Shown piece by piece: positions 1-64,000 of a DNA stretch of 64,000 bases (position 1 is its first letter; the number at the start of each line of letters is the position of its first letter). The position numbers and the translations under genes are program-made. This stretch comes from Schmidtea polychroa. Lineage: Eukaryota. The stretch is from NCBI GenBank assembly GCA_044892525.1, contig CM097887.1, positions 142,640,397-142,704,396 of the forward strand, written 5' to 3'. The notes under the pieces are model-generated. The model had not been told where the DNA came from and searched no databases. It was given only the letters and a program-made list of their open reading frames with translations.

Positions 1-39
1 CTAAGCAGAAGATTGCGGGTTCGAGTCCCGCCGTGGGTA
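1..39 (+). tRNA. tRNA-Arg(CCT), 3' part, truncated by the window edge
   Basis: Identical to the last 39 nt of the array Arg gene. Confidence 0.9.
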
Positions 40-158
40 AATTTTATTCTCAACCAGAAATTTGAAATTTAGCAAAAAATAGGTCTCATCCAAAACTCAA
101 TGATATCTCACGACGACAAAGAAAAGTTTTTTGAAACAGAGATACAAGTAAAATTAAT

Positions 159-230
159 GGGCTCAGCCGGGAATTGAACCCGGGACCTCTCGCACCCGAA
201 GCGAGAATCATACCCCTAGACCACTGAGCC
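159..230 (-). tRNA. tRNA-Pro(CGG), first of 42 copies (159+442k; -1 after the deletion near 10361)
   Basis: Reverse complement GGCTCAGTGGTCTAGGGGTATGATTCTCGCTTCGGGTGCGAGAGGTCCCGGGTTCAATTCCCGGCTGAGCCC. Cloverleaf with anticodon stem CTCGC/GCGAG and loop TT-CGG-GT; very close to metazoan tRNA-Pro-CGG; T4 Pol III terminator just downstream on the minus strand. Confidence 0.97.
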
Positions 231-408
231 AACAATTATATTTTGTTACAAAGTAGAAATCTATTGGAAAAATTCTCAATTTTCAATTTCTCGTTTTTTA
301 TTGAAAATAAGTGAGTAAGTAAAAACAAGTTATTGTTTGGGGATTATGAATCATGTCAAATGTATTTTCAGAATGTTATTTAGATTTGAAAATTAAAATT
401 TTTCTTAA

Positions 409-481
409 GCCCGCGTGGCCTAATGGATAAGGCGTCTGCCTCCTAAGCAGAAGATTGCGGGTTCGAGTCCCGCCGTGGGTA
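409..481 (+). tRNA. tRNA-Arg(CCT), first complete copy of 42 (409+442k; -1 after the deletion near 10361)
   Basis: GCCCGCGTGGCCTAATGGATAAGGCGTCTGCCTCCTAAGCAGAAGATTGCGGGTTCGAGTCCCGCCGTGGGTA. Anticodon stem TCTGC/GCAGA, loop CT-CCT-AA, A and B boxes intact, T4 terminator at 484-487; very close to metazoan tRNA-Arg-CCT. Confidence 0.97.
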
Positions 482-600
482 AATTTTATTCTCAACCAGA
501 AATTTGAAATTTAGCAAAAAATAGGTCTCATCCAAAACTCAATGATATCTCACGACGACAAAGAAAAGTTTTTTGAAACAGAGATACAAGTAAAATTAAT

Positions 601-672
601 GGGCTCAGCCGGTAATTGAACCCGGGACCTCTCGCACCCGAAGCGAGAATCATACCCCTAGACCACTGAGCC
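601..672 (-). pseudogene. tRNA-Pro(CGG) copy with C61A in the B box/T-stem
   Basis: Plus strand reads ccggtaattg where other copies read ccgggaattg (position 613). Breaks the G53-C61 pair. Could be a sequencing error. Confidence 0.5.
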
Positions 673-3600
673 AACAATTATATTTTGTTACAAAGTAGAA
701 ATCTATTGGAAAAATTCTCAATTTTCAATTTCTCGTTTTTTATTGAAAATAAGTGAGTAAGTAAAAACAAGTTATTGTTTGGGGATTATGAATCATGTCA
801 AATGTATTTTCAGAATGTTATTTAGATTTGAAAATTAAAATTTTTCTTAAGCCCGCGTGGCCTAATGGATAAGGCGTCTGCCTCCTAAGCAGAAGATTGC
901 GGGTTCGAGTCCCGCCGTGGGTAAATTTTATTCTCAACCAGAAATTTGAAATTTAGCAAAAAATAGGTCTCATCCAAAACTCAATGATATCTCACGACGA
1001 CAAAGAAAAGTTTTTTGAAACAGAGATACAAGTAAAATTAATGGGCTCAGCCGGGAATTGAACCCGGGACCTCTCGCACCCGAAGCGAGAATCATACCCC
1101 TAGACCACTGAGCCAACAATTATATTTTGTTACAAAGTAGAAATCTATTGGAAAAATTCTCAATTTTCAATTTCTCGTTTTTTATTGAAAATAAGTGAGT
1201 AAGTAAAAACAAGTTATTGTTTGGGGATTATGAATCATGTCAAATGTATTTTCAGAATGTTATTTAGATTTGAAAATTAAAATTTTTCTTAAGCCCGCGT
1301 GGCCTAATGGATAAGGCGTCTGCCTCCTAAGCAGAAGATTGCGGGTTCGAGTCCCGCCGTGGGTAAATTTTATTCTCAACCAGAAATTTGAAATTTAGCA
1401 AAAAATAGGTCTCATCCAAAACTCAATGATATCTCACGACGACAAAGAAAAGTTTTTTGAAACAGAGATACAAGTAAAATTAATGGGCTCAGCCGGGAAT
1501 TGAACCCGGGACCTCTCGCACCCGAAGCGAGAATCATACCCCTAGACCACTGAGCCAACAATTATATTTTGTTACAAAGTAGAAATCTATTGGAAAAATT
1601 CTCAATTTTCAATTTCTCGTTTTTTATTGAAAATAAGTGAGTAAGTAAAAACAAGTTATTGTTTGGGGATTATGAATCATGTCAAATGTATTTTCAGAAT
1701 GTTATTTAGATTTGAAAATTAAAATTTTTCTTAAGCCCGCGTGGCCTAATGGATAAGGCGTCTGCCTCCTAAGCAGAAGATTGCGGGTTCGAGTCCCGCC
1801 GTGGGTAAATTTTATTCTCAACCAGAAATTTGAAATTTAGCAAAAAATAGGTCTCATCCAAAACTCAATGATATCTCACGACGACAAAGAAAAGTTTTTT
1901 GAAACAGAGATACAAGTAAAATTAATGGGCTCAGCCGGGAATTGAACCCGGGACCTCTCGCACCCGAAGCGAGAATCATACCCCTAGACCACTGAGCCAA
2001 CAATTATATTTTGTTACAAAGTAGAAATCTATTGGAAAAATTCTCAATTTTCAATTTCTCGTTTTTTATTGAAAATAAGTGAGTAAGTAAAAACAAGTTA
2101 TTGTTTGGGGATTATGAATCATGTCAAATGTATTTTCAGAATGTTATTTAGATTTGAAAATTAAAATTTTTCTTAAGCCCGCGTGGCCTAATGGATAAGG
2201 CGTCTGCCTCCTAAGCAGAAGATTGCGGGTTCGAGTCCCGCCGTGGGTAAATTTTATTCTCAACCAGAAATTTGAAATTTAGCAAAAAATAGGTCTCATC
2301 CAAAACTCAATGATATCTCACGACGACAAAGAAAAGTTTTTTGAAACAGAGATACAAGTAAAATTAATGGGCTCAGCCGGGAATTGAACCCGGGACCTCT
2401 CGCACCCGAAGCGAGAATCATACCCCTAGACCACTGAGCCAACAATTATATTTTGTTACAAAGTAGAAATCTATTGGAAAAATTCTCAATTTTCAATTTC
2501 TCGTTTTTTATTGAAAATAAGTGAGTAAGTAAAAACAAGTTATTGTTTGGGGATTATGAATCATGTCAAATGTATTTTCAGAATGTTATTTAGATTTGAA
2601 AATTAAAATTTTTCTTAAGCCCGCGTGGCCTAATGGATAAGGCGTCTGCCTCCTAAGCAGAAGATTGCGGGTTCGAGTCCCGCCGTGGGTAAATTTTATT
2701 CTCAACCAGAAATTTGAAATTTAGCAAAAAATAGGTCTCATCCAAAACTCAATGATATCTCACGACGACAAAGAAAAGTTTTTTGAAACAGAGATACAAG
2801 TAAAATTAATGGGCTCAGCCGGGAATTGAACCCGGGACCTCTCGCACCCGAAGCGAGAATCATACCCCTAGACCACTGAGCCAACAATTATATTTTGTTA
2901 CAAAGTAGAAATCTATTGGAAAAATTCTCAATTTTCAATTTCTCGTTTTTTATTGAAAATAAGTGAGTAAGTAAAAACAAGTTATTGTTTGGGGATTATG
3001 AATCATGTCAAATGTATTTTCAGAATGTTATTTAGATTTGAAAATTAAAATTTTTCTTAAGCCCGCGTGGCCTAATGGATAAGGCGTCTGCCTCCTAAGC
3101 AGAAGATTGCGGGTTCGAGTCCCGCCGTGGGTAAATTTTATTCTCAACCAGAAATTTGAAATTTAGCAAAAAATAGGTCTCATCCAAAACTCAATGATAT
3201 CTCACGACGACAAAGAAAAGTTTTTTGAAACAGAGATACAAGTAAAATTAATGGGCTCAGCCGGGAATTGAACCCGGGACCTCTCGCACCCGAAGCGAGA
3301 ATCATACCCCTAGACCACTGAGCCAACAATTATATTTTGTTACAAAGTAGAAATCTATTGGAAAAATTCTCAATTTTCAATTTCTCGTTTTTTATTGAAA
3401 ATAAGTGAGTAAGTAAAAACAAGTTATTGTTTGGGGATTATGAATCATGTCAAATGTATTTTCAGAATGTTATTTAGATTTGAAAATTAAAATTTTTCTT
3501 AAGCCCGCGTGGCCTAATGGATAAGGCGTCTGCCTCCTAAGCAGAAGATTGCGGGTTCGAGTCCCGCCGTGGGTAAATTTTATTCTCAACCAGAAATTTG

Positions 3601-6154
3601 AAATTTAGCAAAAAATAGGTCTCATCCAAAACTCAATGATATCTCACGACGACAAAGAAAAGTTTTTTGAAACAGAGATACAAGTAAAATTAATGGGCTC
3701 AGCCGGGAATTGAACCCGGGACCTCTCGCACCCGAAGCGAGAATCATACCCCTAGACCACTGAGCCAACAATTATATTTTGTTACAAAGTAGAAATCTAT
3801 TGGAAAAATTCTCAATTTTCAATTTCTCGTTTTTTATTGAAAATAAGTGAGTAAGTAAAAACAAGTTATTGTTTGGGGATTATGAATCATGTCAAATGTA
3901 TTTTCAGAATGTTATTTAGATTTGAAAATTAAAATTTTTCTTAAGCCCGCGTGGCCTAATGGATAAGGCGTCTGCCTCCTAAGCAGAAGATTGCGGGTTC
4001 GAGTCCCGCCGTGGGTAAATTTTATTCTCAACCAGAAATTTGAAATTTAGCAAAAAATAGGTCTCATCCAAAACTCAATGATATCTCACGACGACAAAGA
4101 AAAGTTTTTTGAAACAGAGATACAAGTAAAATTAATGGGCTCAGCCGGGAATTGAACCCGGGACCTCTCGCACCCGAAGCGAGAATCATACCCCTAGACC
4201 ACTGAGCCAACAATTATATTTTGTTACAAAGTAGAAATCTATTGGAAAAATTCTCAATTTTCAATTTCTCGTTTTTTATTGAAAATAAGTGAGTAAGTAA
4301 AAACAAGTTATTGTTTGGGGATTATGAATCATGTCAAATGTATTTTCAGAATGTTATTTAGATTTGAAAATTAAAATTTTTCTTAAGCCCGCGTGGCCTA
4401 ATGGATAAGGCGTCTGCCTCCTAAGCAGAAGATTGCGGGTTCGAGTCCCGCCGTGGGTAAATTTTATTCTCAACCAGAAATTTGAAATTTAGCAAAAAAT
4501 AGGTCTCATCCAAAACTCAATGATATCTCACGACGACAAAGAAAAGTTTTTTGAAACAGAGATACAAGTAAAATTAATGGGCTCAGCCGGGAATTGAACC
4601 CGGGACCTCTCGCACCCGAAGCGAGAATCATACCCCTAGACCACTGAGCCAACAATTATATTTTGTTACAAAGTAGAAATCTATTGGAAAAATTCTCAAT
4701 TTTCAATTTCTCGTTTTTTATTGAAAATAAGTGAGTAAGTAAAAACAAGTTATTGTTTGGGGATTATGAATCATGTCAAATGTATTTTCAGAATGTTATT
4801 TAGATTTGAAAATTAAAATTTTTCTTAAGCCCGCGTGGCCTAATGGATAAGGCGTCTGCCTCCTAAGCAGAAGATTGCGGGTTCGAGTCCCGCCGTGGGT
4901 AAATTTTATTCTCAACCAGAAATTTGAAATTTAGCAAAAAATAGGTCTCATCCAAAACTCAATGATATCTCACGACGACAAAGAAAAGTTTTTTGAAACA
5001 GAGATACAAGTAAAATTAATGGGCTCAGCCGGGAATTGAACCCGGGACCTCTCGCACCCGAAGCGAGAATCATACCCCTAGACCACTGAGCCAACAATTA
5101 TATTTTGTTACAAAGTAGAAATCTATTGGAAAAATTCTCAATTTTCAATTTCTCGTTTTTTATTGAAAATAAGTGAGTAAGTAAAAACAAGTTATTGTTT
5201 GGGGATTATGAATCATGTCAAATGTATTTTCAGAATGTTATTTAGATTTGAAAATTAAAATTTTTCTTAAGCCCGCGTGGCCTAATGGATAAGGCGTCTG
5301 CCTCCTAAGCAGAAGATTGCGGGTTCGAGTCCCGCCGTGGGTAAATTTTATTCTCAACCAGAAATTTGAAATTTAGCAAAAAATAGGTCTCATCCAAAAC
5401 TCAATGATATCTCACGACGACAAAGAAAAGTTTTTTGAAACAGAGATACAAGTAAAATTAATGGGCTCAGCCGGGAATTGAACCCGGGACCTCTCGCACC
5501 CGAAGCGAGAATCATACCCCTAGACCACTGAGCCAACAATTATATTTTGTTACAAAGTAGAAATCTATTGGAAAAATTCTCAATTTTCAATTTCTCGTTT
5601 TTTATTGAAAATAAGTGAGTAAGTAAAAACAAGTTATTGTTTGGGGATTATGAATCATGTCAAATGTATTTTCAGAATGTTATTTAGATTTGAAAATTAA
5701 AATTTTTCTTAAGCCCGCGTGGCCTAATGGATAAGGCGTCTGCCTCCTAAGCAGAAGATTGCGGGTTCGAGTCCCGCCGTGGGTAAATTTCATTCTCAAC
5801 CAGAAATTTGAAATTTAGCAAAAAATAGGTCTCATCCAAAACTCAATGATATCTCACGACGACAAAGAAAAGTTTTTTGAAACAGAGATACAAGTAAAAT
5901 TAATGGGCTCAGCCGGGAATTGAACCCGGGACCTCTCGCACCCGAAGCGAGAATCATACCCCTAGACCACTGAGCCAACAATTATATTTTGTTACAAAGT
6001 AGAAATCTATTGGAAAAATTCTCAATTTTCAATTTCTCGTTTTTTATTGAAAATAAGTGAGTAAGTAAAAACAAGTTATTGTTTGGGGATTATGAATCAT
6101 GTCAAATGTATTTTCAGAATGTTATTTAGATTTGAAAATTAAAATTTTTCTTAA

Positions 6155-6227
6155 GCCCGCGTGGCCTAATGGATAAGGCGTCTGCCTCCTAAGCAGAAGA
6201 TTGCGGGTTCGTGTCCCGCCGTGGGTA
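6155..6227 (+). pseudogene. tRNA-Arg(CCT) copy with A58T in the T-loop/B box
   Basis: GGTTCGTGTCC where other copies read GGTTCGAGTCC (position 6212). Could be a sequencing error. Confidence 0.5.
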
Positions 6228-9200
6228 AATTTTATTCTCAACCAGAAATTTGAAATTTAGCAAAAAATAGGTCTCATCCAAAACTCAATGATATCTCACG
6301 ACGACAAAGAAAAGTTTTTTGAAACAGAGATACAAGTAAAATTAATGGGCTCAGCCGGGAATTGAACCCGGGACCTCTCGCACCCGAAGCGAGAATCATA
6401 CCCCTAGACCACTGAGCCAACAATTATATTTTGTTACAAAGTAGAAATCTATTGGAAAAATTCTCAATTTTCAATTTCTCGTTTTTTATTGAAAATAAGT
6501 GAGTAAGTAAAAACAAGTTATTGTTTGGGGATTATGAATCATGTCAAATGTATTTTCAGAATGTTATTTAGATTTGAAAATTAAAATTTTTCTTAAGCCC
6601 GCGTGGCCTAATGGATAAGGCGTCTGCCTCCTAAGCAGAAGATTGCGGGTTCGAGTCCCGCCGTGGGTAAATTTTATTCTCAACCAGAAATTTGAAATTT
6701 AGCAAAAAATAGGTCTCATCCAAAACTCAATGATATCTCACGACGACAAAGAAAAGTTTTTTGAAACAGAGATACAAGTAAAATTAATGGGCTCAGCCGG
6801 GAATTGAACCCGGGACCTCTCGCACCCGAAGCGAGAATCATACCCCTAGACCACTGAGCCAACAATTATATTTTGTTACAAAGTAGAAATCTATTGGAAA
6901 AATTCTCAATTTTCAATTTCTCGTTTTTTATTGAAAATAAGTGAGTAAGTAAAAACAAGTTATTGTTTGGGGATTATGAATCATGTCAAATGTATTTTCA
7001 GAATGTTATTTAGATTTGAAAATTAAAATTTTTCTTAAGCCCGCGTGGCCTAATGGATAAGGCGTCTGCCTCCTAAGCAGAAGATTGCGGGTTCGAGTCC
7101 CGCCGTGGGTAAATTTTATTCTCAACCAGAAATTTGAAATTTAGCAAAAAATAGGTCTCATCCAAAACTCAATGATATCTCACGACGACAAAGAAAAGTT
7201 TTTTGAAACAGAGATACAAGTAAAATTAATGGGCTCAGCCGGGAATTGAACCCGGGACCTCTCGCACCCGAAGCGAGAATCATACCCCTAGACCACTGAG
7301 CCAACAATTATATTTTGTTACAAAGTAGAAATCTATTGGAAAAATTCTCAATTTTCAATTTCTCGTTTTTTATTGAAAATAAGTGAGTAAGTAAAAACAA
7401 GTTATTGTTTGGGGATTATGAATCATGTCAAATGTATTTTCAGAATGTTATTTAGATTTGAAAATTAAAATTTTTCTTAAGCCCGCGTGGCCTAATGGAT
7501 AAGGCGTCTGCCTCCTAAGCAGAAGATTGCGGGTTCGAGTCCCGCCGTGGGTAAATTTTATTCTCAACCAGAAATTTGAAATTTAGCAAAAAATAGGTCT
7601 CATCCAAAACTCAATGATATCTCACGACGACAAAGAAAAGTTTTTTGAAACAGAGATACAAGTAAAATTAATGGGCTCAGCCGGGAATTGAACCCGGGAC
7701 CTCTCGCACCCGAAGCGAGAATCATACCCCTAGACCACTGAGCCAACAATTATATTTTGTTACAAAGTAGAAATCTATTGGAAAAATTCTCAATTTTCAA
7801 TTTCTCGTTTTTTATTGAAAATAAGTGAGTAAGTAAAAACAAGTTATTGTTTGGGGATTATGAATCATGTCAAATGTATTTTCAGAATGTTATTTAGATT
7901 TGAAAATTAAAATTTTTCTTAAGCCCGCGTGGCCTAATGGATAAGGCGTCTGCCTCCTAAGCAGAAGATTGCGGGTTCGAGTCCCGCCGTGGGTAAATTT
8001 TATTCTCAACCAGAAATTTGAAATTTAGCAAAAAATAGGTCTCATCCAAAACTCAATGATATCTCACGACGACAAAGAAAAGTTTTTTGAAACAGAGATA
8101 CAAGTAAAATTAATGGGCTCAGCCGGGAATTGAACCCGGGACCTCTCGCACCCGAAGCGAGAATCATACCCCTAGACCACTGAGCCAACAATTATATTTT
8201 GTTACAAAGTAGAAATCTATTGGAAAAATTCTCAATTTTCAATTTCTCGTTTTTTATTGAAAATAAGTGAGTAAGTAAAAACAAGTTATTGTTTGGGGAT
8301 TATGAATCATGTCAAATGTATTTTCAGAATGTTATTTAGATTTGAAAATTAAAATTTTTCTTAAGCCCGCGTGGCCTAATGGATAAGGCGTCTGCCTCCT
8401 AAGCAGAAGATTGCGGGTTCGAGTCCCGCCGTGGGTAAATTTTATTCTCAACCAGAAATTTGAAATTTAGCAAAAAATAGGTCTCATCCAAAACTCAATG
8501 ATATCTCACGACGACAAAGAAAAGTTTTTTGAAACAGAGATACAAGTAAAATTAATGGGCTCAGCCGGGAATTGAACCCGGGACCTCTCGCACCCGAAGC
8601 GAGAATCATACCCCTAGACCACTGAGCCAACAATTATATTTTGTTACAAAGTAGAAATCTATTGGAAAAATTCTCAATTTTCAATTTCTCGTTTTTTATT
8701 GAAAATAAGTGAGTAAGTAAAAACAAGTTATTGTTTGGGGATTATGAATCATGTCAAATGTATTTTCAGAATGTTATTTAGATTTGAAAATTAAAATTTT
8801 TCTTAAGCCCGCGTGGCCTAATGGATAAGGCGTCTGCCTCCTAAGCAGAAGATTGCGGGTTCGAGTCCCGCCGTGGGTAAATTTTATTCTCAACCAGAAA
8901 TTTGAAATTTAGCAAAAAATAGGTCTCATCCAAAACTCAATGATATCTCACGACGACAAAGAAAAGTTTTTTGAAACAGAGATACAAGTAAAATTAATGG
9001 GCTCAGCCGGGAATTGAACCCGGGACCTCTCGCACCCGAAGCGAGAATCATACCCCTAGACCACTGAGCCAACAATTATATTTTGTTACAAAGTAGAAAT
9101 CTATTGGAAAAATTCTCAATTTTCAATTTCTCGTTTTTTATTGAAAATAAGTGAGTAAGTAAAAACAAGTTATTGTTTGGGGATTATGAATCATGTCAAA

Positions 9201-10324
9201 TGTATTTTCAGAATGTTATTTAGATTTGAAAATTAAAATTTTTCTTAAGCCCGCGTGGCCTAATGGATAAGGCGTCTGCCTCCTAAGCAGAAGATTGCGG
9301 GTTCGAGTCCCGCCGTGGGTAAATTTTATTCTCAACCAGAAATTTGAAATTTAGCAAAAAATAGGTCTCATCCAAAACTCAATGATATCTCACGACGACA
9401 AAGAAAAGTTTTTTGAAACAGAGATACAAGTAAAATTAATGGGCTCAGCCGGGAATTGAACCCGGGACCTCTCGCACCCGAAGCGAGAATCATACCCCTA
9501 GACCACTGAGCCAACAATTATATTTTGTTACAAAGTAGAAATCTATTGGAAAAATTCTCAATTTTCAATTTCTCGTTTTTTATTGAAAATAAGTGAGTAA
9601 GTAAAAACAAGTTATTGTTTGGGGATTATGAATCATGTCAAATGTATTTTCAGAATGTTATTTAGATTTGAAAATTAAAATTTTTCTTAAGCCCGCGTGG
9701 CCTAATGGATAAGGCGTCTGCCTCCTAAGCAGAAGATTGCGGGTTCGAGTCCCGCCGTGGGTAAATTTTATTCTCAACCAGAAATTTGAAATTTAGCAAA
9801 AAATAGGTCTCATCCAAAACTCAATGATATCTCACGACGACAAAGAAAAGTTTTTTGAAACAGAGATACAAGTAAAATTAATGGGCTCAGCCGGGAATTG
9901 AACCCGGGACCTCTCGCACCCGAAGCGAGAATCATACCCCTAGACCACTGAGCCAACAATTATATTTTGTTACAAAGTAGAAATCTATTGGAAAAATTCT
10001 CAATTTTCAATTTCTCGTTTTTTATTGAAAATAAGTGAGTAAGTAAAAACAAGTTATTGTTTGGGGATTATGAATCATGTCAAATGTATTTTCAGAATGT
10101 TATTTAGATTTGAAAATTAAAATTTTTCTTAAGCCCGCGTGGCCTAATGGATAAGGCGTCTGCCTCCTAAGCAGAAGATTGCGGGTTCGAGTCCCGCCGT
10201 GGGTAAATTTTATTCTCAACCAGAAATTTGAAATTTAGCAAAAAATAGGTCTCATCCAAAACTCAATGATATCTCACGACGACAAAGAAAAGTTTTTTGA
10301 AACAGAGATACAAGTAAAATTAAT

Positions 10325-10395
10325 GGGCTCAGCCGGGAATTGAACCCGGGACCTCTCGCACCGAAGCGAGAATCATACCCCTAGACCACTGAGCC
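10325..10395 (-). pseudogene. tRNA-Pro copy with a 1-nt deletion in the anticodon loop
   Basis: cgca-ccgaag where other copies read cgca-cccgaag, giving a 6-nt loop. It is a homopolymer deletion, so it may be an error. Confidence 0.45.
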
Positions 10396-13300
10396 AACAA
10401 TTATATTTTGTTACAAAGTAGAAATCTATTGGAAAAATTCTCAATTTTCAATTTCTCGTTTTTTATTGAAAATAAGTGAGTAAGTAAAAACAAGTTATTG
10501 TTTGGGGATTATGAATCATGTCAAATGTATTTTCAGAATGTTATTTAGATTTGAAAATTAAAATTTTTCTTAAGCCCGCGTGGCCTAATGGATAAGGCGT
10601 CTGCCTCCTAAGCAGAAGATTGCGGGTTCGAGTCCCGCCGTGGGTAAATTTTATTCTCAACCAGAAATTTGAAATTTAGCAAAAAATAGGTCTCATCCAA
10701 AACTCAATGATATCTCACGACGACAAAGAAAAGTTTTTTGAAACAGAGATACAAGTAAAATTAATGGGCTCAGCCGGGAATTGAACCCGGGACCTCTCGC
10801 ACCCGAAGCGAGAATCATACCCCTAGACCACTGAGCCAACAATTATATTTTGTTACAAAGTAGAAATCTATTGGAAAAATTCTCAATTTTCAATTTCTCG
10901 TTTTTTATTGAAAATAAGTGAGTAAGTAAAAACAAGTTATTGTTTGGGGATTATGAATCATGTCAAATGTATTTTCAGAATGTTATTTAGATTTGAAAAT
11001 TAAAATTTTTCTTAAGCCCGCGTGGCCTAATGGATAAGGCGTCTGCCTCCTAAGCAGAAGATTGCGGGTTCGAGTCCCGCCGTGGGTAAATTTTATTCTC
11101 AACCAGAAATTTGAAATTTAGCAAAAAATAGGTCTCATCCAAAACTCAATGATATCTCACGACGACAAAGAAAAGTTTTTTGAAACAGAGATACAAGTAA
11201 AATTAATGGGCTCAGCCGGGAATTGAACCCGGGACCTCTCGCACCCGAAGCGAGAATCATACCCCTAGACCACTGAGCCAACAATTATATTTTGTTACAA
11301 AGTAGAAATCTATTGGAAAAATTCTCAATTTTCAATTTCTCGTTTTTTATTGAAAATAAGTGAGTAAGTAAAAACAAGTTATTGTTTGGGGATTATGAAT
11401 CATGTCAAATGTATTTTCAGAATGTTATTTAGATTTGAAAATTAAAATTTTTCTTAAGCCCGCGTGGCCTAATGGATAAGGCGTCTGCCTCCTAAGCAGA
11501 AGATTGCGGGTTCGAGTCCCGCCGTGGGTAAATTTTATTCTCAACCAGAAATTTGAAATTTAGCAAAAAATAGGTCTCATCCAAAACTCAATGATATCTC
11601 ACGACGACAAAGAAAAGTTTTTTGAAACAGAGATACAAGTAAAATTAATGGGCTCAGCCGGGAATTGAACCCGGGACCTCTCGCACCCGAAGCGAGAATC
11701 ATACCCCTAGACCACTGAGCCAACAATTATATTTTGTTACAAAGTAGAAATCTATTGGAAAAATTCTCAATTTTCAATTTCTCGTTTTTTATTGAAAATA
11801 AGTGAGTAAGTAAAAACAAGTTATTGTTTGGGGATTATGAATCATGTCAAATGTATTTTCAGAATGTTATTTAGATTTGAAAATTAAAATTTTTCTTAAG
11901 CCCGCGTGGCCTAATGGATAAGGCGTCTGCCTCCTAAGCAGAAGATTGCGGGTTCGAGTCCCGCCGTGGGTAAATTTTATTCTCAACCAGAAATTTGAAA
12001 TTTAGCAAAAAATAGGTCTCATCCAAAACTCAATGATATCTCACGACGACAAAGAAAAGTTTTTTGAAACAGAGATACAAGTAAAATTAATGGGCTCAGC
12101 CGGGAATTGAACCCGGGACCTCTCGCACCCGAAGCGAGAATCATACCCCTAGACCACTGAGCCAACAATTATATTTTGTTACAAAGTAGAAATCTATTGG
12201 AAAAATTCTCAATTTTCAATTTCTCGTTTTTTATTGAAAATAAGTGAGTAAGTAAAAACAAGTTATTGTTTGGGGATTATGAATCATGTCAAATGTATTT
12301 TCAGAATGTTATTTAGATTTGAAAATTAAAATTTTTCTTAAGCCCGCGTGGCCTAATGGATAAGGCGTCTGCCTCCTAAGCAGAAGATTGCGGGTTCGAG
12401 TCCCGCCGTGGGTAAATTTTATTCTCAACCAGAAATTTGAAATTTAGCAAAAAATAGGTCTCATCCAAAACTCAATGATATCTCACGACGACAAAGAAAA
12501 GTTTTTTGAAACAGAGATACAAGTAAAATTAATGGGCTCAGCCGGGAATTGAACCCGGGACCTCTCGCACCCGAAGCGAGAATCATACCCCTAGACCACT
12601 GAGCCAACAATTATATTTTGTTACAAAGTAGAAATCTATTGGAAAAATTCTCAATTTTCAATTTCTCGTTTTTTATTGAAAATAAGTGAGTAAGTAAAAA
12701 CAAGTTATTGTTTGGGGATTATGAATCATGTCAAATGTATTTTCAGAATGTTATTTAGATTTGAAAATTAAAATTTTTCTTAAGCCCGCGTGGCCTAATG
12801 GATAAGGCGTCTGCCTCCTAAGCAGAAGATTGCGGGTTCGAGTCCCGCCGTGGGTAAATTTTATTCTCAACCAGAAATTTGAAATTTAGCAAAAAATAGG
12901 TCTCATCCAAAACTCAATGATATCTCACGACGACAAAGAAAAGTTTTTTGAAACAGAGATACAAGTAAAATTAATGGGCTCAGCCGGGAATTGAACCCGG
13001 GACCTCTCGCACCCGAAGCGAGAATCATACCCCTAGACCACTGAGCCAACAATTATATTTTGTTACAAAGTAGAAATCTATTGGAAAAATTCTCAATTTT
13101 CAATTTCTCGTTTTTTATTGAAAATAAGTGAGTAAGTAAAAACAAGTTATTGTTTGGGGATTATGAATCATGTCAAATGTATTTTCAGAATGTTATTTAG
13201 ATTTGAAAATTAAAATTTTTCTTAAGCCCGCGTGGCCTAATGGATAAGGCGTCTGCCTCCTAAGCAGAAGATTGCGGGTTCGAGTCCCGCCGTGGGTAAA

Positions 13301-16300
13301 TTTTATTCTCAACCAGAAATTTGAAATTTAGCAAAAAATAGGTCTCATCCAAAACTCAATGATATCTCACGACGACAAAGAAAAGTTTTTTGAAACAGAG
13401 ATACAAGTAAAATTAATGGGCTCAGCCGGGAATTGAACCCGGGACCTCTCGCACCCGAAGCGAGAATCATACCCCTAGACCACTGAGCCAACAATTATAT
13501 TTTGTTACAAAGTAGAAATCTATTGGAAAAATTCTCAATTTTCAATTTCTCGTTTTTTATTGAAAATAAGTGAGTAAGTAAAAACAAGTTATTGTTTGGG
13601 GATTATGAATCATGTCAAATGTATTTTCAGAATGTTATTTAGATTTGAAAATTAAAATTTTTCTTAAGCCCGCGTGGCCTAATGGATAAGGCGTCTGCCT
13701 CCTAAGCAGAAGATTGCGGGTTCGAGTCCCGCCGTGGGTAAATTTTATTCTCAACCAGAAATTTGAAATTTAGCAAAAAATAGGTCTCATCCAAAACTCA
13801 ATGATATCTCACGACGACAAAGAAAAGTTTTTTGAAACAGAGATACAAGTAAAATTAATGGGCTCAGCCGGGAATTGAACCCGGGACCTCTCGCACCCGA
13901 AGCGAGAATCATACCCCTAGACCACTGAGCCAACAATTATATTTTGTTACAAAGTAGAAATCTATTGGAAAAATTCTCAATTTTCAATTTCTCGTTTTTT
14001 ATTGAAAATAAGTGAGTAAGTAAAAACAAGTTATTGTTTGGGGATTATGAATCATGTCAAATGTATTTTCAGAATGTTATTTAGATTTGAAAATTAAAAT
14101 TTTTCTTAAGCCCGCGTGGCCTAATGGATAAGGCGTCTGCCTCCTAAGCAGAAGATTGCGGGTTCGAGTCCCGCCGTGGGTAAATTTTATTCTCAACCAG
14201 AAATTTGAAATTTAGCAAAAAATAGGTCTCATCCAAAACTCAATGATATCTCACGACGACAAAGAAAAGTTTTTTGAAACAGAGATACAAGTAAAATTAA
14301 TGGGCTCAGCCGGGAATTGAACCCGGGACCTCTCGCACCCGAAGCGAGAATCATACCCCTAGACCACTGAGCCAACAATTATATTTTGTTACAAAGTAGA
14401 AATCTATTGGAAAAATTCTCAATTTTCAATTTCTCGTTTTTTATTGAAAATAAGTGAGTAAGTAAAAACAAGTTATTGTTTGGGGATTATGAATCATGTC
14501 AAATGTATTTTCAGAATGTTATTTAGATTTGAAAATTAAAATTTTTCTTAAGCCCGCGTGGCCTAATGGATAAGGCGTCTGCCTCCTAAGCAGAAGATTG
14601 CGGGTTCGAGTCCCGCCGTGGGTAAATTTTATTCTCAACCAGAAATTTGAAATTTAGCAAAAAATAGGTCTCATCCAAAACTCAATGATATCTCACGACG
14701 ACAAAGAAAAGTTTTTTGAAACAGAGATACAAGTAAAATTAATGGGCTCAGCCGGGAATTGAACCCGGGACCTCTCGCACCCGAAGCGAGAATCATACCC
14801 CTAGACCACTGAGCCAACAATTATATTTTGTTACAAAGTAGAAATCTATTGGAAAAATTCTCAATTTTCAATTTCTCGTTTTTTATTGAAAATAAGTGAG
14901 TAAGTAAAAACAAGTTATTGTTTGGGGATTATGAATCATGTCAAATGTATTTTCAGAATGTTATTTAGATTTGAAAATTAAAATTTTTCTTAAGCCCGCG
15001 TGGCCTAATGGATAAGGCGTCTGCCTCCTAAGCAGAAGATTGCGGGTTCGAGTCCCGCCGTGGGTAAATTTTATTCTCAACCAGAAATTTGAAATTTAGC
15101 AAAAAATAGGTCTCATCCAAAACTCAATGATATCTCACGACGACAAAGAAAAGTTTTTTGAAACAGAGATACAAGTAAAATTAATGGGCTCAGCCGGGAA
15201 TTGAACCCGGGACCTCTCGCACCCGAAGCGAGAATCATACCCCTAGACCACTGAGCCAACAATTATATTTTGTTACAAAGTAGAAATCTATTGGAAAAAT
15301 TCTCAATTTTCAATTTCTCGTTTTTTATTGAAAATAAGTGAGTAAGTAAAAACAAGTTATTGTTTGGGGATTATGAATCATGTCAAATGTATTTTCAGAA
15401 TGTTATTTAGATTTGAAAATTAAAATTTTTCTTAAGCCCGCGTGGCCTAATGGATAAGGCGTCTGCCTCCTAAGCAGAAGATTGCGGGTTCGAGTCCCGC
15501 CGTGGGTAAATTTTATTCTCAACCAGAAATTTGAAATTTAGCAAAAAATAGGTCTCATCCAAAACTCAATGATATCTCACGACGACAAAGAAAAGTTTTT
15601 TGAAACAGAGATACAAGTAAAATTAATGGGCTCAGCCGGGAATTGAACCCGGGACCTCTCGCACCCGAAGCGAGAATCATACCCCTAGACCACTGAGCCA
15701 ACAATTATATTTTGTTACAAAGTAGAAATCTATTGGAAAAATTCTCAATTTTCAATTTCTCGTTTTTTATTGAAAATAAGTGAGTAAGTAAAAACAAGTT
15801 ATTGTTTGGGGATTATGAATCATGTCAAATGTATTTTCAGAATGTTATTTAGATTTGAAAATTAAAATTTTTCTTAAGCCCGCGTGGCCTAATGGATAAG
15901 GCGTCTGCCTCCTAAGCAGAAGATTGCGGGTTCGAGTCCCGCCGTGGGTAAATTTTATTCTCAACCAGAAATTTGAAATTTAGCAAAAAATAGGTCTCAT
16001 CCAAAACTCAATGATATCTCACGACGACAAAGAAAAGTTTTTTGAAACAGAGATACAAGTAAAATTAATGGGCTCAGCCGGGAATTGAACCCGGGACCTC
16101 TCGCACCCGAAGCGAGAATCATACCCCTAGACCACTGAGCCAACAATTATATTTTGTTACAAAGTAGAAATCTATTGGAAAAATTCTCAATTTTCAATTT
16201 CTCGTTTTTTATTGAAAATAAGTGAGTAAGTAAAAACAAGTTATTGTTTGGGGATTATGAATCATGTCAAATGTATTTTCAGAATGTTATTTAGATTTGA

Positions 16301-18279
16301 AAATTAAAATTTTTCTTAAGCCCGCGTGGCCTAATGGATAAGGCGTCTGCCTCCTAAGCAGAAGATTGCGGGTTCGAGTCCCGCCGTGGGTAAATTTTAT
16401 TCTCAACCAGAAATTTGAAATTTAGCAAAAAATAGGTCTCATCCAAAACTCAATGATATCTCACGACGACAAAGAAAAGTTTTTTGAAACAGAGATACAA
16501 GTAAAATTAATGGGCTCAGCCGGGAATTGAACCCGGGACCTCTCGCACCCGAAGCGAGAATCATACCCCTAGACCACTGAGCCAACAATTATATTTTGTT
16601 ACAAAGTAGAAATCTATTGGAAAAATTCTCAATTTTCAATTTCTCGTTTTTTATTGAAAATAAGTGAGTAAGTAAAAACAAGTTATTGTTTGGGGATTAT
16701 GAATCATGTCAAATGTATTTTCAGAATGTTATTTAGATTTGAAAATTAAAATTTTTCTTAAGCCCGCGTGGCCTAATGGATAAGGCGTCTGCCTCCTAAG
16801 CAGAAGATTGCGGGTTCGAGTCCCGCCGTGGGTAAATTTTATTCTCAACCAGAAATTTGAAATTTAGCAAAAAATAGGTCTCATCCAAAACTCAATGATA
16901 TCTCACGACGACAAAGAAAAGTTTTTTGAAACAGAGATACAAGTAAAATTAATGGGCTCAGCCGGGAATTGAACCCGGGACCTCTCGCACCCGAAGCGAG
17001 AATCATACCCCTAGACCACTGAGCCAACAATTATATTTTGTTACAAAGTAGAAATCTATTGGAAAAATTCTCAATTTTCAATTTCTCGTTTTTTATTGAA
17101 AATAAGTGAGTAAGTAAAAACAAGTTATTGTTTGGGGATTATGAATCATGTCAAATGTATTTTCAGAATGTTATTTAGATTTGAAAATTAAAATTTTTCT
17201 TAAGCCCGCGTGGCCTAATGGATAAGGCGTCTGCCTCCTAAGCAGAAGATTGCGGGTTCGAGTCCCGCCGTGGGTAAATTTTATTCTCAACCAGAAATTT
17301 GAAATTTAGCAAAAAATAGGTCTCATCCAAAACTCAATGATATCTCACGACGACAAAGAAAAGTTTTTTGAAACAGAGATACAAGTAAAATTAATGGGCT
17401 CAGCCGGGAATTGAACCCGGGACCTCTCGCACCCGAAGCGAGAATCATACCCCTAGACCACTGAGCCAACAATTATATTTTGTTACAAAGTAGAAATCTA
17501 TTGGAAAAATTCTCAATTTTCAATTTCTCGTTTTTTATTGAAAATAAGTGAGTAAGTAAAAACAAGTTATTGTTTGGGGATTATGAATCATGTCAAATGT
17601 ATTTTCAGAATGTTATTTAGATTTGAAAATTAAAATTTTTCTTAAGCCCGCGTGGCCTAATGGATAAGGCGTCTGCCTCCTAAGCAGAAGATTGCGGGTT
17701 CGAGTCCCGCCGTGGGTAAATTTTATTCTCAACCAGAAATTTGAAATTTAGCAAAAAATAGGTCTCATCCAAAACTCAATGATATCTCACGACGACAAAG
17801 AAAAGTTTTTTGAAACAGAGATACAAGTAAAATTAATGGGCTCAGCCGGGAATTGAACCCGGGACCTCTCGCACCCGAAGCGAGAATCATACCCCTAGAC
17901 CACTGAGCCAACAATTATATTTTGTTACAAAGTAGAAATCTATTGGAAAAATTCTCAATTTTCAATTTCTCGTTTTTTATTGAAAATAAGTGAGTAAGTA
18001 AAAACAAGTTATTGTTTGGGGATTATGAATCATGTCAAATGTATTTTCAGAATGTTATTTAGATTTGAAAATTAAAATTTTTCTTAAGCCCGCGTGGCCT
18101 AATGGATAAGGCGTCTGCCTCCTAAGCAGAAGATTGCGGGTTCGAGTCCCGCCGTGGGTAAATTTTATTCTCAACCAGAAATTTGAAATTTAGCAAAAAA
18201 TAGGTCTCATCCAAAACTCAATGATATCTCACGACGACAAAGAAAAGTTTTTTGAAACAGAGATACAAGTAAAATTAAT

Positions 18280-18351
18280 GGGCTCAGCCGGGAATTGAAC
18301 CCGGGACCTCTCGCACCCGAAGCGAGAATCATACCCCTAGACCACTGAGCC
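18280..18351 (-). tRNA. tRNA-Pro(CGG), last array copy
   Basis: Identical to the consensus unit. Confidence 0.95.
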
Positions 18352-18529
18352 AACAATTATATTTTGTTACAAAGTAGAAATCTATTGGAAAAATTCTCAA
18401 TTTTCAATTTCTCGTTTTTTATTGAAAATAAGTGAGTAAGTAAAAACAAGTTATTGTTTGGGGATTATGAATCATGTCAAATGTATTTTCAGAATGTTAT
18501 TTAGATTTGAAAATTAAAATTTTTCTTAA

Positions 18530-18602
18530 GCCCGCGTGGCCTAATGGATAAGGCGTCTGCCTCCTAAGCAGAAGATTGCGGGTTCGAGTCCCGCCGTGGG
18601 TA
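18530..18602 (+). tRNA. tRNA-Arg(CCT), last array copy
   Basis: Identical to the consensus. Followed by a spacer with a 33-bp internal deletion and then an A10 run. Confidence 0.95.
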
Positions 18603-18689
18603 AATTTTATTCTCAACCAGAAATTTGAAATTTAGCAAAAAATAGGTCTCATCCAAAACTTTGAAACAGAGATACAAGTAAAAAAAAAA

Positions 18690-21449
18690 GTAATAGCAAC
18701 ACAAATAGTAATTCAATTACATCGAATGGTTTGGAACTTTCACCAAATCAGCTGAAGGATATTTACACGTCCTTCCCTTGTCTTAAGGAGATTGGTTTTG
18801 TGGAGAGTCCTTCAATTAAGTCATCATCTATGGCGAAATTGATTGATTCTTTGAAATTGAATAAAACGTTTCCCGAAAACATATTTTATGAAGGGGGTTA
18901 CGTTTTTCCGATCCAATACAAATTCTAACGAATCCAGGAATTCATCTGACATCATATTCAATCTTCGATTATTTGATTTAGTCGACATGGCTGAAGAGGA
19001 TGTTGAATTAAAAGCGATTTTAGAAAGACAGAACTGCCGTCTTAAGATTATTGAGATTGTTTTTCATCTCAATTCCTTGGGTTTGGTTGGATCTTTGAAA
19101 TTCTTAGAAAATCAAACTTACGCTGATTATGTTAGAAACTACATTCGAAATTGCTCTTTGATAAACTCAGTTTGTTCGATTGATGATCTTCTTTATGTTT
19201 CTGGGCTCCTGAAATCATTGAAAACATCCCAAACTCTTCCTATTCCTACAGTAGCTGTAAGGAAAAGCTTATAAAATTAAGGAAATGGAAACTGTCTGGA
19301 GAGATTAAAAAGATTCACAATATAATTTCTCCTGGAACTATATCTTGTGGTTATTTTTTCCTTAGCCTTGTTGACAAAAATTCAGTTTCTAAATCTCGAA
19401 AACTAAATGTCATCACTAAATTAATGGAAACCATTAATGATAAAATACTACTTGATGACACACGCGGAATAAAGTCAAAACGATTTACTTACTTTATTTT
19501 GCGAGACTTAAAGAAGTTGATGATGAAAAACATTAAATTCCGACTTTATACAGACAGCAATAAATACTGCACGCCAGAAATGGCCCAACAAATAATTTTG
19601 ATTATAGTGAAGCTCAAAACTGTTGTGACCAATGAACTGGGATATCAAAGTTTGGAACAAAATTGCGATATTGATAATCCAACTGATAACATTGAAAATA
19701 TTGAGCCTATTTTTATTGCTGAAGCTATGAGTTGCAAGAAATGCAATAATTAACTTGAAAAATGTATCTTAGTTAGAGAAGGAACAAATGTGAATGTTTG
19801 TGAGAACTGCTTATATGATGCAATTTCCTTTGTACAGCTAACATTGGATGAATGCAGTTCAAATACTGAAAAATCTTTAGAAAACTCTTCAAAGAAAATT
19901 TTTCCAAAATCAAAATTGAAAACTTTGAGAATTGGATCATCGAAAACAAAATGAACATGTGTGCCTGCATCAGCTCAAGCGTAAGTCATTCCATCTACCG
20001 AGACTGATGCAAAGAGCACATTAAAATCTAATAACCTCACAATTGCTGATCGTGATCCTGAAAAGTGGTTAACCGACAGCGACATTGACTGGTATCTTGA
20101 GAATAAGATTGATAATCCTATGCATGGATATCTGAAATGCTTTCTAGTCAATATTTTCTGCTCGAATATTTCAGAAGAAATCGTTTCAATTCCTCAAACA
20201 ACAACCAATGCTGATATAGTCTTTTGTCTCTTGAATATTAATAATTCACATTGGATCCTATTTGCTTATTGCAAAAAATCGCTTTCGTCCTATTTTTTTG
20301 ATCCAATTTTTTATAATCGGAACAAGTTCATTAATAAGCAGATGTCTCTGAAGATCAATATTGCATTGAACAGATATTTCAACCTCAGGATTGCCAATCT
20401 TGAACATCAAAACAACAATTTCGATTGTGAACCATTCACTTGCGCAAATACTTTGATAATCAGTAAAGAATGTATTAACTTTCCTGGTGGTTTCATAGAA
20501 GAAATAAGAAGAGATGTGCATCAATATCAGAAAAGCATATTAGGTAATGTACCAAATCTATCTGGTGGCTCAAAACACGGAAAATTGAACATGTCATCCA
20601 TCAATTTTAAAAAGGCAATCGCAAAAAAGAAGATGTTCATAAATAATTCAGCAATGACGCGAATGTTTGAAACTCAAACACCGTGTGTGTCATCATTAAT
20701 TAGCAAATACTATGAAAATATTCCTAAGATATTAGTATTATCCGTTAACTTACATCAAACTTAATTGTGCAAAATAATTCATTTATAACTGACAATGTCA
20801 CCTTCAAACAATTCAAAGGAATTGATCACATTTTAAGCGTAATTCCGAAATTTAACGACTGGTGTCTCTTTATCTATTCGACTAAACTTAACAAAAGTTA
20901 TATGTTTGATTTCAATTACCGAAACGTTGACGACAGATTTATGAAATTGGTGGGAAAATAACCGATTACCTCTGAACCGTAAAGTCAAATTCATCGCTGA
21001 TCATAGCATCTCACATCCTTCGTTTCACTCGAATGACAATCAATATTTTGCGTGTGGTTTTGTTGTGTTTTTTGAAAAACTTGTTTTTGAAAGACTTCTC
21101 GACTTTGATAAAGTATTCGAATTTCTTGGTAAAATAAAATTCGAATTCTGTAATGAGATTTCGCCTGGCCTTAATTTGATCCACTGGAAAATTACTGATA
21201 AAATTATTTTTGAATATTTTAATAACCTAAAATTATCAGATAAATATATATTGCTAAATAGAACCATGTGTAATGCAATTTCAGATGATTGTACTCAATA
21301 TCTGAAAGACTTTTTAAACATTGAATACATGATGAAAGCATCCGTAATCTTTGCAATAATTTCACCTCCTAAAGCCCATGAATTACATTTGGTGATCGAC
21401 TATGACTCAGATGGCAACACTTCACCAGGGTTAAATAATGTAAACGATA
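18690..21449 (+). mobile_element. Disrupted remnant of a Ulp1/C48-protease-encoding element, probably a NeSL/R5-clade (planarian LIN-type) non-LTR retrotransposon; no RT or endonuclease is present
   Basis: ORFs 18731, 18888, 19424, 20120, 20767 and 21065 look like pieces of one ORF. 19424-20764 is a single frame broken only by three stops (19751, ~19948, ~19978). It contains CKKC..CENC, then WLTDSDIDWYL..NSHWILF..YFFDP..HQNNNFDC (Ulp1 H/D/Q/C motifs) and two degenerate repeats (NDWCLF..MFDF..YFACG; ITDKIIFEYF..AHELHLVIDY..NDKDCG). The clade assignment rests on known NeSL domain architecture, not on a search. Confidence 0.72.
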
Positions 21450-21524
21450 AAGATTGCGGATTCGAGTCCTGCCGTGGGTACATTTTATTCTCAACCAGAA
21501 ATTTGAAATTAAGGAGAAAATAGG
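21450..21524 (+). pseudogene. Relic of the array unit: tRNA-Arg positions 43-73 plus downstream spacer
   Basis: aagattgcggattcgagtcctgccgtgggtacattttattctcaaccagaaatttgaaatt versus the array aagattgcgggttcgagtcccgccgtgggtaaattttattctcaaccagaaatttgaaatt. G53A destroys the B box. Confidence 0.93.
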
Positions 21525-23080
21525 CAAAAACTAAAAGCTTATAAAGTGTTTTTTCATTCTCGTTTGATCTTCCCGTTTACAACTAGAGAAATTATAACCA
21601 GTTCACTAGCTGATCCTTTTTCAGATTCAAAGAATAAGATAAATAATACCAGCCAACTCAGGAATCATTTAAGAAAGATTAAGTAAAAGATTAAGTTTTT
21701 GTATTTGTATAATAAATATTATGCGACGAAGTCATTATAACCTTTAGAAAACTGAAGGGAATAAAGAAATGTTGCAAAGCCGGATGAAGTAATCCGAAGA
21801 TATAATCAGACTATCCAGCAGATAAAGACGAGTCGAAAATGAAAGCTTATGGACTTTTCCATGTTGAAAAGATTATCTGTGATAAAACACGGTATTTGAT
21901 GTAGTATTTATTTAATCAAATGGTAATTTAATTACAAATTATATTTAATTATTTTAAATATTTCTTATGAAGGTTATGTCAAAAAAGATTTTCGAATGCT
22001 AAGACCAAAGAAATTTGAAGAGAAACATAAGAAAGGCTAAGTTGAAATGGGTTTTATTAATTCGTTATTGTTTAGTCAGGATTGCAGCATTTACTTTTTG
22101 TCTAATTTATTTTTGTTTAGTTAATATTTTACATTATTTACTAAATGAATATTATCTATATGATTATTTCATGTAATATCATTTATATTGTCACTAGTGA
22201 GTGTTGCAAATATGTTTAAAAATGTTTTGAATAATTTATTTTCCCTTATAGGTGTAGTTAGTGTGGTGAAATCAAGTTGATATTCTTGGTTGTCATTCGT
22301 GGAAATGATTAAATGTGAGTAACCCATGTTAAAATCGTAATATCTGTTTACTTTTTTGTTGTAAGGTGCACTTGAGGTGGATAGGCTTCATTTGACCTAT
22401 TATAGTGATTTAAGAGCAAGTGATTTAACACATATAAGAGGTATGGTGAATGAATAGTTATTGAAAATAAACAGTGAATATGTTACATTTTTAATTTTTA
22501 TATTTTATAAGTTAATAATGTTTGAACTTGTATTAAAGAAACCTGTAGATTCTATCAAAGATAACAGTATGAAGTGTGTGAAGTTGATTAAACTCGGAAT
22601 TTATAGAAATAATTATAATAATATTTAAAGAATAGATTTGGACAATTCTTAAAGAATAAAAAATAGCTTTTAAAAGTCAGTAATTTTGAATTGCAAAATA
22701 AATTTGTCATTTTAAATCATGTCCAAAATGAAAATCCATCAAGAATTTGGTATCTATATTCTTAGTATTGCTATTAAATTTTTTCAAAAAGAAATTTTTG
22801 TTGAAAATCAATTTTTCTGATTTCTGTAATAAATCCCATCAATCCTATACATTTATTATTTTCCTTATTGTTTGTATAAGCTGGGTAAAATTAAAATAAA
22901 AATAAACTTAAAAAATAAATATCAAGATGAACATAGTACAATAAAAGCAACTTGATAATAATTTAATTTAAACTGTAAATAATATTAGCAAATTTATTTT
23001 TATTTCTCTATTTAAAATTTGTTTAACTTAAATGTAACCATGGTATTTACTAATAATCAAACCAATTCACTTTTAAAATA

Positions 23081-23363
23081 ATGTCATCTGGAAGTGTAAA
23101 AATTGGTAATAAATGAAATTGAGAATTCGATTTTGTATAAAATTTAATTTTTCAGAAGAAAGAATCAAAGTAAATCCATGTTTCCGTACAACATCATCTG
23201 ATTATGGACGATTGAAGCCAAATATTCACACAATGGCTAATGTTTACTACACAAAATCTCAAAATTTTACAAAAGTTATTTTATATTTAATGTATGTATA
23301 TAATTTCTATCATAGGAATTGGGTCCTTGTGGAATGTATCGCAATCATTCGCTAAATATGTGA
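23081..23363 (+). CDS. PIERCE1/2-like (C9orf116/C15orf65, DUF4490) ciliary microtubule inner protein; 3 exons, 63 aa
   Basis: Exons 23081-23105, 23156-23274, 23316-23363 with GT-AG introns of 50 and 41 bp. Protein MSSGSVKIEERIKVNPCFRTTSSDYGRLKPNIHTMANVYYTKSQNFTKELGPCGMYRNHSLNM matches the family core as recalled (YRTSNxxYG..P..H.MP..FYP.S..FS..L...GMFRNNTLN). The first exon is less certain. Confidence 0.8.
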
Positions 23364-25426
23364 ATACAATAATAATTTACATTAACTGTGTCACAGATGT
23401 GTTTTAATAAATAAATATTCAGCTTAATATAAAATTTATTTTTAATTTATTTTCAATTTTCTTATTGGATAAAATTTTTGCTTATAAAAAACGAAATTCT
23501 CAAATTCTATATTTTTAATAGGAAATTTTGGGCACATATTTTTACGAACAAATGAAAATTGCTTTTTTTTATAATTCATGTTAACTAAATCAAAATTTTG
23601 ATCTAATATCTGAGATGTAGATAAATAAAATTGACATTGAAAAAAATCGATTAAAGTTGAAAAGTGAAAGACAATATACAGACATGATATTCAGGACAAC
23701 TCATTGGTTTAGAAATGATCTCATGATTATGTGGATTGTTGAGAATAGCACTAATTTGACATAAAAACTTTTATTATTTTCTTACTATCAATTAGTGTTT
23801 TATTTTATTTTTAACACGAGTTTTCGCATGAGTATTTTTTGTAAAAATAAAGATCTCTCTATAATGTATACAGGGCCGGTCCAAGCAATATTTTTTAGAC
23901 ACAGGATGGTTTTGGTGCACTTTCTCTACAATTATTTTTGATGTTTAGTAAATAGAAACAAAGTAGTTTATGATTTTGAATATTTATTATTTATTAATTA
24001 ACAAAGCTTAACTTTTCGAGCTTTCATGCTAGCAAACTCCCTTCGCATATTCGCCAGAGGTATACTTTTATCCTCTTCATTTTGTATTATACCCGTATAG
24101 TAAATACCAAGGATCATTTTAAGTTTTAAAGCAAAGATAGTTGATTTTAAATTTGACCTACATTATCTAGAGGAGGAGTTTCACCTTTATCTGACAGAAA
24201 CACGTCTTATAACTCAATTTGGCTTGGTTCATTTTTTCGGAGAAAATAGAATTGCAGAAATTTTTATCTACATTTTATATTATTCTTCAGTTATTACAAG
24301 TGGCACCACTAGAAATTTGCGTAACAACTGTTGAAAACCTTTGATCTCTTTTCCGTTTGAATTCCACCCCAAGTCTTTTGATTTTTCTTTTTGATCCGTA
24401 TTAATTTTAGAAGTATCTATGGCCTTCGTTATTTGAGTTTCTGGTACCTAGTTGGTTTCACAAAAATCAACATGTAAAATACACTACCAACTTGTATTGT
24501 GAGAGAGTTTAATTATTTTCATTAGAATTAATAAAATTTATTGGATTGCGCACTTAAATACTAATAAACCTATAAATATAATATTTTTTTTGAAATGGTT
24601 TAATGTCTGATGATGACAGTTGAATTGTCAAAATACATTACAAAAAGTTATTTTTCAAAATTGTGTTTTCTTATTTACAATTATGTTAATGCAATTAAAT
24701 ATTAAATTTCTTTTTAAAATTCTCTTTTTACAAGCGAGGAAAAATCGGATTTAATGTTCATACTTTTGTGACAGCCCCCAACCTGAACCAGTTAAGTTAC
24801 ACCAAAAAAAAGAGGTCTAGTGGTCAAGATAGAGAACATGTTTGAAGCAATAATTGTTTATCGGGGTGAGTTTGCATAATTAATTTTAATTCCAGTGGGG
24901 TAGGATTGTATTGGGAGGGTGGCTGAGAATGAGGGAGGGAAGTGACCTAACCATCAACCATTAATGATTGAGGTTCAAATGCTTATGTTAGTTTTGTACC
25001 AGTAATTTGTATAAATTTTAACTTTAATGGCTACCCGTGGGAAAGCTGTACAGGCCCAGAATAGTGACTACAAAGTTAGACCCAAAAATCACCAAGATCA
25101 ACAAAAGGCCTTTGTCTGAAAAACAGCATGGACTTTAATAATTTTCTCCATATCTGCCAATTCCCGTGCCCTTTTTTGTTTGCCTGTTATTACTTTGTAA
25201 CACCAATAAATAGCTACTATACAGAAGAACTTGAATCACTTCGTAAGACAAAACCAAAGTTCAGTCAAAACGACAAAAAATCCAGATAAAAAAGGTGAGA
25301 AAACTGAAACTGGATTGAAATTGTTGTGGTGGTTCTTTGTTTAACTCCACAACTTCTTATTTATTTGGCGATTATATTTATTGGTGTTTTTACTGAAAAA
25401 CAATTTTACAACATAACTTATATTAT

Positions 25427-25454
25427 CCCGGACAACGCCGCGTACCCCAGATAG
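25427..25454 (+). mobile_element. Possible Helitron 3' end (degenerate hairpin plus CTAG-like terminus)
   Basis: cccggacaacgccgcgtaccccagatag|t resembles the common invertebrate Helitron end CCCGGGCAACGCCGGG..CTAG|T. The 5' end was not located. Confidence 0.45.
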
Positions 25455-25828
25455 TTCACTATATTACCAAAAATTTAACAAAATGGCTTACAAAACAAAA
25501 TCTAGTTTTCAGTTTGTTTTTATTTTGCAAACATCCGTGATACTTGATTTTAATTGTTATATTTGTCAAAATTATTTCTAAATTACTTTGAACTCCCATT
25601 CAAAAATTTTCTTATATTTGACTTACCAATTTTAAAATAGTTTCAAATTTTATTTTGGAATTTTAGTTTTTAGAATGTTTTTAAAACTATAATAAGTATA
25701 ACAACATTTGTTAATAAGCAATTGTATAAATTTAAACTAAATTGTTTTTATTCTTCATTTTATACATTCTGCCCGTGATTCGTTTAAGTAAATAATTGTA
25801 TAATTTCATTTTTTTTTAAAATTAATGA

Positions 25829-28800
25829 ATGCTATTGAAAAGAAAAGGTAATTGCAATTTACAAGACTTTGAATAAAATAAAAATTAACTAGCTCCGTCT
25901 GCTAAATCCAATATTAAAAATGATTCACTTTCTAATAATATTAAATTTGAGGACAGACCAATTGTTAAGGTTATGCTTACTTTAATTTCTAGGTGAATAT
26001 AATTTTTACAGGAAGAAGCATTAGATACTGTATTTACAAATTTTGAAAATAATGAAAAAAGGGAGGAATCGAACTCTGAGTTGAATTTCGCCGATAGAAA
26101 TTCTTCAGTAATAAAACCACTAACAATCCATAAAAACATTACTATTAGTGAAGAGTTGCCTGATATTGTTAGCGTTGACAATCCTGTGAGTGAGAAATGT
26201 AATGATGAAATATTGAACGATAAATCAACAACGCTAGCAAAAAAGAAATCGGAAGTAGTTACAGGTAGAAAGAGAAAATTAACAACATCCGCAAGCATTT
26301 CTAAAGTGAAAAATAAAATTAAACCTCCGAAATCACTCGATTCTGGTAATGTTTCAAATTTAGAAATGATTCTAATTTGATAATGAATAGGTGTGTATGT
26401 AGAATGCGATTTGTGCCATAAAACCCGATATTTGAAAGATATCCTAAATCCAAGTGCTATCCCACCTGTTTGGACTTGTGAAATGGCAAATAGTTCTTTA
26501 AATTGCTCAGTGCCGCAGGAAAACTTCGAGAATTCTGTCAACTATTTTATCAACAATAATTATACCCTTGGCTCAGTTGTATGGGCTAAGGCTCCTGGTA
26601 TTTATAATTAAATTTATGCTCTTATCAATCTCACAGCTGTGTAATTTTATTAACTTTATTATTTAAAAAAATTTTACAATTCTTTTATAAATATCTCGGG
26701 CTACTAACAAATTTATCAGTAGTTAAAATTTATAGCTATGGTAATATCAATTAATTTATTTTTAAATTAGGATTTTGTATATTATTAATGAGTTGTTAAT
26801 TATATATTAATATATTTCTAATCGATTGTCAATCGAATCTATTTGTTAAAATATTATATGGTCATACAGTTTTGTCAATTGAATAGCCATTTGCGTTTCA
26901 ATGAGTCCCTTTTAAATGACTAAAATCGCTTGCTGATGTGGTATTTTAGAATGTATGAAGAATTCTTTATAATTGTAAAGAAAACAAAACAGAGTGTATA
27001 TTTGAGGTTGTAAATATTATCTGAATCAGCAAATAACAAAGATTTCCGACATAAATTTTCCAGTGGCCATCAACTGTAAGCTATAATAAAGTTTTTTTTC
27101 ATTGACTAAAATTTTTATGACAATTGATCTGTAATTTTTTAAAGAACTACAAAAATTTTCAAAAGCGCTTATTAAACCCCTTTGAAAGCCTAATAATTTA
27201 TCAGTTTAAATTTTATCCATATTTTTCGGGAGAAGGATTGGAAACCGGCACCAAATGAAAAAAGAGAAAGAAATATAATAATTTCAAATTTCTGGAGGCT
27301 ACTTACTTAAAAAAATTGAGTTATGTTTCTAAAATGATTGAAAGGCCTAAACAATATTAAATCAACGATTTTCATTTATATCATTTTTAATTGTGCAAAT
27401 TCTTTCTTTTCTCTTCACCTTATAAGCTATTATCTTTTCTAATTTTATTAGGTCTACAGAATTCATTTAATTTTACTGTCTTTTTATTTTCAAAATTATT
27501 ATCATTTGGTAAATTAATATTTAATTTATTACTAAGTTTTTTATCTTTATTATTTTTAATTATACATTTATTATTACAGCTAATATTATTTACATTACTA
27601 TTATTTTTATTTAATGCAAGACTACTTCTACAATTAATTAATTTATTGCTAATATTAAAATTATTTAAATCAAAACATGCATATATCATAATTATTATTA
27701 CCATTTATTGCCTTACCCCCAATCAGCCACAAAGACTGAATAAATTTCCGTCGTATAATAACGGCTAATTTGATTATTTTAATTAAAATATTTTTGCACA
27801 TGTTTTAATTCAATTTTATATATAATAAACCGTAAAAAATCGAATAATATTTAACCTGAAACGTGTTCATAAATAAATATGATTCTCAACGGGCGGGTCT
27901 CCTTATAGTCCGAGGCACTGAAGCATTGATTGTTACTGAGTTGATTTCATTTGAAAATTCGTTTTTGTCAACAATTCACCAAAAAATAATTTAATTAAGT
28001 TCTATTGGACAATAATAATTTTAATTAAGGATTTTGTTGGTGGCCAGCAATTATTGACGATGATCCAGATTTAGATATGTTTTATTGGTGTTATGAACAC
28101 TCTGATGATGTGAGCCATTATCATGTAACTTTTCTCGACGATGATGTCAGTAGGTCATGGATTACAACCAAGGACATAAAAGTATTTCGTGGCAAAGCAG
28201 ATATGTCTTCAATGAAGGTAAATAATGATTATCATTATTTATTTTGTATGCTTAGAGTTTAAATGTTAATTTTGTTCTGCTTATATCTCATAACTAAGGT
28301 AAAATGCTTATTATCACCCCGACCCCCCCCCCCCCCCCGCACTGTGACTAGGTCAATGATATGTTTTAATTGACTTGTCTTGCATACTATTCCATGAGGA
28401 TTCAGGCAGGATATGAGTAAGCCTGGCAAGAAGTTGGAAAACGTGCGCCAGGTTACCCGCCCGCCCGCTCGACAGGTGGGTAACCGAATACCTGTTCACG
28501 CTACAATCTTGATATGAAATAGCACTAACCTGTAACATCGTGTACTTTGTTATTGCGCGCATGGTGCAGAACGACAGTAGTCAACAACTGATGCACGAAT
28601 CTAATAAACTTTGTTGCTGATTTTTGCTACTATTTTTTTATTGTTTTTATTTGTGGCATTCACTGTATTGTTTCTTGTATGAGGGAGTGATTATTGTGTC
28701 TTTGTCTTGTTTTGCGGGTTTTGGTTTTGGTGGTTGGGTTTTATTCGCCGCCTTGTTGTTATTTTTAATTATTGTGGCGACGTTTTTTTGATTTCTAGGA

Positions 28801-31800
28801 GTTTGAATTGGCCTTCGTATTTGGATTCGAAACCTTTTGTGAATGGTTTTTTTATTAGTATGAAATTTGTTGATAGCACTGTTTTTCCATCCAATTCAGA
28901 GTCCGTGTTTCCGATGTTTTTGTTAGTTGTTTGTTTCTGTATTTTCTGTTGTTCTGTTTTTGAATGATGGGAGGTTTGATTCTCTGCCAGAAACTTTGAA
29001 AGAAGGGCTTCATTGTCGATTGAGTTGGTTTTCCTTAAACCCAGTAAGATTGTCGGTAGTTCGTTAAGCCAATTTCTGTCGTTTGCTTTGGTTCTAATGC
29101 TTTGTTTAAGTGTCCTATGTAACCTTTCGATTTTTCCGTTTGCTTGTGGGTTGTAAGCCGTGGTTCGGTTGCGTTTTATTTCGTATTTTTTACATAGGGT
29201 CTTAAATAATTCCGACTCGAACTGTCTCCCCTGATCTGTTATCAATGTTTGAGGTTGTCCATATGGGCCTATCCAGTTTAGTTCGATGTTGTTACAGATG
29301 TTTTGTGCTGATATTTCTTTCAGTGGGATTATTTCGAACCAGTTTGTCTTTCTGTCTATTATCGTTATTCTTTATTTGGTGGTCCTACTATGTCTATGTG
29401 TATTATTTCGAAAGCTTGGCTGCTTGGGAAATTTACTTTTCAACCGTTAGTTTTTTGCGGTTTTGTTGATCTGGCAACTTTTGCATGTCTTGAGGAAATC
29501 TTTTATTTCTTTTCGCATGTTTGGCCATATGTATTTGTTGTGGATGATTTCGAATGCGGCCTTATTTCCTGGGTGATTGATGTCGTTAATCTTTGAGATG
29601 CACGAATTCCTGAATTCTTTCGGTAGGAATATTCTTGGTGAGTTTTCATTACTGACGTCGTACCAGCAATCGTTGATTTGTTAGAGTTTTAGGCTATGTT
29701 TTGTTGGTAGCTCTTTCAGTGTTTCTGCTTGTTTGTTTTTGATTGTTTCGACTTCGAACATTTCGCTGAATTCGAGTGCGTTTATGTCTGTTTCGGTTCT
29801 CGACAATGTGTCTGCTGCTATGTTTGCTGCTCCCGCGATATAATTGATTGTAGTTGAATTGTGATATGTAGTTTAATTGTCTTATTTGTCTAAGTGATGG
29901 GTTTTACATTTCTATCGCGTTTGAAAGATGTTTGTGGTCTGTATAAATCTTGAAGTTCCTTGCTTCTAGTAGGTGTTGGAAATGTTTTATGACTTCATGA
30001 ATTGCGAGCAGTTCCCGATCGAATGTAGAATATCTTGTCTGGCGGGTTTTTAATTTCTTGGAGAAGAAACCGATAGGTTGTATAGCAAATTCATTGTCTT
30101 GGTAAAGAGTTGCTTTCATTGCGAATCCGGAACAATCTGTTGCTAAGTTGTAATCTCGTTTTGGATCCGGGTATCCAAGTAATGTGGCTTGAGATAAACT
30201 TGTTTTTGCTTTCTCAAAGTTTTTGATTGCTCGGTCCAGTTTATTTTGATGTTTCGTATTGTTTTGATAAGGTCGTAAAGGGGGAGGCTAAAAGTTGACT
30301 GCAATTTGGTATATAGGAGTGGTAGAAGTTTGTCATTCCCAGAAATCATCTAAGTTCTCTATTTGAATTTGGCAGTTGGAATTGTTGGATTGGGTTGGTT
30401 TTTTTCTCGATAGGCTTTGCCTTTTTCATCTAATGTGTGCCCGAGGAAATTAATGTCTTTTTTCATAAATTCACATTTTTGGGCGTTTATTTTGAGGTTT
30501 GCTGTATTTAGTGCTTTCGTCTATGTCTTTTAGGTGAGATTGTTTATTTGGACTGGCTATTAATATGTCCAAATATGCGAATGTGTTTCTGTTGCTTTTC
30601 ACGGTTCGATCCATGAAACGTTGAAATGTTGCTGCTGCATTTCGTAAACCAAATGGCATTCGGTTGTATTCGAAAATGCCGATTGGTGTTTTTTATGTCC
30701 TCCTTTCTGATTGGAATTTGGTGGTAAGCTTTTTGCAAGTCAATTTTTGAGAAAATCTTTTCTCCTTTGAGTCTGTTTATTATATCTCTTATGATCGGCA
30801 GTGGGTAGTTCTGTTTTGGTTCTGTTTTGATCCTTTTCTGAACTAGTTTTTTTAATATTCTTTTTCATCTTTTCCTGAACTAGTTTTTTTAATATTCTTT
30901 TCAATTTCCTTCTGAATTTGTTCTATGGTATTCTTTTCTTAATTCTGGTTGTCCATATTTTTTTCGATTTTATTGATTTTTCCCCCTTTTTTTTCTATAG
31001 CGATAATTTAGTATGGTAAATTATAGCTTTATAGTTTTATTTTAAAGTTATTTTCCTACGCGTAACACGTGGTGGTTAAAATTAAAACCCGCATTAAATT
31101 ATAAAAAAAAATATAATATCACAATACATTACACTAACCATCCAATGGACATGATTCCAAATGGCAGTGATATTTTAGTAGCAAATGTCCATATTTATCA
31201 CAATTGAAGAGTGGAAAATAATAAATTTATTCATTACAGAATTAAGAGATGTATTCAAAGTAATCTGAATGGAAATATACAATTCAAAATATACAAAATG
31301 ACCATATTTACAAGTCCAGGCTGACAGCAGAACATTGATAACATTGAGTACTGCATGAGAGATGATTTGGAGAAATATATTGTGAAATATGACCGAGTAG
31401 AGAGAGAATTGTATGCAACACAATCCCCGGTCCATAGCTGCTGTCACTCAGCCATTAGATCAAGTTATTTTCAGTTGCAAAACATAAGGACAGCCAAGAT
31501 CAATGGCAACCACAGAAATCGGAGTGGACATGAATGATGTGAATAATTGATATATTTGTACCTGAAATCTCAGTGGATATTTTGTCTGCCTACAATTTAA
31601 TGTTGATAATCCTCTACTAGTTCAAAGGCATAGTGGAAGATCTTTTCCATATATCCAGTAAATAAATAGTCGGAAAATCAATACTCTTTAAATGATGCGT
31701 AGGCATGTTTTGCATCTTTCCATTTGTTGGGGTAATGTAAAGAAGCACAAAATAAAACGAAAGTAGAATAAAAATCAATAACAACACCGGAATAACGAAA

Positions 31801-33568
31801 GTGCAAAAATTAATACAAGGTAAAAAGAAAAAGTAACATCAATCGGGGGAAATGTGTATGATTGAACGCGGATTTAGTGAGAGGTCCCTAGAAAAAGTTA
31901 AAATAAAAATAAGACTAATTAAAAATTAATTAATCACTAATGGAAAGCCCGGGAAACCCGAGCAATGAGGAAAACCCAGATCGCACTAGGACCCGACTAG
32001 TTGAGAAGTGAAAAGAATTGACTGAGTGGCTGTCTAGAAATAAAATTAGCGGGATAACAAATAATCCGTCCCATAAGATTGAAATAACGAATAACCAACG
32101 CGTGAAAAGAATGTCAGTAATCCTCAGAAGGATTAAAATAATGCCGGTAATCCCCTGAGAAATGAATACCGCTTAAAATACTATAAAAGCTGAACAGAGA
32201 CGAATTGGCAGTTAGTCGTAGAAACACAGTTTGCGAGAAACTACAAATCAAGAGATTCTAAGAGAAACTAAAAGTAAATCTAGAACAAAATTATAGCGTA
32301 TAGTACCAGAAAGGTGATTATTACCCCTTGACCGACCTACCTTACGATATCAAGTGTGCAAAATTTAAACAAGGTGCAAATCGAATCACTAATTGTAATT
32401 GTGATGCAGTTCGAATTGTTCTGTATTGGGTTTTTGTTATTTGATTGGAAAGGGACACGTGGAATCAGAAATTATCCAATTTGTTAAATATAAATCCAAC
32501 ACATTCAAAAATGCTTTGCCTAGTGAATTATATAAAACTTAATAAGTATTTCATAAAAATTGTTTTAATTCCTATGTGACAGATCTGGTAAAATCAATTA
32601 TAAAATTTATTCTTAGCGTTTCTAAACTATGCTTCGATGAATAAAAAATTTATCATTTAAATAAATTTGATGCGGTTCGTTCATTTTATACATCCCCGGT
32701 GACCCCTGCCTTCTTTGTCATTGGTTTATAACGAGTTCACTAAGTTGTGATTGCAGTATTGATATATTTATAAATAGTAACATACTAATCAGATACTATG
32801 AAAAATTCTACGCTAAGCCACCAAAAGTACTTCAAATCAAAAATTCTAAAAATCGATAGTGACAATAAAATTCAGACATTTTCCACAGGAAATTTTGTTT
32901 TAATACGTTTGCCGAAATCTCAGATATTTAAACAACACACAATTACCATTAAAATAATCCACCTATCAATTATCATCAAAAATCAGAATATACTCATTGA
33001 TTTTTCTAAATTTATTTATTTTTACAGTTGAACAAATACAAGAAAAACTATTTAAAGTCTTTAAGTAAAGCGGTTGAACGAGCTGAAGAGTGCACAGCAT
33101 TGTCCTTGCAGGTAAGCTGCGTCCAATAATAATTGTTGCTTATCATAAACAATGTATAGGAATGTCTAGATAAATATAGCTTTGCAATCCGATACAATGG
33201 GAAACCCAATCTGTGGACCTCGACTACAAATTCAGCACAAAGGAAATCTCGATCAAAGCCATTCCATTCAAGCGATGGATCCACGAGTGAACGAGAATCT
33301 AAATCTTCGTCTAATAAAAATAGAAGCAAAATAAAAACTGTTAAAACTCAAAAGAAATGTGAAGATTTGTCTATTGAAGTGTCGAAAATTGAAGCTAAAT
33401 GTGAAATCCTATCCACATTAAATCAACAAACTAAACATGATTTAATTGTAAAAAATTCATCTAAAGAGACCAAAAAGAAAATGCATAATAAAAAAAATAA
33501 AAAGCCAGGTTAATAAAATCTTAATATTATATTTGTAATTTTCTTTTTTAGAAATTGTTGAAGAGTAG
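25829..33568 (+). CDS. ZCWPW1: Zinc finger CW-type and PWWP domain protein (ZCWPW1/2-like); 8 exons, 424 aa
   Basis: Exons 25829-25847, 25893-25969, 26012-26345, 26391-26597, 28030-28217, 33028-33111, 33160-33508, 33552-33568; all introns GT-AG and phase-consistent, total 1275 nt. CW: VYVECDLCHKTR..WTC..NCSVPQE. PWWP: GSVVWAKAPGFCWWPAIIDDDPD..YHVTFLDDDVSRSWI. The post-PWWP helix SLSKAVERAEECTALSLQECLDKYSF matches ZCWPW1 as recalled. Confidence 0.9.
28700..30830 (-). mobile_element. Degenerate Ty3/Gypsy LTR-retrotransposon pol (RT, RNase H, integrase) inside ZCWPW intron 5
   Basis: RT: YPLP..KIDLQKAYHQIP..MPFGLRNAAATFQRFMD..YLD(D lost). RNase H: FFSKKL..RYSTFDRELLAI..IYTDHK. Integrase: ITDQGRQFES..TTAYNPQANGKIERLHRTLK. 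Multiple frameshifts and stops; no LTR pair found. Confidence 0.92.
31170..31700 (+). mobile_element. Possible pogo-type DDE transposase remnant in ZCWPW intron 5
   Basis: Frameshifted IPG..AAVTQPLDQVIFS resembles the pogo/DDE_1 C-terminal motif IPGGxTxxxQPLD. Heavily decayed. Confidence 0.35.
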
Positions 33569-34513
33569 AGGGAATTTACAATTGTTTTTTTTGCGTTAAG
33601 TTTCCGTTATATTTTCCATAATAAAAATGTTATATAGTAAAGTATTCTTTTTTCCACTAATCCGTTTTTAGCAGAATTAATTATTTGTATATAGGTTAAA
33701 TTTTACATAGACTGACCTACATTTGTCTATTGATCTTTCACTGTTGAAACTAACCCTAACCAAGTGTTAGTAAATAATTGGGCCACAATCATATAGATGT
33801 TCGTACTTGATTGAGTAAATTGTAATTCAAACGCACTGACTAACCGCTATCCTTTATTATTCATTGAAATATTCAAATAAATATATGTTGGGAAATATAT
33901 TTGGAGTTTACAGTTATTTTTGAATTTATTTCATTTGACAAATACAATTTCGAGTTAGGTTGAAAATATACTTTATTTTACAATTATAATTTTTTATATC
34001 ATTGTTTTACTTTATTCAAATTGATACACTAAACATGTAATAAAATTCCTATAAAATTAAACCATGAAAACAGTTGAATTTAAAAACAATTTATATACTT
34101 TTTCTCAAGTCTATTATTCAATTATTGTTGGTAGAGTTTGAATACTTTATATGGTTTTATGCTCACTTATAGTTGAAAACTACTTTTCGTCAGTTTGGCT
34201 ATTTATAAGTTTAACATTCGTCTTTTAAGAACTATTGTTACTAAGTTCGGTTTCGTAGATTTAGGCTCTATTAAAACTATTAAAATGTCAAAACTTGAAT
34301 TATTATGAGGTGTTGTTTTTAAAGCTGTCATTTGATGAATATTCATTTTAAAAGTTATATTATATTTTAAAGTCAAATTACTCTTGAAAGTTTTAATTTA
34401 TTTGAATTGCTGTTTATTTTTAATAATATTTTTTTACCTTAATATATTTTCACAAGCACCTAAAATATAAATTGTTTAAATAATGTAAAGTTCTTCAAAA
34501 ATATTTTATGTAA

Positions 34514-36373
34514 ATGAAGGTTGTTGAATTTTTTTCTGGAATTGGTGGTATTAAATGTGCACTAAATGGTAATATTTTGGGAAATAGTAATTCATTTAAA
34601 AAAATTTAAGAGTTAAATGTACAAACTGATGTCGTCGCAGCTTTTGACATAAATGATTTGGCTAATTCTGTTTACAGATATAATTTTACTAGTCCATGTT
34701 ACAATAAAGTCATTGAAGTTAGATTATTTTCATTTAAATTTAATTTAAAAATTTATTAAGTCATTATCACCTGAATATTTAATAAGTTTAAATGCAGATA
34801 TGTGGACTATGAGTCCTCCATGTCAGCCATATACCAGAAATGGGAATATGATGGATCTTGATGACCCAAGAACTGTAGCAATGAAACATACTCTTTATTT
34901 AATATCTAAGTGTGTATTTAAAATAAGTATAATTAGTTATTTTTTACTTAGGGTGAGGCCTAATTATATTTTCTTTGAAAATGTCAAAGGATTTGAAAAT
35001 TCCAACGGTCAACAAATGCTTGTTTCTATTCTTTCAGAATGCGATTATTCTTTCCAGGTTTAATGCGTTATATCATATAAAATCTTTTAAAAGTCTCAGG
35101 AATTTTTATTAAGTCCTCTGCAATTTGGCGTACCAAATAGCAGGTTACGCTATTATCTCATTGCTAAATTAGAAGGAAAAGGAAAATTGATGCAAGATTT
35201 GCAAACGATTTCATATAAACCTTATTTCGGCGCAAAACTTGATCAATGTAGCTGCACAATTTGCTCAGCGAGATCCAGGTAAATAAATATTTTTCACACA
35301 TGAAGAAATTAAAATATCTTATAATATGTCCACGTGGCCATTGCATGTTCCATTGACTAATCTTTGTCCATATTTGAATGGCCACAATAAAAATAATGTA
35401 ATTTGAAAGGAAAATATCTTTACTTTTAATCAATCATAAATAAAAATATCCAATCTCTCAAACTCCTTGTTCCCACATTTTATTCTACTCATGCAGTTAT
35501 TTCACATACGAGTTGACTAGCAATTTCGCTCTCTGAGTTGTATAAGCATCCTTCACAAAAAATTATGCCCCAAATCTCCTGCCATCTCTCTCATTCAAGT
35601 CTGAATGTTTGACAGGAATTTGAAATAACCTTAATCACATTTTGTCATTGCACGTTCACTTTTAGAATCTTATTATTAATAATTGATTTTAAATATAATA
35701 ATTCGATAACTTAATTGATTTAATGCATTAAATAATGCAACTCATTTGCTTAACCTTTCCCCATTTAATGTATTATCAATTCGTAATCTATTAGCTCTCT
35801 GGAAAACGATCATATCAACCATTTTGAGAAAAATATTGAATTTTGCGATAAGATCTCCAATTATTTGGAAACCAACAATTTTGTTGACCCTCATGAAAGC
35901 TACAAATTTATCGATGAAAAAGTATTAGAGAAAGGTTTCACTAAGCTTGACATTGTCTCCGAGTTTAGCAGAAAAACTTGTTGCTTTATCAAGTGTTATG
36001 CTAAGAAAATCGAAGGATCAGGATCATACTATCAGATGGCAACATGTAATGAGGTGAGCATTACAATTACTCGATCCGGCTGTTTATTGCACTTAGGCAT
36101 ATCAATTGGAGCAGCTGCTATTGAATGGTGATATCAGCAGTTTGGATTATGCCAAGCGGCTGCAATTGAGATATTTCAGCCCGAGGGAAATTGCCAATTT
36201 TATGTGTTTTCCTCGCTCTTTCAGTAATGCTAATAATATAAATATGGCGCCCATTGTTTATGTTTTAAGGATTCCCTGATACGGTAACCCGTGCTCAAAG
36301 GTATCGTCTGCTGGGTAACAGTGTAAATGTCAAGGTAGTTGCTCATCTCCTGCATTGGTTGATATCAGCATGA
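34514..36373 (+). CDS. TRDMT1: tRNA (cytosine-38-C5)-methyltransferase DNMT2; 8 exons, 361 aa
   Basis: Exons 34514-34568, 34611-34717, 34761-34909, 34952-35057, 35100-35278, 35795-36053, 36097-36223, 36270-36373; phase-consistent, total 1086 nt. Motifs FFSGIGG (I), AFDIN (II), MSPPCQPY (IV), ENVKGF (VI), PLQFGVPNSRLRYY (VIII), DIV..CFIK.Y (Dnmt2 TRD), LRYFSPREIANFMCFP (IX), LLGNSVNV (X). Confidence 0.96.
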
Positions 36374-37932
36374 TTACAAGTGATTGTATTATTTCAATAA
36401 ACCTCTTTGGCTCTTTTTCATTTGTCGTTTAAATATGTGATAAATAAGTTACTGGAAATTGCACAATAATTACATTATATATAATTTTTATTTAATTAAT
36501 TTTTGCATTAGTTATATATTTTGATGTGTTTGTGTTGGTATATGTGAGATTTCTTACTTGTGATCAGTTATCGCGCGCCGTACAGATGAGACTATTTTGT
36601 AATTAAATGAGTTTTGAATTTTTTTGTTCATTTTGTATGTAAATTTAGAAGAAAATGATTCAAAACAGAGTTTAAATAGAAAATAAATCAAAGCATAGTT
36701 AAAAATACAATTATGTCACTAAAAAATATATGCCCATCTATTAATCTTTTATATTTTCTGTCCTCGTTATCATCTTACTGTTTTGAATCATTCATATGGA
36801 ATAAATTCATATTTTATAAATTACTGATTTTGTATCATGAATGATAATTTAAAATACATTGTTTCTGAAATAAGTTTGTTTAAATGTTGGGAAATTGTGG
36901 TAAATAAGAAAATGGAAATTGTGCAATAACTAGATCAAAATATTCTATTTATTGTTCTATGTTAATTTTATTAATCGCGGCCAATTATGACACTCCCTCA
37001 GCGGTAGCTCATTACTAGAGTAAGTAATTTTATCTTAGTAGCTCACATTAAAATATATTTGGTGTAAAATTTATATTTAGAAAAAAGAAAATTCTATATA
37101 TTTTGTTGAATTATTATTAGCTTCCGTTATTTTTATAATATTATCTCCTTGTCAATCAGTTTATATGATTTATAATATTTTTTGACTGGTTACCATCTTC
37201 TCCCTTCGCTATTTAAGGGTTGTTAAAGAGTAATCTCAAATAATGAATAAACCATTTGAATTTTCAAACTTTTTCATAAAGAATTATTTCAAATTTTAAA
37301 CAAAATCTCCTAATTACTATGATCTGTGTTTGAATCGTATTTGCAATATGTCCATATTCAAGGAGTCACAGTTCTATTTCATCAATGATAATAGTTGGGA
37401 GGATATCTAAATGTTGGCATATGTGGGGAAAGGGAAATTATTGCACGCATCATCATCACACACTCTGCGTCATTACTCCGCTCAGATACTCCCCATACAT
37501 ACACCAAATGATCATGTACACATTCCCACGCATGAGCCCGTGGTGATGTTCCACGTTGGTGCTGCTCACACGGGTTGGAAAAGGTTAGCAGGTGAGCCTC
37601 TGCCTTAAGACTACTCCTAACCCTTACTCGGTTCGGGTTCCATGGCGCCTTAGAAAGTCTTACCCAGTCCTACATACACAATTCGGTCCGATCCTGGTCC
37701 AAGGGGACGACCTTGTATTATCACCTACATTCGACATCATCTTTTCACTCGTATCAACTTCGATATCTCACCTGTTAAAATCAATCGTCAGAAACAATAA
37801 AAGATGTATTAACTCATAACAAATCATTACACGCAGAATAATCAAGAACTGTTTTACATGTAAACATACAGCATTTCTAAACGCTCAAGTTCACTTCGGG
37901 ACCCTGCATAGAACAAGGCACCTTTGAACTGA

Positions 37933-38687
37933 TCAATCGAAGGGTTCTCCGTCCGCAAGCATTTCGTCGATATCGACCGGCAATCGTGGGTTAGAAATGT
38001 ACTTGATGCCTTCTGCCGGTATTACACGAAAGATTTCCCTAGTTGGGATGGAATGGCTGGAGGATATTTCTCTTATGGTAGATTGAGCTACAGATAGTGA
38101 CGCCTCGAGAGCAGCCATCGCATCTCGGCGTTTCTGATTTTTCTCGGCTCGGGTTTCCGTTTGCGAGACGACGGGGGATTGTCAGTGTGCGGGGTGACGA
38201 CGGTTGCCCCCAAAATTGGAGCCAAGATGGGCTCGGTAGGTCCACCTACCAAGGGTTGAGAACCCGATAAGATTGGAGCTGGAATGGGCGGTAGGCACGA
38301 TCCATGCCCTTGGCAGCTCGTAGCAGTCGGTTCGGATACTTGATGATGAAGAGGGAAAACGTTCATTTTCTCTATGACGGGAAATTCCCGTACCCGCTTG
38401 GCTAGTTCTGCCTCCGTATAAACCTTGTGGAGGGCTTCTGATTGGGCTTTGATTGTAAGCCGTTGGCATCGGCTCTCCTCCAGCAAGCTATCTCTACAAT
38501 GTTCTAGCCGCAATATTTTACTTCTCTCCTCCTTCATTTGTGGCGGGGAGAACCACGTGCCTTCGTAAAGGTCGATTCTTTTATTTAAAGCCCCGATGTA
38601 TAGATGGAGCTGCGCGATATCTGCATTTTTATCTGCGCAGGAGAAACATGGGCGAAGAGTTTTCTCAGCAGTTGTAGGAGTAGTCAT
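37933..38687 (-). other. Orphan GC-rich ORF pair (199 aa plus a frameshifted 61-aa tail), probably from an unclassified mobile element
   Basis: Clearly more GC-rich than the background. CFSC motif, heptad-like segment, Pro-rich linker and SRKRK. The ATG is immediately preceded by ttctttag (acceptor-like). No family recognised. Confidence 0.4.
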
Positions 38688-41018
38688 CTAAAGAATGAGA
38701 AGTCCTTTATTTACATCATTAAAATCCTTTCTACTATTTATTTTCTTTTTTATCGTGAGCTTTATCCTACCACATATGCATACAATCAGGATTGTCCCTC
38801 ACATCCATACCTTTGACATCACTTAACTCATCCAAACCGTAAACCTTCAAATCAACTCATCCCATCGTTCGTAATGAAGAGAAAATGAGAACCATCACAC
38901 GTTATTTCTCTACTCATATTGATATTGTACCTAGGTTCCTGGGTCGACAGTTATCATCTAATCGCAATAAGTTACTCCTTACCACTGATATATTTTTTCA
39001 CTTTTATTTATTATGACCTATTAAAGGTGGGTCTACTCCCTGGTTTTTATGGCTTATTGAGTTATGCCTGCTTTAATTTAAAAGAAGTAGTTCCATACTG
39101 TTGATGCATTTTGCGCTGTATTAAGTTAAAACGAATTCGTTAAAATTTATTACAAGTATTAATTTCCCTCATAAATTATAATTTAATTATTTAAATTTTC
39201 GCATTTCATGTTGTCATAACGACGCATATCGGTATGTAGTCGTGTACTGGTTTCAGGCTCTACCTGATGTGCACTAATGTGTATTATCTCGTCTTATTCA
39301 ATTATCGCAGTCCCCCCCCCTTAACAACTTCTAGACATTGTGTTTGCTAGTGTACTTTGATCTCGTCGCTTATTTATGCATGCCTACTAACACATTCTAC
39401 TATGACGCAATGATGATGTCAACTCACTCACGTCCCTTGTACTAGTGGATTTATCTGTGGGCAGGTTTGGGTCTGCTTATCTTAGTTACAGCATTATTAG
39501 TAGATGGCCTAGACGAATGGAAGATAAGGAGTCATACTTATAGAAGTAACGATTGTTGTGATTCAAGATTACCCAAATCTGTTATCGGTTGAAAAATGGA
39601 TTTAACTCTTGTGTTGTTGACTATGCTCAAAAACCTAATCGTCTCATCGATTAGCGCAGGTCGTTCCACAGTCGAACCGCTGGAATATTTTATCTATGTT
39701 GCTTGCTTCTCTACAATAGTCGTTTCTCGATCAGATGGAAAAATTTATCGATAATTGGTTCGAAATGATCGAATGATAATTTCCTTTAGGACTATAGTAA
39801 GTGCTTATGATTAATTAGAACTTTGCTGTTTACTTTCCTGTCAGGGCGAATCCTTATCGATGACAGTAGCTAATCGAAGGTTGATAACTAAGTCTCCTAC
39901 TCGTCAAATGACATATCACCGCGATGGGTTTAATCGCTAACGCTTTCTTAATTTATCCATTCTTAGGAATATAGAATATTCTAGATTTTTATCATTCATC
40001 AAGAAAACGAAAATGGGCGTTAGAATTATCAGTGAAGTTCGAGAATTTCATTACCCTCAAGGATAGTCGATATTCATATTCTGACGACAGGAGGTGACCT
40101 AACTCTGAATGGAATATGGCCGAACTCAAACTCGGATTTAATATCAAAAACGTGGTCGATCTCCTGAAATTTCCAGTCAGCGTATTGTCGGCATCGAAAC
40201 CGTATCGCTCAGAAGCTTCCTCAATAGAAAGTTTTCGACGGCTAATTTTATAGATAGCACTCGATGAAAGGATCGTTGACTCGATTTGTTTTCTCTCACA
40301 GGGTTTCCTTACCCCTCCCAAACCACCCAAGGACAGTACGCATTTCTGCCTACTGCCCCTGGACCGTCGTGAAGGATAACTCGACCCGACTTCACTCAAA
40401 TTCTTCCCCAATAAATGTACAATTAATAATTCATATTATTGTCAAACAAATATGGAAATAATGAAAGTTAAAAGCAAAATCAAATAAATAAGTATTTACC
40501 TGGCGGCCACGCCATCTGGATTCCGGGTATGATGACTCTTGCTAACGTAGGTTTTTATATTCATTTAGTAATCATTGTAATACTAATATCCATGTAGATA
40601 CTTGGCTGGTTCTGTCAATGCAATTTCTGGGTATTCATATTCATAAGCTCTCTCCGAAATGCATACGTAATTTAACCGCATCATACCCGAACTCCAAAAG
40701 ACGTCGTCGCCAGCATCATAGAGAGAAAGCAACATCTTTTGGTTTTTAAATATAAATTTTATTGAAACATAAAAGGTCTTTTGATATTAACTTCATAGTA
40801 AACATTAAAAATATCATACAAAATTCAAAACATAATTTACCAAAATTCTCCGAAGGTGTTGGGATTGAAATCAAAGTCTTGTCAATTTTTCCTTAGTTAG
40901 ACTGGTTCTTCTCAACTGGATTCGATCTCGACTATTATTTGCCTCTAAGTAATATCTGTTATGTCCAAGTATGAATATCGTTCGTAAGTCTGTGCTCGTG
41001 AGTGGTTCCTAGTTTCAT

Positions 41019-41100
41019 CCTGTAGAGTTTCGGGTTAGAATGATTATGATTTTAAATAAATTTTACCTGTAGAGTTTCGGGTTAGAATGATACTCTACAG
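41019..41100. repeat. 26-bp direct repeat with a terminal inverted copy
   Basis: cctgtagagtttcgggttagaatgat at 41019-41044 and 41066-41091; actctacag (41092-41100) is the reverse complement of ctgtagagt. Confidence 0.85.
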
Positions 41101-41812
41101 AGTTTTGTTGCTATTTATATATTATTTTCCGTCCAATCAGGACACACCTTGCTTGTAATTTTGTTATTTATTATTATTTTATGTTTTTCTTATCGTAGTA
41201 TATTATATTTTAATGACCCTACCTATTTCTATTATTGTTTTATTTATTTTCCTATTTTTTATTATTTTTCTCCTATTTTTCTGTGGTTTTATTGCTATTT
41301 TATTGTAACTTCATTTTTTGTTTTAATTAACATTATGGATGATTTTATTTTTATTTTGTTTTCCTTTAGTTTTCGTTTGTTTTTCTTAAATTTTGTGCCA
41401 TTTTATTTCTCTTTTACTGTTGTGCTCATTGGGTGCCTTCCCTTTTGTCTTATTTCCCCTTTACAGGTTTTGTTATTTTATTTAGTTATTCTTGTTTCTT
41501 TATGGATGTTTAATTTGTTTCTTCCTATGTTTCTCGTAATTTTTATATGTTTTTATTTTATTTACTCTATCTCTTCCTGGGTTCGTTTTTCCAACACCTT
41601 CAGAGCTTGGACCAACATAAATTATTAAAGGAGTAAAATGATTGTGGGAAATGTCGATAAGTGAAAGGAGCGTTCTTTTGGAACTCAGTCAAACAGCAAT
41701 GTAAGAGAGATCTTGAAAAATGAGAAGGGAAAAGAAGCAAATCAATAAAAACAGACAATTAAATAAAAGGTTATTCTTTATTAGCAAGTACAAATGCAAA
41801 ATAAGCAAAAAA

Positions 41813-41873
41813 GGTTAAGGTTAGGGTTAGGGTTAGGGTTAGGGTTAGAGTTAGGGTTAGGGTTAGGTTAGGG
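41813..41873 (+). repeat. Interstitial telomere-like (TTAGGG)n tract, about 10 units with variants
   Basis: ggttaagg(ttaggg)4 ttagag (ttaggg)2 ttagg ttaggg. Confidence 0.9.
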
Positions 41874-42012
41874 GGGTTGTAATAGGGGGTTGTAATACGC
41901 ATTTGAAACATTTGAGGTTTGTTGAAAATCGGTATCGTTGAATTCGTTGTAATCAATCACGCTCGGAGTCAGATCAGTAATTGACAATTTAATAATCACT
42001 GATCAACTACAA

Positions 42013-42410
42013 CAAGAGTGGGCAACCGGCGGCCCGCGGGTCATCAATTGGCGGCCCGCATGCTTTAATATTTTGAAAATATAATAAAAACTTTTTAAAA
42101 TACGATATAATACATTTTGAAAATTTGCCCGATTCATTATGCTTTATAATCAGGGCTATCAAGTATAAATAGTGCCAGTTTATCCTGTACCTAAGAAGCA
42201 TAATTTATTTAACATGCTCGCAAATGCTTTATTGTTTTTATGGCGGTTGTCTCAGACCCCACGACGGGCTATTACTGCGCTTCTCCTGTTCCTTAGTTGG
42301 AATTAGCACAGAAGCATTAGTTAAAAATTTACGCCTTTCAAACCTGCGGCCCGCCGCATTATTCAAAAATATTGTAATGGCCCTTTTACCAAAAAGGTTG
42401 GCCACCCCTG
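42013..42410. mobile_element. Non-autonomous hAT element (Buster/Charlie-like), 398 bp
   Basis: TIRs caagagtgggcaacc and ggttggccacccctg (12/15). 8-bp TSD aactacaa/aattacaa with central TA. Subterminal gcggcccgc repeats. Confidence 0.85.
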
Positions 42411-43059
42411 AATTACAATATACTCAACAGCAGTGTCCTAAACTTTAACCTATTACCTATAGTTTTAGTGAACATAAATACGGATCTCGGATAAGTTAGA
42501 TTTAAAATGAGTTATTTGCATAAAGCCATAGTGTGATAACAGATATTTTTTTATTAAATTTAATTATTTATTTAGCAGATATTTCGTAACATTCATTTTC
42601 CCCGCATAATATACAATTTAAAAATCTTTTTGGGTTCTAAAATTTAAAATATGCAAATAATTATAAAAGAAATAATGAAAATTGAAAATTAAGAAATCAT
42701 CGAATTAAAATTTGAAAAACGTGTCAGATGTAAATGAGATGATGGGAAAGACCATTCATCGGAATATGTTCAGAAAGAGTTTAAATGCAGGAAAACGTAC
42801 AAAAACAGAAAATGGTTAATTAATTAAGGAAAATCCGAGTTAAGTAAGAAAAGTGGATTCTGGAAAACCATTATCATGACAATATGAGTAATGGAAAAAC
42901 GGGAAAAGATTTTCGTAAGAGAGAAGCATGGTGGGACAATTAATCCTTTTTTCTCGAAGGAGAAAAGATGAAAAAGGCCGCGATGCAAAGCTTGTCAAAG
43001 GCAGACGATCTGGTTGAAATAACATTAATCAATACAATTATTTCAACTATATAAGGGAG

Positions 43060-43600
43060 CTCAGACCCAGAAATAATGGAATTTAAATTTAAGTATAATG
43101 GCATTTTAAAGTTTCGAAAAATATTATCGGCTTGCGTCGTACGTGCGTTTTGACTCAAAACATATCTTTTCCCTAATACACTACTTCTGATGACTTTTTC
43201 AGTAGTGCAATGCATAGACGAAATTAAAATATAAGTATTGTAAGATTTTAAAATATTAAAAAATATTAACAATTCGGGTGTATTTGGGAACTCTTAATTG
43301 TCGGAAGTTGCTTTTGGGGACCAAGTTTTACGATGGGAAGCCGACTCCGGATGCAATTATCAGTAGTGCAATGTATATATGGAATTTAAATTTAAGTATT
43401 ATGGCATTTTGAAGTTTTGAAAAATATCAATGCGTTGCGTCATACGTGCGTTTTGACACAAAATATAATTTTCCTAATAGATTACGACTTATGGCATAAT
43501 TTTAAGTATTGCAATGTATAGATGGATTTTAAAAGTAAATATAATAACATTTTAAAACTTTAAAAAATGTTAATGCCATGCGTCATATTTGCGTTTTTAA
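43060..43600. repeat. Degenerate ~140-bp tandem repeat (3-4 units, one interrupted by a ~90-bp insert)
   Basis: Recurring atggaatttaaatttaagtat..ggcatttt..gcgtc.tacgtgcgttttgac and agtagtgcaatg blocks at about 43075, 43201, 43363 and 43504. Confidence 0.75.
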
Positions 43601-46305
43601 ATAATTTTAACGAATAAAAAATTGAAATGATTTATTTATCGCATTTACATATAATAAATAATTTTTTTCTTGATTCGTGCTAAAACATTTCTCCATTGTT
43701 TATAAAAAATTGTATAAAATAATTAAAACACTATTCTATCTTTGCGAATCAGCCTGGTATGTTGACCAGATTTTCAGTTTCATTGAAAATGCGTCAGCAA
43801 AAAAATATTCTTTATTTATTTTAAATTTTATTCGTTATTACAAATTCTAATGAAACTAAAAATAAATAAATAAAAGAAACTGAAATAGTTTTTTACACTC
43901 CTATGGTAAACTGTTCAGGAAAACCACTTCATATCGCCCTATTCATAATGCCATCATTACGGCACAAATTTTAACATTTGACAAAATTTTAATTTTTAAA
44001 ATAAATTGTATAATCTTATGAAATCTAACATTTTCATTATTAAGTTGTTAAATATACACAAAAATAACTTAAAACGGAGTTTTAAAGTGTAGCCTAATCA
44101 TTTAATCTTTACATTTTAAGCTGATGAACTTATTTGCTAGAAAATATGTGAAATGATTAAAAATGATTAAAAACTTCTTGTAAATGAAACACTGGAAATC
44201 ATAGTTTCAAAATACAAATATATAATTAATATGATTCATCATACTATAATTCATATAAATTCGTTTTTTATGTTTTAATGTTTATTATTATAGTCAAGGT
44301 CATAATAAAATGTGGGGTTTATCTAGAGTAGTGAAGAAAGAAATCGACATACAGAGAATTAAATGGAAATCGATAAAAAGGGAAAAATTAATAAAAATTC
44401 GAAATTAATAAATAAAAACTAAATATTTAAAATAAAAATTGTAAAACAATAAAAATTTACATAAATCGGAGAAAACAAGGGTGCGGATGGCAAATAATGA
44501 GAAAAATACGAATACGATAATATAAAATCAAAGTGGATTCATAGAGAAACATATTAAATTTGATTGGTATATGGAATCCACAGCTTAAGTGGGAACTTTG
44601 AACTCTTTTCTCAAAATAAAGAACAGTAGTATTCAGAATCAATAAATCAAATAAAAGTGAAATACATTGAAACGGAATCAACATGTTTAAACAGAAAAGT
44701 ACAAAAATGTAAGATATATAATTAATTAATAGTCAGAATTAGATTCTTGAAAATGGGTCAAAGATATAATAAATGATGGGAATTATGTGGTTTTACTCAA
44801 GGCAACAGGAAAATCAAATGAACGAGAAATTTGAGAAATCATTATCACGACAGAGTGGTTGATTGGAGTAAATAAAAACCCGGTTATCACAAGGAATGCG
44901 TATTAACAAAAAATTAATTATTTTATTTTCCAAAGGATTTGTATAGAGAAGATTATAAAGGGAATGTCAAGTTGGTTTTACAATTATTAATTAAAAAGGA
45001 TTTTACAATGTAATGAAAATGGAAATCGTAATCAATTGACATTTTGCCTCAAGTAGAAAAACGAAACTAAGAGTTGGATAAACGGTTTAAAGAGTAAAAG
45101 ACTGTTTATTGGAAACTTTGAAATGGAGCTAGTAGGAAAATAAAAGATATCATAATGGAGGCTGAGGAGTTGAAATTTTTTTAGAGTGATTATTATTTCA
45201 TCGCACAAAGTATCGTTACTTAGTGGTAGCGAAAAACATGCAATTAAGCGATTTCTTTTGTGGTTTAAACATTTCATTTATAAATATTTGATATTCCATA
45301 AACGTTGAGTGTTACATATTAATTTGTTTCTCAAAGAAAACATGGAGTCAGAGCAACCGATTAATTATTAATTAAAACTTAACTATATGTTCTCGTGTTG
45401 TACTTAATTACTTCAGATAAAATCCTAGGTTTCATATTTTTTTAATTTTATTGTTGATTTTCCTTTAAAAATATTTTTATTTCAAAATCCCAGGATTGAA
45501 AATTGATCTTTTCCATGTGTCAAATATAATTTTATTTTTCATCCTAGAAAATAGCAAACTTCATCAACAATGATAAAATAATCAAACATTATATTTTTGT
45601 GCAGTTATAACTAAAATTTCGTTAAAAGTTAATATAAACTGGAATGAATTCAATTAATAATTAAATACAAAAGTACAATAATTTCCGATTGATAACATAA
45701 ATCTAAAGCTCCAGTTGCGAAAGACTGATATTTTATATATTGGTGAATTACTTTCTTAATGAATTTTAATAATATAAAATGTTGAAATATTAATCAAAAT
45801 ATATGTAAAATTGAAAACCAATCAAATTTGTGAATTATTTATTCTTAAATTATTAGCCAATTGTAACGTGAAGGTACACAAAAGTGATTAAAATGTGAAC
45901 AAAAGGGGTATCGAAACACTAGATATCCGAACATGATCGAGAAAAATAATAATGAAAATAAATAGTTCAATTAAATTCAATTATAAAGGAAATAGTAAAA
46001 TTCGTAAATAATCTACAACTCGATAAATCGACGTGATCCTCCAATTATTAATCATTGAAAATAAAGTTTCATGCTGCCGAACAAAAAAAGAATCTCGAAC
46101 AAAAACAGTAAAATACAAAATACCATTTAAATTACAAATAATCTCCAATGTACACATATAAAATGTTTATTTTCAATTTTGAAAGCTCTAGAAAAGTAAA
46201 AACAACAAAAACGAACTTCATTCTCATTTTGTATTAAAACATGTGTTTGAAATTTCAACTAATTGACAGGTAGGATAATAATATTTCGGTTGCCATAACA
46301 GCAGA

Positions 46306-46389
<84 letters not shown>
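46306..46389. repeat. (AAT)28 microsatellite
   Basis: Perfect AAT run. Confidence 0.98.
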
Positions 46390-46556
46390 TCCAGGGACTT
46401 GCTAAATATTGTTCGATAAAAATTAGACTTTCTTCATTAATTTGTATTTATAAAGATACAACTAAGTATCGTAAATGTTAAATGAACCATTTATGGGAAA
46501 CCTTTATATTTTCAATAATGACTATAGGATTCTTATGGCCTATGGCTACTAATGTT

Positions 46557-47225
46557 TCATATGAATTGAAAATCATCAATGTTGTGCTGTTCCTTTTGAA
46601 TATTGTTAAAAAAATCTATCCATTGTAAATCAAATTGGGATTTACTCCACAATAAAAATTGGTCCAGAGAATTTAAACGCTGCTCAACAGTATCTGTTTG
46701 AATAATATCACAAGCCGTTACAAAAATACTTTTCAAATCGTAAATCAATTTTGACAAAGTTCCATTCAAAACAGTCGGCGACGATTCTCGCCTTAACAAA
46801 GACGAATTCCAATCAACATCACAATAATCTTCTTTGGTTCTCAGTGCGATAATTTTTAATAAGGCAAACAATCCATAAAATGCAGGCGTTGGGCTGAGAA
46901 AATTTGATAATCCTGAACAGTATTTTGCCAGATATTGAAGAGAGGAGTATTTGACATTGTCTAATTCGAAAAATCTTGTCGACAGAAGTGTCAAATCAAT
47001 GTGAGAGTTGACCAAACTGACAGAATGATCCGTTGGATCTTGACTGGTGACGGTGAAATTGATAATGGGATTATCAAGAGATTCTGACTGAGAAATCTTT
47101 GAACTTTGATCAGAAAATAGAAAATTTTGACTGTCTTTATCTGACTGATATTGTTTCTTTTCCTGTTTCGGAAATCTGGTTATCAAATTGGAAAATATTA
47201 TTGGAATTATAACTAACAACAAGGT
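46557..47225 (-). CDS. Probable terminal exon of an unidentified minus-strand gene (hydrophobic segment followed by a globular region)
   Basis: 222 open codons after a ttctag acceptor, ending in a stop; starts TLLLVIIPIIFS. No family recognised. Confidence 0.55.
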   Translation of the reverse strand, partial: TLLLVIIPIIFSNLITRFPKQEKKQYQSDKDSQNFLFSDQSSKISQSESLDNPIINFTVTSQDPTDHSVSLVNSHIDLTLLSTRFFELDNVKYSSLQYLAKYCSGLSNFLSPTPAFYGLFALLKIIALRTKEDYCDVDWNSSLLRRESSPTVLNGTLSKLIYDLKSIFVTACDIIQTDTVEQRLNSLDQFLLWSKSQFDLQWIDFFNNIQKEQHNIDDFQFI

Positions 47226-47704
47226 CTAGAAGCAAAAATATAATTAAAAAAATTTATTGATAATAATATATTATCTAGTCTTTAATTAAATTTTTAAGGA
47301 TTATTAAGATTATTAAGAATAATAACAAATTTTAAAATAAAAAATTTCAACGAGATTATCTCTGCCACTCCTTTACCAAATAATTTTTCATTTCGAAAAC
47401 ATTGTATATCACAAGATGCGACGCAACGTGTGTAGGAGAAACATAAAGAACATACCGAACACGACTCGATGAACAAATTAAAAAGAAAACCAATACTTAT
47501 CACGAAAACTGGGAAAACGTACACAAATCAGCACCACTCTTACACAAAACAAAATGCAAAATACTACAAAACGCATTTAAAAATACATTAATAAAATTAG
47601 CCGCAGAAACTTTTTTTATCAAAAAGCACAAACCATCTATCAACCTTCAACTAACTTAAATTTCAAAAGGACATTTAAAATTCAATAATGATTAAAATCA
47701 CTTG

Positions 47705-47825
47705 AAAAAGGCTGTACCGAAAATTCGTGAATATCAAAAACATCGATATCTTTACTGATTCATAGTCAAGCTTTTTAATAAATATAATGTCAATTGAAAA
47801 TGAAGAGAAATCGAAGATGAAAATA
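47705..47825 (+). repeat. Dispersed repeat family A (other copies at about 51066-51120, 55561-55678 and 61745-61897)
   Basis: Shared aaaaggctgt..gaaaatt.gtgaatatcaaaaa..tcgatatctttactgattcatagtcaa..aatgtcaa.tg.aaagaaatcagaggtgaaaa. Confidence 0.85.
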
Positions 47826-49699
47826 AATCAAAGTACTTATATTATTATTATTATTATAAACATTACAATCTTTGTGATAGCCAGTGCAAATCCCAATAGT
47901 AGACTAGTTTCGAGCTTTTGACTCTCATCGTTACTATGCAGGAGACGCGAAGATTTCTCTTCGCGCCGTGCAAGAATGCAATATTGCTGATTCAATTCTA
48001 TTGCATATTTTCCCTGCTACACTGGAAATATCCATCACTTGCAAATTAGCTAAATCACTGAAAACATATCTGCAAACTTGTAAACATGGCGTATGAAAAA
48101 TCATATTATCCTCTGGAGACACCGTCTATACACAGAAACTGTTTACAAGTGCATCCGTAAACCTTTAGCATTTTTAACTTGTAATGGTGTAAAATATTTT
48201 TTTACAGATGTCTAACATTAAAATAATATCACAAAGCTTGTAATGTTTATATTATTTTAATGTTAGACATCCATAAAANNNNNNNNNNNNNNNNNNNNNN
48301 NNNNNNNNNNNNNNNNNNNNNNNNNNNNNNNNNNNNNNNNNNNNNNNNNNNNNNNNNNNNNNNNNNNNNNNNNNNNNNNNNNNNNNNNNNNNNNNNNNNN
48401 NNNNNNNNNNNNNNCAAAAATTAAGTAGTGCTATTCAGGAGCAATTACTTTGAAATTAGGTATCATATAAAGTAAAGAACACCCTGGTAGACTTTAAAAT
48501 TTTATTATTGGCCTTATCATAATAAAATTGTCATCAAAACGACTTTATTATAAATAAATAATAACTTTTAAAAATTTAATTCATAGAAACATTTAAATTA
48601 CTTTTTTTAATTTTAATCAATAAGAATTTAAAATAAATATGCTTTTTAACAAAAATTTAAGTCATTTTAAAAACGACAAATTTTAAATAAAATCATTTCA
48701 AAGAGAAAATCTATTTTCAGACACTTCAAATCCAAATTTGTTTACTTTTTATTGACAATTTCACATTTCAAGGTCAATTGTACTGCAATCCATTTCGGCT
48801 GGTACAAGTCGTTAAAACGTAAAGTAGAACGAATTCAAACTATTCTTTATCATAAAAAATGCCTCCCCCTCCTCTTACCATAAATCAATATCAATTCCGA
48901 AATTTATTCAAGCTACTAATTAATTTGAGATATCGGTTAATCCGACTGACTGATTTAACAGATCACTGCTAGGACGCGATTTTTACATAGATTATCCGAT
49001 CATTTAGTGATCCAAATCAAGGTCTAATTTCAAAGTCTTCATTAAAAGTGACTAATTGAAATTTATGAAACTGGCGTCGAAATCGATTTACAAAATAAAT
49101 TTTTGAAGGTTTATGTAACAGTTTTAATGCATCATTAGTGGAATTTTCTGCAGAAATTTTTTATTGTAAAATTTGTCCACTCTCACGCTTACTAGAATAA
49201 CCTAATGAATTTTTTAAGTAATTTATTCGGACTAATGTATCAGGGAATGAAATACATCGATAATAGTAAAAATAAACAGTGAATTTAATTTAATTAAATA
49301 TAACAAATTTGAATTAAATTACAATTAAAAATTTTTATATTTTAAAAATTGAAGACAAATAAATGATTGTTCTAAGGAGATTTTTAAGATAAATTTCCAT
49401 ATTAAAATTTATGGAAAAAATATTTATTACCACTAGTAAATCAAATTATTTAATAATATCACCAAAAATATTATCAAATGACCGAAGTTAAAGGTTATTT
49501 ATCATGAAAATCATTTATTTCTTTCATCATTGATTAAATATTTTAATTTTAAATTATACTCTAATTTCGATACAGATATTGTTATAAAAATTCTTGAAAA
49601 GTGGTTCCGAAATTTCGAGTTAAATAAAAAATAAAATATTGATCTGAAAAGAAAAAACAAATGAAAATTGATAAAATGTATTCATTGTCATGAATCAGT

Positions 49700-50492
49700 T
49701 ATTACTGCTAAACCACAAACAAAATATTCGATGCTAATGACATTTTCTTTCAACATCAAACTGTGGAAAACAGCCAGCAAATTTGCATAAGTATTTATTT
49801 GGTTAATTGGTATATAAATTATATATATACTTATATTAATTTGGCACATAAAACAGTAATTTTTAATTTGGTATAAATAATATAAATTCGTCTCGAAACT
49901 ATCTTATCTACAGTTTTTACATCGGACTCTTCTAGAAAAACCGCTGTTTCATCCATATTCCAAATGCCTTTCAAATATTTTTCAATCAAATAATGTATAT
50001 TTTGAATAAAACTTGATGCACGGGTTATAACTTCATCATCTGAAAGTGTTTGCTTGCTCGTAACTTTTCGTAGACAATATTTATTCCGTTGTAAAAATGC
50101 ATCCAACCAACCATTAATTTCATATTTTTTATATCGTATTCATTTATTAGATCTTTGGCCAAACTCGTGATATTCTTATACGAGACCTTTATATTCTTTA
50201 GTCTAGAATAATCTATTCTTTGCCAATAAATCTCCTTCGAAATCACCAGAGCTGAGTTTTTTGTCTCCACCACCGCTTCAATAGCGACTACTGGGTTCAC
50301 TTCATATATCCTCTTTGATTTCAATCCATTCAGATAGGGTTTTCTGTCGATTTTAAACTTTTTAGCTGTAAAGTCCTCTATAGCACAGATTTTATAGCTG
50401 TTTCAATGTTTCTGATGCTTCATGGATTGTTTCTAATTTATTTTAATTGATAGGGGATTTTTAAAGGTGAGGGATTATTAGAGGATTTACAG
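49700..50492 (-). mobile_element. pogo/Tc2-like DNA transposon remnant (CENP-B HTH plus start of DDE_1)
   Basis: Frameshifted ORFs ..LAKDL..MKLMVGW/MDAFLQRNKYCLRKVT..IWNMDETAVF. The left end on the minus strand reads TA|CTGTAAATCCTCTAATAA at 50492. Confidence 0.8.
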
Positions 50493-52208
50493 TAATTTTA
50501 AAATTAAAATAATTTTTTTTTCGTTCAGTTTAATAATATTAACTTTAAGGATTGAAATTTATTAAATTCATTTAAAGTTGTCTATAAACATGCCAATAGA
50601 TACAACATTAAAATTTTGAGTTTATGTTTTTATGTTTACGATCAGTTGAAAAATTCTAATTTCATCTTAATAATATTTAAAAAATTTCTAATTTTAAATT
50701 TGCCGATATTTTTATAAAAAGATTTTGATTATTGTAAAATACTAAAGTTAAATTACAAAATTATGTACAAAATTATGTATAGTCAATTATAAAAATTATA
50801 ATATAATTTTGACAAATAATTAATCTAAATAATCCAATAATATCTCACGTACAGGTTTTATAGTTAAAATATAATGCTGAATAAATAATTTTATATTAAT
50901 TTAATATTTATACTAATTACAACTAAAGCTGGTTGAAATTAATACAATATCTAACAATTATAACACAGATATTTAGATGTTAAAAGAGAAAATCTGTAAA
51001 TTAAATTAGAAAAAAACTAAGACTTGCATATTATTCCAATCTAACTCTGTCAAAAAAACTCAATTTTTTTAATAAATACAATGTCAATTGAAAAGAAATC
51101 AGAGGTGAAAATTGAAAAAAATTCCTATAATAATAAATATAAAGTTAATATATGAAACCGTTTTAATTTGATAATATAGCATATCAACAACTTCCAGACA
51201 ACTATTTAATAATATTAAGCAACCCCAGCTGTCAAGAATGAAATAAACAAAGTGGTATTGCTCTTAAAAATGCCATTTTAAATTCACAAAAATGATTTAT
51301 GACATAATTATAAAATCAGATGGACTTTTTGGATCCATCAAGATATTGAATATAATATTTCTTCCTTCGAAAATCATTCTATTTCTTTGATAATTCGGCG
51401 AGAATTTTAGTGGAAAATTCAATTTTTTATTGACAATAATTGCATTAGATTTATGATTATTATTGAAGTATAATATAATAAAAATTTTAAAACTAGAAAG
51501 AAATTATTAAATTTCTAAAAATTTTGCTGGATTCATCCACTTATGATCTGTCTAGCTAAATGCAAGACTAGAAACATCAGGATAATAATTATTTCTTTCG
51601 ATCACCAAGAAGCATTGGCTTTTGCAAGTTCTTTAAAAATATGCGCAGGATCTTTACTTACACAAGTATGAAATGAACAAGAAAGTATTTAGGAGTTTGG
51701 TAATTGGCGATTTGTACCGAAATACGCATACAGTAGTTTAAACACAATGCTATATTCTTAATACTTCTTTCAGAACTGTTTTCCCAAGTTTGGTAAACAA
51801 ATAATTTGTTTTCACTCTAAAATTTTCGTCCAATTATTTTTATTATTTCAAACAAAAACTTTTGTTATTCATCAATTTTTTTGTCAAAAAAAGAAATTTT
51901 TAAAACTAAACAAATCGTAATTCCAACACTTGGTTTACTAGATTCCGATTTTCTACCTTTTTATTTTCAAGAAATTTCCAATAATTTTATTTATTTAATT
52001 TGATTTATCAATAATTAAGTGTAATATTTAAATCAAAATTCCACATTTTAAGTTATAGAAGCAAATATTAATTTTTTTTATATCAACTATATGAATTTTC
52101 AAAAAAGAAATTCTAGTGGAAAATCATTTTTTAAATAACTATAAATGGCAATAATTATCTAAAATAATCTAAAGAAAATGTGTAAATGTAAAAAAAATGA
52201 CAACTCAC

Positions 52209-52652
52209 TTCATTCGATTTGTTTTCGATTAAATCAGTCAATTCGGATTTCAAAGATTTTCTCATAGAATTATTAGAACTCAGAATATCAATGATTTTAT
52301 CAAAAAATAATTTTATTTGTCTCAGAAAAATGTCTGTTAATTTAAAAAAAGAATTTTTCCAGTGATGATTTAATGATGATGATGAAGATGAGGATGAGGA
52401 CGAGAAATTCGTCAGCGAATCAAAACTATCCGAATTAACTGCTCCTAAATCCAAATGAATTTGGACATTTTTTGGATTAGGAAATATAACGGCTGGACTT
52501 AAAGTTGATTCCCAGATTTTTCCAATTTGAAATATTAAATTTTCATCTGATAAAAAATTTTGTGAGAGTAAATTATTTTCCGAGACTGCTTTGGTTTGTC
52601 GATGAAGGTCATCAGATAAAGTAAATTCTGAATAGTCTTCATTTTCTTCTAT
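52209..52652 (-). CDS. Probable internal exon (148 aa, phase 0-0) of an unidentified minus-strand gene
   Basis: tattatag acceptor, open frame IEENEDYSEF..STLSPAVIFPNPKNVQIHLDL..poly-Ser..KSNE, and a gtgagt donor. Confidence 0.65.
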
Positions 52653-53316
52653 CTATAATAATATAATTGCCATTAATAATATAATATTCACTTTTGACTT
52701 AAATACCAATTTTAACTGTCATTTATATTATAGCATTTATAATATACATGAAATATTCAATGGAAAATTTTACAAAAAGTAGATAATATTTTAAGATTTT
52801 TAAAAATAAATTAATATTCATTAACATCCAGTTTGTCTCCAAACATAATTTTCAGCAAAAATCACAGCAAGTTCTAGAAATGGTATTTGGATTTGTAACG
52901 TTTATTAAATATTTTTATAATAAAACCTTAATTTTTTGTTGTCCTTCAATGCTTTCTTTAAATCCTTTTGTAAGATACATATTTATTCAATTGCAGTTAG
53001 AAAAATAAAAAATTCAGTTTGAAAAAAATTGTAGCAAAAGCTTAATTTTTAATGTATATAATCTTTACAACATATTTTTACCAAAAAACCTAGAATAATT
53101 ATTGGCATACTTGAGCTCGATATTATTCTTGGAACCTTAGCTTCTTTTAAAACTGTTAAAATTTAAGAAATATGAAAATAAAATTTATTTGTATTTCATA
53201 AATAAATTTTAAATTAATTATTAAATATATTTTATTTTTTAATTATAAAAAATATTTTTTTAAAAATACAAATATAAATGAGATGTGATGCGTTTAAAGT
53301 AATTTTTGCAATATTT

Positions 53317-53317
<1 letters not shown>

Positions 53318-53390
<73 letters not shown>
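53318..53390. repeat. (AAT)~24 microsatellite
   Basis: Direct read. Further AAT runs at about 53748-53793, 56009-56050 and 63641-63730. Confidence 0.97.
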
Positions 53391-53392
<2 letters not shown>

Positions 53393-53639
53393 GGATAAAT
53401 AATTTTTTAAAATTTTCTATTTTACTCTAATTATTACTTTTTAATTTATTATATATTTTTTAATTTCTTTATATATTGTCAGTTATTCTCAAGGTCAATG
53501 ACAACAGATCAAATTCATGATTTCATTGATTTCTTCTTTAGTGTTGATCTTGAATTAAGAGAAAAAATGAATAGAAAGAATTAATAGAAAGGAAATAAAA
53601 GAAAGATTGAAATGTATTTCGGGGAAGAACACTGCTAAA

Positions 53640-53745
53640 TTCCAGGAGATTGACAAGGACTATCTTATAGTCGAAATTTTTTTTCATTAAATACATTATT
53701 TGCAGCAAAAGGCTTAAATTATCATTTTATTGTTTTAAATAATAA
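53640..53745 (+). repeat. Dispersed repeat family B (second copy forms the fold-back at 55834-55990)
   Basis: gattgacaaggactatcttatagtcgaaattttt..cattaaatacattatttgcagcaaaaggcttaaattat, followed by AAT-rich tails. Confidence 0.85.
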
Positions 53746-53746
53746 A

Positions 53747-53777
<31 letters not shown>

Positions 53778-55159
53778 TAATAATAATAATAATCTAAAGA
53801 TGAAGAAGAAAAATTAGTAGAAGAATAAGGATAATATAAAATCTACCTCCGAAATTTATGTACCTAATCTAGACTGAAATTTGTTTTGGGGTATGATCCA
53901 GAACATTGAGTTCCATAGGAGGGGAAAAAATTAAAATTTACACGTTATGAAATAAATAAAATAACTTTATTTAAAGGATAAATAATCCAAGCAAATGATT
54001 AGTTTAAACTTAAAACTCCTATCACAACTTAAAATTTAAAACTTTCAACAGTAGTAAAGAGTATTTCGCAAACCGTTTTTAAGAAGTTTATCGCAGTTTT
54101 CTGTTATTATCTATGCGTGGAAATACTATGGAAACTAAATGTATTTTGATAATACATGAATTGTTAATTCTGGAACAGTTTCTGGGACTCGTATCTACGC
54201 AGGACACAGAGCTAGAAACCGGGAAGAAAAAATTGCTAATGTGATAAATTAATAAATAATAAATAGTTGAGATTAAATATTTAAAAAAAATTAAATGTAA
54301 ATTCCATACTAAAATTTGTTATTTAATTAAATTAACAATGAGAATATAATTAAACAAACATGTTTCAATAAATTATTTGATAATTTGTAATGAAACGATT
54401 TCAATGGTAAATTGTACACATTTCCTTCACGGTGACAGAGAAGCAACGATATTTAAAGAAAATGATCAAATAGTTTCTGACACAAAAATTAATGAATCGG
54501 TTGACAGTTTAAAAATCATAGTAAAACAGCTGTCTTTTGATTATTCCCCCACGAACAGTGGTTTTTTCAGTAACATCTAATCTTATTTCATAAATGCCAT
54601 ACATTTGACGTTTTCTCTTTAACCATATTAAGTTTGAAAGTTGAAAATATTTTTTATTATTATTGTTACATATAAAACCAGCAAATTTTACGGTTTATTT
54701 TTCTCTCTACTTTATATATGATTGACGCTAATGATCCATTTGAAACATCCAGAAAGCAGTTGTAAAGTATATTTTATAAAATTTGACATAGAAAAAGATT
54801 ATCATGTGTGTATTACTGGAAAATTATATTTGTAAATTTAAATGAAAAATGTAATTTATTTTATGTTTAAATATCGAATGACATAGAAAATTATTTTTGT
54901 GGAATGTAAAAAAAATTGAAACTAAATTTATTTTAAAAATAAGGATGGTATGACTTTCAGAAGTTTTCAAAACACATTTAAATACATTTTTTATATTTCA
55001 TATAACTAAAGATAAATGAAATTTATTCAATTCAAACAAATATAAACTTTTAGAAATCTGTATCTAGTTTGAAATAAATATAAGTTTACAGTCGTAGGAA
55101 AATGAAAAAAAAAGAAATTGAAAATATTCGATCAATGTTGAGTCATATCAATTATTTAA

Positions 55160-55383
55160 CCCATTACCACTCACTGTACTCACATGGGTTCACTTGTTAA
55201 AGGCGTGATTTCATGTTTTCCTATAATGATTATTCTGGAAGTAGTGACTCATTTCAACAATATATATCTCTCTACTTTATGTTGACTACCTATATCTCAC
55301 TACTTTATTCATGTATTTTATTATATAGATGAGACCGCTAGACCTTTTAGATTACGCGTTGTTTTCTTTTGGGCATTAATGGG
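55160..55383. mobile_element. piggyBac-type MITE, 224 bp
   Basis: TTAA|CCCATTA...TAATGGG|TTAA. Confidence 0.6.
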
Positions 55384-55833
55384 TTAAACTGAATGTATTT
55401 GTGAAATAAGATATCAAAGTATCGTTTATATCAACCACATTAACGTTTATTTTTCTCGCTAATCTTCTCGGCAAACTTTTATCACATATTATCTATTTTT
55501 GTTTAAAAAGAATATAAAAATAATAAAATTTTCTATACTGTATTTTTTTTAATCAGTAAAAAAGGCTGTGTCGAAAATTTGTGAATATCAAAAAATATCG
55601 ATATCTTTACTGATTCATAGTCAAGCTTTTTATAAATACATTGCTAGTTGAAAAGAAATCAAAGGTGAAAATCGAAAANNNNNNNNNNNNNNNNNNNNNN
55701 NNNNNNNNNNNNNNNNNNNNNNNNNNNNNNNNNNNNNNNNNNNNNNNNNNNNNNNNNNNNNNNNNNNNNNNNNNNNNNNNNNNNNNNNNNNNNNNNNNNN
55801 NNNNNNNNNNNNNNNNNNNNNNNNNNNNNNNNN

Positions 55834-55948
55834 CCTTTTGCTGCAAATAATGTATTTAATGAAAAAATTTTCGACTATAAGATAGTCCTTGTCAATCTAT
55901 CTTATAGTCGAAAATTTTTTCATTAAATACATTATTTGCAGCAAAAGG
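55834..55948. repeat. Perfect palindrome with 52-bp arms and an 11-nt loop, abutting an N gap
   Basis: 55834-55885 is the reverse complement of 55897-55948. Confidence 0.9.
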
Positions 55949-56006
55949 CTTAAATTATTGTTTTATTGTTTTAAATAATAAATGCTGCTACCAAGAAATC
56001 ATCACT

Positions 56007-56050
<44 letters not shown>

Positions 56051-56510
56051 TTTTATGATCATGATGATCATAATCATTTTATTATTTGACAAATAAAATT
56101 TTTATGACGTTTGTTAATCATTTGGCTTTCACAATTTACAGTTTACCCAAAATATATTCTGATTAATCATAAAAACATTAATAAAATCTAAATGATTGAT
56201 GCCTTATTTGCTAATGACGCAAAAAACATTTTATTCTCAGTATTAAAATAAACAAAAATGAAATAAAAACTGTTGAAATCAATGGCTCTTAAATTTCATT
56301 AATTGTCCTTGGATAATCTAAACATATTATAATTTGAGGAAACATTTCAATATAAATAATGAGCGATTTTATTATATTGTCAGAATTTAAACGGATAGGT
56401 AAATTAAAATTATAAAAATAATTAAAATCGTGCTTTATTATATAAGTGTAGGCTTTAAATTAATTTTAAGATATTATCAGTTTTTTCAGAAACTAATGCC
56501 GAAAATTTAA

Positions 56511-56686
56511 ATGTTTGCGGACGGAATTAATTTTAATAAGTAGTATTTTAATATATTATTTTTTAGCATAAAATCGTTTAGTATACGAATGCCCGATATC
56601 GTGGTAATTTTTTTAAAGTTTGGTCAGCACAGAACGTCTGGAACAAAATTCGTGGCCAACGGTGCTGGCCTACCGTCCGCAAACGG
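56511..56686. mobile_element. piggyBac-type MITE, 176 bp
   Basis: TTAA|atgtttgcggacgg...ccgtccgcaaacgg|TTAA; TIR 12/14. Confidence 0.7.
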
Positions 56687-56732
56687 TTAAGGAAAAATTT
56701 TAAAAATGAATAAATCAATTACTGTTTAATTA

Positions 56733-58003
56733 TTCCTACTTCACATATGTTCATATGAAACTGAAAATTTGTAAATTATACTTATTTATATTACTAAGTG
56801 TTTCCCGTTAGTTCCAAGCTGTAATTACACACACGAATGATCTTTTAAGTACAATATGAGTGATTTGATGTGGAATGGACTCAACAATGCCTTTACACTG
56901 TACGCCATAGGTGTCTATTCACGTGACGCACAACGGATAAAAGCTGTTGGTGTGTTATATGTAAGCTTTATAAGGTGTGCGGACATGGTAGGCACATCAT
57001 ATTTTTGTACAGTTGGAAAAGCGGATCAGATTTCTCCAGAGGTTACAACAAAATAATCAATTTGAATCAGCATCCAATTCACTCAATCCACTCTGACTCA
57101 GACTGAAATCGCACAACAATGTGGTGTGTCACAACGAATTAGCAGCATCATCAAACGTCACCGAACAATAGGATCATCAACTCCTTTGCCACGATATGGT
57201 CAACCGAAGAAGACAACTGATCAAACAGACAAACTAATACTCCGTGAGGTACACATAAATTCTTTCATCATTGCAAGCCATATTATGTCGAATGTGGGTT
57301 ATGTGCTTAGTTCTGTAAGTTTATCAACACTCAAGAGCAGATTAGTGAATTAATTTAATATGTGCGCCAATAAATCAGTCAAGAATCTACTTAAAGCACA
57401 GACATGTGGAAACTCTACGTTTTATGGCTATGTACGTGGAAATGCTCCAGACAAAGCATCAATTATAGGTCGTGTTACAGCAATTTTTAAGCAAGATTCC
57501 GATTGATATCACACTGCTAAATGTTTAATGCAGTGCTACGAAGACCAGAACATCCAGGTGCTTACCCAACCGGGTAACAGCCCCTACTTGAATCCCATTA
57601 AAAATTTGATGAAAAAGATAGACACAGGCGACATACAGGACATACATCAGTTATCATAGAATAAAAGACGCCAGGTGCTCAGAACTAACACCTGAGCAAT
57701 GCAATTAACTTATTAAAGCCATGCCACGTTAAATCACTACTGTATTGATAAACAAGAGGTTCACGACTAAATATTGGTTATCATGATTACAAGACAAGTG
57801 TGCTGTTTTATGGTAGGTTTTATCGCTTGTTTGCTGTACTGTAATTGTATTCCAATACCTTCCATTTTCGTATTTGACTCATTTTGTACTTAAAAGGTCG
57901 TTAATGTGTACGATTACAGCTTGGAACTAATGGGACACTTAGCAAGTTTAAATAAGTATAATTTACAAGTTTTCAGTCCCATAGTAACGTATTGGAAGCA
58001 CTG
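56733..58003 (+). mobile_element. Internally deleted Tc1-family transposon with long TIRs
   Basis: Inverted repeats over 100 bp (ctgaaaa.ttgtaaattatacttattt..ctaagtgt..ccc.ttagttccaagctgtaat..cttttaagtacaa). Transposase remnants SQTEIAQQCGVSQ..PRYGQPKKTT and HTAKC..QVLTQPGNSPYLNPIKNL. Ends are approximate. Confidence 0.88.
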
Positions 58004-61000
58004 AAACACTGGATCGAAAATTTTGATTTAGTGTAAGACTTAAAATTCCTAATAATTCATACTTAAACTTTAAATGCGAATTATTATGAAATCAATTTAT
58101 CTGAATTGAATTTGGTTTAATCATTAATCTATTGAATATATTCAATTTGAATTGATAGAAAATATGATAATTTTTATTGTGTATTTTCTTTGGTCAAAGA
58201 TTTTCATTATTTGAATTTTGTTTCTTTGTAAATGTTGTGTGTTGTGTTTGATTACTAAATCAATGATTAGTTACTGTTACAAGTACTAGATATGGTGCTA
58301 TGAATAAATGTATAAATAAATGTTCTCGACTTTTTTTATTTATTATTCTTGCCACATTTTTTATAATCACAACATATTTCATTTAATATATTGATGTATA
58401 TCACAGTATTGATGTCTTTTATTATCTATCATGTAACTTACAAACTTAAAAATGGGAGGTGAAAAGGGGCCTCATAAGAACCTTATAAGTTATAATGTAA
58501 ATATTATTCAAAAAATTAAAGATGTAATTAATACATTAATTAAATTAATATACTAAATTTCATGAAAATTTTAAGCTAAACTATTATTGGAATATGTAAG
58601 TTTGATGATGTGAAAGATTTGACTTAATATATGAAATGAATGTCTAAGTTTATGTCACTTTTATTAAATAAGATGAGATTTCAAACCATTATTTCATAGG
58701 GAAAACAGCTGGAGTACTCAAGATTTATTTGCAATCTTTATAAATACTAAGAATCTAATCCATGCTTTTGTAAAATTTATGATAATTTTGTGTTGTTCAT
58801 TAAAAATATTATGATGCAAAGGTTTGGTGTTCGTGACTTGATTGTGTTGTGAATGCGTTCATAGAATACCATGCCGATAAAATAAACTTAATTATTCATT
58901 ATTGAGTGATATGATCATGTCAGATACTTTTGACCATACTCTTGGGGTTGGACGAGCTCATTTGTTCAGCGTGTCATTTNNNNNNNNNNNNNNNNNNNNN
59001 NNNNNNNNNNNNNNNNNNNNNNNNNNNNNNNNNNNNNNNNNNNNNNNNNNNNNNNNNNNNNNNNNNNNNNNNNNNNNNNNNNNNNNNNNNNNNNNNNNNN
59101 NNNNNNNNNNNNNNNNNNNNNNNNNNNNNNNNNNNNNNNNNNNNNNNNNNNNNNNNNNNNNNTGCGAATTATTATTAACTAAACATTATGGGAAAATAGG
59201 TTTTTGAATATAATAGAAATGTATGAAGAAAATTCGACAGAAATAAGTGAATGTATGGAAATTATGAAAAAGAAGAGAAATTATAACCGCCATTAGGTAA
59301 TTATAGTCTCCAAATAAAACGACTATTTTGAAAGAATCAGATATGATTCAAATTAGAAAATTTTGTTGGTATAGGAAATGGAAGTAAACAAAAAAGATAA
59401 ATACAAATATTAAAGAAGATTATTCTGAAAACTGTTTCAATACGTCTTAAATGAATAAATTTAATTGTTACGCACATCTAAATATTATTTCTTTTGTAAA
59501 ACCTATAGTCAAAGAATAAATATTATTATTTTGACAAAATATTTAATCAAGCATATTATACCACTAAATATAAAAATGCATCTCAATAGAAATAATATTT
59601 GATTTAATAATTTCGATAATTTTTCTTACTAATTTTTGAAAATCGGGAAATAAATAAAAAATTATCAAAGCATCTCTAGAAATTTTACCGAGATCCTATC
59701 AGAATCTTCATAAATATTATCTCTAAATATAAATTCTATAATTGTTTAATTGGACTTATCTCAATGAAATGTGAAAGAGAAAGAAATGAAATGTTGAATT
59801 TGTCATTTGATTAGAGAGATAATATCTATTATTATGGCAAGGAGTAGACATTCGTTAAATAGACATTCATCAATTAGTAGCATGGTTCCAAGAATGATAA
59901 GATTAATTGAAAATTCTAATTGATGAGATATATAAACAAAATAAATGCAATAACAACATTTACTGAAACCGATTTATACGAATTAGTTTCATAAAATTTG
60001 CTTTATTTATCAGTTTACTTTAATTAATGTTGAATAGATAAATATAGCACCTAACTTATACTGAAAGACAGTGCCGATTCCTGGATTGTCCTCTATGTTG
60101 GCAAAGAAAGCTTATGTAATAAAATGTAGGTATATTAAAAGGATGAATAGATGGTAAGTTAAGATTTATAATAAACTTATAACTGCATATATACTTTTCT
60201 AAACTTCGTGTTTGCAAACTCTTTTACAAGCTCACCAAAGCCCTTTGTTTTGCAATAACTATACAAAAGGAAATGATAGATATAAAGTTTGTTAACCAAG
60301 GATTGGATTTCAATCGCTTGGGAATAATCCGTACCTTATTTTTAAAAACAGACAATTTCGGCTGAGTTTCATTTTCTGTAGGAATCTATTACTCACTAAA
60401 TTGATATATACACCTGGGTCAAACATTCTACAAGTATTACATCCTTTAACTTAACAATTTACAATCAGATTATTAACTGTTTTCACTAGATTTACCAGAA
60501 ATTTTTCGATGAAAAACTTAAGGAATATTTTTGTTAAACATTCTGTTCTTGACATCGTGTAATGGTTCCATAAAACATTACTTAAATTCTAATAAAATCA
60601 AAGTTCTATATATGCCAATGTGTAACATGTCAAATGTTATTAGCATTAATTACATCTTATATCAATAAATATTTGTTGAAACAAGAAAATGTTTGATTAA
60701 GTTAAGATTTAGTCTGGCCATCGCCAAATAATATAGAAATACGTCTTGATCTTGCGTTCACTGTCATGCAGGATGATGTTATTAAATCTGATTATTACAA
60801 TAATTTATATGTGAAATGTATTTCAGTTTAATTGTGAATGTTCACTGTAAGCTATTGATACTTAATGGCAAAAACCTTTGCAATACCTTTGTGTGATTCG
60901 CGAGAAAGTGAACAATAAATTCCAATTAAGTTCTATTTCATTTATATCAGATTGTCTATTTGCTGAATCTTTATTTCTAGATATGTAAATTATTTTCGTC

Positions 61001-61938
61001 ATTCCTCATCATTTATACTTCTTATGTTTCGATTATTTCAGTATGCTTTGACAACATTTGAAATCTTTCATGTTATTCATTCATTGTTGCGTCTAGAATT
61101 GAACGAAATTCTTTTTTACTATCCCGTCATATCAAGAATGATCCAATGTAAAGAAATTGAATGAAGATGCTCTGTCATTCATTACAGTATCAAATTTGAG
61201 ATATGTTGAGTGAACTGTATTAAACTTTTGATATTATTTTTTCTATTCAAGAGATTTTGTGAGTAACCTCTTTAACAATGATACTCAACCTTTTTTTTCT
61301 TCGGGCCACATACATATATATTTATAAAGTGCCATTATTCGTATAACATCAATTTAGTTTAATCTATAGTTGCTTTATTTTTTTTTTTGGGGGGGGGATA
61401 AGTAAAGCAACAGATATTAAAGCAATGAGTTACTTTCAATGAGTATTTTGGATTATCAGTAAAATTTTTTATTTTTTAAGTTATCTTTGATCTTTTTTCT
61501 TTTTCTTTGATATTTCATTTTGAAAAAATTTCAAAATTTTAATTTGACTCAAATCAAACATAACATTTCAATAAATAGAATTGTGTATTTAAGTCATCTT
61601 ATATTACTATTTAACAACAAGCTAATGAATAAAACAATACACATAAAATACAGTTTTTTTATAAATGTTCCTTTTTTAAGAACAATAAAAATATTTTAAT
61701 GATTTTTAACGAGGAACCTTTTTAAATTACTTTACGAAACAAATATGAATCAGTAGAGATATCGATGTTTTTTTGATATTCACAAATTTTCGGTACTGAA
61801 TTTTTCAAGTCATTTCGATATATTTACTGATTCATAGTCAAATTTTTTAATATATACAATGTCAATGGAAAAGAAATCAGAGGTGAAAATAGTAAAAAGT
61901 TCTTATTATATATAAAAATAAAATAGAGAAACAAATAC

Positions 61939-62498
61939 CTCTTCTCCTTCTATATTTGTAAAACATGGATTAGATTCCAATATATCAAATCGGTCGGGTG
62001 AAAGGTATATTTTCTGCGATGAGTTGCAACTATCTGGATACGTGGGATTACAAAAAAATGTTTCTGATCCAGAATCAATGGACAAAAAACTGTTACTATG
62101 ATCATTGCTGATTGAGGATTCAGAATTTTGATTGGAACATTCCCATATGTATGAATTAAGGTTTGTCGATTCGACTCCGTTGAAATAAATAGATTGTGAG
62201 GTAGCGCTATTCGAATGCATAGTGAATGGATAAAAAGCTGACGGACTATTATTGCTACCAATTGAAGGCTTTGCCGTATTATTTGATTGGTTGTAATTAG
62301 GTAAATCATATTGATACAGGTTTTGCATAGGACCTTCTGAATATCCCAACATTTCACTGGCAAGCAGTGGGTCTTTTGAAAATTTGGACTGTTTTGATTT
62401 TATTTCATAAGAATTAATGGAGTTAGAGTTGACATGAGAATCGTAAATGGAGGTTACTGTTGTTGGAAGTACAGCAATTGGTTGAATAATATTATGAT
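61939..62498 (-). CDS. Probable internal exon (~186 aa, Ser/Asn-rich) of an unidentified minus-strand gene
   Basis: ttttctag acceptor, open frame DHNIIQPIAVLPTT..MLGYSEG..TNIEGEE, and a gag|gtattt donor. Confidence 0.65.
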
Positions 62499-62557
62499 CT
62501 AGAAAAGTTTTAAAGTATCAGTCAACTATAAATATTTAAAAATAAATAATTATTTAA

Positions 62558-62758
62558 CACATTGACTACAGGTCAGTCACCTGTGACCGGTGACTGTCTT
62601 CCCAGTGGTACCATAGCAGTCATTCGTGACGAGAACTACTATATTTCTTAGAATGAATAAAACATGATAAATATCGACTAAAACTTTTTTAAAATGTAAA
62701 AAAATGCTATTTTGGCCCTCAGGACAAAACATGTGAAACTTGTGTTACAATCAACGTG
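62558..62758. mobile_element. piggyBac-type MITE, 201 bp
   Basis: TTAA|cacattgact...aatcaacgtg|TTAA; TIR 8/10. Confidence 0.55.
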
Positions 62759-63645
62759 TTAATAATTTAAAAATCCATTTGCAAAATCAAAAAATGTTAT
62801 TCTTTTTTTTAATAGAGATGGGACAGATAAAAGAAATAATAAATTGTAAAATATCAGAATCAANNNNNNNNNNNNNNNNNNNNNNNNNNNNNNNNNNNNN
62901 NNNNNNNNNNNNNNNNNNNNNNNNNNNNNNNNNNNNNNNNNNNNNNNNNNNNNNNNNNNNNNNNNNNNNNNNNNNNNNNNNNNNNNNNNNNNNNNNNNNN
63001 NNNNNNNNNNNNNNNCACTAGGTGGCAAAATTAAGAAATCAGTTTGCAATAAAATATTAGGTTTTAGAAATTAATTATTTTCAATAAATTAACAAATAAA
63101 AATTGTGAACTGTAAAAATATTTTATTTAAATAAATTTTTATTTTATTTAAGAGCATATTTCAACAAAAAATTACCCAGCAGTTCTTTTATTATTATTTT
63201 TAAATTTTAAATTATGAAAATTGAAAATAATAAATTGTTTTAATTAAAAATTAAAATCATTTAGTTATTAATTTCATATTTTAAAGAATTTAGAAGGTTC
63301 CAATATCTTATATATAATTGTGAATGTAGGTATGTATGTATTTTTGTTACAATTTCTAAATAAAGAAATTTTTAAATTGAATCCAATATAAAAATCCTTA
63401 TAAATTGTATTATCACATAATGTACGGGCTGTATTTTTTAATATAACCCGTATCCTTTCGGGAGTTTGTAAAATTTGGTATAGACCACAGATTATGTACG
63501 GAAAACTACGATACTCCCTTGAAGGTAAATTTGTTAATAAGAAATGAGAAGTATTTTTAATCTTTTAATGAAAAAAGTTAGTGAAACATTTTAATCAACC
63601 TCTAGTACTTCAAACAATAGCTTCTTCTCCAAAATTTAAACATAA

Positions 63646-63698
<53 letters not shown>

Positions 63699-64000
63699 TT
63701 AATTATAATTATAATAATAATTATAATAATAAATATTTAATAAACAAATTGATCCACAACTCTTAACACAGTCGCACCATACTTTAGTAATAATTTACAA
63801 TAACTGACATTTAAATAAGTAAGATTTTAATTAAATTTTTCATTTTTTTTCAATTTCATTTATTTTATCTGAAAAATAAATGAAATAATAAATCATAACC
63901 TGTCAGTTGGTATAACAAATCAAAATATCGCAAGATAATTTAATACGGTAAAAATCTAGAAGAAAGGTGTTAAATGACACTTTCCAAAAACTTATTTAAA

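Follow-up and report, generated by a model that had tools for sequence, protein, structure and literature searches.

A probable relic of a LIN15_SM-like retrotransposon stranded at the edge of a tRNA-Arg(CCT)/tRNA-Pro(CGG) array in Schmidtea polychroa

The described elements closest to the locus presented here are two retrotransposons that target tRNA genes. LIN15_SM of Schmidtea mediterranea belongs to the R5/LIN lineage of the NeSL clade and is reported as specific for tRNA-Arg genes of four types, Arg-CCT included, while LIN25_SM is reported as specific for tRNA-Glu genes, which it joins at about nt 6 (PMC4640811). Insertion into tRNA genes, at the A box, has also been described for the Dada DNA transposons (PMC8869645). 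As regards translation, readthrough of UGA with a 3' stem-loop is known from alphaviruses, Drosophila kelch and SEPN1 (PMC3159437), and termination-reinitiation from SART1 and LINE-1, SART1 requiring structure downstream of the ORF1 stop (PMC5972666). In this work, a window of 64,000 nucleotides of Schmidtea polychroa was analysed, and the decayed element that it carries at the end of a tRNA array is a new member, now dead, of a kind already described. Probably this element is what remains of a LIN15_SM-like RLE non-LTR retrotransposon that targeted tRNA genes: a dead mosaic left behind at the array edge, most likely with a two-copy history. An initial annotation of the same DNA had named LIN15_SM as tRNA-Arg-specific, and the family is indeed so reported, for tRNA-Arg-CCT as well (PMC4640811).

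The decayed element starts at about 18,692 and ends, with its 3' UTR, at about 21,900 (Table 1). Its four element pieces are colinear around a piece of array sequence: on a ruler consisting of one natural copy of 7,474 nt, the window holds, in this order, reference nt 1246-4018, nt 4755-4800, the tRNA piece, nt 5777-5933 and nt 7244-7442. The initial annotation had read a single decayed ORF of 2.76 kb that ends inside tRNA-Arg. Decayed coding sequence is present, but it is not one ORF, since it comprises the 3' half of ORF1 and the start of ORF2, split by a TGA found throughout the family; moreover, the element resumes at 21,523-21,679 and 21,696-21,900, so that the tRNA piece is internal. The CxxC pairs claimed for it were found as two motifs (19,733-19,744 and 19,799-19,810); they are a feature of ORF1 that occurs in subfamilies A and B and was absent from the subfamily C and D copies checked. 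The presumed loss of RT and endonuclease also holds: about 976 nt of RT are missing where the array piece stands, and the zinc knuckle and the RLE are gone with the gap of about 1,310 nt before the 3' UTR, which itself lacks its last ~30 nt and has no tRNA downstream. To the right of 21,900, the DNA is matched elsewhere by short AT-rich bits only. The internal joins of the relic are spanned with 0 differences by contigs of three public runs, all from one study that may be the source of the assembly; an assembly or long-read artefact at these joins is therefore unlikely.

Table 1. Array end and relic in the window (window positions; reference nt are those of the 7,474-nt copy)
Feature	Position	Strand	Remarks
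Tandem array, right end	1..18660	+	442-bp unit: tRNA-Arg(CCT) on +, tRNA-Pro(CGG) on -
Last array unit	18530..18691	+	intact tRNA-Arg 18,530-18,602; then spacer up to unit nt 131
ORF1, 3' half	18692..19951	+	begins at reference nt 1246; frameshifted, stopped
CxxC...CxxC within ORF1	19,733-19,810	+	pairs at 19,733-19,744 and 19,799-19,810
In-frame TGA separating ORF1 and ORF2	19952..19954	+	feature of the family, not decay
Predicted 13-bp stem-loop	19961..20019	+	starts 6 nt past the TGA; candidate recoding signal; one pair broken in the relic
Ulp1/SENP-type (C48) protease domain 1	20024..20530	+	Pfam; catalytic residues readable; limits approximate
Putative degenerate Ulp1-like repeat 2 and first half of repeat 3	20669..21413	+	frameshifted; limits approximate
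46-nt scrap just upstream of the RT core	21409..21454	+	reference nt 4755-4800; past a ~737-nt gap
Stranded array piece: tRNA-Arg(CCT) nt 43-73 and 44 nt of genomic trailer	21450..21524	+	92% identical to the unit
Post-RT part of ORF2	21523..21679	+	element resumes; reference nt 5777-5933, 87% identical
Element 3' UTR	21696..21900	+	reference nt 7244-7442; past a ~1,310-nt gap with a 16-nt filler

The class of the element can be read from its intact relatives. A genome search with the relic, in which 40 of 369 candidates were scored, returned the locus itself, eight loci at 89-92% and 31 at 71-72%. Intact relatives are about 7.5 kb long, lie within tRNA arrays and consist of ORF1 (~780-900 codons), one in-frame TGA and ORF2 (~1,535 codons), the latter with Ulp1, RT, a CCHC knuckle and RLE in this order; knuckle and RLE motifs were read by eye. 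An intact relative matched the Pfam families RVT_1 (E 2e-28) and C48 (E 3e-9), and the best solved relatives of ORF2 among the PDB matches are R2 proteins (E 4e-48). By these relatives, the family is classified from its sequence as an RLE-type non-LTR retrotransposon of the R2 group, whose RT and RLE are lost in the window copy, and the Ulp1-like protease upstream of RT points to the planarian R5/LIN lineage of the NeSL clade. This is the kind of family that had been proposed, and both sources of Ulp1 domains set against it were rejected: a Ulp1-bearing DNA transposon (MULE or CACTA), as the same frame runs into RT in intact relatives and the copies end in a 3' UTR at tRNA genes, and a host SENP, as the Ulp1 frame continues into RT and R2 proteins are the best solved matches. 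Across four subfamilies, ORF2 is 52-80% identical (subfamily D vs A, 53-55%). ORF1 gave no Pfam family and no usable Atlas match, which implies neither novelty nor absence.

Three Ulp1-like domains had been claimed for the relic. The first is well founded, with a Peptidase_C48 match above the Pfam cut-off (E 1.6e-5, in one of seven frames scanned), His, Asp, Gln and Cys readable in frame and, for an intact relative, a domain model that resembles Ulp1/NEDP1 at Z 17.0-17.5. For domains 2 and 3, Pfam gave no C48 match, the catalytic set is absent from them by eye and domain 3 is halved in the window; what stands for them is a weak profile similarity to domain 1 (hhalign, D1-D3 47% and E 2e-4, D1-D2 4.5% and E 0.009) and an alignment-based model (8 sequences, mean pLDDT 69) in which the order of strands and helices is repeated three times. 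Rows of the fold search covered domain 1 only, and domains 2-3 modelled alone reached pLDDT 36. Three Ulp1-like domains are thus plausible on these models. A metagenome scan returned five weak Ulp1-like loci.

The insertion habit of the family was examined in its 3' junctions, tabulated for 30 loci out of the 40 that match the 3' UTR of the relic. At 27 of the 29 loci besides the window relic, the junction lies right past the D-loop GG of a tRNA gene (13 Ala, 8 Cys, 5 Arg(ACG) and 1 Arg(CCG)), although these are not independent events, as many are array-amplified or on duplicate contigs; the remaining two, the left edge of the Arg(CCT)/Pro(CGG) array and its duplicate contig, are joined to spacer. 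A constant 3' junction inside tRNA genes, one of the expectations of the initial annotation, is therefore a property of these relatives, with the canonical join at about tRNA nt 19-21 in sense orientation. Two further samples widened the range of targets. Twenty stretches taken at about one per cluster among the first 100 of 194 motif matches comprised 14 elements and 6 chance matches; 13 of the 14 belong to a distant subfamily joined at nt ~6 of Ser, Val, His, Met and Ala genes, a Tyr-like gene and uncalled tRNA-like sequence. The third sample, also of 20 stretches, contained nine complete ends (Arg-TCT, Met twice, Ile, Asn, Ala-AGC and three tRNA-like), one cut end and ten stretches that do not extend as far as a 3' end. 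Some family copies stand at tRNA-like sequence not called by ARAGORN. Taken alone, subfamily A and its sister were seen in the contexts of Arg(ACG), Arg(CCG) and the Arg(CCT) array edges; the wider D-loop group also occurs at Asn, Met, Ile, Ala and Cys, so that it is not strictly specific for tRNA-Arg. As for the 5' ends, 17 of 19 cases lie in spacer at +126 to +332, counted from where an intact tRNA upstream begins (two of the 19 are without a valid reference unit), and the window joins at +187 and +117 are of this class, the second slightly below the range. Neighbouring copies of the family often lie at a distance of one or two units.

The array itself was also considered as a target. The window includes 42.2 copies of the 442-bp unit with 99% matches, and 37 of the 41 whole units are identical. 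In full, the Arg(CCT)/Pro(CGG) array occupies G000 C3:142,535,559-142,659,056, that is ~123 kb or, dividing the span by 442, ~280 units. Left of the window, the end-to-end reading met 226 seeds spaced by 440-442 or 882-884 nt, and no element insertion was found inside the C3 array. Two exact patterns for a canonical D-loop junction of the relic's subfamily with tRNA-Arg(CCT) gave 0 matches, the denominator being 604 exact tRNA-Arg(CCT) 5' halves; this search addressed the D-loop site genome-wide, and the read-through of Arg(CCT) copies covered the C3 array. Because of the 0 canonical junctions against 604 exact 5' halves, the array is not shown as a current target, and in the assembly studied it is not an active target of a dedicated element. 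It looks purged of elements, with relics where homogenisation ends. The last unit equals the reference unit as far as nt 131; beyond this point about 32 nt are absent, followed by unit nt 164-187, a short A-run and the 5'-truncated element. Together with the stranded piece, which differs at 5-11 of 75 nt from each of the 272 unit copies compared, this upholds the earlier suggestion that the relic marks the limit of homogenisation.

The piece at 21,450-21,524 corresponds to unit nt 43-117 on the same strand (92% identical, E 4e-26). The tRNA-Arg part, from nt 43 onward and in array orientation, had thus been recognised correctly, but the spacer said to follow amounts to a 44-nt trailer. Since this trailer continues beyond the T-run behind the tRNA-Arg gene, the piece stems from genomic DNA. 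The initial annotation took nt 43 for the insertion site of an element dedicated to tRNA-Arg(CCT), with the array as its multicopy target in the way that rDNA is for R2. The presence of a genuine tRNA piece on the same strand, the description of LIN15_SM at Arg(CCT) in S. mediterranea (PMC4640811) and a second join near nt 45 in an Arg(TCG) array would agree with such an element. However, what the element contributes to the join is coding sequence from before RT instead of a 3' end, and element sequence continues past the tRNA piece; complete 3' ends in the samples lie at nt ~19-21, ~6 or ~11 and never at 43; many non-Arg tRNAs are used; and the array has neither an internal copy nor a match to the canonical junction. 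We therefore regard insertion of a dedicated element at nt 43 as very improbable. The left join of the piece shows 5 nt of microhomology between element and tRNA, and the right join 2 nt. An independent copy in the Arg(TCG) array is likewise cut and joined at tRNA nt ~45, there by a plain deletion. A common microhomology word or a fragile site are candidate causes of two scars at nt 43-47 of tRNA-Arg, and two cases cannot decide between them.

A second decayed copy adjoins the left end of the C3 array, joined at spacer nt 351; it has an inverted-repeat element of ~1.07 kb within it, and further element and spacer scraps lie ahead of the copy. Informative sites (22 vs 4 vs 1) identify the two edge relics as each other's closest relatives, and both stand in array orientation, mixed with array scraps. 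These relics might also have come to the array untargeted, by chance or off-target landing or by rearrangement beside an array that then grew between them. Such an origin would suit edges at which no canonical junction is found, a left relic joined to spacer, and a family with some copies at tRNA-like sequence not called by ARAGORN; it is nevertheless unlikely, given one rare subfamily at both array ends, in the orientation of the array and interspersed with its scraps, and a related 3' fragment that is canonical in tRNA-Arg(CCG). This fragment shares 87-90% identity with the left relic and 87.5% with subfamily A, and so may belong to either subfamily. Since no canonical junction occurs at either edge or in the pattern searches, we infer the D-loop insertion into the Arg(CCT) array from the family's habit elsewhere.

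Previous knowledge of RLE families suggests that insertion would proceed by target-primed reverse transcription, and at the relic locus the Arg(CCN) genes would have received insertions of a subfamily that is now inactive. The most likely arrangement is one array unit with a neighbouring copy on each side. The right copy, older and 5'-truncated, would have been joined to the trailer at unit nt 117, with the second copy to its left; microhomology-mediated deletions may then have taken out tRNA nt 20-42 with the true D-loop junction, as well as RT and RLE, producing the join at nt 43. Unequal exchange or gene conversion would have homogenised and expanded the insertion-free unit between relics that are now ~123 kb apart. 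For the nt-43 join in particular, we favour this route, two neighbouring insertions around one unit and a subsequent deletion, with moderate confidence. A single copy of the same family, in which the 75-nt array piece would be templated filler taken from the adjoining array during a double-strand-break repair that deleted RT, seems a less probable though serious alternative. It differs from the two-copy history solely in the route by which the tRNA piece arrived, and nt 43 is a repair scar under both.

The evidence on this last point is divided. The colinear order of the relic pieces fits a single copy equally well, and filler is further favoured by the relic's other gaps, which have microhomology and, in one, filler that repeats nearby letters. 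In contrast, the right join falls at the usual place of family 5' ends, and the similar join at nt 45 arose as a plain deletion. Private changes of the window relic, which by codon position (16/11/22) are near neutral decay, are more frequent in the piece right of the tRNA than in the less diverged main piece (14/153 vs 49/1459, Fisher p 0.0016), a difference not found in the left-edge control (p 0.21), and this again speaks against a single copy. However, divergence in the 41-nt scrap on the left side of the tRNA (4/41) reaches the level of the right piece, as a single copy would have it, and one 150-nt bin of the main piece has 14 private changes too. The 3' UTR is uninformative on age, as the left-edge control diverged as much. 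An age difference between the right and main pieces is therefore a soft signal, and the two-copy history is retained at the strength given above.

Another feature of the family concerns the TGA between ORF1 and ORF2. The codons AAA-TGA in frame, followed by R-C-V-P-A-S, are present in 11 of 11 aligned copies of four subfamilies, and the motif has 413 genomic pattern matches vs 0 for the control; with TAA, TAG and TGG also allowed, TGA was found in all of the first 100 of 390 matches. As 413 genomic copies keep it, the TGA at 19,952 is not decay. In the copies examined, a tryptophan of the protease ~37 codons downstream of this stop is an intact TGG. Six nt past the TGA begins a stem of 13 pairs, with folding z of -2.6 to -5.6; in three of four subfamilies no other 70-nt window within 1.5 kb on each side is more stable, and in the fourth it ranks second. 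Within the first 25 codons, 10 of 13 invariant residues use one codon across the four subfamilies, vs 21% of 661 elsewhere. None of the 13 pairs showed covariation among the 11 sequences, so that the hairpin is argued from invariance and folding energy; Rfam, applied to the reference nt covering ORF1, TGA and hairpin, returned the flanking tRNA only. ORF2 is in frame with ORF1, with a GUG 6 nt past the stop and no conserved early AUG (the first is at residue 56 in subfamily A and ~145 in one D copy). Three database proteins of 26-48% identity start with M-P-A-S or M-P-A-P, as if called from the same GTG after the stop.

A conserved in-frame stop, a 3' structure and excess synonymous conservation make the TGA and hairpin a candidate readthrough signal, which would be an unusual way of ORF2 expression for a non-LTR element. 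By analogy, reinitiation as described for SART1 may also account for it. A targeted search of mainly non-subscription literature found no description of a TGA-hairpin in NeSL or LIN elements, and on LIN targets PMC4640811 was the one paper found. We consider it evenly balanced whether a LIN15/LIN25-like lineage would express RT and endonuclease by programmed, stem-loop-stimulated UGA readthrough, with subfamilies partitioning most tRNA arrays by A-box/D-arm and homogenisation shedding the copies. If so, abundant ORF1 would be made together with a rare ORF1-Ulp1(x3?)-RT-RLE polyprotein that its own Ulp1 protease may trim, a gag-pol-like strategy of retroviral style in a non-LTR element, and arrays such as Arg(CCT)/Pro(CGG) would shed copies by homogenisation, leaving relics at the edges only. 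The relic itself is ordinary debris, yet a clean snapshot of array turnover, with ~280 near-identical, insertion-free units and one extinct subfamily at both ends. Several related RLE enzymes, 53-80% identical, are available within the family; as their tRNA targets differ and their cuts fall at two or more positions, they form a natural series in which shifts of site-specificity can be studied.

Compared with known readthrough stimulators, the family has the UGA, a spacer and stem within the 6-12 nt and 10-16 bp described, and the excess of synonymous-site conservation; the base after UGA is A and not C, as also in kelch (UGA-A), and compensatory changes are lacking in the family, a non-LTR element in which the signal is known from sequence alone (PMC3159437). 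With SART1 it shares a bicistronic non-LTR RNA, but SART1 is described with an overlapping stop-start, whereas ORF2 here is in frame with ORF1 and without a conserved early AUG (PMC5972666). As in the nematode elements NeSL-1 and Utopia-1_TSP, a Ulp1-like protease stands upstream of RT, an RLE is present and insertion is site-specific, and intact target genes upstream of insertions are described for oomycete Utopia as well; the nematode elements are described as targeting spliced-leader or U2 genes and as having one protease domain, vs two further possible repeats here (PMC4640811). Subfamily D resembles LIN25_SM in joining tRNAs at nt ~6 and in its 3' end, though its targets (Ser, Val, His, Met, Ala and a Tyr-like gene) differ from the Glu reported for LIN25_SM, and the window relic lies outside this subfamily (PMC4640811). 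LIN15_SM is described from four tRNA-Arg types only, whereas the D-loop subfamilies here also use Arg(ACG), Asn, Met, Ile, Ala and Cys; in addition, the window copy is dead, and one family copy here is followed by Thr genes. The likeness to LIN15_SM is nonetheless close: the 3' junction in the D-arm of tRNA-Arg, in sense orientation, is ~5 nt or less from the boundary drawn in S6 Fig of its description, the last ~25 nt of subfamily A are very similar by eye to the junctions printed there, and the LIN15_SM targets include Arg(CCG) as well as Arg(CCT), for which that figure shows a gene and trailer that nearly match the array of S. polychroa (PMC4640811).

Mosaics at array edges recur. At the left edge of the tRNA-Arg(CCT)/tRNA-Pro(CGG) array stands a sister of the window relic, the decayed LIN15_SM-like element of the right edge. 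This sister retains its RT, although in decayed form, its RLE region carries a TA-flanked inverted-repeat element of about 1.07 kb, and upstream of it lie scraps of element and spacer in scrambled order; a duplicate of the locus lies on another contig, C53 (stretch L050). An Arg(ACG)-subfamily copy also occupies an array-edge position (L035-L036 on contig C219; L039-L040 at C1:160.01-160.03 Mb), and there it is broken in the 3' UTR and fused to a piece of another subfamily. In a subfamily B copy (L123), a cut 3' UTR is joined to tRNA-Arg(TCG) at nt ~45, almost the same tRNA position as the nt-43 scar of the window.

Features located in the window and in the assembly searched (G000)
Feature	Position	Strand	Remark
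tRNA-Pro copy, one base missing	window 10,325-10,395		in 441-nt unit
Integrase core (rve)	window 28,769-29,371	-	Pfam, E 3e-7
GGTTAG unit x10	window 41,813-41,873
Array left edge, sister relic	G000 C3:142,528,500-142,535,560		L047-L048
Subfamily B copy	G000 C1:39,583,870-39,585,070		L123
Subfamily C copy	G000 C1:270,722,001-270,732,000		L086

At the 5' end, the first letters of subfamily C copies in Cys arrays match Ala-array spacer (L081, L086 and L108, compared with L082, L084 and L088), and one Arg(ACG) copy bears about 50 nt of additional upstream spacer (L035). Taken together, these junctions suggest that element transcripts start within upstream array DNA and bring array sequence along. 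Inspection by eye of the element 3' UTR, both in the window (21,696-21,900) and in its relatives, showed short blocks of complementary sequence conserved across subfamilies, possibly the structure that the RT recognises.

The subfamily C copy L086 has a single open frame of 2,273 codons, and the in-frame TGA with its downstream hairpin is apparently absent from it. Five family copies (L107, L112, L135, L136 and L137) adjoin tRNA-like sequence that received no ARAGORN call.

Elsewhere in the window, the tRNA-Pro copy has an abnormal anticodon loop in its tRNA call. The integrase-core match (E 3e-7), which narrowly fails to reach the Pfam cut-off, probably marks an LTR retroelement remnant; strong AT skew surrounds it at 28-32 kb. 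The GGTTAG repeat, about 1.9 Mb away from the contig end, is the TTAGGG telomere repeat in rotated form.
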